Source: Acidobacteriota bacterium
Lineage (GTDB): Bacteria > Acidobacteriota > Vicinamibacteria > Vicinamibacterales > UBA2999
Length of the DNA stretch: 64,000 nt
Assembly (NCBI GenBank): GCA_021731165.1
Contig: JAKFXY010000029.1
Coordinates: 9,291 to 73,290, forward strand
Direction: 5' to 3'
This document shows positions 1 to 64,000 of the stretch, in pieces. Position 1 is the stretch's first letter. Every line of letters begins with the position of its first letter. The notes beneath the pieces are model-generated. The model was given only the letters and a program-made list of their open reading frames with translations, did no database searches and had not been told where the DNA came from. The position numbers and the translations under genes were made by a program.

Positions 1-1163
1 GAGCACCGCGCCAAGGGTCATGACCCCGCCGAGGAGCATGGCCGCGCGGGCAACGGCCTTGCGCGTCAAGGTCTGTTGCTGCAAGAAGGCGAGCGCGTAC
101 CCGGCCAGGACCGTCGCGCCGAAGGCGAACAGGAACAAGTGGCGCGAGAGGTTCCGCAGCCGGTTGTAGAACGGAAGCTGGTACATGACGTCGGGCAGCG
201 GTGTCATCGTGCCGAGCGCCGTGAGGAACGCCAGCACCGAGGCCGCTCCCCAGAAAGCGACGCGCCAGTTCGCGCGAACGCGCGCCAGCGCGACGACGGC
301 GAGCAGGAGCGTCGTGACCCCGACGTAGGTGGGCAGCTCGCGCGAGTCGCCATGGATCACCGTGGGAAACACGATCGACAGCACCTGCGGTCCGTCGAGC
401 ACGCGTCCCACGAAGCGCTCGAAGCCGATCTCCTGACGGGCGATGAGCCCCATGGCCTCGGCGAAGGGGAGCTCCTTCACGGCCGCGAGCGCGAGCCCCA
501 GCGCGAAGAGCGCGAGAGTATTCGCGTACGGCCGCCAGCCGCTCCGCTCCATCAACAGGCCCGAGAGGGCGTACGCGCCCGAGCAGGCCAATGCGTACAA
601 GGCCGGCTGGGGATGGCCGGCCAGGACGCAGCTCGCCACCGCCACGGATCCAATGCCGATCCAGACGCGGGCCTCGGGCTGGCGGACCCGGTCCAGCGCG
701 AGCAGGATCAGAGGGAGCCACGCGATGGCGTGCACGGATCCGAAATGCGCCAGCCGCTCGAGCATGGCTTCCGACAGGCTGTACGCCACCGCGGAGAACG
801 TTGCCGCTGTTCGCGATTGAGTCAGGCTGAGCACGTAGGCGTAGGTGAAGCCGGCCGCGAGCAGGTACGCGGACATCGCGAGGGCCGTCCACGAGCCGAG
901 CGCTTCGCCAAGGAGCAGGTTCGGCGGGTAGAAGAAGAAGTCGCTGGGGTCGGCGAACGCGGGCAGGCCGCTGAACTCGAAGCTCGACCAGACCCGGATC
1001 GGCGAGAGAAAGACGGGCAGGTAGTACTCGTACAAGTCCGAGTCGGCGAGATAGAGCCCGTGCAGAAAGAAACGTGAGAAGAGCCAGAAAAACAGCGCGG
1101 CGAATGCGAGGAGGATCAGGAGATGTGAGCGGAGGGCGGCGCGAGGCCGCCGGGAGGACGCCA
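1..1163 (-). CDS. YfhO-family polytopic membrane protein (putative GT-C glycosyltransferase), N-terminal ~387 codons; the rest lies beyond the window start
   Basis: Absent from the ORF track because it runs off the window. Manual reverse translation from ATG (cat 1161-1163) gives MASSRRPRAALRSHLLILLAFAALFFWLFSRFFLHGLYLADSDLYEYYLPVFLSPIRVWSSFEFSGLPAFADP... It stays open to position 1 and is colinear with ORF 13972..16866, roughly half the residues identical by eye. Confidence 0.7.
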
Positions 1164-1203
1164 TCAGGCCGAGCTGCATAGTACATCAGCGGTATCCTGT
1201 GGA

Positions 1204-2277
1204 ATGCCCTTCCGATCGATTGTCGGTCATACGCGCCTCGTGACGCTTTTGGCACGTGCGTGCGCGAGGGAAACGTTGCCGCCGTCTCTCCTGCTGGCTG
1301 GCCCGGTGGGCGTTGGCAAGCGGCGCACGGCCCTCGCGATCGCGGAGGCGCTGAACTGCCTGAACCCGTCTTCGCACGGCTTCGGCGAGGCAGGGCCGCG
1401 CGGGTCAGCAGTGCCGGCCTCGGCTCGCGGAGCCGCGGCTCCGCTCGAGCGGGACGCCTGCGGCGAGTGCGCGGCCTGCCGGCGCATCGCGCGCGGCGTC
1501 CACCCCGACGTTGTCCTGGTCGAGCCCGGAGACAATGGCTCGATCAAGATCGAGGCCGTGCGCGATCTGATCGAGCGGGCGGCGTACCGGCCGTTTGAAG
1601 GTCGGCGACGGGTCGTCATTCTCGACGAGGCCGACGCGATGACCGTTGACGCGCAGAGTGCGCTGCTGAAGACGCTGGAAGAGCCGCCGTCGGCCTCTGT
1701 GTTCATCATGGTGTCGTCGCTGGCCGACACGCTTCTCTCAACCGTGCGATCGCGTTGTCCTCCGCTCCGGTTCGCCGCGCTGGCGCCCGCGGAGGTGGCG
1801 GAAGCGCTTGCGCGCGATCACGGCTATGCGGAGGCGGAGGCCCGGGCCGCGGCTGCCGACGCGGACGGCAGCATCGGCCGCGCCCTGGCCGCGCGGTCCC
1901 TGGAGGTGACCGCGGCGCGCACGATCGCCCAGCGGCTGCTCGAACATGCCGCGCGGGTCACCGACCCCGCAAGGCGGCTCGACGCGGCAAAGGACGTGAC
2001 CCCGAAGAAGGCCACTCCGGCGCAGGAACGGGCGCACTTGACTGTATGCCTGAGGGTTCTCGCGTCGCTGCTCAGGGATCTCGGCATCCTCGCGAGCCGA
2101 GGCGACACGTCGATGCTGGCCAACGTCGATCTGGAGGCGGATCTGAGCCGGCTCGCCACCGCCTTCGACGGCGAGCGGATCACGCGGGCGTTCGCCGCCG
2201 TGGACCGAGCGCTCGGCGCGCTCGAGCGCAACGCCAGTCCAAAAGTTGTTGCCGACTGGCTGGTGCTGCAGCTGTGA
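1204..2277 (+). CDS. holB: DNA polymerase III subunit delta-prime
   Basis: 357-aa ORF with P-loop-like GPVGVGKR, Zn module CGECAACRRI, VVILDEAD box and the SRC motif (VRSRCPPLRF) typical of clamp-loader delta-prime. Confidence 0.85.
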   Translation: MPFRSIVGHTRLVTLLARACARETLPPSLLLAGPVGVGKRRTALAIAEALNCLNPSSHGFGEAGPRGSAVPASARGAAAPLERDACGECAACRRIARGVHPDVVLVEPGDNGSIKIEAVRDLIERAAYRPFEGRRRVVILDEADAMTVDAQSALLKTLEEPPSASVFIMVSSLADTLLSTVRSRCPPLRFAALAPAEVAEALARDHGYAEAEARAAAADADGSIGRALAARSLEVTAARTIAQRLLEHAARVTDPARRLDAAKDVTPKKATPAQERAHLTVCLRVLASLLRDLGILASRGDTSMLANVDLEADLSRLATAFDGERITRAFAAVDRALGALERNASPKVVADWLVLQL

Positions 2278-3164
2278 AACCGCGGATTGCCATCACTGCC
2301 GGAGATCCGGCGGGAATCGGACCCGAGATCGCGCGGAAGGCCGCCGGCGATCCGCGCGTGCTGGAGGTGTGCGACCCGGTGATCTACGGTCCGCCGGCCG
2401 GCGCCCGCTATGAGGCTGGTGTGCTCTCGGCCGAGGCCGGCCGCGCCGCGTACGACGCGGTCTGCGCCGCGTGCCGCGACGCGCTGGCGGGCACGATCGA
2501 CGCCATCGCGACGGCGCCGATCAACAAGCTCGCGTTCGCGCGCGCGGGGCTGCCATGGAAGGGTCACACCGATCTCCTGGCGCACCTTGCCGGGCGCGAG
2601 CGCGTGGCCATGATGTTCTGGTCGGCGCCGCTCAAGGTCGTCCTCGCGACCGTGCACCTTCCGCTGGCCGACGTCTCCCGCGCGCTGACCCGCGACGTTC
2701 TTGACGGCATCATCAACGTGACCGCGCTCGAGCTCCCACGATTTGGTATCACGCAGCCGCGGATCGCGCTGGCCGGCCTGAACCCTCACGCCGGCGAGCA
2801 CGGCGTGCTCGGAACAGAAGAGGAGCTCGTGCTCGGGCCCGCCGTCGCCGCGGCGCGCGGGCGAGGTGTTCGCATTGACGGCCCCTTTCCGGGGGACACG
2901 ATTTTCGGCCGCGCCGTGAGGGGCGAGTTCGATGTCGTGATTGCCTGTTACCACGACCAGGGGCTCATTCCGGTGAAACTGCTGGCGTTCGGCAAGGCGG
3001 TCAACGTGACGCTTGGATTGCCGATCGTCCGTACGTCTGTCGATCACGGAACAGCCTTCGACATCGCGGGTCGCAACCTCGCCGATCCTTCCAGCATGGT
3101 CGAAGCCGTGCTTCTCGCGGCTGCCCTCGCCACGCCGACGGCGAGCGAAGGCCCGCGCGGCTGA
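2274..3164 (+). CDS. pdxA: 4-hydroxythreonine-4-phosphate dehydrogenase
   Basis: In-frame GTG at 2274 overlaps the holB stop (GTGA). The upstream part of ORF 1755..3164 is Arg/Gly-rich shadow. Motifs AITAGDPAGIGPEI, GLNPHAGEHG, ACYHDQGLIPVK and TSVDHGTAFDIAG are present. Confidence 0.85.
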   Translation: MKPRIAITAGDPAGIGPEIARKAAGDPRVLEVCDPVIYGPPAGARYEAGVLSAEAGRAAYDAVCAACRDALAGTIDAIATAPINKLAFARAGLPWKGHTDLLAHLAGRERVAMMFWSAPLKVVLATVHLPLADVSRALTRDVLDGIINVTALELPRFGITQPRIALAGLNPHAGEHGVLGTEEELVLGPAVAAARGRGVRIDGPFPGDTIFGRAVRGEFDVVIACYHDQGLIPVKLLAFGKAVNVTLGLPIVRTSVDHGTAFDIAGRNLADPSSMVEAVLLAAALATPTASEGPRG

Positions 3165-5150
3165 TCAGCCGGCTTCGAAACAGGGCTGGCCCGTCTCGCG
3201 ATCGCGGCTGGCTGTTCGGTCTCGCTCCACCCAGACATCGAGCCACGTTCCGCGCCTGACTTCGAGTTTGCCCGTACGCCTGTAGTGAGCGCGCAGATAC
3301 GCGGCCAGTAGCGGGTAGTCGCTGGCGAACTCGACGTCAAAGCGCTCCCGCGGCTGCATCAGCGCAATCGGTACTGATTGGTGTGACCACCGCTCGATCG
3401 CCGCCTGCTGTGCCTCGACACTGCTGTAGAAGCGTGAGAAGAATGATTCTCGTCCCGCCGCGAAGAGGCGTTCGCTGAAGTAGGCAATCTCCGGGAGGTT
3501 GTCGCCCACCAGCAACCGATCGGTTGGGGCGCTGCAGCGGCGGATGTAGCCCACGGTGCGCCCGAGCTCGGCCTCGATGCCGGACGTGGTGTCGGGCAGG
3601 GCGCCGAGCCCATTCCAGACTTCGCGCCACTGCTCCCGCATTCCGTCCACGCCGTCGGTGACGCCTGTTCCGGTGATCTGCTGCGGCACGGTTCCGATAG
3701 CGCCCGCGCTCAGCGCGGTCAGCCCGACGGCTCCCGCGAGCAGCAGGTTCAGCATCGCGCGGAGCGGCCAGGGTCGCGAGCGCATCGATCGCGGTACGGC
3801 CGCCAGGAGCCATGAGCCCAGGATCACGAGGGGAGCGGAGGCGTCCGGCAACCGTTGCGGCGCTGGATTCCTGAGGAAGGCGACGACGAGCAGGAGGCCG
3901 AGAACGGAAACGGCCGCAATCACCGGGAACGGCACGTCGGGTTGGTCGAATGCGCGCCTCAGCGGCGGGACGACGAGTGAGGCAAGCGAGGCGACGACCA
4001 CGGCCCACGCCATCATGTACAGCCATGGGGCGGCATTCGCCTCGCGAAGCACGCCTGGCGCGACACGCCAGCGGAAGAGCCCGGTGCGTTCGAGCCAACC
4101 TGGTGCCGGCGCCGGGTCGGCGGTGATGGTAAATGCCTGGCGATCGATCCCGTCGGTGTCGGCGACTTGCGGGTCCGTCACGATGGCGGACAAGCGGCGA
4201 GGCGACGGATCTTCGATCGAATAGCCCCAGGTCTGAGCGCCCTCTCGCGCGGCCGGCTCACTGAGCCCCATCCCCTCCTCGGCTCGCTGGCGCGCCTCTG
4301 GCGTCACCGACTCGGCCCAGCGCACTCCGATCCGCGGTCGGGGTGGTGGAGGGGGATCGGCTCGCACGAGCCACGGCTGGGACCAGTCGATGTCGAAGCG
4401 CGCGGGCGGCGCCACGGTCCGCGCCGCCTCCTGGCGGGTGACTTCAAGACAGTTCCGCAGATACGCGATGAAGCCTCCGTGTTGCTCGGCGAAGACGACT
4501 CCGGGAAGGAGGCCGAGGAGCACGAATGCCGAGAACGTCATCAGCGGCTGCCGGACGCGCGGACGGTGCAGGAGCACGATGAGCACGCCTGACGAGATGC
4601 CCAGGAAGACGCCGTGGTCGTGCCGGAACAATGCCGCCACCACCACCGTCGTCGCCAGCAAGAGAAGCCGCCAGGTTGTCGGCCGCCTTGCATAGACCAC
4701 CATCGCCACCATCGCGAACGCGTAGGGGACGATTTTCGGATAGTTATAGAGTGCGGGGCCGAGGCCAATCGCGATGAGCGTCGCGAGCACCGCGGGCAGA
4801 ACGCGCTGCGCGAGCGTCGCCGCCACCCAGCAGAGCGCTATTGCTCCAAGAGCCAGGAGACCGATCGTGAGAAGGGCTTCACTGCGCAGCGTCGGACCCA
4901 GCGCTCGCTGAGCCAGCGCCGATGTCGTGTACAAGAGGGGCGGCCAGAGCGCTCCGAGCCCCGCGTCGGTGAAATCCCGGAGTGGGAGTTCGCCGTTCAG
5001 CACGGCTTCCGCGCGCGTCAGGTGCAGGAAGTGGTCGTTGTCGAAGCCGGCCAGCGACCCACCGAGGGTATTGAACCGGTAGAGGAATGCAGCCAGGCCG
5101 ACCGCGACGGCGACCAGAGCGATAACGAATGGATGTCGCGCGCGTCTCAC
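3165..5150 (-). CDS. Orphan polytopic membrane protein with a C-terminal soluble domain (family M1, paralogue of 25926..27593)
   Basis: 661-aa ORF with a GTG start and many hydrophobic helices. The N-terminal FDNDHFLHL...LPLRDFTD loop and the C-terminal domain (APTDRLL...AAGRESFF...QSVPIAL...AAYLRAHYR) are colinear with ORF 25926..27593. No family recognised. Confidence 0.7.
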   Translation of the reverse strand: MRRARHPFVIALVAVAVGLAAFLYRFNTLGGSLAGFDNDHFLHLTRAEAVLNGELPLRDFTDAGLGALWPPLLYTTSALAQRALGPTLRSEALLTIGLLALGAIALCWVAATLAQRVLPAVLATLIAIGLGPALYNYPKIVPYAFAMVAMVVYARRPTTWRLLLLATTVVVAALFRHDHGVFLGISSGVLIVLLHRPRVRQPLMTFSAFVLLGLLPGVVFAEQHGGFIAYLRNCLEVTRQEAARTVAPPARFDIDWSQPWLVRADPPPPPRPRIGVRWAESVTPEARQRAEEGMGLSEPAAREGAQTWGYSIEDPSPRRLSAIVTDPQVADTDGIDRQAFTITADPAPAPGWLERTGLFRWRVAPGVLREANAAPWLYMMAWAVVVASLASLVVPPLRRAFDQPDVPFPVIAAVSVLGLLLVVAFLRNPAPQRLPDASAPLVILGSWLLAAVPRSMRSRPWPLRAMLNLLLAGAVGLTALSAGAIGTVPQQITGTGVTDGVDGMREQWREVWNGLGALPDTTSGIEAELGRTVGYIRRCSAPTDRLLVGDNLPEIAYFSERLFAAGRESFFSRFYSSVEAQQAAIERWSHQSVPIALMQPRERFDVEFASDYPLLAAYLRAHYRRTGKLEVRRGTWLDVWVERDRTASRDRETGQPCFEAG

Positions 5151-5175
5151 GGCGAGACGTAGATTACTCCGATGG

Positions 5176-5204
5176 TTGACCGGTGTTCATAAAGGCCATA
5201 GGAT
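5176..5204 (+). promoter_or_regulatory. Candidate sigma70-type promoter (TTGACC-17 nt-TAGGAT) for the 5217..13394 operon
   Basis: TTGACC at 5176-5181, a 17-nt spacer, then TAGGAT at 5199-5204, ending 12 nt upstream of the GTG at 5217. It lies in the 66-bp divergent gap 5151..5216. Sequence pattern only. Confidence 0.3.
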
Positions 5205-5216
5205 CTTAGGCTTAGC

Positions 5217-6425
5217 GTGAAGATCGATATTGACAGCACCCTGGCTGCCGAAGGCGGAACCGCGACGCGCGCCACGTTTCTTCCCTTTCATCAACCGACG
5301 ATCGATGCAGATGACGAGCGGGCTGTTCTCGAGACGCTCCGCTCGGGCTGGTTGACAACTGGGCCCAGGACGAAGGCATTCGAGCGTGAGCTGGCCGCGT
5401 ACACCGGGGCGGCCCACTGCGTGGCGCTCAACTCCTGCACAGCCGCACTTCACCTGGCGCTCGAGGCGGTCGGCGTCGGTCCGGGCGACGAGGTCATCAC
5501 CTCGCCGATCACGTTTGCGTCCACGGCCAACGTGATCGTCCACCGCAACGCGCGGCCGGTGTTCGTCGATGTCGATCCGGAGACGCTCAACATCGATCCC
5601 CAAGCGCTGGCGCACGCGGTGACGCCCAGGACCAAGGCGATCATCCCCGTGGACTTCGCTGGCCAGCCCTGTGATCTGGACGAAGTGATGGCCATCGGCC
5701 GCCAGCATGGGTTGACGGTCATCGAAGACGCAGCGCACGCGATCGGCGCTGAATACAAAGGGCGCCGTGTCGGCAGCGTGGCCGACATGACCTGCTTCTC
5801 CTTTTACGCGACCAAGAACATCACGAGCGGTGAGGGCGGCGCCCTGACGACCGATCGCGCCGACTGGGCGGAGCGCATCCAGGTGATGGGGCTCCACGGC
5901 ATCAGCCGCGATGCCTGGAAGCGCTACAGCGCCGAGGGCTACAAGCACTGGGACATCGTCGCGGCCGGCTACAAGTACAACATGTTCGATCTCCAGGGCG
6001 CGCTCGTGCTGTCGCAGTTGGGGAAACTGGACACGTTCCACGCGCGGCGTGTGGCGCTCAAGGCGCGGCTCGATGCGGGACTGCGCGATCTTCCGGAGCT
6101 CGCCTTCCCGGCGGAGCGGCCCGGCCGCAAGCACGTGTACCACCTGTATCCCGTGATCGTGCGCACCGAGGCGCTGACGGCCGACCGCGACACCATCATG
6201 GCGGCTATCCAGGCGGAGAACATCGGCATCGGCATTCACTTTCGCGCCGTCCACCTGCACCCGTTCTACACGGAGACGTTCGGCTTCACGCGCGGCATGT
6301 TTCCGCATGCGGAGTACTACTCGGATCGCACCATTTCCTTGCCGCTCTATCCGCGCATGACCGACGCCGAGGCGGATGACGTCGTGGCGGCGGTGCGGAA
6401 AGTGATTGCCAGGTATCGCCGCTAG
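5217..6425 (+). CDS. DegT/DnrJ/EryC1/StrS-family PLP-dependent sugar aminotransferase
   Basis: 402 aa. FLPFHQPTIDADDERAVLETLRSGWLTTGPRTKAFE, NSCTAALHLAL, ITFASTAN and FSFYATKNITSGEGGAL (catalytic Lys context) are typical of ArnB/PglE/DesI-like enzymes. Confidence 0.85.
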   Translation: MKIDIDSTLAAEGGTATRATFLPFHQPTIDADDERAVLETLRSGWLTTGPRTKAFERELAAYTGAAHCVALNSCTAALHLALEAVGVGPGDEVITSPITFASTANVIVHRNARPVFVDVDPETLNIDPQALAHAVTPRTKAIIPVDFAGQPCDLDEVMAIGRQHGLTVIEDAAHAIGAEYKGRRVGSVADMTCFSFYATKNITSGEGGALTTDRADWAERIQVMGLHGISRDAWKRYSAEGYKHWDIVAAGYKYNMFDLQGALVLSQLGKLDTFHARRVALKARLDAGLRDLPELAFPAERPGRKHVYHLYPVIVRTEALTADRDTIMAAIQAENIGIGIHFRAVHLHPFYTETFGFTRGMFPHAEYYSDRTISLPLYPRMTDAEADDVVAAVRKVIARYRR

Positions 6426-7559
6426 ATGACCATCGCCGCCGAGAACGCGCCGACGACGTACGGGCTTCGCCGCGGAGCGGAGGAATTCCCGCTCATGCTG
6501 GTCATCTCGATCATCTACCCGTGCAACTTCGGCTGCCCGAACTGCCCGTACACGGATGCCAACTCCGAGATCCGGCAGTTCTATCACTCGCACGACGGCG
6601 ATCTCTTCAAGGTGGACCTCTGGAACCGCTTGGCCGTCGAGTGCGGTGAGTACGGTGCCTGGATGCGCTGCACCGGTGGCGGCGAGCCGATGCTGCACCC
6701 GCACATGGTGGACATGATCGAGTTCGCCAAGGCGAAGGGCGCCCGCGTGTGGATGAACACCAACGGCAGCATGTTCGGCCCGACGCCGGTGCTCCGCCGC
6801 AAGCTCGAGCGGGTGATTGCGGCCGGGATCGATCTGATCGAGTTTTCCATGGACGCCGGCGACGCCGAGACCTACGCCGCCGTGCGGCCTCCGCACCGCG
6901 GCGGGCCGCCGCGTGATCCTCAGAAGTGGTGGGACAACGCCGTCAGCAACGTGCGGGCCGCGCTGGAGCTTCGGCGCACCCTGAAGGCCACCACGCGCAT
7001 TGTCGTATCGCTCATCCGGCAGCAGCAGATCGAGGGCAAGATCGATGCGGCCATCGACTTTTGGATGAAGGACGTCGGGGTCGATGAGGTCATCACCCGC
7101 AAGTTCCTGACGTGGGACGACAACACGCACATCCAGATGGGCAAGGCCCTCGATCCGCACCTCTACAAGGGACTGCCCGTGCAGAAGGCCGAGCCGTGTG
7201 TCTGGCCATTCGAGCGGCTGAACGTGGACACGCTCGGACGTATCGCGCTCTGCGGCCAGGACATCTCGTTTCGTACGGCGGAGTTGTTTCCCAATGCGAA
7301 CGACGTCTCCATCAAGGAGATCTGGCAGGGCGAGCGGTTCAACTGGTACCGGAAGCTGCACCTCGAAGGACGCGGCGCCGAAGCGTTTCCCTGCCGTGGC
7401 TGTTCAGCCTGGTTTGCCGGCATCAGGGACTGGGAGCATGGATGGCTGAAGGTCCTCAAGACTTCAGGCGATCACCTGCGCGAGGTCATGCAGAAGGACC
7501 TCGGCGCCGAGGTGAAGATCTACCAGCCGGAGTTGCAACTGCCGAAGACCGAGCCCTGA
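6426..7559 (+). CDS. Radical SAM enzyme with a C-terminal Cys-rich (SPASM/twitch-like) domain
   Basis: 377 aa. CNFGCPNC (CxxxCxxC) lies near the N-terminus, followed by a GGGEP motif, then a C-terminal cysteine cluster (CVWPF...LCGQD...CRGCSAW). The ATG directly follows the aminotransferase TAG stop. Confidence 0.8.
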   Translation: MTIAAENAPTTYGLRRGAEEFPLMLVISIIYPCNFGCPNCPYTDANSEIRQFYHSHDGDLFKVDLWNRLAVECGEYGAWMRCTGGGEPMLHPHMVDMIEFAKAKGARVWMNTNGSMFGPTPVLRRKLERVIAAGIDLIEFSMDAGDAETYAAVRPPHRGGPPRDPQKWWDNAVSNVRAALELRRTLKATTRIVVSLIRQQQIEGKIDAAIDFWMKDVGVDEVITRKFLTWDDNTHIQMGKALDPHLYKGLPVQKAEPCVWPFERLNVDTLGRIALCGQDISFRTAELFPNANDVSIKEIWQGERFNWYRKLHLEGRGAEAFPCRGCSAWFAGIRDWEHGWLKVLKTSGDHLREVMQKDLGAEVKIYQPELQLPKTEP

Positions 7560-7581
7560 TCCCGGGGGCTTGCGCCACTGC

Positions 7582-9063
7582 ATGCCTGACGCCTCCTTCT
7601 ATCCAGAGCTGGGCACGCGATTGGAAGCCCTCGTCCGCACGGCATACGGCGTGCTCATGCTCGCCACCTTGCTGCAGGCTCTGCCGGAGGCGCGCCGGTT
7701 CTTCCTCAGCGAACGTTGGGGCGGCTATGCGAAGTCCACGCGCGATGTAGACGCTGTCCAGAACCCAGTCGTCATGCCGCTCTTCGTCGCGGCGTGGTTC
7801 CTCGCTGCCGCGGCACTGGCTACCGGGTGGTGGAGTCCCTGGCCGGCCATCCTCAACCTGGCCTTCTGCCGGTACTTTTTCATCCATATGCGCTGGAAGG
7901 GGATTCTGCGCGGGATGGGTGCGCCCGGCTTCATCGCCTATTGGGTCGGCCTCGTCGTGTGTCTCTTCGAGGTCACGGCACGCTTCGCGCCGGAGGTCAG
8001 GCCGCTGGCGCTGCTCGTGGCACAGGTCGATCTCGCGTGCATCATGCTCACGGCCGGCATCTACAAGTTCGCGGCCGGCTATCCGCAGAACCACGGCATG
8101 GAGCTCGGCCTCTGCAATCCGATGTGGGGCTACTGGTGGCGCTGGTACATCAAACGGCGCCCCGCGAGCCCGGTCTTCTGGACGATGAACCAACTGGCGT
8201 GGGGCACGGAAGTCGTGGCCGCGCTCCTGATGCTCGTGCCGGCGACCCGGGAGATCGGAGGGCTGCTCATCCTCGTCAGCTTTGCCTTCATCGCCACGCA
8301 GATTCGCCTTGGGTTCCTCTGCGAGATGGTGATGGCCGGCAGCCTGATCTTCATCCCGCCTGACGGCTGGATCGCAGGCTGGTTCCCCTGGATCGGCTGG
8401 ATCGGCGGCGCCGCGCCAGCGGTTGCCGGCGAGGCGGGGTCGGCCGGCGCCGTCCTTCGCGTGGCACTGTGGACCTACCTGGCTCTGCTGCCGCTGGCGT
8501 ACGGGGGCCTCTACTACAACTTCTACGCGCGGCGGCGGCTGCCGGCGCTTGTGCAGCGCGTCCTCGAACGCTACACGAACTTCTTTGGCCTCATCCTCTG
8601 GCGCGTGTTCTCGGTGGACCTGGTGAACTTCTTCATCAGGCTCTCGCGCAGGACGGGGGAGCGGCTCACGGCGATTGCGCCGCTCGGAGACCTCCACGCG
8701 TCCGGCTACCGCGGCGCGTGGTCGCGCTTCAACCACGTCGGCGAGATGATCTGCCTGACCTCGCTCTTCACCACGCTCAAGTACTATCCGAGCAACGACG
8801 TGCTCTTCCAGGAGCGGCTCCGGCGCTACGCGCGGACGCTCCCTCACGAGGCTGGAGAGACGCTGGTCTTCGAATACGTGAGCGTCGTCAAGCGCGACAC
8901 GCGGTTTGATTGGGTGCCTGTCGGCGAATACCAGGTGGATCCCGCCAACGGTGCCATCACCACGCGCTGGATTGATCCGGAATTCTCACCCCACGCCGGG
9001 CATCGGGATTCTCCGCTGCACGAAGGCGACGTGCCCGGCAGCTACGTGCCGGCGAGTCGTTAG
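7582..9063 (+). CDS. Orphan polytopic membrane protein with a ~170-aa C-terminal soluble domain
   Basis: ORF 7570..9063. I prefer the ATG at 7582 over the TTG at 7570. Multiple hydrophobic helices, Trp-rich loops (WGYWWRWY) and a soluble tail. Family not recognised. Confidence 0.6.
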   Translation: MPDASFYPELGTRLEALVRTAYGVLMLATLLQALPEARRFFLSERWGGYAKSTRDVDAVQNPVVMPLFVAAWFLAAAALATGWWSPWPAILNLAFCRYFFIHMRWKGILRGMGAPGFIAYWVGLVVCLFEVTARFAPEVRPLALLVAQVDLACIMLTAGIYKFAAGYPQNHGMELGLCNPMWGYWWRWYIKRRPASPVFWTMNQLAWGTEVVAALLMLVPATREIGGLLILVSFAFIATQIRLGFLCEMVMAGSLIFIPPDGWIAGWFPWIGWIGGAAPAVAGEAGSAGAVLRVALWTYLALLPLAYGGLYYNFYARRRLPALVQRVLERYTNFFGLILWRVFSVDLVNFFIRLSRRTGERLTAIAPLGDLHASGYRGAWSRFNHVGEMICLTSLFTTLKYYPSNDVLFQERLRRYARTLPHEAGETLVFEYVSVVKRDTRFDWVPVGEYQVDPANGAITTRWIDPEFSPHAGHRDSPLHEGDVPGSYVPASR

Positions 9064-9070
9064 CAAGCCG

Positions 9071-10849
9071 ATGTGCGGGATTGCCGGTGTGTTCGGGCGG
9101 GAAGACCGGGAAGGCGTCGAGCGGATGCTCGGCACGCTGTCCCATCGCGGGCCTGACGATCGGCATCTCGTGTCCGGGCCGCGCTTCACGATGGGGGCAA
9201 CGCGGCTCAGCATCATCGACGTCGAGGGCGGCCGACAGCCGCTGACGAACGAAGACGGCACGGTGACCGCGTCTCAGAACGGGGAGCTCTACAACTTCCC
9301 GGTGTTGCGCCCGCTGCTCCTCGAGCGGGGGCACCGGTTTCACACCCACACGGACACCGAGCTGCTCCCGCACCTCTGGGAAGACTGGGGCACGCGGCTG
9401 CCCGAGCGGATTGACGGGATGTTCGCCGTGGCCGTCTGGGACGACCGGCAGCAGACGGGGCTTCTGGCGCGCGACCGGATGGGCAAGAAGCCGCTCTACT
9501 ACTGGGAGCATGACGGCGCGCTCTATTACGCGTCCGAGCTGAAGGCGCTGCTCTCCCTTCCGTCGTTCCACCGGCGGCTCAATCTCGAGGCGCTGCACCA
9601 CTATCTGGGTTACAAGCAAGTACCGCATCCGTTGACGATCTTCGAGGGCGTGCGCATGCTGCCGCCCGCCCATCGTCTCGTGTATCGTCCGGGTGCTCCT
9701 CTTGTCACCGAGCGCTACTGGCGTCTGTCGTTCGCGCCACGGACTGGATCCGTGCCCGATGAGCGCGAGGTCGTGGACGAGTTGATCGAGCGGTTGAAGG
9801 TGGCCGTGCGCCGGCGGCTGATGTCGGATGTGCCGGTGGGCTTCTTTCTGAGCGGAGGCCTCGACTCGTCACTGACGACAGCGCTGGCGGCTGAAGTGGC
9901 ACCGGGGCGAGTGAAGACCTTCACGCTGACCTACGGCGGCGATTCCTCCACCGAGGGGAAGGAGCGTGACCGCCACTGGGCACGGTGGGTGGCCGAGCGC
10001 TGGGGCACCGACCATCACGAAGAGACGATTTCCTTCGCCGACTATCCGGCGAGCATCCGCCGGATCCTGACGGCCTTCGACGAACCGTTCGCGGGCGTCG
10101 TGTCCACCTGGTTCCTGGCCGAGGCGATGGCGAAGCATGTCAAGGTGGCCATCGCCGGTGACGGCGCCGACGAGCTGTTCGGCAGCTATCTCTCGCACCG
10201 CATGGCGTTTTCCGAGGCGGCGAAGGGAGAGGAGCCGGACTGGCAGTGGCGGGCGCGTCTGTTGGTGATGTCCGACGAGGAGAAGTCGCTACTGTATACG
10301 CCGGACGTGCGGGCCGCGCTCGCCGGCACGTCGACGACCGGCCATTTACGAGCCGCGTTTTCGGACCTGACCGCCGAGGATCCGCTCAACCGCGTCCTCG
10401 AGGCCGAGTTCGGCGGTATCTTCCCTGACCAGGTGCTGACCTTCGTCGATCGGCTCTCGATGGCGCACTCGCTGGAGGTGCGCAACGCGTTTCTCGACAC
10501 CGAGTTCGTGGAGTTCGTGGCCGGACTTCCAGGCAGCCTGAAAGTCCACGATGGCGAAACGAAGTACATACTGAAGCAGGCGGCGGCGCGCTACTTTCCG
10601 GAGCCGATGGTCCGAAGGCCGAAGGAAGGGTTCATCATGCCGATCACCCAGTGGATGCTCGGCGATCTCCAACCGTGGGTACGTGAGACACTCTCGCCCG
10701 AGCGGCTCCGTCTGCACGGCCTCTTCGAGCCCGCGCGTGTGCGGGAGCTCATCGATCGCCTTCAGGCGCCGGGGGCCGATCATTTCACCGTCAATCGCGT
10801 GCTGGCGCTGGCGATCTTTCAGGAATGGTACGAGCTGTATCTGAGCTAG
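9071..10849 (+). CDS. Asparagine synthase (glutamine-hydrolysing) family amidotransferase, copy 1
   Basis: Starts MCGIAGVF (N-terminal Cys nucleophile) at the ATG at 9071, inside ORF 8906..10849. Motifs RGPDD, RLSIIDVEGGRQP and the PP-loop FLSGGLDSS are present. Confidence 0.85.
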   Translation: MCGIAGVFGREDREGVERMLGTLSHRGPDDRHLVSGPRFTMGATRLSIIDVEGGRQPLTNEDGTVTASQNGELYNFPVLRPLLLERGHRFHTHTDTELLPHLWEDWGTRLPERIDGMFAVAVWDDRQQTGLLARDRMGKKPLYYWEHDGALYYASELKALLSLPSFHRRLNLEALHHYLGYKQVPHPLTIFEGVRMLPPAHRLVYRPGAPLVTERYWRLSFAPRTGSVPDEREVVDELIERLKVAVRRRLMSDVPVGFFLSGGLDSSLTTALAAEVAPGRVKTFTLTYGGDSSTEGKERDRHWARWVAERWGTDHHEETISFADYPASIRRILTAFDEPFAGVVSTWFLAEAMAKHVKVAIAGDGADELFGSYLSHRMAFSEAAKGEEPDWQWRARLLVMSDEEKSLLYTPDVRAALAGTSTTGHLRAAFSDLTAEDPLNRVLEAEFGGIFPDQVLTFVDRLSMAHSLEVRNAFLDTEFVEFVAGLPGSLKVHDGETKYILKQAAARYFPEPMVRRPKEGFIMPITQWMLGDLQPWVRETLSPERLRLHGLFEPARVRELIDRLQAPGADHFTVNRVLALAIFQEWYELYLS

Positions 10850-11658
10850 CCGACGTGGCCTCGTCTGCCGACGTCCCGCCGGGCACACCGCGCGTGACAT
10901 TCGGCCTGTCGATGCTCGGATGGGCGCTCAACGAACAGGACAACATCGCCGGCTACATCGACCGCGCGGGCGCCTTCCTCGATGCGCTGACGGATCGCTA
11001 CGAGCTCGTGCTCATCGACGACGGGAGCACTGACAGGACGTGGGAGATCGTCACCGAGGCGCGGCGAACCCGCCCGTGGTTGAAGCCGTACCAGAACAAG
11101 GGCAACCGCGGCTCCGGCTACAACACCAAGCGCGCGCTTTCGCTGGCCACCGAGGACTATGTCTTCTGGCAGACCGTGGACTGGTCGTACGACATCCGGC
11201 AGCTCGCCGCCGCACTCCCGCAACTCGCGGAGGTGGACGTGCTGCAGGGCGTTCGCATCGGCACGACGTCGGCGACGCGTATGATCACCGAGCGCTCCGA
11301 CAACCCTTACAAAGGGCTGGTGTCGGTCGTCAATTACCAGCTGATCCGTCTGCTCTTCGGGCTTCCCTTCGGGGACTTCCAGAACGTGACGGTTTACCCC
11401 AGGCGGTTGATTCAAAGCGTGACGCTGGAGACGGAGAGCTCGTTCACCAACGCCGAGTGTCTGCTCAAGACCTGGTGGCGTGGCGCGACGTTCCGCGAGG
11501 TCCCGGTTCCCTTCATCAAGCGCGAGCGCGGGCTCGGCACCGGCACGAAGCCGCGCGCCATTCTGAAAGCCATCTCCGACATCCTGGGCTGGTGGCTCCG
11601 TTGGATTGTTCTCGGGCAGCGCGACGCCCGCGGGCGCGGACGCATCATTCCACGATGA
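10825..11658 (+). CDS. Glycosyltransferase family 2 (soluble, DPM1/GtrB-like catalytic domain)
   Basis: 277 aa with YELVLIDDGSTDRT and a NKGNRGSGYN-type motif. It overlaps the upstream asnB-like 3' end by 25 nt. The exact start is uncertain. Confidence 0.7.
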   Translation: MVRAVSELADVASSADVPPGTPRVTFGLSMLGWALNEQDNIAGYIDRAGAFLDALTDRYELVLIDDGSTDRTWEIVTEARRTRPWLKPYQNKGNRGSGYNTKRALSLATEDYVFWQTVDWSYDIRQLAAALPQLAEVDVLQGVRIGTTSATRMITERSDNPYKGLVSVVNYQLIRLLFGLPFGDFQNVTVYPRRLIQSVTLETESSFTNAECLLKTWWRGATFREVPVPFIKRERGLGTGTKPRAILKAISDILGWWLRWIVLGQRDARGRGRIIPR

Positions 11659-12350
11659 CGGTTGTCGTCCTTCAGCCGGGCTACCTGCCGTGGCTCGGCT
11701 TCTTCGATCAGCTTCGCCGGGCGGACGTGTTCGTCGTCTATGACGATGTGCAGTACGACACGCATGGGTGGCGGAACCGCAACCGCATCAAGACCGCGAA
11801 CGGCCCGATCTGGCTGACCGTGCCGGTACGGCACAGCGGGCTGGGTCAGCCGCGGATTCTCGATATCGAAATCGATCGCCGCACGCCGTGGGCCAGGAAG
11901 CATCTCGCGAGCATCCGGCAGTCGTATGCCGCCGCGCCGTACCTCCGGACCTGCATGCCGGCACTCGAGGAGTTGCTGCAGCGCCCATGGACGCATCTGG
12001 TGGACCTCGATCTCGCCCTCGTCGATCTGCTTGCCGGGTGGCTCGGGTTGACGCGGCGGATCGAGCGTGCGTCGCGGCTCGGGATCGAGGGGGGGCAGAA
12101 CCAGCGGCTCCTGAACATCTGCCGCCATTTCGGCGCCACCACCTATGTGTCGGGCGACGCCGCGCGTGACTACCTCGACGTGCCGCTCTTCGAGCAGCAC
12201 AGCATCGCCGTTGAGTGGCAAAGCTTCGAGCACCCGGTCTACCCCCAGCTTCACGGTGCGTTCGTGCCGTATCTCTCGGCGCTCGATCTCGTGTTGAACT
12301 GCGGTGATGATGCCGGGCGGGTGCTGGAACGCGGGAAGTCTCTGTTGTAG
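11655..12350 (+). CDS. WbqC-like family protein, copy 1
   Basis: ATG at 11655 overlaps the upstream stop (ATGA). MTVVVLQPGYLPWLGFFDQL...VYDDVQY...WRNRNRIKT...WLTVPV...YVSGDAARDYLD...LSALDLVLNCG matches the WbqC-family pattern as I recall it. Confidence 0.75.
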   Translation: MTVVVLQPGYLPWLGFFDQLRRADVFVVYDDVQYDTHGWRNRNRIKTANGPIWLTVPVRHSGLGQPRILDIEIDRRTPWARKHLASIRQSYAAAPYLRTCMPALEELLQRPWTHLVDLDLALVDLLAGWLGLTRRIERASRLGIEGGQNQRLLNICRHFGATTYVSGDAARDYLDVPLFEQHSIAVEWQSFEHPVYPQLHGAFVPYLSALDLVLNCGDDAGRVLERGKSLL

Positions 12351-12362
12351 AGTGAGTGCCAC

Positions 12363-13394
12363 GTGACCACGTATTTGATCACCGGCGGCGCTGGATTCAT
12401 CGGCAGTAACTTCGTCCACTACCTCAGAAAGACCTATCCGGAGGATCGGATTCTCGTCCTCGATCTTCTGACGTACGCCGGAAGTCTCGACAATCTGCCG
12501 CCGGCCGTCGGGCCCGACGCCGGGCGCATCCAGTTCTGGCATGGCGACGTCCGGAACGCCTCGCTCGTGGACTCGCTGGTGGAGCAGTCGGACGTCGTGG
12601 TGCACTTCGCAGCCGAGACGCACGTCACGCGCTCGATCTACGACAACTACCATTTCTTCGAGACCGACGTCCTCGGCACGCAGGTCGTCGCCAACTCGGT
12701 GGTGCGGCACATCGCCAACGTCGAGCGGTTCATCCACGTCTCGACGTCCGAGGTCTACGGCACCGCGCAGGGAGCGAAGATGGACGAAGACCATCCGCTC
12801 ATGCCGATGAGTCCCTATGCGGCCGCGAAGGCTGGGGCCGATCGTCTCGTCTACTCGTACTTCGCCACCTACAACGTCCCGGCAATCATCGTGCGGCCGT
12901 TCAACCAGTTCGGGCCGCGCCAGCACCTGGAAAAGGTGATTCCGCGCTTCATCACGAGCTGCCTGCTCGACGAACCGCTCCGGATTCACGGCGACGGCTC
13001 GGCCGCGCGCGATTTCACCTACGTCGAGGACACGTGCCGCGCGATCGACGCCCTGGCGCATTCCGGGCGCGAGCATGTCGTGGGTGAGGTGATCAACCTC
13101 GGCACCGGGGTGAGTCTGTCCCTCTCTGAGCTGGCTTCCAAGATCGTCAGGCGCATGAACAAGCCGGAGACGCTCATCAACTATGTCGGCGACCGTCCCG
13201 GCCAGGTGTTTCGCCACACGGCGGACGCGGCCAAGGCGGAGCGACTGCTGGGATGGAAACCGGAGATCTCCTTTGACGAAGGTCTGGACAGGACCGTCGA
13301 GTGGTACATGGCCAACAGGCCGTGGTGGGAGAAGCAGCTCTGGATGCGCGAGATCCCGATCATCACGAAGGCGGGAAAGCGCGAGCTGCACTGA
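12363..13394 (+). CDS. rfbB: dTDP-glucose 4,6-dehydratase (SDR family)
   Basis: 343 aa with ITGGAGFIGSNF, HFAAETHVTRS, STSEVYG, the YxxxK motif (SPYAAAKAGAD) and RPFNQFGPRQ. Confidence 0.85.
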   Translation: MTTYLITGGAGFIGSNFVHYLRKTYPEDRILVLDLLTYAGSLDNLPPAVGPDAGRIQFWHGDVRNASLVDSLVEQSDVVVHFAAETHVTRSIYDNYHFFETDVLGTQVVANSVVRHIANVERFIHVSTSEVYGTAQGAKMDEDHPLMPMSPYAAAKAGADRLVYSYFATYNVPAIIVRPFNQFGPRQHLEKVIPRFITSCLLDEPLRIHGDGSAARDFTYVEDTCRAIDALAHSGREHVVGEVINLGTGVSLSLSELASKIVRRMNKPETLINYVGDRPGQVFRHTADAAKAERLLGWKPEISFDEGLDRTVEWYMANRPWWEKQLWMREIPIITKAGKRELH

Positions 13395-13435
13395 CCGCCC
13401 AGTGATGGACGAGACCTGAACGACCCTGCGGGCGT

Positions 13436-13975
13436 CTAGGGCCGCGTGTCTGACGCCAGTCTGGCGAGAAGATACACGTCTACCGGCATGTCGCCGCTCC
13501 ACCTGTCCCCGCGCAACAGCCCCTCCGCACGGAATCCGGCCTTCTCGAACGCCCGTTGCGCCCTCGGGTTGATGGCCAGCACGTAGGCGTAGACACGGTG
13601 GAGGCCCAACGCCTGGAACGCCCAGGTGGCGAGCAGATCGATCGCCTCGCTGCCGAGTCCGCGATCCCGCGCCGTGACGTCCCCCATCACGACCCGGATC
13701 TCCGCGCGCCGGTGTCTCGGGTCGATGTTCCAGAGCCAGACATTGCCGACGTGGTGGTCGCCATCGATCGTCTCGGCCGCGAAGTAGCGGCAGTCCTCGC
13801 GGTTGCGCAGTCCCTCGAACCAGCGGCGGTGACCATCGGGCTCGACCGGTGTGACGCGATCCATCAGCCGCATCAGTTCGGCGTCGTTGGCCCATGTGAG
13901 AGTAGCGTCCAAGTGCCGTTCGGCGAGCGGCGTCAGCCGAATCCGTGGCTGAGCGGCGGGAGACGCGGCGGTCAT
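13436..13975 (-). CDS. GNAT-family N-acetyltransferase
   Basis: 179 aa. The RGLGSEAIDLLATWAF motif-A context and NPRAQRAFEKAGFRAEG are typical of RimJ/RimL-like GNATs. The ATG overlaps the upstream stop (ATGA at 13972-13975). Confidence 0.8.
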   Translation of the reverse strand: MTAASPAAQPRIRLTPLAERHLDATLTWANDAELMRLMDRVTPVEPDGHRRWFEGLRNREDCRYFAAETIDGDHHVGNVWLWNIDPRHRRAEIRVVMGDVTARDRGLGSEAIDLLATWAFQALGLHRVYAYVLAINPRAQRAFEKAGFRAEGLLRGDRWSGDMPVDVYLLARLASDTRP

Positions 13976-16866
13976 TCAGGCATCCTAGCGGTGCCGCGCC
14001 CTGAGCGCCACAGGATGAGGCCGACCACGGCGAGCCCGAGGAGGCTCAACTGCGCGCCTCGGCGCAGCGTCGGCGATGCGAACACGAAGTCCACGATGTG
14101 CTCGCCCGCGGGGACGCGCACGCCCTGCAGCGCCCCATCGGTCAGGACAATGGCGGTTGTCGTGCCGTCGATGCTGGCCTGCCACCCCGGATAGAACGAC
14201 TCGCTCAGCACGAGGAAGCCGCCGCCAGGGCTCGTCACGGCCACGCGAATCCGCCCGTCGCCGATCGAGCGAACGGTCGCCGAGCCACCGTCCGTCGCCT
14301 GTGCCGTCCCTCGCCCCGCTGCTGTTTCGGATGTAGGCCCAGGCCCCCTCTCCAAATTCAGTCCCGGCTCGGATCCCGACCTGGACCCTGGTTCGGGCTC
14401 CGGCTCGACGAGCGCGGTAAAGGCAGGGTTGAACCGGCGGCCGTCGGGCAGGAGCGAGTAGTGCACGGCGATGTCGCGCTCGCGGTCGGTGACCGGCAGC
14501 ACTTCGCCGGCGAGCCACGCGCGTGCGAGCGCACGGCGGTTCTCGAATGCGACATACGGCTGCTCGCCTGGGCGGCTCTCGTCGCGGCGGCGATCGGTGA
14601 ACCTCGACGTCTCGAACCGTCCGGCCGGACGCCACCGGCCGGTATCCCCCAGGAGCGCTCCGGCGATGGTCTGCGGTACGAAGCGGCCGCCGTCATCGAT
14701 CGCCGTCATCCGGTCGATCATCAACCCGCCTCCCATTTCCCCTCCCACCAAAATCTCCAGCCGTCCACCGCGCACCGGCACGGGAAGGTCGATGCGGGTC
14801 ACGTAGCTGTAGCGATCGTCCGAAGGATCGAACACCGTCCCGAGGTCGTGCGCGGCCCTGGCGAGCAGCGTCGGGTCCTTCAGCCTCTCATCGGCCACGT
14901 CTGTTCCGGCGCGCAGCGACTGCTCGTAGACGCCGCCGGATGCGTCAATCACCTTGATCGTGGCCACCGGCGCGCCTTGCCTCGCGTTCTCCGCGCAGAC
15001 GAGGTGAGTGGACAGGGCAATGCTGTGGACGGTGATCTCCGCCGGAAGTGCGTAGGTCGAGCCTCGCGGGTATTGCTGCCCGCATTCCTGTGGTCCTACC
15101 GGCAGCGAGAGCGGCGTGGATGCCCACGTGATGCCGTGCCGCTCGAGCGTCTCGCCGATGTCGAAGTCTTCCGCGTGTACGAAGACATACTTCACCGCCA
15201 TCAGGTCCAGGGCGGCGTCGTGATGCGACATGAGCGTCGGCTCGACCGACCCGTTGGTGCCCATGCGTGCGAGCTCGCCGTAGCGGGCCAGCAACATCGG
15301 CCCGTATCCACCGGCAATCGGAATCTCCCAGCGGCGGGCGAAGAGCGCCGGCGCCACCGCGTCGAGGTGCGTGCCGTCCGGGGCAAGAAGGCGCTGATGT
15401 AAAGGAGCCGCGGCGTCCGCCAGCCGGCGAGCGTGGACGCTGGGTTCGCGAGCGGCTTCGGCGGAAATGAGCGGAAGCTCGAGGCCGGCCAGCGTCATCG
15501 AATAGGGGAGCGCGTAGACGAGGTCGAGGCCGACGACGAGCAGAAGCGCGCCGGTCCAGACGCGCACGGCCCGCTTCGAGGCGAATCCAGCCGCGGCAAT
15601 CACGGCGGCGAGCATGATCAGCAACTGCGTCCAGATATCGCCGCGCCACAGCGGAAGTTGCCAGGGCAGGCCGGGCCGTTCATCGAACGAGAAGGCGCTC
15701 GGCCAGTGGGTCATCGTCATGGCCCCAGCGACGAGCGCCAGCATCATCACGACGCCGGCCGCCCAGGCGATGCGGCGGGAAACCTCACCACGCTGCACGG
15801 CTGCCACGCCGATACCGGCGAGCGTCGTGAAGCCGAGTGCCGCGAAGACCAGATGCCGCGCGGCGACCCTGAAGCGATCGTACGCCGGCAGCTCGAAGAG
15901 TAGCCGCTGCACGGGCGTGGCATCCCCCACACCCACGAGTAGCACGCCGATCGTGACGATCACCCAGAACAGCACACGCCAGTTGCGGAAAAGGCGGCTC
16001 ACCGCCACGAGCGCGAAGAGGAGCGTGAGCAGCCCGACGTAGGTAGGGGCCTCGCGGCCTTCGTGGAGGATCGTCGGAAAGACGATCGTGAGCATCTGTG
16101 CCGGCGTGTTCGCGTGCCCCGCGAACGCGTCGTACCCGACCGTCTGCCGTGCCGTGTAGAGGCTTGCCTCCAGCATCGGAAGCGTCTTGACGAGCGTCAG
16201 GAGGCCGCCAAGCGTCGCCATCGCCGGCAATGCCACGTAGTAGCGCCAGCTCGCGCGCTCGGCGAGGCCGCCCGCGACGGCGTACAGGGCACAAACGCTG
16301 CCGAAGTAGAGAAAGACCTGAGGGTTGCCGGCGAGAAAGCAGACGGCGAGAGCGAGCGCGCCGATGGCGATCCATCGCCACGGCCGAGGGGTCCGAAGGC
16401 GATCGACGGCCAGGAGGATGAGCGGGAACCAGGCGATGGTGTTGAGCAGTCCGAAGTGGGGGAGCCGCTCCATCATCGCTTCTGAGAGCGCGTAGGCCAG
16501 CCCAGAGAAGGCCGCGGCGGTGCGCGACCGCGTCAGCGAGTAGACATAGGCATACGCGCAGCAACCGGCGATCGCATAGACGGCAATGATGAGCGCCGTC
16601 CACGATCCGAGCAGTCGAAAGAGCAGCTGCACGGGATAGAGGGACGCATCGCCCGGATCGGCGAACGCCGGCATTCCTCCGAACTCAAACGCGGACCAGA
16701 CGGTGATCGGCGAGAGGAACTGCGGCAGGAAGTATTCGTACAAGTCGGAGTCGGCCACGTAGGCGTGCCGCAGAAACGACTGCGCGAAGAGCCAGCCGAA
16801 GACGAGCGCGAAGGCGCCGGCCACATAGACCGCGTGGCGCCACGGACGAGTGTCAGGCGTGTCCAT
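13972..16866 (-). CDS. YfhO-family polytopic membrane protein (putative GT-C glycosyltransferase)
   Basis: 964 aa. The N-terminal half is polytopic. The C-terminal beta-rich region ends in the ESFYPGWQASIDG...VPAGEHIVDFVF signature shared with YfhO-type proteins. It is a paralogue of 1..1163 and of the N-terminal domain of 55895..59251. Confidence 0.7.
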   Translation of the reverse strand: MDTPDTRPWRHAVYVAGAFALVFGWLFAQSFLRHAYVADSDLYEYFLPQFLSPITVWSAFEFGGMPAFADPGDASLYPVQLLFRLLGSWTALIIAVYAIAGCCAYAYVYSLTRSRTAAAFSGLAYALSEAMMERLPHFGLLNTIAWFPLILLAVDRLRTPRPWRWIAIGALALAVCFLAGNPQVFLYFGSVCALYAVAGGLAERASWRYYVALPAMATLGGLLTLVKTLPMLEASLYTARQTVGYDAFAGHANTPAQMLTIVFPTILHEGREAPTYVGLLTLLFALVAVSRLFRNWRVLFWVIVTIGVLLVGVGDATPVQRLLFELPAYDRFRVAARHLVFAALGFTTLAGIGVAAVQRGEVSRRIAWAAGVVMMLALVAGAMTMTHWPSAFSFDERPGLPWQLPLWRGDIWTQLLIMLAAVIAAAGFASKRAVRVWTGALLLVVGLDLVYALPYSMTLAGLELPLISAEAAREPSVHARRLADAAAPLHQRLLAPDGTHLDAVAPALFARRWEIPIAGGYGPMLLARYGELARMGTNGSVEPTLMSHHDAALDLMAVKYVFVHAEDFDIGETLERHGITWASTPLSLPVGPQECGQQYPRGSTYALPAEITVHSIALSTHLVCAENARQGAPVATIKVIDASGGVYEQSLRAGTDVADERLKDPTLLARAAHDLGTVFDPSDDRYSYVTRIDLPVPVRGGRLEILVGGEMGGGLMIDRMTAIDDGGRFVPQTIAGALLGDTGRWRPAGRFETSRFTDRRRDESRPGEQPYVAFENRRALARAWLAGEVLPVTDRERDIAVHYSLLPDGRRFNPAFTALVEPEPEPGSRSGSEPGLNLERGPGPTSETAAGRGTAQATDGGSATVRSIGDGRIRVAVTSPGGGFLVLSESFYPGWQASIDGTTTAIVLTDGALQGVRVPAGEHIVDFVFASPTLRRGAQLSLLGLAVVGLILWRSGRGTARMPE

Positions 16867-18820
16867 CAGCCGAGAGCACCGCCGGAATATTCACCGCTCG
16901 CAGGTCGCTCGCCTCCGGCAGCCGCCTGACATCCGGGGGCGCACTCACGCGATCCTCGAACCAGGCGACGAGCACCATCAGGCCCCAGAGCTCCCAGCCG
17001 AGGGCGCGCACTCCAGAGAGGTGCTCGCCCATCACGCGCGTCACGGCGGCCGAGTCGAGCAGGCCGATCCGATCCACTCGTTCAGGCGCCAGCAGCGATG
17101 TCATGAGCGCACGGCCATCTTCGCGCAGCCAACTGTGGACGGGAATACTGAAGCCCTGCTTCGGGGCGTACGCGTGCGCCCGGCCGTAGTGACGCGCGCA
17201 CAATTCACGCAGCGCGATCTTGGTGCGGCTTCCGGACGTTCGCAGTCGTTCGGGTAGCGCGAGGGCGAACGCGGCGACGTCCTTGTTGAGTAGCGGCGCA
17301 CGGCTCTCCAGCCCGTGCCCCATCGTCGCGCGATCGACTTTGGAGAGGATATCGTTGACGAGGTATTCGCCGATGTCAGCGACCTGGAGATCGCGCACCG
17401 TCACGCGTGCGACCGGGTCGGCCGCCCGCGTCATGGTCCGGAGCGCGTCGGCCGCAGCGTGGCGCAGGCGGTCGTCGGAAGCCAGCGCTGCGGCTTGCGC
17501 GGGGAGCCATGTGCCGTTCCACGTGAGGTGCGCTTCCCGCGTGGCCAGCGGCATCGCGCGGAGAAATCGCTGCAGCTTATAGCCGCGCCCCACCTTCACG
17601 CGGTCGTTCGATCCGAGGCGGCCTGCCACTCCCGCCAGCAGCGACCATGCGGCGGCCGGCAGCAGCGGCCGCAGCCGCTGGTGCCACTGCGACGCCGCGT
17701 ACGTCAGGTAGCCGCCGAACAACTCGTCGCCGCCGTCGCCGCTGAGGACAACCTTCAAGCGGCTTGCCGCCGCGCGCGACACCGTCCAGACGTTCATGGC
17801 CGAAGAGTCGGCGAGCGGATCGTCGAGGTGGCGGGTGACCTCCAGGAACTCGCTGAACACGCCCGGATCCACCGGCACACGGACCAGCTCCACGCCGATG
17901 CGCCGGGCGACCGCCGCTGCCCCTCGCCATTCGGAGAAGCCCTCGGTCGTGACGTCGGCGCAGAAGGCGGCCTCGAGCCGACCCAGCCGCGCCGCGGCCT
18001 GCGCGACCAGCGACGAGTCCACGCCGCCTGAGAGGAACAGCCCGACGGGGACGTCGCTGCGCAGTGTCAGCCGCACGGCCTGATCCAGCCGCGCCTGGAG
18101 CTGGTCGAGGACCTCGCCGTCTGACGTAGGAACCGTCGCGGCTCGGTCGTCGGCCGACCAGTATCGCGCTGACTGCCGGAGCCCCTCCTTGCCGTACAGC
18201 CGCCACTCCGCCGGCGCAAGCCGCGTGACGCCCCGCAGCATCGTCCGCGTGCCAGGTACGTAGTTGAGGCACAGATAGCCGCCAAGTGCATCGACGTCGA
18301 TCTCGCCGCTGCCGGCTCCAATGGCCACGAGGGGCGATAGCTCCGATGCGAAGACGACACGCCCGCCGCCGTCGGCGAGGAGCAACGGCTTCTCCCCGAA
18401 ACGATCGCGCGCGATGAACAGCGTCTGGTCGAACCGGTCGTAGAGCGCGAAGGCGAACATTCCTTCGAGCCGCGCGACCACGTCCGGGCCCCAGCGGGCG
18501 TAGCCGGCAAGGATGACCTCCGTATCGGAGGAGGTCCTGAAGCCAGCGCCGTGGTCCCGCAGCTCGTCGCGCAGCTCCGGGTAGTTGTAGATTTCTCCGT
18601 TGAAGGTGATGACGTAGCGGCCGTCGGCGGTGGCCATCGGTTGGTCGCCGGTGGACAGGTCGATGATCGCGAGGCGGCGGTGGCCGAAGAAGACGCCTGG
18701 CTCCTGCCAGTAGGCGCCGCCGTCAGGACCGCGATGCCGGAGGAGATTGGTGACCTTGCAGAGGTCGGGAAGGGGCGGCATCCCCTGGTCCCAGGCCACG
18801 TATCCGAAAATCCCGCACAT
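16853..18820 (-). CDS. Asparagine synthase (glutamine-hydrolysing) family amidotransferase, copy 2
   Basis: 655 aa starting MCGIFGYV, with RGPDG, RLAIIDLSTGDQP and the PP-loop LFLSGGVDSS. Confidence 0.85.
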   Translation of the reverse strand: MCGIFGYVAWDQGMPPLPDLCKVTNLLRHRGPDGGAYWQEPGVFFGHRRLAIIDLSTGDQPMATADGRYVITFNGEIYNYPELRDELRDHGAGFRTSSDTEVILAGYARWGPDVVARLEGMFAFALYDRFDQTLFIARDRFGEKPLLLADGGGRVVFASELSPLVAIGAGSGEIDVDALGGYLCLNYVPGTRTMLRGVTRLAPAEWRLYGKEGLRQSARYWSADDRAATVPTSDGEVLDQLQARLDQAVRLTLRSDVPVGLFLSGGVDSSLVAQAAARLGRLEAAFCADVTTEGFSEWRGAAAVARRIGVELVRVPVDPGVFSEFLEVTRHLDDPLADSSAMNVWTVSRAAASRLKVVLSGDGGDELFGGYLTYAASQWHQRLRPLLPAAAWSLLAGVAGRLGSNDRVKVGRGYKLQRFLRAMPLATREAHLTWNGTWLPAQAAALASDDRLRHAAADALRTMTRAADPVARVTVRDLQVADIGEYLVNDILSKVDRATMGHGLESRAPLLNKDVAAFALALPERLRTSGSRTKIALRELCARHYGRAHAYAPKQGFSIPVHSWLREDGRALMTSLLAPERVDRIGLLDSAAVTRVMGEHLSGVRALGWELWGLMVLVAWFEDRVSAPPDVRRLPEASDLRAVNIPAVLSADGHA

Positions 18821-18827
18821 CGGCCGC

Positions 18828-19871
18828 CTACCGGCGCGCGTCCGACGGCGCGCCGCCCTGGACGCGGCTCACCTCGGTGCGCACGAGGTAGGGCTTCGCC
18901 TGGCCTGGGAAGAAGTACAGCCGGACGACGACCTCCGAGACCAGGCCGAAGAGCAGGAATTGGACACCGCTGACGAAGAGCACCAGCGCGAGCAGGAACC
19001 ACCCGCTGCGGTCGCGCACGACCGGCACGCCGTAGGCCAGGCTGATGAACCCGAGTGTGCCCATGATGAGCCCAGCCGCGGCGAGGCTGGCCAGCGCCAG
19101 ACGCCCGAACACACGAATCGGCCGGTCCAGGTACTTCACGTAGAACACCAGGAAGGCGATGTCGAGCAGTACGTTGAACGTGCGCCCAATCCCGTAGTTC
19201 GAGGTGCCGACAGGGCGTTCGACGTTGCGGATCGGCAGCTCGGTGATCCGCGCGCCGATGTTCTTCGCGAGCACGGGGATGAAGCGATGCTGTTCGCCGA
19301 GGAGCTGCAGCTGGCGGACCACGTCGCCGCGATACGCCCGGAACGTCGTGCCGACATCGTGCACGGTCAGCCCCGTCAGCTTCCGCACCAGCCAGTTGGC
19401 GGCGGCCGACGGCCAGCGGCGGATGATGCCTTCCTGCCGCTCGGCGCGCCAGCCGCACACGACGTCATAGCCATCCTCGATCTTTGCCAGGAACTGTGGA
19501 ATGTCCTCGGGGAAGTGCTGGAGGTCCGCGTCCATGGAGATCACGATGTCGCCGCGCGCGTGGTCGAAGCCGACCTGTAGAGCGGCTGTCTGCCCATAGT
19601 TGCGCCGCAGCGACACGAGCGACACACGGGGGTCCGCGATTCCGAGTTTTCCGGTGACGCCGCCGGTCTCATCGGTGCTCCCATCGTCCACGACGACGAA
19701 CTCGAAGTCGTATCGCGACGCAAGCGTGCGGGTCACTTCGTCGAGCCGGCGCATCAGCTCCAGAAGGGTTTTCGCCTCGTTGAAGACCGGGAGGACGATG
19801 CTGACGAGCGGCCGGGCACCGGTCGACACGTCGGGCCCGTCCGCAGCGGGTGCGTTGATCAATACGGGCAT
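18828..19871 (-). CDS. GT2 polyprenyl-phosphate glycosyltransferase (ArnC/GtrB/CsbB-like) with two C-terminal TM helices
   Basis: Start taken at the internal ATG at 19871 (MPVLINAP...), 50 bp after the upstream stop. Motifs VSIVLPVFNE, FVVVDDGSTDET, ISMDADLQH and NYG, followed by two hydrophobic C-terminal helices. Confidence 0.8.
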   Translation of the reverse strand: MPVLINAPAADGPDVSTGARPLVSIVLPVFNEAKTLLELMRRLDEVTRTLASRYDFEFVVVDDGSTDETGGVTGKLGIADPRVSLVSLRRNYGQTAALQVGFDHARGDIVISMDADLQHFPEDIPQFLAKIEDGYDVVCGWRAERQEGIIRRWPSAAANWLVRKLTGLTVHDVGTTFRAYRGDVVRQLQLLGEQHRFIPVLAKNIGARITELPIRNVERPVGTSNYGIGRTFNVLLDIAFLVFYVKYLDRPIRVFGRLALASLAAAGLIMGTLGFISLAYGVPVVRDRSGWFLLALVLFVSGVQFLLFGLVSEVVVRLYFFPGQAKPYLVRTEVSRVQGGAPSDARR

Positions 19872-19920
19872 GGATTGGGATCGGCGAACGTGCCCATCGT
19901 TGCCGGAAACCGCTGACCTG

Positions 19921-20760
19921 TCAACGGTTCTGGCCCTGAGTACGTGCCCTGAGCCGCCGTTCCCGCCAGTCGGCCACCGACTCCGCCGGAGCGCTGTCGT
20001 AGCCCAGGAGCCGTGCGAGTGCGGGATCATCCGCGTGGCGTCCCCGCAGTGCGGCGGGCAGCGAGATCTGCTGCGCGATGATCGGCAGCGAGTAGACGTG
20101 GTTCACCGCGCGCCGCGGGTGGCCCGACGTGTTGGCGCCGGCCCGGTGGAACAGCATCGAGTCGAACACGACGAACGCGCCCGGTTCAGCCGTGATTGTG
20201 TGATCGACCGACGTGGCCACGGTCGCCGAGGGAAAGCGTTCGGTGAGGTGGGAGGCTGGCAGTACGGCCGTGGCGCCGGTGTCCACCCGGAACGGGTCGA
20301 TGCAGAACACGGCACTGATTGCGAGTGGGCGGCTCGAGACGAAGTGTTGGTACGGCAGGTCGCGGTGGTAGACCCCCTGTGTATGCGTTTCGGAGGACGG
20401 ATTGACGATGCCGTTCTGCTGCATGAGCACGATATAGTCGCCGAGCAGGCGACAGCAGAGGGCGAGGAGCGGCGGGTGAGCGGCCAGTCGCAGGAACACG
20501 TCGTCATAGACGAGTGGGCACCGGGCGGTGAGGGTGTCCCCAATCGAGGCAAGGCGCGCGGCGCCGCCGAACTCCTGGATCTGTCGAGCGAGCACCGCGT
20601 CGAGCCGCTCACCGAGATCGGCAATTTCGGCCGGGTCGAGGCCGGAGTCGAACACCGAGTAGCCGAGGAGGCGAATGCGCTCGGCATGGATCGAGGTCTC
20701 GTCACCGGCCTCTTCGCGCTGGCTTACGCCGTAGACCATTACATCCGGAGTGTCGGCCAT
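19921..20760 (-). CDS. Phytanoyl-CoA dioxygenase (PhyH)-family Fe(II)/2-oxoglutarate oxygenase
   Basis: Start at the ATG at 20760 (MADTPDV...). YHRD provides the HxD motif, then GATAVLPASH, with a distal His in MLFHRAGAN. Confidence 0.65.
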   Translation of the reverse strand: MADTPDVMVYGVSQREEAGDETSIHAERIRLLGYSVFDSGLDPAEIADLGERLDAVLARQIQEFGGAARLASIGDTLTARCPLVYDDVFLRLAAHPPLLALCCRLLGDYIVLMQQNGIVNPSSETHTQGVYHRDLPYQHFVSSRPLAISAVFCIDPFRVDTGATAVLPASHLTERFPSATVATSVDHTITAEPGAFVVFDSMLFHRAGANTSGHPRRAVNHVYSLPIIAQQISLPAALRGRHADDPALARLLGYDSAPAESVADWRERRLRARTQGQNR

Positions 20761-20829
20761 GCGTCTCTTCCTTTGGCGACTACGCGCCCTGCGGGGAGTC
20801 CAAGCCCCTGTGATGGCGTGACATGAGGC

Positions 20830-20843
20830 GGACCGCCATAGTA
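20830..20843. promoter_or_regulatory. Conserved intergenic motif GGACCGCCATAGTA (copy 1; contains a CATAGT/TACTAT -10-like hexamer)
   Basis: Identical 14-mer also occurs at 30912..30925, matching 16 of 17 nt when extended. Both copies lie in divergent intergenic regions. Confidence 0.3.
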
Positions 20844-20884
20844 GACTCCCACCTTCCAGCCGCCGGCTCGCGGTCCACCATCGA

Positions 20885-21580
20885 ATGAGCGGCAAGCGCG
20901 TTGCGATCGTGCAATCGAGTTACATCCCGTGGAAAGGCTACTTCGACCTGATCCGGAGCGTCGACGAGTTTATCCTGTTGGATGACGTGCAGTTCACGCG
21001 TCGCGATTGGCGCAGCCGCAATCAGATCAAGACACAACATGGCCTCGCGTGGCTGTCCGTTCCCGTCAACACGCGGGGGCGCTACACGCAGACGATCCTG
21101 GAAACGACGATCTCCGACGCGTCGTGGGCCGACCGGCACTGGCAGACGCTCCGCGCCAGCTACGCGCAAACCCCGTTCTTTCGTACCTACGCCGCTCCGG
21201 TCGAGGCGCTCTATCGCGGCGCGGCATCGAATCGTCTCAGCGACGTCAATCACGCGTTTCTCGCGGGGCTCTGCGGCATGCTCGGCATCGAGACGCGTGT
21301 GACGTGGTCCACCGACTACGCCGTGCGCGGCGGACGCAGCGAGCGGCTCGTCGATCTCTGCCTGGCGAGCGGCGCCACGGAGTACCTGTCGGGACCGAGC
21401 GCCCGCGACTATCTCGATGTGGCGGCGTTCGGGGCGGCGGGAGTCCAGGTCCGGTTCGCGGACTACGGCGGCTACCCGGAGTACTCGCAGCCGCACGGGC
21501 CCTTCGAGCACCACGTTTCGGTGCTGGATCTCCTGTTCTGCACCGGCCCCCGCGCCATCGAGCACATGAAGACGCTGTGA
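20885..21580 (+). CDS. WbqC-like family protein, copy 2
   Basis: 231 aa. VAIVQSSYIPWKGYFDLI...LLDDVQF...WRSRNQIKT...WLSVPV...YLSGPSARDYLD...VSVLDLLFCTG is colinear with 11655..12350. Confidence 0.75.
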   Translation: MSGKRVAIVQSSYIPWKGYFDLIRSVDEFILLDDVQFTRRDWRSRNQIKTQHGLAWLSVPVNTRGRYTQTILETTISDASWADRHWQTLRASYAQTPFFRTYAAPVEALYRGAASNRLSDVNHAFLAGLCGMLGIETRVTWSTDYAVRGGRSERLVDLCLASGATEYLSGPSARDYLDVAAFGAAGVQVRFADYGGYPEYSQPHGPFEHHVSVLDLLFCTGPRAIEHMKTL

Positions 21581-22566
21581 TGGGCGGGCCAGAGATCATC
21601 CACGCGCCGGAACCGCCACACGTGACGCGGCGGGCGCTGTCGATTGTCACGTCGATGTTCGAGTCGGAGGCGTTCTTGCGCGACTTCCATCGAAGAGTCA
21701 GCGAGGCCGCGCTCCGTCTCACACCCGACTACGAGATCATCCTCGTCAACGACGGGTCGCCAGACGATTCGCTGCGCGTCGCCCTCGATCTGCGGGCCGG
21801 CGATCCGCGAGTACGGGTCGTCGATCTCTCCAGGAACTTCGGGCACCACAAGGCGCTGATGACCGGACTGACGCGCGCGCGCGGCGATCTGGTCTTCCTG
21901 ATTGATTCCGACCTGGAAGAGGATCCGTCGTGGTTGATGTCGTTCCACGACGCGATGACGGCCACGGGCGCCGACGTGATTTATGGCGTGCAGCAGTCGA
22001 GAAAAGGAGGATGGTTCGAGCGGGTGACGGGAGCCCTCTTCTTCCAGGTGTTCAACCGGATGCTGACGCATCCTTTTCCCGCGAACGTCGTCACCGTTCG
22101 GCTGATGACGCGTCGGTACGTGCGCGCGCTCATCCAGCACAGGGATCAGGAAGTGTGCCTGGCCGGCCTCTGGATGATCACCGGTTTCGACCAGCGCCCC
22201 TTCCCGGTGAAGAAGCTGAGCCGGGCGACGACGTCCTACAGCCTCTCGCGGCGCGTGTCCGCGTTCGTCAACGCGATCACCTCCTTCAGCAACCGGCCGC
22301 TGATCTATATCTTCCAGATCGGGATGGCGGTGATGGTGCTCTCGGTCGTCGAGGGCATCGTGCTGCTGTACCTGCGGTTCTCGCGCGGCGTGGGCGTGCC
22401 TGGCTGGGCGTCGATCATGGTGTCGATCTGGTTTCTAGGCGGGCTGACGATATTCTGCCTTGGCGTGATTGGCGTGTATCTGGCCAAGGTGTTCACGGAG
22501 ACCAAGAATCGTCCCTACACCGTGATCCGTGAGGAGTATGGGGCCGCCGAGGACAGCGCTCCGTGA
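21580..22566 (+). CDS. GT2 polyprenyl-phosphate glycosyltransferase (GtrB/ArnC-like) with two C-terminal TM helices
   Basis: ATG at 21580 overlaps the WbqC stop. Motifs LSIVTSMFESE, IILVNDGSPDDS, FLIDSDLEE and a Y.V..SR-type motif, followed by two C-terminal hydrophobic helices. Confidence 0.8.
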   Translation: MGGPEIIHAPEPPHVTRRALSIVTSMFESEAFLRDFHRRVSEAALRLTPDYEIILVNDGSPDDSLRVALDLRAGDPRVRVVDLSRNFGHHKALMTGLTRARGDLVFLIDSDLEEDPSWLMSFHDAMTATGADVIYGVQQSRKGGWFERVTGALFFQVFNRMLTHPFPANVVTVRLMTRRYVRALIQHRDQEVCLAGLWMITGFDQRPFPVKKLSRATTSYSLSRRVSAFVNAITSFSNRPLIYIFQIGMAVMVLSVVEGIVLLYLRFSRGVGVPGWASIMVSIWFLGGLTIFCLGVIGVYLAKVFTETKNRPYTVIREEYGAAEDSAP

Positions 22567-23186
22567 CGCTCGACGTCTTTCAGGAGCAGGCGCGCCGGTA
22601 CTATGAGGGCACGTTGCGCGCGCACGGGGTGACCGCGCGCGGGGTCGATTGGAACTCCACTGAGTCGCAGATCGTCAGGTTTCGCCAGTTCGCCAGGTTG
22701 CTCGAGGACGATCCGGAGGCGACGGTCGTTGACTACGGGTGCGGATACGGTGCGTTGGCTGTGTACCTGCGCAAGCAGGGTTATCGTGGCCGGTATACCG
22801 GGTTCGACGTCAGCGGCGACATGGTCGCGGCGGCGGCGGGCGTGGCGGGCGGCCTTCCCGACTGCCGGTTCACATCGGACCGAGCGGAGGTCGAACCGGC
22901 GGACTACACGATCGCCAGCGGCATTTTCAACGTGCGCATCGACGCGGCGGACGAAGCGTGGCGCGACTACCTTCTGCGCACGGTCGAGGACATCCGCAGC
23001 GTGAGCGGACGTGGATTCGGCTTCAACGCCCTTACGAGCTACTCGGATCCGGACAAGCGGCGCGCCGATCTGTACTACGCCAACCCGCTCGAGCTCTTCG
23101 ACCATTGCCAGCGGACCTACTCGCGGCGTGTCAGCCTCCTGCACGACTACGAGCTGTACGAGTTCACGATCCTCGTCAGGCTATGA
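22563..23186 (+). CDS. Class I SAM-dependent methyltransferase
   Basis: 207 aa. The GTG overlaps the upstream stop (GTGA). Motif I is VVDYGCGYGALAVYL. Confidence 0.7.
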   Translation: MTLDVFQEQARRYYEGTLRAHGVTARGVDWNSTESQIVRFRQFARLLEDDPEATVVDYGCGYGALAVYLRKQGYRGRYTGFDVSGDMVAAAAGVAGGLPDCRFTSDRAEVEPADYTIASGIFNVRIDAADEAWRDYLLRTVEDIRSVSGRGFGFNALTSYSDPDKRRADLYYANPLELFDHCQRTYSRRVSLLHDYELYEFTILVRL

Positions 23187-23193
23187 AGGGCAC

Positions 23194-23853
23194 ATGGCTC
23201 GGCTCGTAATCTTTGGCGCCGGCGACATCGCCCGGCTGGCCCACCACTACTTCAAGACCGACAGCCCCCACGAGGTCGCGGCCTTCGTGGTGGACCGCGA
23301 GTTCAAGACCACCGACATCTTCGATGGCCTTCCGTTGTGTGCGACCGACGAGCTCGTGGCGCGCTATCCGCCGTCGGACTACTCGGCGTTCGTGGCCGTG
23401 AGCTATGCGCGGATGAATCGCCTCAGGCAGGAGAAGTACGAGGCGATGAAGGCGGCGGGGTACCAGTGCGTCAGCTACGTGAGCTCCCGCTGCACGTATC
23501 TTTCGACAACGCCTCCAGGAGACAACTGCCTGATCCTGGAGGACAACACGATTCAGCCGTTCGTCACGATCGGCAACAACGTGACGCTCTGGAGCGGCAA
23601 CCACATCGGCCACGACTCCACGATCGAGGACCACTGCTTCATCGCTTCCCACGTCGTGGTGTCCGGCCACGTTCGGGTCGGCGCCGGCTCGTTCATCGGC
23701 GTCAACGCCACGCTGCGGAACTCGATCACGATCGGACCGCAGACGCTCATCGCGGCCGGCGCCCTCGTCATGAAGGACACGGCGGCTGGAGGCGTCTATT
23801 TCCAGGAGCGCGCCAAGCGCGCACCACAATCGAGCGACGAGATCGATCTGTGA
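23194..23853 (+). CDS. NeuD/PglD-type sugar N-acetyltransferase (left-handed beta-helix)
   Basis: Begins at the ATG at 23194 with MARLVIFGAGDIARLA (a Rossmann-like N-terminal domain). Hexapeptide repeats follow (IGNNVTLWSGNHIGHDSTIEDHCFIASHVVVSGHVRVGAGSFIGVNATL). Confidence 0.75.
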   Translation: MARLVIFGAGDIARLAHHYFKTDSPHEVAAFVVDREFKTTDIFDGLPLCATDELVARYPPSDYSAFVAVSYARMNRLRQEKYEAMKAAGYQCVSYVSSRCTYLSTTPPGDNCLILEDNTIQPFVTIGNNVTLWSGNHIGHDSTIEDHCFIASHVVVSGHVRVGAGSFIGVNATLRNSITIGPQTLIAAGALVMKDTAAGGVYFQERAKRAPQSSDEIDL

Positions 23854-24767
23854 CCGGAACGTGGCGGCGTCTCGGCGCGCTTGACCTCGACACATCGCGT
23901 GCCGCGGCGTGGGCCGCAACCCACGCCGCCCTGCCGGTGACAGAGGCCGTTGGCGACGGAGTCTGGAACGTGTACCTGAGCCTGCGCGATCGGGACGGAC
24001 GTGCGCGTATCGGACGTACGGTACTGACGTTGGACCCCCAGCCAGCTCTCGCGCCGATCGAGGCTGACCCCGTACTCGATCTTGGTGCGCGCGGCACGTT
24101 CGATGACAGCGGCGTCGTCACCTCCTGCCTGGTCAGCCGGGCCGGGCGCCGATATCTCTTCTACACCGGGTGGAGTCGAGGTGTGACTGTGCCGTTCTAC
24201 CTCGCGGCAGGGCTGGCGACGAGCGAGGATGGCGGGCCGTTCCGGCGCGTGTCGCGCGCGCCGCTGCTCGGCCGCTCCGACGCTGAGCCATTCTTGACCG
24301 CGTCGCCGTTCGTGGAGATTGACGATCGCCGGTGGCGCATGTGGTACGTCTCGAGCCCCGGCTGGATCGAGACCGGGCAGGCACCGCGGCCCGGCTATGA
24401 CATCCGATACGCCGAGTCCGCGGACGGGCTGACATGGGACAGATCCGGTGTCAGGTGTGTGGATGCCGACCGGCCTGACGAGCATGCGTTCGGCCGTCCG
24501 TGGGTGGTTCGCGACGGCGACACGTACCGGATGTGGTTCTCGGTACGCGGTGAACGGTATCGGATTGGGTACGCCGAATCCTCCGACGGCCGCACGTGGA
24601 TACGGCGGGACGCGGTCGCGGGGCTGGATCCCGCGGACGCGGGGTGGGACAGCGAGATGGTCGAGTACCCGTGCATTCTGGACCGACGGAATCGACGGTA
24701 CATGCTCTACAACGGCAACGACTACGGAAAAACCGGGGTCGGTCTTGCCGTGTGGGAGCCGGCGTGA
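23850..24767 (+). CDS. Predicted beta-propeller protein of the GH32/43/130-like fold
   Basis: GTG at 23850 overlaps the upstream stop. Repeated SxDGxTW-type blades (TSEDGGPF, AESADGLTWDR, AESSDGRTWIRR) and a C-terminal YNGNDYGKTGVGLAV. The fold is inferred from motifs only. Confidence 0.45.
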   Translation: MTGTWRRLGALDLDTSRAAAWAATHAALPVTEAVGDGVWNVYLSLRDRDGRARIGRTVLTLDPQPALAPIEADPVLDLGARGTFDDSGVVTSCLVSRAGRRYLFYTGWSRGVTVPFYLAAGLATSEDGGPFRRVSRAPLLGRSDAEPFLTASPFVEIDDRRWRMWYVSSPGWIETGQAPRPGYDIRYAESADGLTWDRSGVRCVDADRPDEHAFGRPWVVRDGDTYRMWFSVRGERYRIGYAESSDGRTWIRRDAVAGLDPADAGWDSEMVEYPCILDRRNRRYMLYNGNDYGKTGVGLAVWEPA

Positions 24768-25918
24768 GCCTGGAGCGCCCTGTCCGGATTGCGTACAACC
24801 GGCCCCACCTGACGGGTCGCGAGTTCACCTACATCCGGGAAGCTGTAGACGCCGGACAACTGGCTGGAAACGGCGCCTTTACGAGACGGTGTCAGGGGTG
24901 GCTCGAGGCGAAGCTCGGATGCCCGCAAGCGCTGCTGACGCACTCGTGCACGGGTGCGCTCGAGATGGCGGCGCTGCTGCTGGATCTCCAGGCCGGCGAC
25001 GAGGTCATCATGCCCTCGTTCACCTTCGTCTCGACTGCCAACGCCTTTGTTCTGCGGGGCGCGCGCCCCGTCTTCGTGGATGTCCGCCCCGATACGTTGA
25101 ACATCGACGAGCGGTTGATCGAGGCGGCTATCACACCTCGCACGAAGGCGATTGTGCCGGTGCACTACGCCGGGGTCGCGTGTGAGATGGACACGATCGA
25201 GGCGATTGCCCGTCGGCACGGCGTGGTGGTGATTGAAGACGCTGCTCAGGGGCTGATGGCGGCGTATCGGGGGCGCCCCCTCGGATCGATCGGCCACATC
25301 GCGGCCATCAGCTTTCACGAGACGAAGAATGTCATCGCGGGTGAAGGGGGCGCGCTTGTCGTCAACGAGGCGCGCTTTACCGAACGCGCGGAGATTCTCT
25401 GGGAGAAGGGTACGAACCGGTCGCAGTTCCGGCGCAACGAAGTGGACAGGTACACCTGGCTCGACATCGGGTCGTCCTTCTTGCCTGGCGAACTGACGGC
25501 GGCGTTCCTCTGGGCACAGCTCGAATCGGCCGAGGAGATCACCGCGCGCCGCCTTGCTTTGTGGCGACAGTATCACGCCCGCGCCGAATCGCTGGAGGCG
25601 CTCGGTGTGGTCCGCCCGACGATTCCGCCGTACGCGTCGCATAATGCCCACCTCTTCTACCTGCTCCTGCCGGTGGCGGCGTCGCGCGCCGACGTGCTCG
25701 ACGAGCTCAATCACCAGGGCGTCAACGCGATCTTCCACTACGTGCCGCTGCACGATTCGGTCGGGGGACTCCGGTATGGCCGGGTGGCGAGCCGGATGGA
25801 CGTCACCGATGATGTCAGCCGCCGGCTCATTCGCCTTCCGCTCTGGATTGGCATGAGTGAGGACGATGTGGCCGAGGTGGTGAACTGCGTGGCCAACGCC
25901 GTGGCCAAGAGGATCTGA
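24764..25918 (+). CDS. wecE: dTDP-4-amino-4,6-dideoxygalactose transaminase
   Basis: GTG at 24764 overlaps the upstream stop. Long stretches match E. coli WecE as I recall it: FTRRCQGWLE, EMAALLLDLQAGDEVIMPSFTFVSTANAFVLRGARPVFVDVRPDTLNIDE, IVPVHYAGVACEMDTI, SFHETKN, EKGTNRSQF. Confidence 0.85.
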   Translation: MSLERPVRIAYNRPHLTGREFTYIREAVDAGQLAGNGAFTRRCQGWLEAKLGCPQALLTHSCTGALEMAALLLDLQAGDEVIMPSFTFVSTANAFVLRGARPVFVDVRPDTLNIDERLIEAAITPRTKAIVPVHYAGVACEMDTIEAIARRHGVVVIEDAAQGLMAAYRGRPLGSIGHIAAISFHETKNVIAGEGGALVVNEARFTERAEILWEKGTNRSQFRRNEVDRYTWLDIGSSFLPGELTAAFLWAQLESAEEITARRLALWRQYHARAESLEALGVVRPTIPPYASHNAHLFYLLLPVAASRADVLDELNHQGVNAIFHYVPLHDSVGGLRYGRVASRMDVTDDVSRRLIRLPLWIGMSEDDVAEVVNCVANAVAKRI

Positions 25919-25925
25919 TTCCGCG

Positions 25926-27593
25926 CTAGCGCACCGGCTCGAGATCGCAGGGCCATCCCTGCGGTCCCCACGTGCGTCTCCCTCGGAGATCCGAGCGCAC
26001 CGCCACGATGATGTTCGAGCCGTCATAGATCGTGAATCGGCCTGCCTCCCTGTAACCGGCTCTGAGGTAGGCGTCGATCTTCGGATAGGCGCCGGCAAAC
26101 TCCTCACGCCGCGGTTCGTTGACGAGGGCGACCGGGACTCGTTGAGCTCGCAGCCACGCGAGCATCTGCTGCTGGTCGGTGTCGGTGGCGAACGCGCGCG
26201 GCGGCAGGAACTCCGCATGCCCGGCGGCAAAAGGGCGTCTGGCAAAGAAGCCGTATTCCGGGGCCGGCCATGTCGTGAGCAGGGCGTCGGTCGGCTCGGT
26301 GCACTCATTCAAGTAGCGCACGGCGTCAGGTAGCTCGCGGCTCGGCCAGGACCGTGCCCACGGCCAGACGGACCCGCGCTCTTTCAGATCGGTCACGGTA
26401 TCCACCATGCCGTTCACGCCGCCGTATACGCCGGTGTTGTCGATCGCTTCAGGGAGCTTCTCGAGTACCCACACGCTCCTCGCCGTGCTCAAGGCCAACG
26501 CCATGGCGGCCGCGGCCACGAGCGTTGCTTGCCCGAACCGTGCGAACGACGTGCTGCCGGAAGATGTGATTCCGGTGGGCCCTCTCTTGAGCGACTCCGC
26601 CACGACCTGCCAGGCCTGGCCGAGAATCCAGGCCAGTACGATGGCGACGACAGCCGCGAGGTCGGGAAGCCTGGCGTCGAGCGGGTGCCGGAGAATCACC
26701 GCGAGATAGGCGGCCAGCATCGCCGTGGCTGCCGTGGCGGCCGCGCGCTCCTCCGGTGAGTGGCGGATCCGACGGCCCAGCAGGATAGCGATCGTGATGA
26801 GCACCGCCGCATGTGCCGCATAGAAGAGGAACGCCGCGGCATCCTCGCGTCCCCAGGCGAGGAAATCGAAGCTCGTCAGCGGCGGCAGCGCGAAGATGCG
26901 CTGATGCGCCTCGGCCTTCGAGAACTCGAGGCCGCGCCGCAGGTGCTCGGCGATGCCCTCTGACCACCGCACGAACAAGGCGTACGGAATAAGCGTGGCC
27001 GTGACGAGGGATCCGTAGACAGCGACCGAGGAGAACGCGCGCCGCCGGTCCGGCCACCGAAGCGCCAGGAGCCCGGCTGAGATCCCAACGGCGGCGTAGA
27101 CCGCCAGATCGTGTCTGAGCAGGCCGGCGAGCCCGGTCCAGACGCCGAGTGTGACGAGCCATGGCAGTGTCCTCTTGTCTGCATATCTCTGGAAGATCAG
27201 CATGGCCACCGCTGGCACGAGGATCTTCGGGTAGCTGTAGAACCGGGGCTGAAACGCGACCTCAAGAAGCGTGACTCCAATGGCCACCGGCGCGGAGCCG
27301 CTCAGCCGCTCTGCCACGAGATACGTGACTGCCGCGGCCAGTCCGAGGAGCGCCGCGCTGAGCACGAGCTCGGTGAACGGCCCCGGTCGCATCCACTGCG
27401 CCGCCGCCGAGATCGCGTAGGCCAACGGCATCCCGGGATCGACGAAGTCGCGCCCTGGAAGCTGTCCGAAGAGCAGTTGCTGGGCCCAGGCCAGGTGCAT
27501 GTAGTGGTCGTTGGAGAGGTCCGCCGACGAGAGGACGCGGAACGCGAGGGCTGTCAGCCCGAGAACCAGCGCCGAGAATCCGCTCTCCTTCAT
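25926..27593 (-). CDS. Orphan polytopic membrane protein with a C-terminal soluble domain (family M1, paralogue of 3165..5150)
   Basis: Start at the ATG at 27593 (MKESGFSALV...), 5 nt after the upstream stop. LSNDHYMHL...LPGRDFVD and the C-terminal EPTDALL...AAGHAEFL...QRVPVAL...DAYLRAGYR are colinear with 3165..5150. Confidence 0.7.
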   Translation of the reverse strand: MKESGFSALVLGLTALAFRVLSSADLSNDHYMHLAWAQQLLFGQLPGRDFVDPGMPLAYAISAAAQWMRPGPFTELVLSAALLGLAAAVTYLVAERLSGSAPVAIGVTLLEVAFQPRFYSYPKILVPAVAMLIFQRYADKRTLPWLVTLGVWTGLAGLLRHDLAVYAAVGISAGLLALRWPDRRRAFSSVAVYGSLVTATLIPYALFVRWSEGIAEHLRRGLEFSKAEAHQRIFALPPLTSFDFLAWGREDAAAFLFYAAHAAVLITIAILLGRRIRHSPEERAAATAATAMLAAYLAVILRHPLDARLPDLAAVVAIVLAWILGQAWQVVAESLKRGPTGITSSGSTSFARFGQATLVAAAAMALALSTARSVWVLEKLPEAIDNTGVYGGVNGMVDTVTDLKERGSVWPWARSWPSRELPDAVRYLNECTEPTDALLTTWPAPEYGFFARRPFAAGHAEFLPPRAFATDTDQQQMLAWLRAQRVPVALVNEPRREEFAGAYPKIDAYLRAGYREAGRFTIYDGSNIIVAVRSDLRGRRTWGPQGWPCDLEPVR

Positions 27594-27598
27594 TGTGT

Positions 27599-28057
27599 TC
27601 ACTGTGCTGAGTCGCCGGGGAGAGTGACGTCGTCGCACACCGGCCATGGCGCGTCGCTTAGCGCCTGGAGCGTGGCGCGCACGTTCGCGTCCGGCTGCGT
27701 CTCGTTCAGGCACCGGAGTACTCGCATTTCATCGGGCCCCGGAAGAGCGCCGCTCTCGAGCAACACCGTCATCACGTACTGATCGCGCGCCCACACGGCC
27801 GCCTCGAGCGGCGTGACGGTGACGGCTCGGCCGATCAGGAAGTCCGGGCGGACCGGCGTGGCACGGTTGGGGTCAGCGCCGAGCGCGATCAGCCGGCTCG
27901 CTTCTGCCGCGTTACGAGTCGCCACGGCTTCGGACAATGTCACTTCGTCGGCCGGCCAGAGTCCCCCTCCCAGCGCCGCGGCGACCGTCATCCACAGGCT
28001 GGCGAGCGCGAGCGCCATGGCCGGCGCCGAGGCGATCCATGACGGGAACGTCCTCAT
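27599..28057 (-). CDS. Small signal-anchored ankyrin-repeat-like protein
   Basis: 152 aa, from the ATG at 28057 inside ORF 27599..28891. It overlaps the upstream stop (ATGA). It has a hydrophobic N-terminus (APAMALALASLWMTVAAAL), then LIALGADPN and TPLEAAVWARDQYVMTVLLESGA, which resemble ANK repeats. Confidence 0.5.
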   Translation of the reverse strand: MRTFPSWIASAPAMALALASLWMTVAAALGGGLWPADEVTLSEAVATRNAAEASRLIALGADPNRATPVRPDFLIGRAVTVTPLEAAVWARDQYVMTVLLESGALPGPDEMRVLRCLNETQPDANVRATLQALSDAPWPVCDDVTLPGDSAQ

Positions 28058-29481
28058 TCGACCCAGTACCTGTCGCCCCAGCGGGGCAAAAACCTCGGGC
28101 TGATGGTACGGCGCTGAAGCGCTTCGCTCTTGAGACGGCTCGTGATGGCCAGCGCGATCGGGTCGCTCGGCCAGCTCTCGCGCCTGCCGGGCGGCAGCAG
28201 CCCCGCCCAATCGTTGCGGCTGTAGTAGGCGGTGCGGCGCAACTCGAAATGCGTGCCGACGGTTCGGAACGCCCAGAGCGGCGCGGCGACGAGAAAGTAG
28301 GCCGCAATGAGCAGCGCCAGACGGGTGGGGCCGCCGGTGGCGCGGCCGAGCATCGCGCGGATTGGCGCAAATGCCGCCAGCGCGTAGAACGTCCCGGCGG
28401 TGCTCACGATCTCGTCCTTGATATACGTCAAGCACAACCCCGCGCTGACTGCGATCACGACGACTCCGACGATGACCGATGGGTCGTCCGGCCGCAGCCC
28501 TTCGCGGCGCCGTCGCAGGAGCATGACGACGTAGACCACGAGCGCCGTCGTCACCAGGGCGGAGGCGGAGATGTTGATCGGGACAACTGGCGACGGCCCT
28601 TCGGCCCTGTCCGGTCGCAGCAGCTCGTAGACGCCGAACCGCGGCTCCGAGAAGAGGACCGTCAGGAGGCCTCCGGCCGTGTTGTACGCGAACAGAGGCA
28701 GAGGATTGGCGCTGAAGCGGTCGCGCAGATCGTCGCCCGAGTAGTAGACGCCGCCCCACCCACTTCCTCTCGAGCCGATGCCAGGAGAGGTGATCTCCAG
28801 CGCCTGCCGGCCGCCGGCGTACGCCACCAGCATGAGCGTGGCCACGACGGCTGTTCGCCACCTGATGCCCGGCATCCGCAGTGCCGCGCACATCACGATG
28901 ACCACCCAGATGAGCACCGCGGACTCAATCAGCAGCAGGCACCACGCAAGCAGCAGGAGTACGAGGGCCTGACTCGTCCATCGGGGTCGGCGTCGGGCCA
29001 CGGCAAATGCCACCATGGAGACGAGGGCGACCTCGGCGTAATGATTGACTGGAAACGCCTCGCGTGTGACCGCGCCGAACGTGTGGAGGCCGGTGAGCAC
29101 GGTCAAGCAAAAGGCGAGGGCCGCCACGTCGAGCCATCCGTCGATACGTACGCAGGCGACGAAGGCCAAGAGCAGCAGCATGATGATCGCCGCGTGCGCG
29201 CCTCGGAAGACCGCGTTGTACGACAGGCCGGTGGTGTTCGCCACGGCGAGCAGGCCGCGTGCCTGTATGTAGCGCATGGGGCGCAGGGTACTGTCGGACC
29301 CGCCGGATGCCTCAATGAACAGGCGTGTGGCCGACGGCGCCTTCGCCGACTCGACGATCACGTCGAGGCTGTCGGAGACCTGGACCGGAATTCTGAAGAC
29401 GCTGTCCGCGAACGCCAGAGCCAGGAGGGCCGCCAGCGTGTATGCGGCCGTGCGCGGCCTTCGCAGCCGTGAGAGCCTCAC
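28054..29481 (-). CDS. Orphan polytopic membrane protein
   Basis: ORF 28054..29568. I prefer the GTG at 29481 (VRLSRLRRPRTAAYTLAALLALAF...) because the ATG at 29568 would overlap smpB. About 10 or more hydrophobic helices. No family recognised. Confidence 0.55.
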   Translation of the reverse strand: MRLSRLRRPRTAAYTLAALLALAFADSVFRIPVQVSDSLDVIVESAKAPSATRLFIEASGGSDSTLRPMRYIQARGLLAVANTTGLSYNAVFRGAHAAIIMLLLLAFVACVRIDGWLDVAALAFCLTVLTGLHTFGAVTREAFPVNHYAEVALVSMVAFAVARRRPRWTSQALVLLLLAWCLLLIESAVLIWVVIVMCAALRMPGIRWRTAVVATLMLVAYAGGRQALEITSPGIGSRGSGWGGVYYSGDDLRDRFSANPLPLFAYNTAGGLLTVLFSEPRFGVYELLRPDRAEGPSPVVPINISASALVTTALVVYVVMLLRRRREGLRPDDPSVIVGVVVIAVSAGLCLTYIKDEIVSTAGTFYALAAFAPIRAMLGRATGGPTRLALLIAAYFLVAAPLWAFRTVGTHFELRRTAYYSRNDWAGLLPPGRRESWPSDPIALAITSRLKSEALQRRTISPRFLPRWGDRYWVE

Positions 29482-29488
29482 GCGATGG

Positions 29489-29496
29489 AGTATAGT
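29489..29496. promoter_or_regulatory. Overlapping face-to-face -10-like hexamers (TATAGT on plus, TATACT on minus) in a 28-bp divergent gap
   Basis: This is the only AT-rich element in 29482..29509. TATAGT ends 13 nt before the smpB ATG. TATACT ends 7 nt before the GTG at 29481. Confidence 0.3.
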
Positions 29497-29509
29497 CGGC
29501 TCCGGATCG

Positions 29510-29995
29510 ATGGTGGCGGACAAGAAGGACGGCGATCCATCAGAGCGCCAGATCGCCGACAACCGCAAGGCCTTTCACGACTATCACATCCTCGACACGT
29601 GGGAAGCGGGCGTGGCGCTGCTCGGCACGGAGGTCAAGTCGATCCGCGAGGGGAGCGTCAGCCTCCGCGACAGCTACGCGCGTCTGACCAACGGCGAGGT
29701 GTGGCTGATGAACCTGCACATCGGCCCGTACAGCCACAGTGGATACTCCAGCCACGAGGAGCGGCGCCAGAGGAAGCTCCTGATGCACCGCGAGGAGATC
29801 CGCAAGCTCACGGGCAAGGTGGCCGAGCGCGGCCTGACACTCGTGCCGCTGCGGATGTACTTCAAGAAGGGGCGAGTGAAGGTCGCGCTCGGGCTTGCCA
29901 AGGGCAAGCAGGCGCACGACAAGCGGGAGACGCTCCGGCGCCGCGAGATCGATCGCGAGACCCGCGCGGCGGTCAAGTCGCGCCAGCGCGGCTAG
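29510..29995 (+). CDS. smpB: SsrA-binding protein
   Basis: Begins at the ATG at 29510: MVADKKDGD...IADNRKAFHDYHILDTWEAGVALLGTEVKSIREG...LLMHREEIRKL...LVPLRMYFKKGRVKVALGLAKGKQAHDKRE. Confidence 0.9.
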   Translation: MVADKKDGDPSERQIADNRKAFHDYHILDTWEAGVALLGTEVKSIREGSVSLRDSYARLTNGEVWLMNLHIGPYSHSGYSSHEERRQRKLLMHREEIRKLTGKVAERGLTLVPLRMYFKKGRVKVALGLAKGKQAHDKRETLRRREIDRETRAAVKSRQRG

Positions 29996-30023
29996 GGGTC
30001 GGGCCGACCCGAAGGTCGATACT

Positions 30024-30908
30024 CTACGGCCTTCGTTCCGCGACCACGCCCATCACGTCACCCAGGTTGAGCGGGATCCGTGCCGCCGGCCAGAGCTTCA
30101 GGGGTAACGCGGCGGCGTGTGCGATCCGGAGAGTGGCGCTCCCGGCGGCCAGGTCACGCAGCCGGCGCTCGATATAGGAGCACCGGTAGCGGCGGCCGAC
30201 GGTTCTCGTGGCCACCAGGGCGAAGCCGGTGTCGGCGAGCAGTCGTGTCAGGTTCGCTCTGTTGAACAGCGCGATGTGCTGGACGAGATCCAGGTAGTAC
30301 CACTGCCGGCCGAGGAGCCGTGCCATCGCGCTCCCGGCGTCCGGGGTCGTGATGAACAGGCGTCCACCGGGCGCCAAGTACTCCCGACAGCGCTCGAGCG
30401 CGCCGCGAGGGTCGGGGACATGCTCGATGACGTCGAACATGGTGATCACGTCGAAACGGTCGCGGAAGTCCTGACGCGGGTCGTCGATCGATCCCACTTC
30501 GATTGGGGCCTGGAGGTGCGCACGGCCCCACTCGACCATCGCGGCCGCTGGCTCGAGTCCCTCGGTCTCGAAGTGCCGGCTCGCCTCCTTCGCGAAGAAG
30601 CCGAGGTTCGCGCCGACGTCCAGCAATCGTCCGCCGTCGAGCGCGTGGCGGCGCACCCATTGCAGCTTGTCGCGCGCCGCGTCGAGCGCGCTCGCGTCCT
30701 GGTAGTAGTCGGGGTACTCGGTCATGAAGGCGGGCATCCCGTCTTCGTAGATGGAGAGCCCGGAGGACCCGCGCATCAGCCCCTGTCGCACCCAGGCGAA
30801 GCTGCACGCGCGGCAGCGGCGCAGCTCGCGGTCACCACGCCGCGTCCACGTGTCGCCGGCGGCGCCGCAGAGCGGGCAGGCATCCTGCTCGAGCGCGGTC
30901 TCGTTCAT
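30024..30908 (-). CDS. Class I SAM-dependent methyltransferase with an N-terminal Cys4 zinc ribbon
   Basis: 294 aa. CPLCG...CRAC ribbon, motif I LLDVGANLGFFA, and VITMFDVIEHVPDPRGAL...GGRLFITTP. Confidence 0.8.
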   Translation of the reverse strand: MNETALEQDACPLCGAAGDTWTRRGDRELRRCRACSFAWVRQGLMRGSSGLSIYEDGMPAFMTEYPDYYQDASALDAARDKLQWVRRHALDGGRLLDVGANLGFFAKEASRHFETEGLEPAAAMVEWGRAHLQAPIEVGSIDDPRQDFRDRFDVITMFDVIEHVPDPRGALERCREYLAPGGRLFITTPDAGSAMARLLGRQWYYLDLVQHIALFNRANLTRLLADTGFALVATRTVGRRYRCSYIERRLRDLAAGSATLRIAHAAALPLKLWPAARIPLNLGDVMGVVAERRP

Positions 30909-30911
30909 GCT

Positions 30912-30925
30912 GGACCGCCATAGTA
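30912..30925. promoter_or_regulatory. Conserved intergenic motif GGACCGCCATAGTA (copy 2; CATAGT/TACTAT -10-like hexamer)
   Basis: Lies in the 32-bp divergent gap 30909..30940 between two methyltransferase genes and is identical to 20830..20843. TACTAT (minus) ends 11 nt before the ATG at 30908. CATAGT (plus) ends 16 nt before the GTG at 30941. Confidence 0.3.
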
Positions 30926-30940
30926 CACTTCGCGGATCGC

Positions 30941-31984
30941 GTGCGGCTCACCCCTGACATCCTCGCGGTCCTCGCGTGCCCGCTGTGCGGCGGATCGCTG
31001 ACCGCCGATCCACGCGAGACCGCCGTTGACGGGCACGTGATGGAGGGCGATCTCGCCTGTGCGTGCGGACGCCGGTACGCGATTCGTGGTGGGGTGCCCA
31101 GGCTCTCGCCAGATGTGCAGATTGAGGCGGTCGAGCAGACGGTGCACGCCTTCGGGTACCAGTGGCACCGCGTGGACAAGGCGCTGAAGGACACTCGCTT
31201 CAACGCCCCGGAGGTGTTCCTCGACTTCATTCGTCCGGTCCAGCCTGAATGGTTCAGGGGCAAGGTCGTGCTCGACGCCGGGTGCGGCACCGGCCGATTC
31301 ACGCTCTGCGCGGCCGCCTTCGGCGCGGCGCTGGCGGTCGGTCTCGATCTCAGCACGGCCGTGGACGTGGCGTTCGCCAACACGCGGCATCTGCCGAACG
31401 TCGTGATCATCCAGGGTGACCTGCTGCGGCTGCCGGTGGCGCCGGTTATCGATTACGCGTTCAGCGTGGGCGTGCTGCACCACACCGCGGATCCTCGCGG
31501 CGCATTTCTTCAGATGGCGTCCAAGGTGGTGCCTGGCGGCAGCGTGAGCGCGTGGGTCTACGCTCGGGAACACAACGGTTGGATTATCTATGGCCTCAAT
31601 CCGGTACGGCACGTCACGAGCCGTCTGCCGCGGCCGCTGTTGCTGGCGGCGTCCTACGCACTGGCGGCTCCACTCATGCTCGTCGTCAAGGCGATCTACG
31701 GTCCAGTGTCGCGGACGCCGGCGCTCGCCTGGATGCGTCACGGGCTTTTCTACTTCGAGTACATGGCGTTTCTGTCACAGTTCAACTATCCGACGCTGGC
31801 GTACATCGTCTTCGACCATGCCGTGCCGGTCATCGCGGAGTACATCAAGCGAAACGACTTCGCCGAATGGTTCAGGGCGGCGGGCCTCGAGCGCGCGGTC
31901 ATCACCATGCGTGGCGGCAACAGTTGGCGTGGGTTTGGAGAAATCCCGGATCTCAATTCCCAGATCCCAGATCCCAACGCCTGA
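30941..31984 (+). CDS. Class I SAM-dependent methyltransferase with an N-terminal Trm112-like zinc-ribbon domain and a hydrophobic C-terminal tail
   Basis: 347 aa with a GTG start. ILAVLACPLCGGSL...CACGRRYAIRGGVPRL is the Trm112-like part. Motif I is VLDAGCGTGRFT, followed by VGVLHHTADPRGAF. Confidence 0.8.
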   Translation: MRLTPDILAVLACPLCGGSLTADPRETAVDGHVMEGDLACACGRRYAIRGGVPRLSPDVQIEAVEQTVHAFGYQWHRVDKALKDTRFNAPEVFLDFIRPVQPEWFRGKVVLDAGCGTGRFTLCAAAFGAALAVGLDLSTAVDVAFANTRHLPNVVIIQGDLLRLPVAPVIDYAFSVGVLHHTADPRGAFLQMASKVVPGGSVSAWVYAREHNGWIIYGLNPVRHVTSRLPRPLLLAASYALAAPLMLVVKAIYGPVSRTPALAWMRHGLFYFEYMAFLSQFNYPTLAYIVFDHAVPVIAEYIKRNDFAEWFRAAGLERAVITMRGGNSWRGFGEIPDLNSQIPDPNA

Positions 31985-31993
31985 GAGCGCCTT

Positions 31994-32953
31994 TCAGGCG
32001 TTGTCGAGGGGGGACGGCGTTGTGGGCTGCCCGTCCGCCGGCACGCACGCGGCGAACACCGTACCGACGGCCACCACTGGGATTGTCACCTTCTCCAGCC
32101 GAAGGCGGTTCGCCAGCCATCGTCCAATCGGGCTCTTGAGGTACGTCACGATGCGGCCGATCGAGGCGTACTGCCGCTCCGTCTCCGAGAAGATCATGCG
32201 AAAGCCGGCAGCCTCGAGCGTGCGTGCAATGGTCGCACTCGAGAAGACGGACAGCGACGCATGGTTGAACTCGGGGTACCGTCGGCCGTAGAGGCGCCCG
32301 ATCGGCCCGTCCACGTCAGAGAAGTTGATGACGAAGATGCCATCCGGAGCGAGGCTCTGGCGGATGTTGCGAAGCGCGCGGACCGGATCCCGCCAGCACG
32401 AAATCCCGCCGAAATTGCAGACGATGTCGTAGGCGGCTGGGGGGAGCGGCGCATCCTCGATGAAATGGCTGTCGATGTCGAGCCCATACTTCCGGCGCGC
32501 CATGTCGGCGAACAGCGTCGAGACGTCGATGCCACGCACGGTGTAGCCGAAACCCCGTGCCACGTCGAGGAAGGACCCCGTGGCGGTGCCGATTTCGAGC
32601 AGCCTCGCCGGCGCCGGCTTGTGGCGCATGATTCGCTTCAGGCGGAGCGATGCGGTCGCCTTGTAGCTGGCGTCCCAGTCGGCGTAGTCGTGATAGCCGA
32701 GCGGTCGCTCGAGGTCGTAGTCCGAGGCGGAGGAGTCCTCGATGAACGTCCGTGAGCTGAAGTACTGCTCGAGGGCGCGGCGGCTGAGCCGGGGGTTCTG
32801 AAAGATCAGGCTGCACCATGCGCACCGCACGAAAGTGAGCGGCACCGCCCGGATGTCCCCATCGAAGACCTCCGTGAAGCGCCCGTTCTGACAGAGCGGA
32901 CAGCGTTCCAGCGTCTCGAATTCCCAGTCGATGCGCGACGCCGGATCGGTCAT
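31994..32953 (-). CDS. Class I SAM-dependent methyltransferase with an N-terminal Cys4 zinc ribbon
   Basis: Start at the ATG at 32953 (MTDPASRIDWEF...) overlaps the upstream stop (ATGA). CPLCQ...CAWC ribbon and motif I LLEIGTATGSFL. Confidence 0.75.
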   Translation of the reverse strand: MTDPASRIDWEFETLERCPLCQNGRFTEVFDGDIRAVPLTFVRCAWCSLIFQNPRLSRRALEQYFSSRTFIEDSSASDYDLERPLGYHDYADWDASYKATASLRLKRIMRHKPAPARLLEIGTATGSFLDVARGFGYTVRGIDVSTLFADMARRKYGLDIDSHFIEDAPLPPAAYDIVCNFGGISCWRDPVRALRNIRQSLAPDGIFVINFSDVDGPIGRLYGRRYPEFNHASLSVFSSATIARTLEAAGFRMIFSETERQYASIGRIVTYLKSPIGRWLANRLRLEKVTIPVVAVGTVFAACVPADGQPTTPSPLDNA

Positions 32954-34629
32954 CGCTGTGGCGTACACCGCCATGCACGGAACGAGCCGGCGTAGGCCTC
33001 GGTCCACGTCACGTTCATCCCGTAGTGCTCGCGCACGAATGTCGCCACCGAATCGAGCCGGTCCCGCTCGGCGACCACGAGTATCGAGGGGTCGGTGCAG
33101 ATCGCGCGCAGCAGCCCTTGGCTGTAGGAGATGGAGAGGAAGGCCTGCAGGTACGGATTGTGGTTGGTCGTGCCCAGTTGAATCGAGTGGAGCTTCACCG
33201 GCGGAGTACGAAATGGCCGCCACCAGTGCTCGAAGGGAAACGAATCGGCGTGAAGCACCAGCAATGACGGCTGGAGCTGAAGGAGGTCAGCGATCTGGCG
33301 TTCGACAGCCGCGGACTGTTCGTTGTCAGCCGTGGCCTGCCTGGCCACGAGCCGTGCCTCATACGCCACGAGTGAAAGCAGAAGAATGGCCGCTGGAACG
33401 TACGCGGCGGTGCGCGTCTGGCGTCTCCACGTGCCGATCACGATGATGATCGCCAGCACGAAGCACGCCTGCAGCGGCGCGAAGAGCCGAAAGGGAAGCT
33501 CCTTGAACCCGCTTTCGATGGCCAGGCACGACACCACGAACAATGCCAGCAAGGCGGAGGTTGCAACCAGCCCGGCCCGCCTTGCCTGCGTGATGGCGAG
33601 TGCGACACCCGCCGCGATCGGCACGGCCGACTCGGCGAGCAGTCTCAGAAACGTCGCGCCGGTGAGGTGAGCAGTGGCGCGGCGGATCAGCCATTGGGCG
33701 CGCATCTGCCACGCCACCACGTCGGCCCATGATGCATACGCATCCTCGATACGCGCGAGCGAGTGAACGTCTGGATCCACTCCCCAGAAGGTCTTCAAGG
33801 CTTCCCAGTCATTCGGGCTCCACCCGGCCCGCTCCCGCATGCGATCGATGGCGCCAGCGGGAAGGTCGCCTCCCCACTCGAACAGCCGTGCCATCACCCA
33901 CATATTCTGCTGATACGCCGCCCAGGGAGCGTCGGTCGTGTACAGCGCGCCATCGAGATAGACGAGAAGAGCGGCGGTCCCGGCCACACCGGCGATGAGT
34001 CCGCCGAGGCGGACGACGCGCGAGCGGCGTGCCGAGGTGTCGCGCAGGGCCAGCGGCGCCAGGAGCAGGCCCGTGAGGATGGCTCCCGCGGTCGCGCCCA
34101 TCGGACGGACGAGCAGGCCCATGAGGAGCAGTGACGCCGCCATGATCAGAAACGCGGGCCGTGGGCGCACCGCCAGGATCTCGGTGGCCGCCAGTGCCAT
34201 CGCCGCGCCGCCGGCGAGCGTGCTGCTGATCGTGAACTGGACGCCGCCAACGAGCGGCACGAGCACGACGAGCGCCGCGAGCAATGCGGCCACTCTCGCG
34301 ATCCGCACGGCTCCGCCCCAGGTCCACGCCAGTGTCAGGACGACGGCGGCGGACCAGATGAGCAGAGCGCCAAGGACAAGGTCCCATATGTGAACCGGCA
34401 GCATGCGCCGCGCGCCCACGAGGGCCCAGGCGAGCAATGAATGCGCCATCAACACGAAGCCGGTCGGCGTTCCGCCAGGCACCGTCAGCCCCTCGATCCC
34501 GAGGCGGATGCTGACGTCATCGTTGGTGAGAAAGATCGGTGGTATCGCGATCCAGAACGCGGCGACGCACATCAGGGTCGCGGCGAGCGTCACGACGAAG
34601 GTGCGCCACTCGATGCGCGGATCGTCCAT
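32950..34629 (-). CDS. Orphan polytopic membrane protein with a C-terminal soluble domain
   Basis: ORF 32950..34680. I prefer the ATG at 34629 (MDDPRIEWRTFVVTLAATL...) because 34680 would overlap the divergent gene. Many hydrophobic helices. No family recognised. Confidence 0.55.
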   Translation of the reverse strand: MDDPRIEWRTFVVTLAATLMCVAAFWIAIPPIFLTNDDVSIRLGIEGLTVPGGTPTGFVLMAHSLLAWALVGARRMLPVHIWDLVLGALLIWSAAVVLTLAWTWGGAVRIARVAALLAALVVLVPLVGGVQFTISSTLAGGAAMALAATEILAVRPRPAFLIMAASLLLMGLLVRPMGATAGAILTGLLLAPLALRDTSARRSRVVRLGGLIAGVAGTAALLVYLDGALYTTDAPWAAYQQNMWVMARLFEWGGDLPAGAIDRMRERAGWSPNDWEALKTFWGVDPDVHSLARIEDAYASWADVVAWQMRAQWLIRRATAHLTGATFLRLLAESAVPIAAGVALAITQARRAGLVATSALLALFVVSCLAIESGFKELPFRLFAPLQACFVLAIIIVIGTWRRQTRTAAYVPAAILLLSLVAYEARLVARQATADNEQSAAVERQIADLLQLQPSLLVLHADSFPFEHWWRPFRTPPVKLHSIQLGTTNHNPYLQAFLSISYSQGLLRAICTDPSILVVAERDRLDSVATFVREHYGMNVTWTEAYAGSFRAWRCTPQR

Positions 34630-34640
34630 TCGGAACTTGT

Positions 34641-34647
34641 TATTATG
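34641..34647. promoter_or_regulatory. Overlapping face-to-face -10-like hexamers (TATTAT on plus, CATAAT on minus) in a 25-bp divergent gap
   Basis: TATTAT at 34641-34646 ends 8 nt before the ATG at 34655, which fits leaderless spacing. CATAAT (minus) ends 12 nt before the ATG at 34629. Confidence 0.3.
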
Positions 34648-34654
34648 GCCCACG

Positions 34655-37498
34655 ATGACGCCACCACCGACCGAGTCCACCGCCGATTACGCCCGCGAGC
34701 AGTTCGCTATCGACCTCTCGCCTCGGGCAATGGCAGTAGGCCTGATGGTCTTCGTGGCCATGGCGGCGTCGCTCCGCTTCATCTCCGATAGTACGGCCGT
34801 CGGTGCAGCGATAAAGGTGGTCGTCGCCGGGCTCGCCGTGGGCGTGATCCCGGGTGCCCTCGTCACGCTCCTCTGGTGGCCGCGGCCGAATCTGGGCTTT
34901 CTCGAGTGGCTCGCGATCAGTATCGCGGTCAGTTTCGGTCTTGGGCACCTGATCACGGTCTTCATGATCCTCGCGCACGTCGGTGTGCCGACGATGGCCG
35001 TGGCGCTGCCGGTGGTGTGGTTCGGGGCCGCCCTCTGGCTGCTGCTTCGCGGGACGGGCCGCGGTCCGAGCATCTCGCTAGGCCGTGACGAAGTATTTGG
35101 AGTCGCGCTGCTGGCGGTGGCCGGATCGTACCTGTACATACAGGGATCGCCGGCGGTCGAGTGGGAAGACCAGGTCCACGTCTCAATCGTGCGTCGATTG
35201 GCGGCGCTTGCCCAGCCGGCGCTGGACAACATGTACCTGCAGCCTGGCGTCGTCTATACCTACCCGTTCCCGAGTACTCACGCTTTCATGGCCCTGGTGA
35301 CGCGGATTGCCGGGACCGACGCGCTCTTCGTGTACCACAAGCTACGGTTCTTCTGGGGCCCGGCCGCGCTCGTGATGATCTACCTGTCCGCGCTGGCCGT
35401 ATTCGGGAAGCGTGCCGTCGCCGCGGCGGCCTTTGTGACCGCCGGCCTGCTGATGTTGTTCGGCGTGTTTGCCACGGTGTCGGGGAGCTACTGGGGCCAA
35501 CTCGCGCCGTACAGCCACGCGTCGGATGTGGCGATGGCCGTGATGCTGCCGGGGTTGCTGGCCCTCTCTTTTCGATTCATCGATTCTGACGAAGCGGCGG
35601 AACGCCGGTTCCTGCTGCCGGCGGCGCTGGCGCTGGTCTTCGCGTTGAGCGTGGTCCACGTGCGAGAGGTGGTGCAGTACTGCGCCTACCTGGGATGCTT
35701 CATGGTGGTGGCGTTTGCCTGCTCGGGGTTTCGCATCCACGCGCGCCGGGCCGCGGTTCTCCTGGCCACCAGTCTCGCGCTGGCGGGCATCTTCCTCGCG
35801 TGGCACTCGAGGGAAGTCGGACACATCACCAACCTCGTCGCCGAGCGGCGGGATCGTATCGTCGGGATTGCGACCGAGGCCTTCTCGCGCGATGCCCGCA
35901 ATCTGTTGTTCGTACCTTCCTGGAGCATCCTGCCGAGCTACGTCCAGTGGGTGGACGCGGCGTTCCACGGCGCGACCCAGCTCTTGTTGCTCGCGGGACC
36001 GCTCGTGATCGTGGCCTTCAGACGACGTCCACTGGTCTGGTTGATGGCCGCCAGCACGCTGGTCTATCTGCTCGTGATGACGGTGCCGGCGCTGGCCGTG
36101 CCGTACATGTATTTCACGTATTACGAAATCCTGATCACGCCCATTCGGAACCTGACGCCGTTCCTGTATCTGCTGGCGGGGCCGCTGTTGTATGTGGTGA
36201 CGTCGTGGTTGTGGAGCGCTGCGCGGTGGCGAGTCGTCGCGTCGGTTACCCTCCTGGCGGCGGGAGCGGCTCTCGGCACAGTGGCGTTTCTGGCACCGCT
36301 CGCGGCGAACCAAAGCGAGGCGGGTTTCTTCGTGCCGGTGATGCTCGCCTGGGCCACGACCTTCCTGTTTCTCGGCCGGGCAGGTGCTGTCAGCAATCTC
36401 ACCCGCACGCGATCGGCCGCCGCCGTCGTCATCGGCGCGCTGGCGCTCGTGGCGCTCTTGCCCGATCACCCGCCTACGGAGCCACCGGTTCCGGTGAACG
36501 TCAGGTGGACGTCCGGTCTTGCGGCAGACACGCGGGCGGCGCTCGAGCAGCGCTTCTCACTTACCGAAGGGGAGGCCACGAGCAACCCAGAGACGTGGGT
36601 CTACCACATTACCGACGTCTCAGTCGCCAATGTCCAGGCGCTCGTGACTCATCAGGACGTGAAGGACACGCACCATATCGATCGATCGACGTTTGCCGTG
36701 GAGCTACCGCCGCGTCCGTGGACGAAGTACCCCGATCGCACGTTGCTGCTTGTGACCGGCGTGGCGCTCTGGTTCTGCGGATTCTGTCTTCCGCTCGTCT
36801 TCGTGTGGGCGCAACCGGGTTCGAGTGGCGGTCTCGATCGCTTCTTGTCCGCACCGTTCCATCGCCGCGCCGCCATCTTCGGTCTCTTCCTCGTGCCGTT
36901 TGTGTTCGTCACGGCCTCACGCGACGAGGTGTCTCCCGTGATGCTCGTCCCCGTGCAGCCGTTTGGCCGCGTGGACACGCCCCGGGCCATCCTGCCGCAG
37001 ATCGAGTGTACGAGCAGGGAGAACGTGTCCGCCCGTCTTGGCGAGACCTATGAACACGGCCCTCCGGTGATCATCCCGAAGGTGGCGATCTGCCCGCCGA
37101 GTCAGGGGGTGGTGGATTGGATTCGGCAGAACGTTTCCGTGCAGGGGGTGTTCGCGATGGATCGCTGGAACGCGTACCTGCCTACCGTGTTCCTGTCTCA
37201 ACAAATCGTGGCGTTCTCCGGGCCGGAGTTTTCGTTGCCGAGCGAGGACGAGTTGTACGCGGACTACATGCGGCTCTACAAGACCCGCATTCGGGAGCAT
37301 GGCGTCCAGCCGTTCTTCAACGACCTGGAAACGCTCGACGACCGAAAGGACTACGTCCGGTCGCTGGGCGTGACGCACGTCCTGGTGGACCCCCCGTACT
37401 ACGATCTGATGCGGAAGGTGCTCGACGGCCTGCCCGAGATGTTCTCGCTGAAGGTGACCGACGGCCGCTGGGCCGTGTACGAGGTGCGCGGGAGCTGA
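34655..37498 (+). CDS. Orphan giant polytopic membrane protein (947 aa) with a C-terminal soluble domain
   Basis: ATG at 34655 (MTPPPTESTADYAREQF...) within ORF 34403..37498. Roughly 15 or more hydrophobic helices, then a soluble ~330-aa C-terminus. No family recognised. Confidence 0.6.
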   Translation: MTPPPTESTADYAREQFAIDLSPRAMAVGLMVFVAMAASLRFISDSTAVGAAIKVVVAGLAVGVIPGALVTLLWWPRPNLGFLEWLAISIAVSFGLGHLITVFMILAHVGVPTMAVALPVVWFGAALWLLLRGTGRGPSISLGRDEVFGVALLAVAGSYLYIQGSPAVEWEDQVHVSIVRRLAALAQPALDNMYLQPGVVYTYPFPSTHAFMALVTRIAGTDALFVYHKLRFFWGPAALVMIYLSALAVFGKRAVAAAAFVTAGLLMLFGVFATVSGSYWGQLAPYSHASDVAMAVMLPGLLALSFRFIDSDEAAERRFLLPAALALVFALSVVHVREVVQYCAYLGCFMVVAFACSGFRIHARRAAVLLATSLALAGIFLAWHSREVGHITNLVAERRDRIVGIATEAFSRDARNLLFVPSWSILPSYVQWVDAAFHGATQLLLLAGPLVIVAFRRRPLVWLMAASTLVYLLVMTVPALAVPYMYFTYYEILITPIRNLTPFLYLLAGPLLYVVTSWLWSAARWRVVASVTLLAAGAALGTVAFLAPLAANQSEAGFFVPVMLAWATTFLFLGRAGAVSNLTRTRSAAAVVIGALALVALLPDHPPTEPPVPVNVRWTSGLAADTRAALEQRFSLTEGEATSNPETWVYHITDVSVANVQALVTHQDVKDTHHIDRSTFAVELPPRPWTKYPDRTLLLVTGVALWFCGFCLPLVFVWAQPGSSGGLDRFLSAPFHRRAAIFGLFLVPFVFVTASRDEVSPVMLVPVQPFGRVDTPRAILPQIECTSRENVSARLGETYEHGPPVIIPKVAICPPSQGVVDWIRQNVSVQGVFAMDRWNAYLPTVFLSQQIVAFSGPEFSLPSEDELYADYMRLYKTRIREHGVQPFFNDLETLDDRKDYVRSLGVTHVLVDPPYYDLMRKVLDGLPEMFSLKVTDGRWAVYEVRGS

Positions 37499-37538
37499 AC
37501 GCGACCGACGCACGTCCGCGTGGGTTACACTGGCGCCG

Positions 37539-38828
37539 GTGTCATCACCAGCGCCGCTGACACGCCTGCTGCGCCGCCTCGGGCGGCTTCTCGAGCCGTT
37601 GCTCGCCCCTGATGCCGAGGCACGACGGGATCGTGAAGACCGTCTGCTCGCGCAGGTGCGCGAACTGCGGGGCGGCCTCCGTGAGCTGAGCGAACAGGCA
37701 GCGGCACAACGCGCCGAGCTGAAGCGTGCGCAGGACGTGCGTGCGGCCGACGCGGCTGAGACGCAGGCGCGCCTGGCTGACCTTCGCGGCGGTGTGCGCC
37801 GTCAGGCGGCGGCGCTTGGGCGGCTGGCGCGCCGGGCAGGGATCGAAGCGGGCCTCGAGCTGACCGAACGGCGGGTTCTGGACCGTCTCGATCGTCTTCG
37901 CCGAAGTGGCCGCCCCATCATCATCGGGCCCTGGACCGGCGAGATCGGCTTCGAGCTCCTGTACTGGATTCCATTCGTGCGTTGGGTGGTCGAGAAGTAC
38001 GCCCTGCCAGCGGATCGCCTGATTGTCGTGTCGCGGGGCGGCGCCAAGGAGTGGTACGCGGGGTTGGGGTCGCGCGACATCGACGTGTTCTCCGTGGCCA
38101 GCCCGGATGAGTTTCGAGCGAGGACGGAAGCGGTCAAGAAGCAGCGCTTCATGGGCGCGTTCGATCGTGAGCTGGTGCGCCGCGTTCAGCTGAAGCTCGG
38201 AGGAGAGGGCGCCAGCCTTCTTCATCCGGCACTGATGTATGCGCTCTTCATGCCGTTCTGGAAACAGCAGGCGGCGCTGCCTCGCGTAACCGACCACGCG
38301 CGATACCGCCGGATCGAGCAGGGGACGCCGCCGGCTGGGCTCCCGCCGCTCCCGCCGGAGTACGTGGCCGTGCGCTTCTACTTCAGTGACTGCTTCCCGG
38401 ATACACCGGGAAACCGCGAGTTCGTCTCCAGCGTGGTGGCATCCCTGGCCGAACACTCCGAGGTGGTCATGCTGAACCCGGGGTTCAGGGTTGACGACCA
38501 CGTGGACTACACCGAAGCGGCGCGGTCGCGCATTCACACCATCGACATGAGCGGCCACGCAGCCGAGAACCTCGCGTGGCAGACCTCCATCATCTCGCGG
38601 GCGAAGGCGTTTGTCGGGACCTACGGCGGCTTCGCGTACCTGGCACCCTTCTGCGGCGTGAACGCCGTGGCGTTCTATTCCGAGCGGACCTATTTCGTCT
38701 ACCACCTGGAGCTGGCGCAGCGCGCGTTTGCTGACGTGCGGGGCGGCACGCTCGAGGCGCTCCACGTGGAAAACGCGGCACTGCTCCGAACCGCCCTCAG
38801 CGGCCTCGCTGCCGTGTCACGACACTGA
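37539..38828 (+). CDS. Hypothetical protein: N-terminal ~100-aa Arg/Ala/Glu/Leu-rich predicted coiled coil plus a ~310-aa alpha/beta domain
   Basis: 429 aa with a GTG start. Residues ~20-115 (EARRDREDRLLAQVRELRGGLRELSEQAAAQRAELKRAQ...) look helical or coiled. Then IIIGPWTGEIGFELLYWIPFVRW and a C-terminal AFVGTYGGFAYLAPFCG. Family not recognised. Confidence 0.5.
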   Translation: MSSPAPLTRLLRRLGRLLEPLLAPDAEARRDREDRLLAQVRELRGGLRELSEQAAAQRAELKRAQDVRAADAAETQARLADLRGGVRRQAAALGRLARRAGIEAGLELTERRVLDRLDRLRRSGRPIIIGPWTGEIGFELLYWIPFVRWVVEKYALPADRLIVVSRGGAKEWYAGLGSRDIDVFSVASPDEFRARTEAVKKQRFMGAFDRELVRRVQLKLGGEGASLLHPALMYALFMPFWKQQAALPRVTDHARYRRIEQGTPPAGLPPLPPEYVAVRFYFSDCFPDTPGNREFVSSVVASLAEHSEVVMLNPGFRVDDHVDYTEAARSRIHTIDMSGHAAENLAWQTSIISRAKAFVGTYGGFAYLAPFCGVNAVAFYSERTYFVYHLELAQRAFADVRGGTLEALHVENAALLRTALSGLAAVSRH

Positions 38829-38882
38829 CCCGTCCCAATCCCGTGAGCCCTTGTTGTCGCTGAAGTACACTTTCCCGACCTG

Positions 38883-39749
38883 ATGGACGCATCGTTACAG
38901 CCCATGACGCCAGCCGGCGCCGAGTGGGCAATCGAGCCGCGGCGCGAGGGGTTGCTCGCTCGCCTGCGCGATGTCTGGCGGTACCGGCGGCTGCTTCGAT
39001 TCTTCGGATGGAAGGCGCTGCAGAAGCTGTACGCGCGCACCGTTCTTGGCTGGTCCTGGCTGTTCATCCGCCCGCTCTTTCCCCTCCTTGTCAACACGAT
39101 CATCTTCAGCGGCGTGCTCGGCGTGGGATCTGGCGGCGTGCCGTACTTCCTGTTCCTCGTCACGGGCGTGTCCATCTGGGAGCTGTTCGCCACTGCCGTG
39201 ACGTGGGGGACCAGGAGTCTCGAGCTCAACAGGGGATTCATGACGCGCATCTACATACCGCGGCTGATCCTGCCAATCGCGATGATGACCCCGTCATACC
39301 TGACCTTCGTCATCAACCTGGCGGTGCTCGCCTGCGCGATTGTCTACTACCGCCTGACGACGGGTGTGGTCTATCTGGTGCCGGCGAAACTGGGCTGGGC
39401 CGTGGTCGCGATGGCGCTGGCATGGCTGCTGGCGCTTGGAATCTCCCTCTGGACGTCGGTGCCGGCGCTCGTCGCACGCGACGTTCGCTTCACGCTTGGC
39501 TACGTCCTGGGATTCTGGGTCTTCCTGACGCCGGTGCTCTATCCGCTCAACGTTCCGGACAAGTATGCCTGGCTGATGCCGTTGAACCCGATGGCGGCCA
39601 TCGTCAACGCATTCAAGTACGGTGTTCTCGGGATCGATGTGCTCAACCTTCGCGACCTTGGGATCGCCGCGCTGCTGGCGACAGCCGTGTTCGTGTCGGG
39701 ACTGTGGTTTTTCGGCAGGGCTGAAGCGGACGCCGCCGACAAGGTCTAA
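38883..39749 (+). CDS. wzm: ABC-2-type glycan exporter permease
   Basis: 288 aa. LRDVWRYRRLL, the YARTVLGWSWLFIRPL...IIF pattern and six hydrophobic segments are typical of Wzm/TagG/KpsM permeases. Confidence 0.8.
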   Translation: MDASLQPMTPAGAEWAIEPRREGLLARLRDVWRYRRLLRFFGWKALQKLYARTVLGWSWLFIRPLFPLLVNTIIFSGVLGVGSGGVPYFLFLVTGVSIWELFATAVTWGTRSLELNRGFMTRIYIPRLILPIAMMTPSYLTFVINLAVLACAIVYYRLTTGVVYLVPAKLGWAVVAMALAWLLALGISLWTSVPALVARDVRFTLGYVLGFWVFLTPVLYPLNVPDKYAWLMPLNPMAAIVNAFKYGVLGIDVLNLRDLGIAALLATAVFVSGLWFFGRAEADAADKV

Positions 39750-39757
39750 CGGGCCCG

Positions 39758-40942
39758 CTAGGTCGGCCGCCGATCCTGCCGCTGCTCGTTGACTGCGCGG
39801 TAGCCCTCTTCGTGCGTCAGGCGGAACGCCTTTCCGGGCTTCAGTGGTCGCGGCGAATCCGCATCGTCCGCCCGAGCGTGCTCGCGCGCACGAATGGCGT
39901 CCATATCCTCGCCAAGCGCCTGCTGCGTGTCGGCCGGCAGGCCGAGCGCGCTGCCGTCGTGCCATGCCCGATACATGCCGAGACGGGCTGAGAGCTCCTC
40001 ATCGGAGATGGATTGCCCGCGCACCTCGGGATCCCACTTCGCGAGACACGTCATTTCGCTGTCTCCGCGCTTGGGATGCCGGACGAAGAGGACGCGGAAG
40101 CCCTGCCAGCTCAGGACACGAACGAAGGTCCTGAGGTCAAAGCTCTGAAAATGGAAACACTTCTGCTCGCCGAAGAGGTTCTTCCCCTTGCGGTACTTCA
40201 GCGTGTCGTCGGTCTCGGCGTACAGGTACAGATGCCCACCTGGCACGAGGTGCTCGCGCAGCGTCTGGAACATCCTGCCCGGATGGAGGGCGTGGGTCAG
40301 CAGATGCTTGGTGATGATCAGGTCGAACTGCCCCTCGTACGGGACGTCGAACTGCTCGAAATCGACGCGCCTCGTACACGGGATGTCATAGAGCCGTTCG
40401 ATCACGAACTGCTGTGACTCGAACATCGGCATCGCGAAGACCTGTGCCCCGTGGTACCGGCGGAGCGCGTCGAGGAGGAATCCCGTCTTCGATCGGACTT
40501 CGAGCACGCGCTTGCCCTGAAGCGGCACCGACGCGCTCAGCCAGTCCACGTGATAGCCCTGGGACATGCGGTCGGCGAGGAGCCACGGCATCCAGTCTTT
40601 CGCGCCGGGCTCGTGGTCTTCCGAGACCAGCCAGCCCCCCGCCAGCGCGCGGCGGAGCGCCTGGCGATCGGCGTCGGTCAGCGGATGCTCGTTGTCGAGG
40701 GGATTGGCATTCTCGCCCGCGGGACGGCCGAGGAACTCGTTGAAGTTCCGGTTCAGGCCGTCGAACTCTTCTCCAACCGGTCGGCGTGTGGCGAAAACAA
40801 GACCGCACCGGTGGCAGCAGGCATAGTCGTACCGCGCCAGGTCCGATGTCTGCATGTCCTTCAGCAGGACCAGACCGTTGTAACGGCACACGATCGTTGC
40901 CGTCTCGCCCTGGCAGGCGGGGCATTGCTCAATCGTCACCAT
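39758..40942 (-). CDS. Methyltransferase-like protein with an N-terminal Cys4 zinc ribbon and a degenerate motif I
   Basis: 394 aa with a CPACQ...CHRCG ribbon. The Rossmann-like core is VLEVRSKTGFLLDAL...DLIITKHLLTHALHPGRMF...GGHLYLY. The glycine-rich SAM loop is degenerate. Confidence 0.55.
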   Translation of the reverse strand: MVTIEQCPACQGETATIVCRYNGLVLLKDMQTSDLARYDYACCHRCGLVFATRRPVGEEFDGLNRNFNEFLGRPAGENANPLDNEHPLTDADRQALRRALAGGWLVSEDHEPGAKDWMPWLLADRMSQGYHVDWLSASVPLQGKRVLEVRSKTGFLLDALRRYHGAQVFAMPMFESQQFVIERLYDIPCTRRVDFEQFDVPYEGQFDLIITKHLLTHALHPGRMFQTLREHLVPGGHLYLYAETDDTLKYRKGKNLFGEQKCFHFQSFDLRTFVRVLSWQGFRVLFVRHPKRGDSEMTCLAKWDPEVRGQSISDEELSARLGMYRAWHDGSALGLPADTQQALGEDMDAIRAREHARADDADSPRPLKPGKAFRLTHEEGYRAVNEQRQDRRPT

Positions 40943-40985
40943 GCCGTTCGCCCCTTATGGCCCATTCGCCTCCACCAAACACGCA

Positions 40986-41795
40986 CTAGACCTTCTCGTC
41001 GTCGCCCTTGAGCGAGATGTGGTACTGGAACACCTTGCGGAGCGCGGCCGACGGCGCGACGGCGCCGTGCGCGGCATTCAGCGTGTTGGGGAACGCGACG
41101 AGCGTGTTCGGCCGGAACGGGATTCGCAAGACCTCCTCGCAGGCCACGCCCGCGTCATGGAAGTACTTCGTGCTGCCATCTTGCACGCAGTCGAGGAAGT
41201 CGAGGGGCCGCTCCGCCTTATAGATGATCGTCCCCGAGTGATCGTCTCCAGGGCCGTCAGGAAAGTAGTGCAATACGGTCACGAGGTACGGCATGGAGTC
41301 GACGTGCGGTTTCAGCTCGTAACCGTTGCCGCGAATCATGAACCGCCCGACGTTGGCCTGGTAGGCCCAGTCTCGCGTGCCTTCCATCGGATACGCAATG
41401 AGACCGGCATGGAACGCGTCCTGGATCTGTCTGAGGCGGGCCTGGATTTCAGGCTCGAAGATCCGGTTGAGAAGCGGAGCGACAATCCGGCGATTGACCG
41501 TGAAGACGAAGAAGTCCCAGACCTCGCGCAGCTCCGGAGGCAGGCGCTCGTAGCCGGCACTCCTGGCGTCGGCTGCCCGCGACGAGGGAACGAGGTCGTA
41601 CTTTCGACCGGCTCTGTCGCGCTTGAACAGCTCGAGCGGCGGCCACGACGCGGCCAGCAGCTCATAGAAGGCAGGCTCGAAGATGCCCTCGACGAGCACG
41701 TGGGGGATCGGCTCGTCGATGCGCCTCGCGACGGAGAGGCGGTCTTCGACGTACGTCCGAACCCGCCGTTCATCCAGCGCGCTGGACATGGGCAT
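40986..41795 (-). CDS. 2OG-Fe(II) oxygenase-superfamily-like protein
   Basis: 269 aa. LKPHVDS provides HxD, LVTVLHYFPDGPGDDHSGTIIY is a jelly-roll strand pattern, and PNTLVAFPNTLNAAHGA provides the distal His. Confidence 0.5.
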   Translation of the reverse strand: MPMSSALDERRVRTYVEDRLSVARRIDEPIPHVLVEGIFEPAFYELLAASWPPLELFKRDRAGRKYDLVPSSRAADARSAGYERLPPELREVWDFFVFTVNRRIVAPLLNRIFEPEIQARLRQIQDAFHAGLIAYPMEGTRDWAYQANVGRFMIRGNGYELKPHVDSMPYLVTVLHYFPDGPGDDHSGTIIYKAERPLDFLDCVQDGSTKYFHDAGVACEEVLRIPFRPNTLVAFPNTLNAAHGAVAPSAALRKVFQYHISLKGDDEKV

Positions 41796-43230
41796 CGGTC
41801 ACAAGGCGGCTCAGCAAGGGTCGCAGGAGCCGCGCACCAAGGGGAGCTCGCGCGGCCGCGGTCTTCGCGGCGGCCGTCGCCTCGATCGCGTCGGCCACGC
41901 GGGGGGTGGCAGGCGAGGTCAAGCCGAATGGGCGGACGAACGGCTCGATGAACGGCGCCAGCCCGGCCGGCGTGGACGGCTCGGCCAGCTCGGCATTGAG
42001 CTGCGCATGGTGTTCCTCGAACGTGTCCGCCGTACGAAGGAAGCCTGGCGCCGTCAGGTGCGTGAAGTGCAACGTGCCGCGTTGTGTATGCGCGAACTCG
42101 GGCGCGAGCAACGTGAAGCTTGCGCGTCCGAGGATGCCCGCCTCGATCATGCCGGTGGTGTTGACCGCGACCACCGCAGCCGCGTGATGCATGGAATCGA
42201 AGTAGGCCGTCTTGGCCTCTTCAAACAGCGGCATGTCGCCGCCGCGAGGCCACACCGACACGTTGCCGAAAGAGGAGAGATCGACGTCGGCCCACGGCGC
42301 CGCGTTCCCGGGGTGCGGCCTCACGAGCACGCCACATTCGCGGAGAGCCGGGAACGTGGACGCCCGGAGCCGCTCGATCCAGTTGCGCACGAACGGCACT
42401 TCGTCACGCGCGATGAAGAGCGACGAGCAGAGGTACAGGAAGAAGGGGCGGGCCGGATCGAGTCCGGCCCGCGCGCAGAACTCCTGGCGGCTGCTGCCGG
42501 GACGGCGATCGAACCAGTCGTCGAACAGTTGTGCGCCGGTCACGAGCACCCGCTCCGGCGTGACACCATGAAACGCCACCGCCTCGCGCTTCTGTGCCTC
42601 GTTCCAGACAATCACCCGGTCCGGCTGCACGGCGATGGTGCCCTTGTTCGTCAGATTGTCCCAACTGGCCACGGCCATCGCGACCGGTATCCCGAGCCGT
42701 TTTGCCGTCTTCACGTAATCGACCTGGTACGACACGAAGTCCACGAGGGGGGTGACGACGATGACGTCGGGAGAGAGGGAGGCGACCACCTCGTCAATCT
42801 TCGGATCAGTGGGGATGGCGGCCTCGACAAACCTGGCGACCGCGGAAAGCGCTGCCGCCGCCGGCCAGGAGCGCGGCAGCCCGCGGGCGGCGATCTTGGG
42901 CGCCTGCTTCGCCAGGTGCGCGTCGGCCCGCTCGGCAAGCGCGGTGGCCACGCGCAGCTCGGGGTGACGGTACCGAAGCGCGTTGCGGACCGCGCGGACC
43001 GATCCCGCGAACGCCCGCCATCCGTCGCCGCGTTTGGGAAGGTCCTTGACGCTCACGCGCGGGTGCGCGAGAGAGAGCTCGGCGAGGTACCCCGAGGTGT
43101 CAACGGCCATGTGCCGCTCGGGCCCGCGAGATCCGATGATGACCTCGTGGCCTCGTGACGCCAGCATCCGCACGGTCGATGCGTAGTTCCGCATGTACCC
43201 GTGGTTGCGCATCACGAAAAGTATCCGCAT
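41770..43230 (-). CDS. Unassigned GT-B-like module protein (family G, copy A)
   Basis: 486 aa. MRILFVMRNHGYMRNY...ASRGHEVII is a GT-B-type Rossmann start. Also present: ASWDNLTNKG, VWNEAQ, VTGAQ, LYLCSS, RPHPGN, VNTTGMIEAGILGR, GTLHFTHL and FVRPFG. Confidence 0.6.
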   Translation of the reverse strand: MRILFVMRNHGYMRNYASTVRMLASRGHEVIIGSRGPERHMAVDTSGYLAELSLAHPRVSVKDLPKRGDGWRAFAGSVRAVRNALRYRHPELRVATALAERADAHLAKQAPKIAARGLPRSWPAAAALSAVARFVEAAIPTDPKIDEVVASLSPDVIVVTPLVDFVSYQVDYVKTAKRLGIPVAMAVASWDNLTNKGTIAVQPDRVIVWNEAQKREAVAFHGVTPERVLVTGAQLFDDWFDRRPGSSRQEFCARAGLDPARPFFLYLCSSLFIARDEVPFVRNWIERLRASTFPALRECGVLVRPHPGNAAPWADVDLSSFGNVSVWPRGGDMPLFEEAKTAYFDSMHHAAAVVAVNTTGMIEAGILGRASFTLLAPEFAHTQRGTLHFTHLTAPGFLRTADTFEEHHAQLNAELAEPSTPAGLAPFIEPFVRPFGLTSPATPRVADAIEATAAAKTAAARAPLGARLLRPLLSRLVTDAHVQRAG

Positions 43231-43238
43231 GATCGATG

Positions 43239-43245
43239 TATTGTA
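43239..43245. promoter_or_regulatory. Overlapping face-to-face -10-like hexamers (TATTGT on plus, TACAAT on minus) in a 27-bp divergent gap
   Basis: TATTGT at 43239-43244 ends 13 nt before the ATG at 43258. TACAAT (minus, 43245-43240) ends 9 nt before the ATG at 43230. Confidence 0.3.
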
Positions 43246-43257
43246 ACAGGGCGCTTC

Positions 43258-44721
43258 ATGCTACAGCCGGGACCGCGACTCCTGTTTGCGCTCAATGAAC
43301 CGGGCTACTTCCGCCTCTATGGCTCCACGATCGTCGAGATGGCGCGGCGCGGATGGGACGTGGCGCTCGTCTTCGACAAACCGAACAGACGGGGTGTGGA
43401 CGCGCAGTTGCCAGCCGGCGCTGGAGGCAGCGTACGATCGTTGGGCGCATTGCCGGACGCGGTGTCGCCGGCGATGGCGACGCTGAGGCTTGGTCTCGAC
43501 TACCTGCGATATCTCGAGCCTTCTTTCGCGGAGGCGACATACCTGCGGAGCCGCGCGGAAAAGCACCTGCCCCGCGCGCTCGGATTCCTCGCGCGCGTCA
43601 AGCGGCTGCCGCGGTGGGTGGTGTCTGTCGCCATCGCGCTCGGCCGAGCCGTTGAACGCGTCGTCCCGGTCAGCCGCGCCATGCTGGCGTTTGTTCGAGA
43701 GGCGCGCCCGGACGTGATCGTTGTCAGCCCGGTGGTCATCATCGGCGACGGCGGCGTCCGTCAGACTGAACTGATGAAGGCGGGCCGCGCGTTGCGCATT
43801 CCCGTTGTCGTGGGTGTGGCGAGCTGGGATCACCTGACGAGCAAAGGGCTCCTCCGCCTCGTTCCCGACGCCGTCACCGTGTGGAACGAGACGCAGGCCG
43901 ACGAGGCGGTTCGGCTCCACCGCATCCCCAGGTCGCGCGTGGTGGTCACGGGCGCGCAGTCGCTCGACCACTGGTTCGAGGCCGCGTCCCCGGATGCGGT
44001 GCCGGCGTTCAGGCGGAACCTTGGTATCGACGACCACCGGCGCGTCGTCCTGCTCGTGGGTTCATCGGCGAACATGGCGCCAGGCGACTCGGAGCCGCAG
44101 TTCGCACGGCGCTGGCTTCGAGCCCTGCGCGCGTCGGCCAACGCAGAGCTGAGCGGGGCCTTCGTCATCGTCAGGCCGCATCCAGGTAATACCGAGCCGT
44201 GGCAACAGGTGGACCTCGGCGATCCGACGGCCGTCATTCATCCCATAACCTATTCAGGAATGCCGTTGAATGACGCGGAGGTCGAGACATTCCGGCGGTC
44301 GCTCCTGGCCAGTGACGCGGTGGTGGGCATCAACACGACGGCGATGATCGAGGCCGCGATCCTGAGAAAGCCTGTGTTGTCCATCCGCGATGAGGCCTTC
44401 GCGCACAGCCAGCGGCAAACGCTGCATTTCGGCTACTTGTCTGATGACCGTGAGGGATTTGTCGCGACGGCGAACTCGATGCCGGAGCATGTCGTCGAGC
44501 TCGAACGGCTGTTCACACACGGACCGAACCTCGAGGCCGCGGACCGGTTCGTTGGCCGTTTCGTCCGTCCGCTCGGTATGGGGCAACCCGCGACCGGGCA
44601 GCTATGCGACGTGATCGAGCGGATGATACCCATGGTGCCGGGGCGCGAAGTGTCGGGCCCCGCCTCAACGGCCGAGGAATCACGCTGGACTCCCTCGCAC
44701 GTGCGTACCGGCCGGCAGTGA
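43258..44721 (+). CDS. Unassigned GT-B-like module protein (family G, copy B)
   Basis: ATG at 43258 (MLQPGPRLLFALNEPGYFRLY...RRGWDVAL). Also present: ASWDHLTSKG, VWNETQ, VTGAQ, RPHPGN, INTTAMIEAAILRKPV, QTLHFGYL and FVRPLG. Confidence 0.6.
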   Translation: MLQPGPRLLFALNEPGYFRLYGSTIVEMARRGWDVALVFDKPNRRGVDAQLPAGAGGSVRSLGALPDAVSPAMATLRLGLDYLRYLEPSFAEATYLRSRAEKHLPRALGFLARVKRLPRWVVSVAIALGRAVERVVPVSRAMLAFVREARPDVIVVSPVVIIGDGGVRQTELMKAGRALRIPVVVGVASWDHLTSKGLLRLVPDAVTVWNETQADEAVRLHRIPRSRVVVTGAQSLDHWFEAASPDAVPAFRRNLGIDDHRRVVLLVGSSANMAPGDSEPQFARRWLRALRASANAELSGAFVIVRPHPGNTEPWQQVDLGDPTAVIHPITYSGMPLNDAEVETFRRSLLASDAVVGINTTAMIEAAILRKPVLSIRDEAFAHSQRQTLHFGYLSDDREGFVATANSMPEHVVELERLFTHGPNLEAADRFVGRFVRPLGMGQPATGQLCDVIERMIPMVPGREVSGPASTAEESRWTPSHVRTGRQ

Positions 44722-45647
44722 GCGCGCGCAGCCCACTCGGTTCGAACGTCCCTGGCGTCACGGCCGAGCTGTTGGACCGCACCTTCGAGCCATACGTACT
44801 CGAGACCCTCGATCGCGACGATCCGCGCTGGCGCGAGCGGGTGGCCCGGATCGAGGAGACACCGCCAGGTCCGTCGAGGGTTCGCAGCAAGGGAATGACG
44901 AGCGAGGGCGAGCGGACGACGGCGGGAGTCGCGTCGCACTACGACGAACTATGGTCGGCCATCAGCCTCGATGAGGCGCTGCACGGACCGCATACGTCCT
45001 GGTTTGAATGGCGCCACCGTGGCGTGCAGGCACGCACGATCGGGCTGAAGCGCGTCTTCCAGCTCTACCTGATGCGGGTGCTCGAATGGCTGCGGCCCGC
45101 CTCCGTCACCGAGGTCGGCTTCGGCTGGGGGTTGAACCTGCTGACGTTGTCCGTACAGTGTCCCGACGTGCGCTTCGGCGGTGTCGAGTTGACCGATGCG
45201 GGCGTGCGGACGGCGCGCGCGCTGGCCGCGGACGCCCGGACGCCGGATCTGCTACGGGAGTTCGTCGTGGATGAGGTGCGCGACGTCAGCGCTCTTCAAC
45301 GTCTTGACCTTCGACAGGGAAGTGCGGAGGCGCTGCCCCTTGCCGACCGCTCCGTAGACATGGTGATCACCGTACTCGCGCTCGAGCAGATGAATCGCAT
45401 TCGCGAGTCCGCCCTGCGTGAGATCGCGCGCGTGGCGCGCCGCCATGTGGTGATGATCGAGCCGTTCCGCGACTGGAACGAAGACGGGCACCGCCGCGAA
45501 CACATCCGCCGCAATGACTATTGGTCTGCGGCGATCGACGACCTTCCCGCTTTCGGGCTGACCCCGATCGTCGCCACCGCCGATGTGCCGCAGAAGCTGA
45601 AGTTCCACACGGGCATCGTCGTCGCCGAGGTCTCGGGCGGACGGTGA
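44718..45647 (+). CDS. Class I SAM-dependent methyltransferase
   Basis: GTG at 44718 overlaps the upstream stop (GTGA). An ATG further in (MTSEGE...) is also possible. Motif I is VTEVGFGWGLNLL, followed by VDMVITVLALEQM...ARRHVVMIEP. Confidence 0.65.
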   Translation: MSARSPLGSNVPGVTAELLDRTFEPYVLETLDRDDPRWRERVARIEETPPGPSRVRSKGMTSEGERTTAGVASHYDELWSAISLDEALHGPHTSWFEWRHRGVQARTIGLKRVFQLYLMRVLEWLRPASVTEVGFGWGLNLLTLSVQCPDVRFGGVELTDAGVRTARALAADARTPDLLREFVVDEVRDVSALQRLDLRQGSAEALPLADRSVDMVITVLALEQMNRIRESALREIARVARRHVVMIEPFRDWNEDGHRREHIRRNDYWSAAIDDLPAFGLTPIVATADVPQKLKFHTGIVVAEVSGGR

Positions 45648-45670
45648 GGGCGCCGGAAGCCGACAAGCCC

Positions 45671-47893
45671 ATGCGGTTTCTCCTGGTCGTCAAGCAGAAG
45701 AAGAACGTCGAAGCGTTTCTCGGCACGTTGCGGTGCCTCGTCGAACGCGGGCATTCGGTGACGCTTGCCGTGCAGGAGCGCGACGAGAAGCGGGATGAAC
45801 GGCTGGCCGCCGCGATTGACGAGGCGCGTTTCACCGTCGTCCGGTGTGCCGAGGTCCGGTCCGACGACTGGACCGGCGTGGCGAGTCTGTTGCGCCGGTT
45901 GCGTGATTCGGTCCACTATCTTCGCCCGCAGATGCGATCGGCTACGAAGCTGCGGGCTCGCGCGATCGAGCGACTCCGGCAGGACCTGCGGTTCGATGCC
46001 GAGACGCCGAGTCTTGCCCGGTCGCTGCAAGCGGTTCCCGACGATCAGGTTCGCCGGCTCGACACGATCCTCGCGCTGGCAGAGCAGGGGCTGCCGAGCG
46101 ACCCGCTATTCGAGGAACTGCTGGCCGCCGAGCGCCCCGATGTACTGCTGCTTTCGCCCCTCGTACACTTCGGGCCGGCGCAGGCGGACCTTGTCGCCAG
46201 CGCCCGTCGTCTGGGCATGCCCGTGTGGATGCTGCTGTACAGCTGGGACAACCTGAGCACCAAGGGGGCGATTCACCGGTGGCCGGACCGCATGTTCGTC
46301 TGGAACGAGCGGCAGCGGCTGGAGGCACAGGCGCTGCACGGCTTTCCACCCGAGCGGGTCGTGGTTGTCGGTGCTCCTCGCTTCGACGCGTTCTTTTCGC
46401 TGAAGCCGCTGATGACCGCCGCACAGTTTCATGAGCCGCTCGGTCTGGATCCGGCCCGGCCAACTCTTCTGTACGTCTGCTCGTCGCGCTTCGTGTCGGA
46501 GAGCGAGCTGGGGTTCGTCACGCGCTGGATTGGCGCGCTCCGGGCGTCCACATCCGATCTGCTCCGGGGGTGCAATGTTGTCGTTCGACCGCATCCCGAT
46601 ATCGATCTCCTGCCGGCCGACGCGCTGACCGAGCGCCAGCGTTGGCCGGCGGCGCCCGATTTCCTCGCGCGCGTGGGCCGGCCGTTTAGAGATCCGCGGG
46701 CGATCGTGCTCGTCACGTCGAACAGCACGCCGCAGGGGCTGTTCGAATCAATCACCCACAGCGCGGCGGTAGTCGGGCTCAATACGACCGCGGAGCTCGA
46801 GGCCGGTATCGTCGGACGTCCGGTGTTCACGATCCTCGCGGACGAGCGCGATGCCGACGGGCAGAGCGGCACCGTTCACTTCCACTACCTGACACAGGAG
46901 GCCGGCGGCTTTGTCTCCACCGCCGCGAGCCTCGACACGCACCTGGGACAACTTGATGCCGCTCTCCGTCAGGGAGTGGATCCGGGACCGATTCGCGCGT
47001 TCGTCGAATCGTTTCTCCGGCCGCACGGCATTGACAGAGCCGTGGCCCCGATTTTTGCAGAGGCCCTGGAGCAGGCCGCGGCCGCCCCTTCCACCGTCGG
47101 AGACGGGGAGCATGTACCCGTCGCTGCCGCCGACCTCGACAGCGTCCTCGCATCCCGCTCTGAGGCCGATCGGCCATTGCTGCGGATCGCGTACGACGTC
47201 GTGCCGGCGCTGCACGTGTATGCGACAGCCGGCGCCCTGCGGCTCGCTCATGAGGGGGCCGTGCCTGCGGATCCCTCGACGGTGGAGTGGATTGAGCGGG
47301 AGGTTGCGCTGGGCGACGTGGTATACGACATCGGATCCGGCATCGGTGAGTATGTCGTGATTGCGGCCAAGCGTCGGGGCGCGGTGGTGGTGGCGTTTGA
47401 ACCGGGGTACGCAGCCCATGCCGACTTGTGTGACAACGTGCTGTTGAATAACTGCGAGGCGCTGGTCGTGCCCATCCCTCTTGCGTTGGCGGCACGGGAC
47501 GGACTGGCCGAGCTGAAGTACCTGCCGGGACAGCCTGGCGATGCAGGCTACCTGGTCCGCGACGACATCGATTGGCGGGTCAGGCACCGTGGAAGGAACA
47601 AGCCGTACCTGCAGCCCGCGTGCCTGGTGCGTCTCGACACGATTGTCGAGCGGCACCGGCTTCCGGCGCCGCATCATCTGCGCCTCTCGCCGCTCGTCTC
47701 GTCGGTACAGGCTGTACTCGCCGGGGCTCCATCGACGCTGCAGCTCCCATCGCTCAAGACGATCCTTTTCAACGTGACGCTCGAGACCGAAGCGTCGATT
47801 GTTAACGGCCTTGCACCGTTCGGATGGATTCCAAGGACGGCGCCCGCGCGTCCTGGTGGTGGGCCACTCGTGTTCGGAAGGGCATCCGGATGA
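45671..47893 (+). CDS. Fusion protein: unassigned GT-B-like module (family G, copy C) plus a C-terminal FkbM-type methyltransferase domain
   Basis: 740 aa from the ATG at 45671. The N-terminal ~480 aa carry MRFLLVVKQ...ERGHSVTL, YSWDNLSTKG, VWNERQ, VVGAP, LYVCSS, RPHPD, LNTTAELEAGIVGRPV, GTVHFHYL and FLRPHG. The C-terminal ~230 aa (nt ~47200-47890) carry VYDIGSGIGEYVVIAAKRRGAVVVAFEPGYAAHADLCDNVLLN (FkbM motif). Confidence 0.65.
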   Translation: MRFLLVVKQKKNVEAFLGTLRCLVERGHSVTLAVQERDEKRDERLAAAIDEARFTVVRCAEVRSDDWTGVASLLRRLRDSVHYLRPQMRSATKLRARAIERLRQDLRFDAETPSLARSLQAVPDDQVRRLDTILALAEQGLPSDPLFEELLAAERPDVLLLSPLVHFGPAQADLVASARRLGMPVWMLLYSWDNLSTKGAIHRWPDRMFVWNERQRLEAQALHGFPPERVVVVGAPRFDAFFSLKPLMTAAQFHEPLGLDPARPTLLYVCSSRFVSESELGFVTRWIGALRASTSDLLRGCNVVVRPHPDIDLLPADALTERQRWPAAPDFLARVGRPFRDPRAIVLVTSNSTPQGLFESITHSAAVVGLNTTAELEAGIVGRPVFTILADERDADGQSGTVHFHYLTQEAGGFVSTAASLDTHLGQLDAALRQGVDPGPIRAFVESFLRPHGIDRAVAPIFAEALEQAAAAPSTVGDGEHVPVAAADLDSVLASRSEADRPLLRIAYDVVPALHVYATAGALRLAHEGAVPADPSTVEWIEREVALGDVVYDIGSGIGEYVVIAAKRRGAVVVAFEPGYAAHADLCDNVLLNNCEALVVPIPLALAARDGLAELKYLPGQPGDAGYLVRDDIDWRVRHRGRNKPYLQPACLVRLDTIVERHRLPAPHHLRLSPLVSSVQAVLAGAPSTLQLPSLKTILFNVTLETEASIVNGLAPFGWIPRTAPARPGGGPLVFGRASG

Positions 47894-48771
47894 GCGACCC
47901 GGTGGGCGATCTGCCGGAGGCGCGGACCCCATCCGCCAAGCGGCCCAAGACTGGCCCCGCGCGCGTGGAGCACCTGCGCGCGGAGGTGGAGCGTCTGTCG
48001 CTCAAAGCGCGCGTCCAGTTGCTCGACGGCCTCAAGCCGCGCCTGGTCTCGGACGCTCCTGGCGGCGGGCGGTTCAGCGTGCGGTCGCTCTCCGAGTACA
48101 AGCGGGTGATGAAGCAGAAACCGTGGGACGTCCCGATCGAGGAGTGGATCGCCACGTTCCGGCCGTCGGAAGTGTTCTACGACATCGGTGCCAACACCGG
48201 CGCCTTCTCTCTGCTCGCGGGGAGGTTGCACGGTGAGGGTGTGCGGGTCGTGGCGTTCGAACCGGGGTTCGAGACGTTCGAGTCGCTGGTGCAGAACATC
48301 CTGCTCAATAGTCTTGGTCGCGTGATCACCCCGCTGCAGGTCGCGCTGTTCGACGAGACGGGCCTGAGGCCGTTCAACTACTACAACATGGGTGCGGGGA
48401 GTGCACGCCACGTCGTGGGCGAGCCAGATCATTCTGCCGGGTGTGCGTTCGAGCCCGTCGCCGTGCAGCCGGTGCTGGCCTTCCGGCTCGACGACCTTGT
48501 CGAGCGTTTTTGCCTGCCGGCCCCGACGCGCATCAAGCTGGACGTCGATGGCGTCGAGGCGCGTGTGCTGGCCGGCGCTGAGCGCACGTTGTCAGCAGGG
48601 GCCTGCGAACTATGGGTGGAACTCTCCGAGACGGGTCCGAACGATCCGGGGTCGGCACAGATCGTCGGCCTGCTCGAGCGATGTGGCTATGCGATCGCCC
48701 GGCGCCTCGACCACGACAAGGCACCGGGCGTCTACCCGCGGGTCTCCGACGTGTTGTTCGTGAAGCGCTAG
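47890..48771 (+). CDS. FkbM-family methyltransferase
   Basis: ATG at 47890 overlaps the upstream stop (ATGA). FYDIGANTGAFSLLAGRL...VRVVAFEPGFETFESLVQNILLN and IKLDVDGVEARVL are present. Confidence 0.8.
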   Translation: MSDPVGDLPEARTPSAKRPKTGPARVEHLRAEVERLSLKARVQLLDGLKPRLVSDAPGGGRFSVRSLSEYKRVMKQKPWDVPIEEWIATFRPSEVFYDIGANTGAFSLLAGRLHGEGVRVVAFEPGFETFESLVQNILLNSLGRVITPLQVALFDETGLRPFNYYNMGAGSARHVVGEPDHSAGCAFEPVAVQPVLAFRLDDLVERFCLPAPTRIKLDVDGVEARVLAGAERTLSAGACELWVELSETGPNDPGSAQIVGLLERCGYAIARRLDHDKAPGVYPRVSDVLFVKR

Positions 48772-48815
48772 GGAGCACGGTCGCTCAATGAGGCAGCCGT
48801 CCAAGTTGGTCTGAC

Positions 48816-51161
48816 ATGCGCGGCATTCGCAGCGAGAACATCCGGTTGGCGGTACTGGCGCCCGTTCTGCTCGGCGTCGCCGCGGTCATCACCAGCCGAA
48901 TCGAGGTTGGTGGCGGAGCCGGGTGGGACGGGCGACTGTACGTGAGCCTGCTCCAGGGACGCCTGGACGAAGCGACGCACAACATCCTCATGCGCCCGGC
49001 GGTGATCCTGCTGAACGTGCCGGCCTACCTCGCTCTGGGAAACCCGATCGCGGCCTTCGCGGCGATGAACTACGTCTACGCGTTCGCGCTCGCGTTCGCC
49101 GTATGCTCCCTGTACGACCGCTATTGCACCGATCCGGCCGGCAAGCGGTGGCTCGTCGTGAATTTGTTCCTGTGCATCTCGGTCGCTCGCATGTTCGCGT
49201 TCTACCCGACACTCATCGACCTTGGCGCGTGCGCGGTCCTCGCGCTGGCGACGCTCGCGGTGTTGCGGGGGCCGAGGTGGCTGCGACTGATTGCGTGCCT
49301 GGCGGCGGTGTTGTCACGAGAGTTCGGTATCGGCCTTCCGATCTTCGGGTTCATCCGTGAAGTGCGAATGACCAGGCGGGTCGGGCCAGCGCTTCTCACG
49401 TACGCGCCGGCGGTTGCCCTGTTCGCCGGTATGCGCTGGGTGGTGTCCAGGCTGATGCCCGGTCTCATCCAGGAGGACGCGCGACTCCTCGTCCAGGCGC
49501 TGGACAACCTCAAAAACCCGGTGTTCGTACTCCTGTTCGCCTACTTTCTTCTGACGGTGTTCGGCGGCGTCAGCCTTGCGGTTGTCGTCGCCGGCCGGCG
49601 TGTATGGGCGCTCTTCCGTCGCGAAATCGAGTGGGCCGCGTTCCTCGTGGTCGTGATTCCCGTCACGCTGTTGACCCACGACATCTGGCGTTATCTGATG
49701 TTTCTCGCGCCCGTCGTCGTCGTGCTGTTCGCGACTGCGTGGGATGCCACGCCACCCGCCCGCCGCCGCACGTTCGGCATCGCACTCACTGTCGCCACGC
49801 TTCTCACGCAGCGACCGTGGGACGCCGTTAACGAGTTCGTCTATTTTCGCGACTGGTTCCCCTTCTACAGCGAGCTCGGGTTGCTGCCATCCGATGTCGC
49901 AGTGGACCTGTGGCCGCTATGGGCATGGCGTCTCGTCTTCGTGGCGGGCGCAACATGGGTTCTCCTGGAGGTTGCCGCGTCCCGCGAGCACACAAGAGAT
50001 GTCCCCGCCGTTGCCAGCCGCGGCGGTGCGGTGTGGGCCGCGTTCGCGATAGCGCTGGGCAGCGTGGTGGTCGAATGGCCGCCATATCCCGCGGTGCTAC
50101 AAGGCTGCCTCGTGGCGCTGGCGCTCGTTCTCGTGGGGTGGCAGCTGACCCGCTCGGGATGGGGAGTCGCCGCCGGAGTCGCGTTCGCATGGCTGATCGA
50201 CCCGGCGCCACGGGCGTGGCCCGCGCTGGCTGTGACGGCGGCGGGCTTGGCGCTGGTACCGTGGTATCTCGAACGCCCCGCGCCCGCCCGCGCAGCCGCG
50301 TTCGCGGCGTTCACGCTGCTGGCGACAGCGGCATCTCCCCTCGTCGGGGTGATCTTCGGCGTTACCCTGCTGGTCCTGGCCCTGACGCGCGAGCGGCCAC
50401 GGTCGTGGGCCGCTGCGCTGACCATCGTGCTGGTTGCCGCGATCGTCACGATGGGAATATGGCGGGGGCTCGCCGAAGGCCACGAGCGGTCCGTGTGGCG
50501 ATCGGGTGACGTGCTGGCCGTCAACCCGCCGTCGGTGGCTCCGCGCTTCGTGAACGTACGGTGGAGCCCAGCCGTGGATGCGGTGACGCGGGCGGAACTC
50601 GAGCGACGCTACGGAATGGAGCCCTCCCGGCCAGAGGGCGATAGGACGTGGCACTACCGCCTCGGCGCGACCTCACGTGTCGCCGACATCCTCGCCGACC
50701 CGCGTGTCGAAGACACGGCCTATTTCGAACGGCTCGACTCGCGGTGGCGCCTGAGCAGGCTTCTCGGAGCAGCCACGCTCTCTCGGCTCGAACCGGGCCC
50801 AGGCGTTGACCTCGCCGCGCTGGCGCGCGTCGCCCTGCGCGCCCAGGTCTGGCTCATTCCGCTGGGCATCGCGATTCTTGCGACCGTGATTCGCGTCGAG
50901 AGTGGCCAGGCGGCGTTCCTCATGGCGATGGCGATTGTCGCGGCCGTTGGGGCCGCGACGCTGGGCAATATCGGCGATCGTTTCTCGTGGGCCGCGCCGA
51001 CGGCACTGGCCGCGCTGACGGGAGTGGCCGCCGGGTTCAGCGTGGCTCGGCAGGGCGCGACGTGGCGGCATCTGGCGATCCGGGCGGCGCTCTCTGCCTT
51101 GTTTCTCGTGAACGCCTGGTTCGCGGCGCTGGCGGGACAGTTCGCCGACACAGTGCGGTAG
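48816..51161 (+). CDS. Orphan giant polytopic membrane protein (781 aa)
   Basis: ATG start. Roughly 18 or more hydrophobic helices interrupted by one ~100-aa soluble loop (residues ~565-660). No family recognised. Confidence 0.6.
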   Translation: MRGIRSENIRLAVLAPVLLGVAAVITSRIEVGGGAGWDGRLYVSLLQGRLDEATHNILMRPAVILLNVPAYLALGNPIAAFAAMNYVYAFALAFAVCSLYDRYCTDPAGKRWLVVNLFLCISVARMFAFYPTLIDLGACAVLALATLAVLRGPRWLRLIACLAAVLSREFGIGLPIFGFIREVRMTRRVGPALLTYAPAVALFAGMRWVVSRLMPGLIQEDARLLVQALDNLKNPVFVLLFAYFLLTVFGGVSLAVVVAGRRVWALFRREIEWAAFLVVVIPVTLLTHDIWRYLMFLAPVVVVLFATAWDATPPARRRTFGIALTVATLLTQRPWDAVNEFVYFRDWFPFYSELGLLPSDVAVDLWPLWAWRLVFVAGATWVLLEVAASREHTRDVPAVASRGGAVWAAFAIALGSVVVEWPPYPAVLQGCLVALALVLVGWQLTRSGWGVAAGVAFAWLIDPAPRAWPALAVTAAGLALVPWYLERPAPARAAAFAAFTLLATAASPLVGVIFGVTLLVLALTRERPRSWAAALTIVLVAAIVTMGIWRGLAEGHERSVWRSGDVLAVNPPSVAPRFVNVRWSPAVDAVTRAELERRYGMEPSRPEGDRTWHYRLGATSRVADILADPRVEDTAYFERLDSRWRLSRLLGAATLSRLEPGPGVDLAALARVALRAQVWLIPLGIAILATVIRVESGQAAFLMAMAIVAAVGAATLGNIGDRFSWAAPTALAALTGVAAGFSVARQGATWRHLAIRAALSALFLVNAWFAALAGQFADTVR

Positions 51162-51181
51162 GAGAGCCCAGCGTCCGGTTG

Positions 51182-52627
51182 CTACCGTCTTGCGCGCTGG
51201 CCTAGTCGGTATCCGGCGGCCACGTGCGCGGCACACAGCAACGCGACGCACCAGAACGCGAAGACGAAGTCCATTCCATGCACCGGGACAAGCGCCCGTG
51301 GCGCCGCCACCCATGCCAGATAGACCAGCGCACCCCCAATCAGTAGCTGGCCCGGCGACGGCGCGTGCGTCCAGCGCACACCGACGCTGGCCACCGCTCC
51401 GACGATCGCCGCCCATGCCGCGGCGAACAGGAGCCACTGTCCGATGCTGAGGCGCAGGTAGCGCGCGCGGAAGTTCTGAAGGAGGTCGTGACCATAACGC
51501 GCCACGTCACGCGGATCGACTGTAATGCTGGGCACGATGGCAGGCCAGGCGTAGTCCCATCGTTTGGGTGCCATGAAGGTCGTATAGGCGAGGAACGGTC
51601 CGAGCTCGCCGGCGCCCGACACGAGTGTGCCGGCATATTCGATTGGATGGCTGAGCGCGTAGTCGATGAACAGTGGTCGCGCCGCCGCGTCCGGTCCTTC
51701 TGTCCGCTCGATTTGTCGTGCCCGCTCCTCAATATAAGCGTCAACGGAACGGTCTTCGTAGTACAAGCCGAGCGCGTTCGGGTAGCGTCCGACACCCTCG
51801 AGCAATTGATACCAGATGCCGTGGGCCGGAGGCCGCTGGAGGTAGGACCAGCGCCAGCCCTGCCATCGGTTCATGTGACGATCCCGATGAACCTTGATCC
51901 CCGCCGGGACCAAGACGGTCAACATCACGTAGCCGCCGAGGATGGCGCCGGCGACGGCGAGCCGCCGGGCGCGGACCCCGAATATGACGATGAGGGTCAG
52001 GGTAAGCAGCGCGGCGAGACCGTGCGAGTGGCGGATGAGATCGACGGCGCCGACCAGCATTCCGATTCCGACCGCTCCAGCAACCCGCGCGCGGCTGCGT
52101 GCATGCCCGTCGAGGGTGCCGAGCCACGCCACCAGAGCCGCGAGCACCAGCGGAGAGAAGATTGACGTCGAGGTCTGATTGGAAACCTGTCCGTAGATCA
52201 GCATCGAGAGCCGTGAGCCAAGGGTGAGTAACACCGCCAGGACGACGACTCCGGTCCAGAGCGAGCGAAAGCGTGCGCCCACCGCCCACGCAAACAGCAC
52301 CGCCGCGCAGACGAACGTCACGGCATGCCCTTGCGCGATCCGTGCGCCCGTCAATTCGACGCCGGCGAACGAGGCGATCTGCAGCGCCAGCATGTACCCT
52401 TCGTCGTCGATGCTGACACTCTCGAGCGGCGAGCCGTCGTGGCGGATCAACATCGCGCCATGGCGGGCCGGCGCGTTCGCGTGCAGGAGCATGGCGTCGA
52501 GGCCCACGCGGCCCTCGGTTTCAGACGCCATGTAGTACTGAGCGCTCCGCGCGGCCACGGTCGGATCGGCCCGCCAGACGCCGCTTGCCGCGGCCAGCGC
52601 GAGAAGGCACATCGGCAGCAGCGTCAT
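51182..52627 (-). CDS. Orphan polytopic membrane protein with an N-terminal periplasmic-looking domain
   Basis: ORF 51182..52729. I prefer the ATG at 52627 (MTLLPMCLLALAAAS...), 55 bp after the wzt stop, because 52729 would overlap wzt by 47 nt. No family recognised. Confidence 0.55.
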   Translation of the reverse strand: MTLLPMCLLALAAASGVWRADPTVAARSAQYYMASETEGRVGLDAMLLHANAPARHGAMLIRHDGSPLESVSIDDEGYMLALQIASFAGVELTGARIAQGHAVTFVCAAVLFAWAVGARFRSLWTGVVVLAVLLTLGSRLSMLIYGQVSNQTSTSIFSPLVLAALVAWLGTLDGHARSRARVAGAVGIGMLVGAVDLIRHSHGLAALLTLTLIVIFGVRARRLAVAGAILGGYVMLTVLVPAGIKVHRDRHMNRWQGWRWSYLQRPPAHGIWYQLLEGVGRYPNALGLYYEDRSVDAYIEERARQIERTEGPDAAARPLFIDYALSHPIEYAGTLVSGAGELGPFLAYTTFMAPKRWDYAWPAIVPSITVDPRDVARYGHDLLQNFRARYLRLSIGQWLLFAAAWAAIVGAVASVGVRWTHAPSPGQLLIGGALVYLAWVAAPRALVPVHGMDFVFAFWCVALLCAAHVAAGYRLGQRARR

Positions 52628-52682
52628 CGTCACCGCGGGTGGCCATTGGGTCAGCCGGCCGCGCGTGTGGCGATCGAGCAAA

Positions 52683-53873
52683 TCAGCCACGCGGTGCGCT
52701 GGCGCCTGCCCCTGCCCCGAGCTGCGCACCGAAGCTCCACGGGAGATTCGGTGCGACGACTCCTCCGCGCGTGTCGCGGCGAGTCGATCCGGGATCGAAC
52801 ACCTGGAAGGAGAGCGCGTGGTAGGCGACGAGCGGAAACTTCTCCGTGACGTTGCGGAAGATGATCGCGTCGATGCTCACTGAGTAGATGGTCTCGGCGA
52901 GCAGGTGTGGCGGGATGCGTAACGCCGCCACGTATTGCCCCGCGTGCGACACCGTGAATGTTTCCGACCGCACCAGGAACGCCAGCGTCCCCTGCGCGTA
53001 GAGGTGCAGGACGAATCGCACCGTCCGGTCGTCCTGATCGAGGCGAATGCCGACGTTGACGAGCACCTCATCCGCGGCCCTGACAGCGCCAACCTCGCGG
53101 CCATCCGCCGATGTCAACGTCACGAAGAGAATCTCGCCCTGTTCGTTCTTGTGGCTGCCGCTGCGCGTGTCCTTCAATCGCCGCCCGGTGAGCGACCACG
53201 CGGCGTTCTGGTAGTCGTTCACGATCTCGTCGGGCGAGCCGATCTTCACAATCTCGCCCGCATTGAGCCACAGCACGCGATCGCAGAGCCGGCTGATGGC
53301 CGCCATATCATGGGAGACGAACAGCACGCTCATCCCCGCCTGACCGGCCTGCTGGACGCGCTCCAGGCAGCGTTCCTGAAACTCGAGGTCCCCCACCGCC
53401 AGCACCTCATCGGCCAGCAGGATGTCGGGGTTCATGTTGATCGCGACGGAAAAGGCGAGCCGGATATACATCCCGCTCGAGTACCGCTTGACGGGGATGT
53501 CGATGAAGTCGCCGATGCCCGCGAACTCGATGATGTCCGCGACACGCGACTCGACGTCGCTGGCCGACACGCCGTACATGGCGCCGTTGAGGAAGATGTT
53601 CTCGCGGCCGGAGAGATCCTGCTGAAAGCCCGCCCCCAGCGCGAGCAGCGGCACGACTCGCCCGGAGCCGACGACCCGTCCCTCTGTCGGCGGCGTGACG
53701 CGTGACAGCACCCTCAAAAGCGTGGTCTTGCCCGCCCCGTTGGGCCCGATGATGCCGAGAATCTCCCCGCGCGGAACGGAGAACGTCACGTCGCGGAGCG
53801 CCCACAGCTCGCGCGGTTGCTTCTTGCCAATCAGGTACCGCTTGCTGAGACCGGTGACGGTGAGGATGTCCAT
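52683..53873 (-). CDS. wzt: ABC glycan exporter ATP-binding protein with a C-terminal extra (Wzt_C-like, putative carbohydrate-binding) domain
   Basis: Walker A GPNGAGKTT, signature YSSGMYIRLAF, Walker B ILLADEVLAVGD and H-loop VSHD. A ~150-aa beta-rich C-terminal extension follows. The start is the ATG at 53873 (MDILTV...) or the ATG at 53918. Confidence 0.85.
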   Translation of the reverse strand: MDILTVTGLSKRYLIGKKQPRELWALRDVTFSVPRGEILGIIGPNGAGKTTLLRVLSRVTPPTEGRVVGSGRVVPLLALGAGFQQDLSGRENIFLNGAMYGVSASDVESRVADIIEFAGIGDFIDIPVKRYSSGMYIRLAFSVAINMNPDILLADEVLAVGDLEFQERCLERVQQAGQAGMSVLFVSHDMAAISRLCDRVLWLNAGEIVKIGSPDEIVNDYQNAAWSLTGRRLKDTRSGSHKNEQGEILFVTLTSADGREVGAVRAADEVLVNVGIRLDQDDRTVRFVLHLYAQGTLAFLVRSETFTVSHAGQYVAALRIPPHLLAETIYSVSIDAIIFRNVTEKFPLVAYHALSFQVFDPGSTRRDTRGGVVAPNLPWSFGAQLGAGAGASAPRG

Positions 53874-53960
53874 GGAGGCGGGCGAGGCGCCAGCGGCGGC
53901 AGGTGGCACTCGGGGCATTGTAGCGGAAGCGGCCCTATCCGGCTCCTCCGCGGCGACACG

Positions 53961-53966
53961 TATAAT
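53961..53966 (+). promoter_or_regulatory. Perfect TATAAT -10 hexamer upstream of 54005..55898
   Basis: TATAAT at 53961-53966, ending 38 nt upstream of the ATG at 54005. No convincing -35 box. Sequence pattern only. Confidence 0.3.
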
Positions 53967-54004
53967 CCGTTGGTGGACTCACGCTCGCGTTGACGCATCG
54001 AGAG

Positions 54005-54895
54005 ATGCCTTCCGATTTCCACTCCATGCTCGCCAAGGCGTTTCGCGTTCGAGGCACCCGCGTGCGCCGCATCTACCACGATGCGAGGCGCGTCGAGCGT
54101 TTCTTCCGGGATGCGGACCGCCGAGCGGTTCGCGACCAGCTCCCCCCGTCGGATCTTCGCATCGCCGCTGACCGTGGATTCCTTGTCCTGCCGCCAGGCG
54201 CGTTCGTGGAAGCGGAGGCAATCGTCGCCGATGCACGCGAGGCGCTGGCACGATTCAACGCCGCGGCACCGCCGCAGGGAAAGAACCGCAAGCGTTTCCT
54301 CCAGAATGTGCTCGATCCCTCGACGCTCACGCTCGACTCCGCCGTGGTCCGGCTCGCGCTGCGCGAGGACCTGCTGTCGGCCGTCACGACCTATCTCCGC
54401 ATCGTGCCCTTCCTCACCTCGATTCAGGTGTTTCACTCGGACGTCGTGGACGATGTGCCGACCAGCAGCCAGCTCTATCACTGCGATGGCGACGACGTGA
54501 CACAGGTGAAGGTGTTTGTCTACTGCAGCGATGTCGATCAGGCGTCGGGCCCCCTCACCGTCCTCGACGCAGCCTCGACGAGCACGGTGCAGCGCTGGAC
54601 GCGCTATCGGTATCGGCAGAGAATCACCGACGATCAAGTCCGGGACGTGGCGGGTGCGGGCGACAGCCAGCCAGTGCTCGGACCGGCGGGTACGACCGTG
54701 CTCGTCGATACCAGCCGTTGCTTCCATTTCGGGTCGCGGGTCGCTCCCGGTGCGGCCGCGCGCCTGGTGACGATGATCCAGTACCAGACGCCGTACTCCT
54801 TCATGCTCCCGACATCCGCCCAGTCGGCGCTGCCATTCCGGCGCCTCATCACACCCCGGCTCGCGCTCCTGCATCGTCAAGTGCTGGGCGAATAG
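54005..54895 (+). CDS. PhyH-like Fe(II)/2OG oxygenase-fold protein (tentative)
   Basis: I prefer the ATG at 54005 over the TTG at 53990. QLYHCDGDD provides HxD, ASGPLTVLD follows, and the distal His lies in TSRCFHFGS. Confidence 0.4.
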   Translation: MPSDFHSMLAKAFRVRGTRVRRIYHDARRVERFFRDADRRAVRDQLPPSDLRIAADRGFLVLPPGAFVEAEAIVADAREALARFNAAAPPQGKNRKRFLQNVLDPSTLTLDSAVVRLALREDLLSAVTTYLRIVPFLTSIQVFHSDVVDDVPTSSQLYHCDGDDVTQVKVFVYCSDVDQASGPLTVLDAASTSTVQRWTRYRYRQRITDDQVRDVAGAGDSQPVLGPAGTTVLVDTSRCFHFGSRVAPGAAARLVTMIQYQTPYSFMLPTSAQSALPFRRLITPRLALLHRQVLGE

Positions 54896-54902
54896 GGCCA
54901 GG

Positions 54903-55898
54903 ATGATGTGGAAGCGCCCGGCATTCTGGCTGACGCTCCAGGTCGGCGTCACCCTGGCGCTGCTCGTCCTGCTGTTCGAGACATTCGACTGGCGCGCGTT
55001 TGGCGTGCTGTTCGCGCGTCTTCCGGTGTCCGCCTATCTGGCGTCGCTCCTCGTCGTGCTCGCCGGCCAGCTGTTGTACGCGTGGCGGTGGCGAATGGTG
55101 CTGCGCGCCGGGAACGTACCCGTTCGTTTCCGGGAGGTGTTTTCCCAATACCTCATCGGCATGTTCGTCGGCAACTTCCTCCCTTCGACAGTTGGTGGCG
55201 ACGTCGCGAAGGTCTATCTGCTGGGCCGTAATCACGGGTACGGACCGATTACCGCGTCGGTGGTTCTCGATCGCATGTTCGGATTCGGCCTGGCCGCGAT
55301 GCTGGCGGCCTGCGCCCTCGTCATGGCCGCGCCCACCGCGCCGATGCTGAGGCTGGTACGGACCGTCCTGGTCCTTGTCGCCGCTGCGACGGTGCTCGGC
55401 TCGGGCGTCGCGTTGGCTGGAACCGGTGGGCTGGCTAGACGTGTGGCGCGATTCGGGCCTCGCGTGACCGGGTGGGCCGATGCGTTGCAGCGCTTCCGGC
55501 TGTCGGTGCTGACCGCCGTGCGGAGTCCGCGCGTGCTCCTCCACGCGGTCGGCACTGTCGTCGTGTACTTCGTGCTGCTGTCGCTCGTCTATCGCCTGCT
55601 CATCGTCATCATGTGCGGCCGCCAGCTCGGGCTGCTTGAGACGCTCATGGTCGTGACGAGCGTGTCGGTGATGAGCAATCTCCCCATCTCGCTCAACGGC
55701 CTCGGGGTTCGCGAGCAGCTGCACGTCGTGCTCTTTGAACCGCTCGGCGTCCCGAAGGAAGTCTCCGTGGCGGTCTCGCTGCTGCTGTTCAGCCACACGC
55801 TTCTCATCAGCGTTGTCGGTGGAGCTCTCTGGATGCGCTCGTCGCGCGCGCGTACACCGCTGTCACCTCCACGAGACACGGAGGCGCAGCCGCCTTAG
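54903..55898 (+). CDS. UPF0104 / lysyl-PG-synthase-TM-like (flippase-like) membrane protein
   Basis: 331 aa. The hallmark ...YAWRWRMVL...FSQYLIGMFVGNFLPSTVGGDVAKVYLL is present, with ~8 hydrophobic helices. Confidence 0.7.
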   Translation: MMWKRPAFWLTLQVGVTLALLVLLFETFDWRAFGVLFARLPVSAYLASLLVVLAGQLLYAWRWRMVLRAGNVPVRFREVFSQYLIGMFVGNFLPSTVGGDVAKVYLLGRNHGYGPITASVVLDRMFGFGLAAMLAACALVMAAPTAPMLRLVRTVLVLVAAATVLGSGVALAGTGGLARRVARFGPRVTGWADALQRFRLSVLTAVRSPRVLLHAVGTVVVYFVLLSLVYRLLIVIMCGRQLGLLETLMVVTSVSVMSNLPISLNGLGVREQLHVVLFEPLGVPKEVSVAVSLLLFSHTLLISVVGGALWMRSSRARTPLSPPRDTEAQPP

Positions 55899-58800
55899 AT
55901 GAATTTGATCCGGCGCGCGGCGACGAGTGTCATGCGAAGGAGCAGCCACCCGTGCGACCAGCGGCGGATGTTGGTCGTGCCGTAGGTCCTCTCCCGATAA
56001 CGGATCGGCAGCTCGACGATCCGGAGGCCGAGCTTCGACGCGCCAAAGAGCAGATCGAAGTCGCCGAACGGGTCGAAGTCGCCGAAGTAGAGTCGGTTGC
56101 GTGCGATCCGCTCGTAGTGCGTCTTGCTCAACGCCTTGGTGCCGCAGAGCGTGTCCTTCATCGGCTGTCCGAGCAGGAACGAGAACGCGAGCGCGAAGAA
56201 TTTATTGCCGAGAATATTGGCGAACTGCATCGCCTCGCGTTCCATCGGATACACGAGCCGGCTGCCGTTGACGAACTCTCCGGTTCCTGACGTAAGGACG
56301 CGATAGAACTTCGGGAGGTCCTCGGGGGGAACGGTGAGATCCGCGTCGAGAATCATCAGGAGGTCCCTGCGAGCCGCGTCGAAGCCGGCTCGCACAGCGT
56401 CTCCTTTGCCCCGGCCTGACTGCCGTAGTGCCACTATCCGACGGCTCGGGTTCTGGAGAACGGCAGCCTGAATCGCTTCCCACGTGCCGTCGCTCGAGTG
56501 CCCTTCCACGAAGATGAGCTCATCGTCCGGTCCCATCTGCGGGACTCGCCGGATGATCTCCGCGATATTGCCGCGCTCGTTCCGGGCTGGCACGATGACC
56601 GAGACCGAGAGGGCACCGTCGCTCGGTCGAGGGGATGGGCGCGCGACCGCGAGGTTCAACAGCGCGAACCATCGCACGACCGGCAACGGGGCCAGCCAGC
56701 GATTCACAAGCGTGCTGACGAGCGGCACGTAGACCGGCAACAACACGTGCTGCGACTGGGAGATGAGCTCGTAGCCTGACAGCCGAAGCAGGTTTTCGAC
56801 GTCCGACGGTGAAACCCAGTTGTGTTCGGGCTCGGTCGTCGCCAAACCGAGGCGGCGACCCAGCGCGACGAGGGGCCGCCACAGGCTGTTGTAGTACACG
56901 ATCAGCAGCCGGGTGTCGGCCACGCTGGCGTTGCGTACCCGTTCGAGCACGGCCTGGATGTCCGGCGATTCGTGCACCGTGCCGTTGAGAATGATCCGGT
57001 CAGGCTCGAAGCGGCGCAGCTCGCTCCAGCCGATGACCTTGCCGTCGGCGGGATCGGCGGCGGACTCGTCCTGCGGCAGGATCCGCAGTCCGCTTCGGCC
57101 AAGTGCCTCGCGCAACAAGGTCGATCGCGGTGCGAGCTCCACGATGCGGGCTTGCTCCGGCAGGTGATACCCGATGTAACGCGCCAGCAAGGCGTAGAAG
57201 TAGTCGCGCGGCGTTCGCCGGCGAAGCATGGTTCCCACTGACAGCACTCCGGATGCGACGGCGATGGTGATCCACGCCAGCCAGGTTGCGATAATGCGGC
57301 CGGCCGGTCGGAACGCGAGGTCTACGCTGGACGCTCCGGCCGGCACCGGCACGGCGATGAGTCCGCCAAGCGCAGCGGTTACCGGGACGTACCGGTTGTC
57401 GGCCGTGGCTCGCCATCCGGGTCGGAACATCTCCGTGAGGAGCAACCATCGGGCTCGCGTCGGATCAGACGCGAACCTAGCGTGAAGTGTGCCGTGCCGG
57501 CGCGTCAGATGGACATCCACGCTCTGGACCGCCTGCAGCACCGGCCCGAAGTCACGACAGAGCAAGCCGGCTTCGCGACATCCCGCGAGCGGCGACAACT
57601 CGTCATCGACGATGCCATCGGAGACGAAGGCGGCCCCTGGCCACACGTCGGGGTTGCGAAGCACGCGAAGGTCTCCGCTCTCGTACGTCGTAATTCGATT
57701 CACTTCCTGGAGTTGCGACGACACGGCTTCCCCAGGGACCGCAAGTACCACGCTGATGCCGAGCACAGTCAGCAGGGGAGCACTCGAGACCGTCGCCGGG
57801 TTGCCGCGGATCTGGCCGTAGGGCAGGATGCCGCTTGGATACATCGGATCCACCGAGACGCCCTTGAACGAGCCGTTGACGATGGGCAGGTCGCGGTAGG
57901 CCCAGGTCGTCCGCCACAGACCATCGATGAACAGGCGGTCTCTTGTCGCCAGGTCGTCGGCCCCAGGCGAGAGGTACCAGCGCCCCGGGTACTGTTCCGC
58001 CATCGCGCGAAGCGAGCGCGTCACCGGCGTGTCCCTGATCGCGGCGTGCGCGACGTTCTGGGAGCCGGCCGCCTTTCGAACGAACGGCCAGGAGGCGCCG
58101 AAGAGGACAAGCACCTGCAGCACGGCCACAACCGCTGCGACCCGGGGACGCCGTCCTTCGAGCGCCTGCCACGCGGTGGCGCCGAGCACGATGCCGAAGA
58201 GAACCAGGGAATCGCGGAAGAGATACGTCGCGGCAAGTAGTCGAATGCCGTCGAGGTCCGGCAGCGCCAGCAAGCCAAGCGCGGACAGGAACGCGAATGC
58301 GATTCCCCGTCGATAGCGAGGCACCTGAATGAGGCCGAACACTCCGCAGAGCGAGAGCACAAACATCGGACCGCCGTAGAAGGGCACGCGCGTGCCGCGC
58401 GAGAGGACGGCGTCGTACATTTGTACAGGCGAGCCCAGCGAGAGTGGGCGCAGGAACAGATCCCAGGCATGCGCAAGGCCAATCGTTTCCGGGTTCGCCA
58501 CGCGAGGGAGTCGCGGAAATCGCCCGACCTCGATGATCAGCTGCAGCAGCGTCGGTCCGGCGACGAGCGCACCTATTCCTACCGCCAGCATCAACGCAGG
58601 CCACAGGCGCCAGGCCTTGCGAGGGTGAGCGGCGAACATGACCGCCAGCGGGATGAAGAACACCGGAACGTATCCCGCATGACCGTTCGCCCACATGAGG
58701 CCTGCCGTCAGGCCGAAGCCAAGCGCGGACATCCAGGGCTGGCGTCCGTTGGGCGCCTCGATCACGCGCAGTGCGGCCAGCAGGAGGAACGGCGCCAGCG

Positions 58801-59251
58801 ACCAGATGACGAACTCCGCCGGCCAGAAGTCGGTCAGGAGATAGTTCTGCGACGGCGCCGACAGGGCCCACGTGGCCGAACCGAGGGCCGCGGCCCAGGG
58901 CCCGCCGCCGGCGGTTCGTACCAGCCACCAGCATCCACCCGCGCCGAGCACGGCGTGAAACACATACAGCACGAATGAGGCGACGTCTGCCGGCATCAGC
59001 GCGAAGAGCAGCACGAGCGGATGGAAGATCGGTGCCGGGCTGAGGGGATGGGGGAGTCCGAAGGCCAATGACGAAGTCCAGTAGGGATACACGCCATCGA
59101 CGAGGGCCCGCGCGTGGAGCATCGTCGTCAGAATCGCATTGCGAAACTCTTCCTCGTCTGGGTGGGTTCCACGAAGCGCGGCGCTGAGGAGGAAGAGCAA
59201 CGAGGCGGCCACGAGGGCGACCGGCGCCGACCGCGAGACCAGACGTGACAT
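55895..59251 (-). CDS. Triple-domain fusion: YfhO-family polytopic membrane domain + class I methyltransferase-like domain + GT2 (DPM1/ALG5/CsbB-like) domain
   Basis: 1118 aa. Residues 1-~680 (nt ~57209-59251) are polytopic with the YfhO-type C-terminal signature MFRPGWRATADN...VPAGASSVDLAF and a final TM helix. Residues ~682-880 (nt ~56612-57208) are MTase-like. The last 238 aa (nt 55898-56611) are GT2: VSVIVPARNE, LIFVEGHSSDGT, LMILDADLT. Confidence 0.7.
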   Translation of the reverse strand: MSRLVSRSAPVALVAASLLFLLSAALRGTHPDEEEFRNAILTTMLHARALVDGVYPYWTSSLAFGLPHPLSPAPIFHPLVLLFALMPADVASFVLYVFHAVLGAGGCWWLVRTAGGGPWAAALGSATWALSAPSQNYLLTDFWPAEFVIWSLAPFLLLAALRVIEAPNGRQPWMSALGFGLTAGLMWANGHAGYVPVFFIPLAVMFAAHPRKAWRLWPALMLAVGIGALVAGPTLLQLIIEVGRFPRLPRVANPETIGLAHAWDLFLRPLSLGSPVQMYDAVLSRGTRVPFYGGPMFVLSLCGVFGLIQVPRYRRGIAFAFLSALGLLALPDLDGIRLLAATYLFRDSLVLFGIVLGATAWQALEGRRPRVAAVVAVLQVLVLFGASWPFVRKAAGSQNVAHAAIRDTPVTRSLRAMAEQYPGRWYLSPGADDLATRDRLFIDGLWRTTWAYRDLPIVNGSFKGVSVDPMYPSGILPYGQIRGNPATVSSAPLLTVLGISVVLAVPGEAVSSQLQEVNRITTYESGDLRVLRNPDVWPGAAFVSDGIVDDELSPLAGCREAGLLCRDFGPVLQAVQSVDVHLTRRHGTLHARFASDPTRARWLLLTEMFRPGWRATADNRYVPVTAALGGLIAVPVPAGASSVDLAFRPAGRIIATWLAWITIAVASGVLSVGTMLRRRTPRDYFYALLARYIGYHLPEQARIVELAPRSTLLREALGRSGLRILPQDESAADPADGKVIGWSELRRFEPDRIILNGTVHESPDIQAVLERVRNASVADTRLLIVYYNSLWRPLVALGRRLGLATTEPEHNWVSPSDVENLLRLSGYELISQSQHVLLPVYVPLVSTLVNRWLAPLPVVRWFALLNLAVARPSPRPSDGALSVSVIVPARNERGNIAEIIRRVPQMGPDDELIFVEGHSSDGTWEAIQAAVLQNPSRRIVALRQSGRGKGDAVRAGFDAARRDLLMILDADLTVPPEDLPKFYRVLTSGTGEFVNGSRLVYPMEREAMQFANILGNKFFALAFSFLLGQPMKDTLCGTKALSKTHYERIARNRLYFGDFDPFGDFDLLFGASKLGLRIVELPIRYRERTYGTTNIRRWSHGWLLLRMTLVAARRIKFI

Positions 59252-59253
59252 GT

Positions 59254-60126
59254 TCAGACTTGCCGACGTGTCCGCTCCCGTGGGAGCGCCAGAACGTTGA
59301 TCGATCCGCCTGGAGGAATCGCTTGCGCCAGCACGTGCGCATCGGTGCCGAGCTTCTGCAGCGAGCGCTCGTCGAGCAGTTGGTAGCGAGCCTCATCAAG
59401 GAGTTGCAGCAGCGCGGCGAGCGAAGCACCCCGTTCCTCCAGCGCGTAGGGACACAACTCGAGGACGAGCGCCGGACGCAGATCCCGAAGCGTCTTCCGG
59501 CCGCCTTGGAGCGCGGCGACCTCGCCGCCATCGATGTCCAGTTTGACCACGTCGACTCGAGAGGGCGTGTCACGGGCGACGAGATCGTCAAGTGTGATGC
59601 CGAAGGCGCCGCTCGTGCTCTGTCGCACGCCGCGATGAACGGCATGTCCGATCGCAGTGCCGGCGACTGGCCACGATGAGTACAGCTCCGCAGGCGGGAT
59701 GTCGTTGCCGGCGAGGACCGCTGCCTGGTGCGCCGTGACAACGGGGGCGAGATCGGGATTCAACTCCAGGTTTCGGCGAAGCGCGGCGAACGCGCTCGCG
59801 GTCGGCTCGATGGCAATCACCCGGCCTTCCGCGCCGACCCGGCGAGCCATGGGCAACGCGTGCGCACCGATGTTGGCGCCGATGTCGATGGCGACGCCGC
59901 CGGCCGGGAGCACTCGTCGTAGCGCCCGCGCAGTACGACGTTCAAAGGCCCCGAACGCATAGATAGCCAGGGGGATGCCATCGCGAAGGTCGAGCGACCA
60001 CAGGACACCCTGTCGGCGACAGACGACGGTATCTGACGAGCGTCCGGAGAGGCGGCGGACTGCGCGAATGACGCGATACATCCCCCCGGCGATCCCAATC
60101 TTCGTGGCTGTTGACAGGCGAAGCAT
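59254..60126 (-). CDS. FkbM-family methyltransferase
   Basis: ORF 59254..60207. I prefer the ATG at 60126, 12 nt after the upstream stop. AIDIGANIGAHALPMARRVGAEGRVIAIEPTASAFAALRRNLELN and VKLDIDGGEVAAL are present. Confidence 0.75.
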   Translation of the reverse strand: MLRLSTATKIGIAGGMYRVIRAVRRLSGRSSDTVVCRRQGVLWSLDLRDGIPLAIYAFGAFERRTARALRRVLPAGGVAIDIGANIGAHALPMARRVGAEGRVIAIEPTASAFAALRRNLELNPDLAPVVTAHQAAVLAGNDIPPAELYSSWPVAGTAIGHAVHRGVRQSTSGAFGITLDDLVARDTPSRVDVVKLDIDGGEVAALQGGRKTLRDLRPALVLELCPYALEERGASLAALLQLLDEARYQLLDERSLQKLGTDAHVLAQAIPPGGSINVLALPRERTRRQV

Positions 60127-60137
60127 CTCGGTGGGAG

Positions 60138-61022
60138 TCAGCGACTGACGGCAGACGTCCTGCGAGTCAGCACGATCAACGCAAACATCGACCATGTCTC
60201 GGGCCATCGGCGCAGGGAGCGGTCAACCCATCGCCACACCGGCAGCGTGGCGCCGGGAGCGAGGCTGCGCAGCGACATGCCGCCAGAAACGATATAGCGG
60301 AACGACGGCGCCGGGCGAATCGCGGTCACCTGCCACTCGGGAAACTCCTCGGCGAAGATCGCCGCGTCGCGGTGGAAGATGACCCAGGGCAGCGCGAGAT
60401 TGGCGCCCGAGAGCGGTCCCGTGGACTCGAACTCCCAGGTCGGCGTCGCCGGCTCATACGGCTCATGGTGAAACCGTCCGTAGATCCATCTTGACCATGT
60501 CGAGAGCCAGGGTTCGATCATCACCACGACCCCACCCGCTCTCACGCAGCGCGCCAGGTCCGTGAACATCGAGCGCGGCCGGGGCACGTGGTGGAGAACG
60601 TCGGTCATGACAATCGCTTTCATCGCTCCGTCCACGAAGGGGAGCGCGGCACCGTCGGCAAGCAGGTCGACGCCTGGTGCGGGCATGAGATCCGACGTGA
60701 TGGCGTTCGGGATTCGCTCGGTGAGGAAACCGGCCCCGGCCCCGAGTTCCAGAATGCGTCCGGGGCCGGGTGGAATCTCGGCCGCCAGCTCGTCGTACCA
60801 CTGGCGGTACACGTCAAGGAGGAGCGCCTTGGTCCGGATGATATTGACGCGGGAGCTGGCGATGGCCGGGTCGTCAAGGTCGAGCGCTTGGCTCCGAGGG
60901 TCTCTCAGCCAACCCGAAACAGGTGCGGTCACGTGGAGCGTATTCTCGCCCGCTTTCGCCTGTCTGTCGCTCCAAAAGCACGGTGCCGCGGGCGTGGTTC
61001 TGCGTTGACCGGATCGCGCCAA
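60138..61022 (-). CDS. Class I SAM-dependent methyltransferase
   Basis: Motif I ILELGAGAGFLTE, then AIVMTDVLHHVPRPRSMF...GGVVVMIEP. The track start at 61022 is a TTG. A GTG at 60932 is an alternative, so the 5' end is uncertain. Confidence 0.7.
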   Translation of the reverse strand: MARSGQRRTTPAAPCFWSDRQAKAGENTLHVTAPVSGWLRDPRSQALDLDDPAIASSRVNIIRTKALLLDVYRQWYDELAAEIPPGPGRILELGAGAGFLTERIPNAITSDLMPAPGVDLLADGAALPFVDGAMKAIVMTDVLHHVPRPRSMFTDLARCVRAGGVVVMIEPWLSTWSRWIYGRFHHEPYEPATPTWEFESTGPLSGANLALPWVIFHRDAAIFAEEFPEWQVTAIRPAPSFRYIVSGGMSLRSLAPGATLPVWRWVDRSLRRWPETWSMFALIVLTRRTSAVSR

Positions 61023-61267
61023 ATGGCCTAAAATCTAGCGGTTGTCGCGCCTCAAGCCGACCAATTGCCCTCCGGTTTCAACGGCAGGATCCGTCAGCAG
61101 TCCCGGCCCAGTTCCCTTGGCATAACGAGCAGCGCCAGCTCCAGCATGGAGCCCGGCGAGGCCTGCCAAGGGCACACTCAGACGCCCGGGACATGAGGCG
61201 CCGTACGCCTGTGGTGTAGGTGAGAGGGCGGGAGCTTGTACACCAGCCAGAATCCTCTCAGCAATCC

Positions 61268-64000
61268 GTGAAAATTCTCTTTTCGCTCGGCAATTTCGGG
61301 TTCCTTCGGAACTTCGAACCAGCGCTGCGGCTGCTCGCCGCACGCGGCCACGATATTCATCTGGTGGCCGAGCGGAGAGACAGCGTGGGTGGCACGAAGA
61401 CGCTCGACCTGCTGCTTCGCGATCATCCCGATCGCATCCGCTATAGCTATGCGCCGTCCCGCAAGGATGCGTTCTGGCTGCCACTGAGTACGCAACTGCG
61501 ACTGACGCTGGACTACTGGCGATATCTCCATCCGCGCTATGACCAGTCGCCCAGCCTGCGTGCGCGCGGCGCGAGCCAGGCGCCGCGTCTCGCCTCGACG
61601 ATCGCCAGGATGCCGCTCGTGGGTTCTGCCTCTGGGCTGGCGGCGCTAGGACGCCTCGTGCGCACCATCGAGCGCGGGGTGCCACACGGCGACGCCGTCG
61701 AATCGTTCCTGCGCGCCGAGAAGCCTGACATCCTGCTGCTGACGCCGCTCCTGTACTTCGGGTCTCAGCAGGTTGAGTACGTGCGCGCGGCCCGGGCGCT
61801 TGGCATCCGCACGGTGCTGGGTGTGGGCAGTTGGGATCACCTCACGACGAAAGGATTGATTCACGAGCGGCCAGATCGCGTGATGGTCTGGAACGACGCA
61901 CAGCGCGTGGAAGCGGGCGCGCTCCACGGCATTCCCGCGGCGGATGTGACAGTCACGGGTGCGCAAGCCTACGACCATTGGTTCGTCTCGACGCCGAGTC
62001 TCTCCCGCGAGGCGTTCTGCCGGAAGGTCGGCCTGCCCGACGACCGGCCGCTCCTGCTGTACCTCTGTTCGTCGCCCTTCATCACGCCGCATGAGGTCGG
62101 GTTCGTCCGGCGCTGGATTGAGTCCATTCGTACGGCGCCCGCTGCCGAACTGCGACGCGCCGCGATCCTGATCAGGCCGCATCCGCAGAACGCGCAGCAA
62201 TGGCAGGAATTCGATCCCGCGGCATTCGACGCCGTCGGCATCTGGCCGCGAGCGGGTGCCAACCCGGTCGATACCGAGGCACGTGCCGACTACTACGACT
62301 CGATGTTCCACAGCGTGGCCGTGGTCGGCGTGAACACGAGCGCGCTCATCGAGTCGGGCATCGTCGGACGTCCGGTCTACACGGTGCTGGCCGGCGAGTT
62401 CGCGGGGCAGCAGGAAGGCACGCTGCACTTCCAGCACCTGAAGAACGTCAACGGTGGACTGCTCACCGTCGCCGCCACGCTTGACGAGCACGTCGCACAA
62501 CTGGCCGATGCCGTACGCCGCGTGCCCGGTCCCGATCCACGCAGCCGGGCGTTCATCGAGTCATTCGTCCGTCCGCACGGCGTTGGCGTGCCGGCTGCCA
62601 GTTACTTCGTGGACGCGCTCGAAGCGCAGGCCGCGGCACCGCCTCCGGCTCGTCGTCACGCGTCCGCGTGGAGCGAACTGCTGCGTCCTGTACTGGCGCC
62701 GCTGGCGTTGGCCGCGCGCGCCGCCGCGCGTCGCCGCAGGGCCAGGCGGCAGGACGACCCTGACCAGGCCGCGCCTGGCCGCCCGCTGAAACTGCTCTTC
62801 GCCGTCGCGTCGCCGGAGTACATCCGCTATTTCGATTCGACGATGACGCTGCTGTTGGATCGGGGGCACGAGGTCAGCATCGGCGTGAACTGGCTGCGGG
62901 AGCGCAAGCACGCGCGCCTCGAGGGACTGGACGACCCGCGCATCACGATCCTTGGCCTCATCCCGAAGCGGATGGATGTCTGGACGCCGATGGCCCGAGC
63001 CGTCCGCGGCACGTTTGATTTCGTGCGGTACCTGCATCCCCGGCTGGCTGAAGCGCCGGCGCTCCGCGCCCGCATGAAGCGCAAGGTCCTGCCGTCGTGG
63101 ATGGCGTGGCTCGATCGCATCCACTCCGTTGACGATCGCCGGCTGGCAAGAATCTTCGGCATCCTTGCGCATCTCGAGAGGGCGATCCCGGTCAGCCGTG
63201 CGCTCACGAGGTTTCTGTCGGCCCATCGTCCTGATGCCGTGATTGTTTCGCCTCTGGTGGATGCCGCGTCGGATCAGGTTGACCTCGTACGTGCCGCGCA
63301 GGCTCTCGGCATTCCAGCGATTGCCGGTATCGCCAGTTGGGACAACCTCACGAACAAGGGCCACCTGCGCGTGCAGCCGGATCTGGTCACGGTGTGGAAC
63401 GCGCATCAGAAAGCGGAGGCGATCACCTATCACGGCGTGGAGGCCGATCGTGTGGCTGTGACCGGTGCGCAGCTCTTCGATCGCTGGTTCGTGCGGGAGC
63501 CGAGTCAGTCACGTGAGGCATTCTGCGCGATGGTCGGCCTCCCGGCTGACCGGCCGATCGTGCTCTACACGGGCTCGTCGGTGTTTATCGCCCGTTCGGA
63601 GGTCGAGGCGCCGTTTGCCCGTGCGTGGATCGCGGCGCTCCGCGCGAGCGGCGATTCCATCCTCGCGAACGCCGCAATTCTGATCCGGCCGCATCCGTTC
63701 AACTGCGAAGGATGGCTGGCCACCGACTTCAGCGACCTCGGGCCGGTCGCGGTGTTTCCTGGTGGGCGCTACACGCCGTCGGCGGAGTCGGCGCGCGCGA
63801 GCTTGTTCGATTCCCTTTACTACACGTCTGCGGTCGTCGGCGTGAACACCAGCGCCATGGTCGAAGCCGCCATCCTGCGCAAGCCGGTGCTGTCGCTCTT
63901 GGCGCCGGAGTTCGCCGACACGCAGGAAGGCACTCTGCATTTCCACTATCTGCTGCCGGAGAACGGTGGATTCCTCCGCGTCGCGCAGTCGATTCCGCAG
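61268..64000 (+). CDS. Tandem double-module protein of the unassigned GT-B-like family G (copies D1 and D2), 3' end beyond the window
   Basis: Absent from the ORF track because there is no stop inside the window. Manual translation from the GTG at 61268 (VKILFSLGNFGFLRNF...ARGHDIHL) is open for 911 codons. Module 1 has GSWDHLTTKG, VWNDAQ, VTGAQ, LYLCSS, RPHPQN, VNTSALIESGIVGRPV, GTLHFQHL and FVRPHG. After an Arg-rich linker, module 2 (from ~62786; KLLFAVASPEYIRYF...DRGHEVSI) repeats ASWDNLTNKG, VWNAHQ, VTGAQ, RPHPFN, VNTSAMVEAAILRKPV and GTLHFHYL. Confidence 0.65.
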   Translation, partial: MKILFSLGNFGFLRNFEPALRLLAARGHDIHLVAERRDSVGGTKTLDLLLRDHPDRIRYSYAPSRKDAFWLPLSTQLRLTLDYWRYLHPRYDQSPSLRARGASQAPRLASTIARMPLVGSASGLAALGRLVRTIERGVPHGDAVESFLRAEKPDILLLTPLLYFGSQQVEYVRAARALGIRTVLGVGSWDHLTTKGLIHERPDRVMVWNDAQRVEAGALHGIPAADVTVTGAQAYDHWFVSTPSLSREAFCRKVGLPDDRPLLLYLCSSPFITPHEVGFVRRWIESIRTAPAAELRRAAILIRPHPQNAQQWQEFDPAAFDAVGIWPRAGANPVDTEARADYYDSMFHSVAVVGVNTSALIESGIVGRPVYTVLAGEFAGQQEGTLHFQHLKNVNGGLLTVAATLDEHVAQLADAVRRVPGPDPRSRAFIESFVRPHGVGVPAASYFVDALEAQAAAPPPARRHASAWSELLRPVLAPLALAARAAARRRRARRQDDPDQAAPGRPLKLLFAVASPEYIRYFDSTMTLLLDRGHEVSIGVNWLRERKHARLEGLDDPRITILGLIPKRMDVWTPMARAVRGTFDFVRYLHPRLAEAPALRARMKRKVLPSWMAWLDRIHSVDDRRLARIFGILAHLERAIPVSRALTRFLSAHRPDAVIVSPLVDAASDQVDLVRAAQALGIPAIAGIASWDNLTNKGHLRVQPDLVTVWNAHQKAEAITYHGVEADRVAVTGAQLFDRWFVREPSQSREAFCAMVGLPADRPIVLYTGSSVFIARSEVEAPFARAWIAALRASGDSILANAAILIRPHPFNCEGWLATDFSDLGPVAVFPGGRYTPSAESARASLFDSLYYTSAVVGVNTSAMVEAAILRKPVLSLLAPEFADTQEGTLHFHYLLPENGGFLRVAQSIPQ

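Follow-up and report, generated by a model that had tools for sequence, protein, structure and literature searches.

A widespread twitch-domain radical SAM enzyme, possibly a BtrN-type dehydrogenase of amino-sugar nucleotides, in a conserved envelope-glycan cassette

BtrN is the 2-deoxy-scyllo-inosamine dehydrogenase of butirosin biosynthesis. It has a CX3CX2C motif and a single auxiliary cluster in a twitch domain (CX17-18C...CX2C), it acts on an aminocyclitol, and its pathway partner is a DegT-family aminotransferase, BtrS. In the DesI/DesII pair, an aminotransferase and a radical SAM enzyme that lacks a twitch domain act downstream of a 4,6-dehydratase. The Arn pathway of lipid A Ara4N (ArnB, the formyltransferase domain of ArnA, ArnC and ArnT) handles a pentose and involves neither a radical SAM enzyme nor WbqC, AsnB or GGCX-fold proteins. 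To our knowledge, nearly all described examples of radical SAM chemistry on nucleotide sugars come from antibiotic pathways (DesII, BtrN, AprD4, BlsE), and bacterial homologues of the vitamin K-dependent carboxylase (GGCX) have one known function, that of MloH.

We analyzed a window of 64,000 nucleotides (the whole stretch of DNA studied) from an Acidobacteriota bacterium and found an operon in which a DegT-family aminotransferase gene abuts a radical SAM gene. The radical SAM protein represents a widespread, uncharacterised version of a known type of enzyme, and it has an unexpected partner with a predicted GGCX fold. Our preferred reading, to which we give a probability of roughly 0.4, is that it is a BtrN-type twitch dehydrogenase acting on an amino-sugar nucleotide within an envelope-glycan cassette.

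The operon (5217-13394) contains seven tightly packed genes on the + strand. The DegT gene (5217..6425, + strand; 402 aa) comes first, and just 5' of it is a sigma-70-like promoter match (TTGACC-17-TAGGAT; 5176..5204, + strand) that, as a consensus match only, is weak evidence. The TAG of the DegT gene (6423-6425) adjoins the ATG (6426-6428) of the radical SAM gene (6426..7559, + strand; 377 aa) with 0 nt between them, as a sequence-only reading of this DNA had reported. After a gap of ~20 nt there is a gene for a polytopic membrane protein of 493 aa (7582..9063, + strand), whose start at 7582 is fixed by a 100% identical NCBI protein of 493 aa. It is followed on the same strand by genes for a glutamine-dependent AsnB-type amidotransferase (9071..10849), a GT2 glycosyltransferase weakly similar to ArnC and to dolichyl-phosphate hexose transferases in Pfam and NCBIfam (10825..11658), a WbqC-family protein (11655..12350; Pfam E 3.3e-78) and an RmlB-like NDP-hexose 4,6-dehydratase of the short-chain dehydrogenase/reductase type (12363..13394). 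A PseH-like GNAT N-acetyltransferase gene (13436..13975, - strand) is convergent with the operon and likely encodes the N-capping enzyme.

We found that the radical SAM protein combines one SAM-binding motif with one twitch domain. It scored 42.0 bits against Radical_SAM (PF04055; cut-off 29.5), which places it in the superfamily. The sequence CNFGCPNC (6522..6545, + strand) is a CX3CX2C motif (C33, C37, C40) for the SAM-binding [4Fe-4S] cluster, invariant in our family alignment A1, and the auxiliary-cluster region (7197..7403, + strand) reads C258-X17-C276-X46-C323-X2-C326. All seven of these cysteines were invariant among 52 family members, down to 24% identity, and the last four were the only invariant C-terminal cysteines. 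The seven-Cys SPASM motif (..C..C..CX2CX5CX3C..C) was not found. There are four C-terminal cysteines and none after C326, enough to ligate only one auxiliary cluster, as in a twitch domain and not in a full SPASM domain. The twitch class was also indicated by the spacing (CX17C-X46-CX2C), by the alignment of the family profile with the C-terminal domain of BtrN (residues 161-250, 57 bits) and by the twitch model NF033640, which all 52 members matched. The Pfam SPASM model gave 29.8 bits (cut-off 21.5) over residues 258-326 because that model also takes in the twitch half. The enzyme had previously been labelled SPASM; the C-terminal Cys cluster behind that label is present, as a four-Cys twitch, and the seven-Cys domain is not. 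The enzyme would be cytoplasmic and bind two [4Fe-4S] clusters, one for SAM and the other auxiliary. A single-sequence AlphaFold2 model of it reached a pLDDT of 34.

The pattern of invariant cysteines bears on a possible epimerase function. Twitch/SPASM-type radical SAM epimerases that act on aminoglycoside sugars (NeoN, HygY) use a conserved Cys thiol as hydrogen donor, and an enzyme of this kind would abstract hydrogen from a ring carbon and return it on the opposite face. In addition to these precedents, no cupin-type 3,5-epimerase was seen by Pfam or NCBIfam among the cassette genes described below. However, no invariant Cys was present beyond the seven cluster ligands in the 52 members. 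This argues against a thiol-dependent mechanism, and we have down-weighted an epimerase accordingly, to improbable.

Among proteins of known structure, BtrN proved much the nearest relative of the radical SAM protein. In a search of PDB sequences with a family profile, BtrN was detected at E 1.3e-28 (only 1.4e-3 with the single sequence as query), and the alignment spanned the core (profile positions 23-145) and the auxiliary domain (223-313). The other matches included MoaA (1e-15), BlsE (5e-15) and DesII (8e-11). Both BtrN and the radical SAM protein are paired with a DegT-family aminotransferase, both pairs belong to amino-carbohydrate pathways, and the family of the BtrN partner also matches the DegT protein of the operon (2c81/5w70). 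The similarity is nevertheless remote, and twitch and SPASM enzymes catalyze many different reactions. The solved BtrN chains have 269-270 residues, whereas the radical SAM protein has 377, with extra inserts and a C-terminal extension, and the two share no curated family. BtrN belongs to an antibiotic cluster; the radical SAM protein is found in an envelope-glycan cassette of diverse, mostly uncultured bacteria, and its presumed substrate is a nucleotide-linked 6-deoxyhexose rather than an aminocyclitol.

The neighbouring proteins suggest a 4-amino sugar that is probably UDP-linked. The DegT protein (Pfam DegT_DnrJ_EryC1, E 7.8e-133) is an ArnB/PseC-like PLP aminotransferase, a family of sugar-nucleotide 4-aminotransferases. 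Its best solved match was ArnB (342 bits, E 3e-101), and it scored 392 bits against the ArnB model NF008658 (cut-off 631) and 389 bits, also below cut-off, against the PseC model. The dehydratase scored 334.6 bits against the dTDP-glucose 4,6-dehydratase model TIGR01181, just under the cut-off of 365.1, with fold and family clear. We consider a UDP-linked sugar more likely than the dTDP-linked sugar proposed before, because the cassette neighbours show UDP-type affinities: DegT to ArnB/PseC, the formyltransferase of related loci to the N-terminal domain of ArnA, GNAT to PseH, and a nucleotidyltransferase in one locus (L081) to GalU. The Arn pathway is the closest described system for the DegT protein and this formyltransferase, the GT2 protein weakly resembles ArnC, and large polytopic membrane proteins flank the operon. 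In contrast to the Arn sugar, the cassette sugar would be a 6-deoxyhexose because it is made by a 4,6-dehydratase, and the cassette proteins reached no curated Arn model cut-off.

We also found that the radical SAM protein is part of a gene cassette conserved across phyla. Our comparison drew on about ten phyla and covered 53 related loci, each 15 kb or longer, with flanks that reached at most 10 kb to either side. The phyla with the cassette include Acidobacteriota, Planctomycetota, Methylomirabilota, non-photosynthetic and marine Cyanobacteriota, Vulcanimicrobiota and Bdellovibrionota. Genes found with the radical SAM gene were those for the AsnB-type amidotransferase (85%), the GGCX-fold protein (81%), the ArnB/PseC-like DegT protein (68%), the NDP-hexose 4,6-dehydratase (62%) and WbqC (60%), and less often GT2 (30%). 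The constant presence of WbqC, the AsnB-type enzyme and the membrane protein had been overlooked in the sequence-only reading. Linkage was tightest for the trio of radical SAM, GGCX-fold and AsnB-type proteins. The radical SAM gene was the best conserved (~70% identity between phyla; 66-90% within the family over about ten phyla), and its family has more than 1,000 homologues, roughly 5,800 in all. In other genomes the N-capping gene occupies a variable slot between the radical SAM and membrane protein genes, which holds an ArnA-like formyltransferase, a PseH-like GNAT or a methyltransferase.

The pairing of DegT and radical SAM proteins, suspected from this one operon, proved to exceed chance. 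Direct abutment occurred in 9/53 loci, all of the Vicinamibacterales-type lineage, and a Solidesulfovibrio plasmid shows the adjacency independently, with a relative of 27% identity. Among distant relatives we found radical SAM domains fused to DegT (one), WbqC (one) and GNAT (two), three full-length fusions to Formyl_trans (P0127, P0134 and P0192; P0393, a cluster member identical in length to P0134, was used for the locus look-up) and one to the Formyl_trans_C part only (P0137). Relatives at 27-46% identity were surrounded by the same gene partners. Among the more distant relatives, WbqC and DegT were kept without the GGCX-fold protein. Based on the conserved cassette and the fusions to formyltransferase, GNAT, DegT and WbqC, the view that the radical SAM protein acts in an amino-sugar-nucleotide pathway, as had been proposed, rather than in peptide or cofactor maturation is well supported by comparative sequence analysis.

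A DesI/DesII-like assignment had been suggested for the DegT and radical SAM pair. DesII-type chemistry would abstract H-3 from the free 4-amino-4,6-dideoxy sugar and release ammonia to give a 3-keto-4,6-dideoxy sugar, a net deoxygenation at C4. The arrangement is indeed alike, with DegT directly 5' of the radical SAM gene here and in the distant relative and a 4,6-dehydratase in the operon. A 4-amino-4,6-dideoxyhexose nucleotide is a plausible substrate, the family profile does detect DesII, and the reaction would start with the same H-3 abstraction as a BtrN-type oxidation. However, the match to DesII (8hzv) was confined to generic core residues 125-302 and ranked below BtrN, MoaA, BlsE, PqqE, the GDGT-MAS tetraether lipid synthase, SkfB and viperin-type chains. 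This agrees with the earlier suspicion that the protein is not DesII itself. The DegT protein is far from DesI (194 bits against TIGR04427, cut-off 650). An N-capping enzyme is always kept in the cassette, and this, together with the formyltransferase and GNAT fusions, argues that the amine is retained and not eliminated. A redox-neutral elimination also needs no auxiliary cluster, and the auxiliary cluster is conserved throughout the family, which fits an oxidative outcome. We therefore regard DesII-type deoxygenation as unlikely, at about the level of the epimerase.

Some loci depart from this pattern. In seven of the 53, the orthologue (~70% identity) had no cassette gene within 10 kb, an observation that counts against the BtrN-type proposal, and in one lineage the gene lies beside an MqnA-like gene. 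Such loci would suit a different arrangement, in which the radical SAM, AsnB-like and membrane proteins form a peptide (RiPP-like), cofactor or lipid maturation module that merely lies beside glycan genes. Lasso-peptide cyclases are among the AsnB homologues in NCBIfam. No curated NCBIfam or Pfam family came near its cut-off for the radical SAM protein, and the best sub-threshold NCBIfam matches were maturases (tungsten-cofactor maturase, PqqE). These matches covered the generic N-terminal core only and did not exceed ~58 bits, where the cut-offs are 170-650. The AsnB-type enzyme keeps its Cys nucleophile and passes the asparagine-synthase cut-off, and the fusions listed above tie the relatives to sugar enzymes. 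We consider a non-sugar module very improbable. Its peptide-maturase form we rejected because of the domain fusions and because the gaps of 0 nt and ~20 nt around the radical SAM gene leave no space for a precursor-peptide gene.

We found that the 493-aa membrane protein is predicted to have the fold of the vitamin K-dependent γ-carboxylase. Its AlphaFold2 model had a pLDDT of 82.6 and a pTM of 0.86. In a Foldseek search of the PDB with this model, all 15 matches at E <=1e-4 were GGCX entries (best E 1e-6; probability 1.0; TM-score on query 0.43-0.49), and rank 16 was also GGCX (E 0.027, TM 0.36). GGCX was thus the only solved fold that matched. In contrast, no link to HTTM or GGCX was found at the sequence level by Pfam (E up to 10), by the PDB profile search or by NCBIfam. 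Three invariant residues, A158, K162 and Y167, are spaced like Ala214, Lys218 and Trp223 of GGCX, with K162 a candidate for the catalytic Lys (Lys218). This family too has more than 1,000 homologues.

The AsnB-type enzyme begins with MCGI and keeps the N-terminal Cys nucleophile of an intact glutaminase. It scored 422 bits against asparagine synthase (TIGR01536, cut-off 267). Its best NCBIfam family was eps_aminotran_1 (TIGR03108; 483 bits), well under the cut-off of 817. As far as is known, it is WbuX/PseA-type PP-loop enzymes and not AsnB-type enzymes that form acetamidino sugars, and amidine formation by the AsnB-type enzyme was set aside on this ground. Enzymes of the eps_aminotran_1 kind, WbpS and WbqG, amidate sugar carboxylates to uronamides (PMC7468200). 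The operon shows no sign of a uronic acid pathway. WbqC had no solved homologue in searches with the single sequence or with a profile of 12 members, and no functional study of it was found in the literature. Its name comes from the O121 locus of E. coli, and the Qui4N of that locus bears N-acetylglycine (PMC7685785).

These partners raise the possibility that the target or product of the radical SAM enzyme is a carboxyl-bearing appendage instead of a ring hydroxyl. For example, WbqC might acylate N-4 with an acyl or amino-acyl group, the radical SAM and GGCX-fold enzymes might modify or carboxylate that group, and the AsnB-type enzyme might amidate it, an order of steps that we infer throughout. 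The affinity of the AsnB-type enzyme for uronamide-forming enzymes would be explained, given that a 6-deoxy sugar itself has no carboxylate, and so would the tight linkage of the trio. MloH (malonomycin), a bacterial GGCX homologue, adds a carboxyl group to an aspartyl residue within a small molecule, and the O121 sugar is a precedent for an amino-acyl substituent. On the other side, the role of WbqC is putative, no homologue with a solved structure was detected for it, and the more distant relatives that retain WbqC and DegT do so without the GGCX-fold protein. We judge an appendage doubtful, if somewhat better placed than DesII-type or epimerase chemistry. A bolder combination is that the cassette makes an undescribed branched or carboxamide amino sugar. 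The radical SAM enzyme would oxidise an N-capped UDP-4-amino-4,6-dideoxyhexose to a keto sugar; the GGCX-fold enzyme, using menaquinol-derived base chemistry, would add a carboxyl group either to the activated alpha-carbon or, like MloH on its aspartyl group, to an acyl or amino-acyl side chain; and the AsnB-type enzyme would trap the labile acid as a carboxamide. We hold this to be a speculative and rather unlikely outcome.

For the preferred BtrN-type reading we infer the following substrate, nucleotide, chemistry and order of steps. The 4,6-dehydratase would convert an NDP-hexose, most likely a UDP-hexose, to a 4-keto-6-deoxy sugar, from which the ArnB/PseC-like DegT protein would make a 4-amino-4,6-dideoxy sugar. 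A formyl-, acetyl- or methyl-transferase would then cap the amine. The radical SAM enzyme would abstract a hydrogen atom from this amino-sugar nucleotide, in BtrN-type chemistry from the carbinol carbon adjoining the amino-bearing carbon, and the auxiliary cluster would then take one electron from the radical to leave a keto-amino-sugar. Further elaboration of this product would fall to WbqC, the AsnB-type amidotransferase and the GGCX-fold membrane enzyme, and the ArnC-like GT2 would load the result onto polyprenyl phosphate for export. By analogy with BtrN, oxidation of the carbinol next to the amino group is our best guess at the actual reaction. Two further observations count against it: the keto product has no obvious dedicated consumer in the cassette, and the AsnB-type amidotransferase needs a carboxylate, which a 6-deoxy sugar lacks.

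Literature searches that combined radical SAM with WbqC, DegT and asparagine synthase, twitch enzymes with sugar nucleotides, or BtrN with polysaccharides found no relevant work. Solving the reaction of the radical SAM enzyme would assign functions to its own family, to the GGCX-fold partner and to WbqC, and would probably reveal a new bacterial sugar. It would also provide a testable physiological context for the bacterial homologues of the vitamin K-dependent carboxylase. If the carboxamide sugar described above were real, the cassette would unite three kinds of chemistry whose combination is new to glycan biosynthesis and would give a bacterial vitamin-K-carboxylase homologue its first physiological role in cell-envelope biogenesis.

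We found that the gene for the radical SAM enzyme is the second in a densely packed operon of seven genes, all on the + strand. They encode a 402-aa DegT/DnrJ/EryC1 aminotransferase (5217-6425; Pfam E 7.8e-133), the 377-aa radical SAM enzyme (6426-7559), a membrane protein without a Pfam or NCBIfam match (7582-9063), an AsnB-type amidotransferase (9071-10849), a GT2 (10825-11658), WbqC (11655-12350) and an RmlB-like 4,6-dehydratase (12363-13394). A sigma-70-like site (5176-5204) is a consensus match only. The aminotransferase stop codon (TAG, 6423-6425) is followed without a gap by the radical SAM ATG at 6426, confirming the abutment claimed in the sequence-only reading. The window comes from a Vicinamibacterales (Acidobacteriota) genome, as shown by locus L066 and protein P0271, which match it at 97-100% identity.

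On its upstream (left) side the glycan region is bounded by housekeeping genes for PdxA (about 2280-3164) and the delta' subunit of DNA polymerase III (1204-2277). Divergently from the aminotransferase, the - strand encodes a polytopic membrane protein of 661 aa without a Pfam family (3165-5150). It is kept at the same position in the related Vicinamibacterales loci L001, L003 and L066, and may be a glycan-transferring enzyme. A convergent operon (13436-20030, - strand) contains a PseH-like GNAT gene (13436-13975, - strand) directly beyond the end of the seven-gene operon, and also encodes a YfhO-like membrane protein of 964 aa together with a further AsnB-type amidotransferase and GT2. Another amino-sugar gene set (19921-25918) encodes a PhyH-family Fe/2OG dioxygenase (19921-20895, - strand), a second WbqC (20885-21580, + strand) and a second DegT (within 24596-25918), as well as a GT2 (within 21007-22566), a methyltransferase (22563-23186) and a PglD-like hexapeptide acyltransferase (23011-23853). 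This set has no radical SAM gene, so WbqC and DegT can occur together without one. That the dioxygenase is an O2-dependent counterpart of the radical SAM enzyme is speculative.

The C-terminal domain of the radical SAM enzyme is a twitch domain and not a seven-cysteine SPASM domain, despite the Pfam name. Its Radical_SAM and SPASM matches both exceeded the Pfam thresholds. Across a 52-member alignment reaching down to 24% identity, only seven cysteines were invariant: the CX3CX2C trio (C33, C37 and C40, in CNFGCPNC at nt 6522-6545) and C258, C276, C323 and C326. The auxiliary cysteines are spaced CX17C-X46-CX2C, with none beyond C326, so the domain can bind only one auxiliary [4Fe-4S] cluster. 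The C-terminal cysteine cluster noted from sequence was thus real, but four invariant cysteines indicate twitch, not the SPASM domain then proposed.

A profile built from this alignment was run against all PDB sequences. The aminocyclitol dehydrogenase BtrN (E 1.3e-28) was matched over both the catalytic core and the C-terminal domain, whereas MoaA (E 1e-15), BlsE (E 5e-15), PqqE (E 8e-13) and DesII (E 8e-11) matched over the generic core. No NCBIfam model came near its cut-off (best, 58 bits versus a cut-off of 380). The enzyme is therefore a member of an unnamed family with BtrN as its nearest characterised relative. The DesI/DesII analogy drawn in the sequence-only reading did not hold.

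Fusions and recurrent neighbourhoods at deep divergence are strong evidence that the enzyme shares a pathway with an aminotransferase, an N-capping enzyme and WbqC, and that the pathway substrate would be an amino-sugar nucleotide. Among distant representatives, the radical SAM domain is fused to Formyl_trans (P0127, P0134, P0192 and the partial P0137), GNAT (P0129 and P0253), DegT (P0245) or WbqC (P0248). Genes around these fusions encode DegT, WbqC, a dehydratase-type short-chain dehydrogenase, AsnB and GNAT, and in one case a GalU-like nucleotidyltransferase. These data strengthen the earlier idea that this surface-glycan locus uses radical chemistry to modify a 4-amino-4,6-dideoxy sugar nucleotide, and we put the probability that the enzyme acts on the amino-sugar nucleotide of the cassette at roughly 80%. 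At three distantly related loci a second, unfused paralogue annotated as radical SAM/SPASM adjoins the fused or primary one (L077, 12966-13907; L080, 10987-11955; L081, 2865-3788); a B12-binding radical SAM enzyme is present at L080 too.

The family is widely distributed. A large protein database contained 1,188 homologues with E no higher than 1e-3; the top 120 were 72-90% identical and named just "radical SAM protein" at source. A library clustered at 50% held very few full-length representatives, followed by relatives at 24-46% identity. Scanning species-representative genomes gave 76 loci, in Acidobacteriota, Planctomycetota, Methylomirabilota, Binatia, Vulcanimicrobiota, Latescibacterota, Bdellovibrionota, Melainabacteria, Sericytochromatia, Prochlorococcus and others. 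We placed the window proteins by tblastn on these loci and counted partners in those spanning 15 kb or more (53 loci). With flanks limited to 10 kb, the shares are lower bounds: 85% for the AsnB-type enzyme, 81% for the membrane protein, 68% for DegT, 62% for the 4,6-dehydratase, 60% for WbqC and 30% for GT2. Direct abutment of DegT and the radical SAM gene was found at only 9 of the 53 loci, all Vicinamibacterales-like; elsewhere the cassette DegT comes after the dehydratase. A marine Prochlorococcus single-cell genome (sp. AG-436-J02; L063, 7664-18421; 32% GC) carries the complete cassette in unambiguous ORFs. On its 5' side are genes for a short formyltransferase and a PNP_UDP_1 protein resembling MTA/5'-deoxyadenosine nucleosidase.

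Seven of the 53 loci had no cassette gene within 10 kb, and in one lineage the radical SAM gene follows an MqnA-like menaquinone gene, as might be expected of a peptide or cofactor maturase with no role in sugar metabolism. However, this function is contradicted by the formyltransferase, GNAT, DegT and WbqC fusions, and the operon lacks a precursor ORF; we consider it very improbable. In L034 (a MAG; 8741-11098) the orthologue is 72% identical, the cassette is absent within 10 kb and the MqnA-like (VitK2_biosynth) gene is directly 5', an intriguing neighbour, since the usual partner is predicted to have the vitamin-K-carboxylase fold. The cassette is also absent at L071, which resembles L034 in ORF layout, at L040 and at L068 (Vulcanimicrobiota). 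At L058 (4636-16114) a 68% identical orthologue has quite different surroundings: a spermine-synthase-like gene, an amine oxidase, a pentapeptide-repeat protein, an ATP-grasp protein, an O-methyltransferase and GT87.

The combined affinities of the cassette enzymes point to a UDP-linked 4-amino-4,6-dideoxyhexose, its amine probably capped by formyl, acetyl or methyl. The best solved match of DegT was ArnB (1mdo, 342 bits). Its NCBIfam scores were 392 bits for ArnB, 389 for PseC, 227 for WecE and 194 for DesI, placing the proposed DesI identity well behind; the cassette DegTs of L063, L077 and L081 lean the same way. In many genomes the slot between the radical SAM and membrane protein genes holds a formyltransferase nearest to the N-terminal, formyltransferase domain of ArnA, a PseH-like GNAT or a methyltransferase; cassette GNATs are nearest to PseH. 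The single nucleotidyltransferase encountered (L081) is nearest to GalU. The dehydratase does close the operon, as first read, but it scored slightly under the curated cut-off for dTDP-glucose 4,6-dehydratase (334.6 versus 365.1 bits).

Sequence analysis establishes the two-cluster twitch nature of the enzyme, its pathway partners and BtrN as its nearest solved relative. The predicted step is hydrogen-atom abstraction from the amino-sugar nucleotide. We favour, tentatively, a BtrN-type two-electron oxidation at the carbinol adjacent to the amino-bearing carbon, because BtrN, the nearest characterised relative, is itself partnered by a DegT-family aminotransferase and because the conserved auxiliary cluster suits electron removal. 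DesII-type deamination would share the first step, but the amine seems to be kept and capped, and this and the auxiliary cluster make deamination unlikely. Radical epimerases employ an additional conserved cysteine as thiol donor; the family has none besides the seven cluster ligands, and epimerisation seems about as improbable.

The membrane protein encoded next to the radical SAM enzyme is predicted to have the fold of vitamin K-dependent γ-carboxylase (GGCX). All of its 1,084 homologues are labelled hypothetical. An AlphaFold2 model (46 homologues) was confident (pLDDT 82.6, pTM 0.86), and its best 16 Foldseek matches in the PDB were all human GGCX, 15 of them at an E-value no higher than 1e-4, with probability 1.0 and TM-score on query 0.43-0.49. 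Other matches did not rise above noise (E 0.5 or higher, TM 0.17 or lower). Invariant A158, K162 and Y167 are spaced like GGCX Ala214, Lys218 and Trp223, of which Lys218 is the catalytic base (PMC12647623). MloH, the only bacterial GGCX homologue characterised so far, acts on a malonomycin intermediate, in which it carboxylates an aspartyl residue. In one fusion-type neighbourhood a 494-aa Pfam-less protein adjoins a DCC1-like gene; associations of HTTM with DCC1 have been described.

AsnB-type enzymes of the WbpS/WbqG kind require a carboxylate (PMC7468200), which a 6-deoxy sugar lacks, so the pathway as reconstructed is incomplete. The radical SAM enzyme might work on or create a carboxyl-bearing appendage jointly with the GGCX-fold enzyme and AsnB. 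This would account for the tight linkage of the trio, but the functions it relies on are putative, and we regard it as doubtful, if a little less so than deamination or epimerisation. It is unlikely that a radical SAM, vitamin-K-type carboxylase and amidotransferase route yields a new amino sugar, either branched or bearing a carboxamide.

A literature search found no publication on this family or gene combination. What is new is the setting: a BtrN-like twitch radical SAM enzyme is encoded together with a GGCX-fold partner in an envelope-glycan cassette of wide distribution. Plasmid pDCAR1 of the cultured Solidesulfovibrio carbinolicus DSM 3852 (L082, NZ_CP026539.1) carries asnB and, downstream of it at 10796-14635, DegT, radical SAM (27% identical to the window enzyme), methyltransferase and WbqC genes in that order, and this organism may provide an experimental handle on the wider family.
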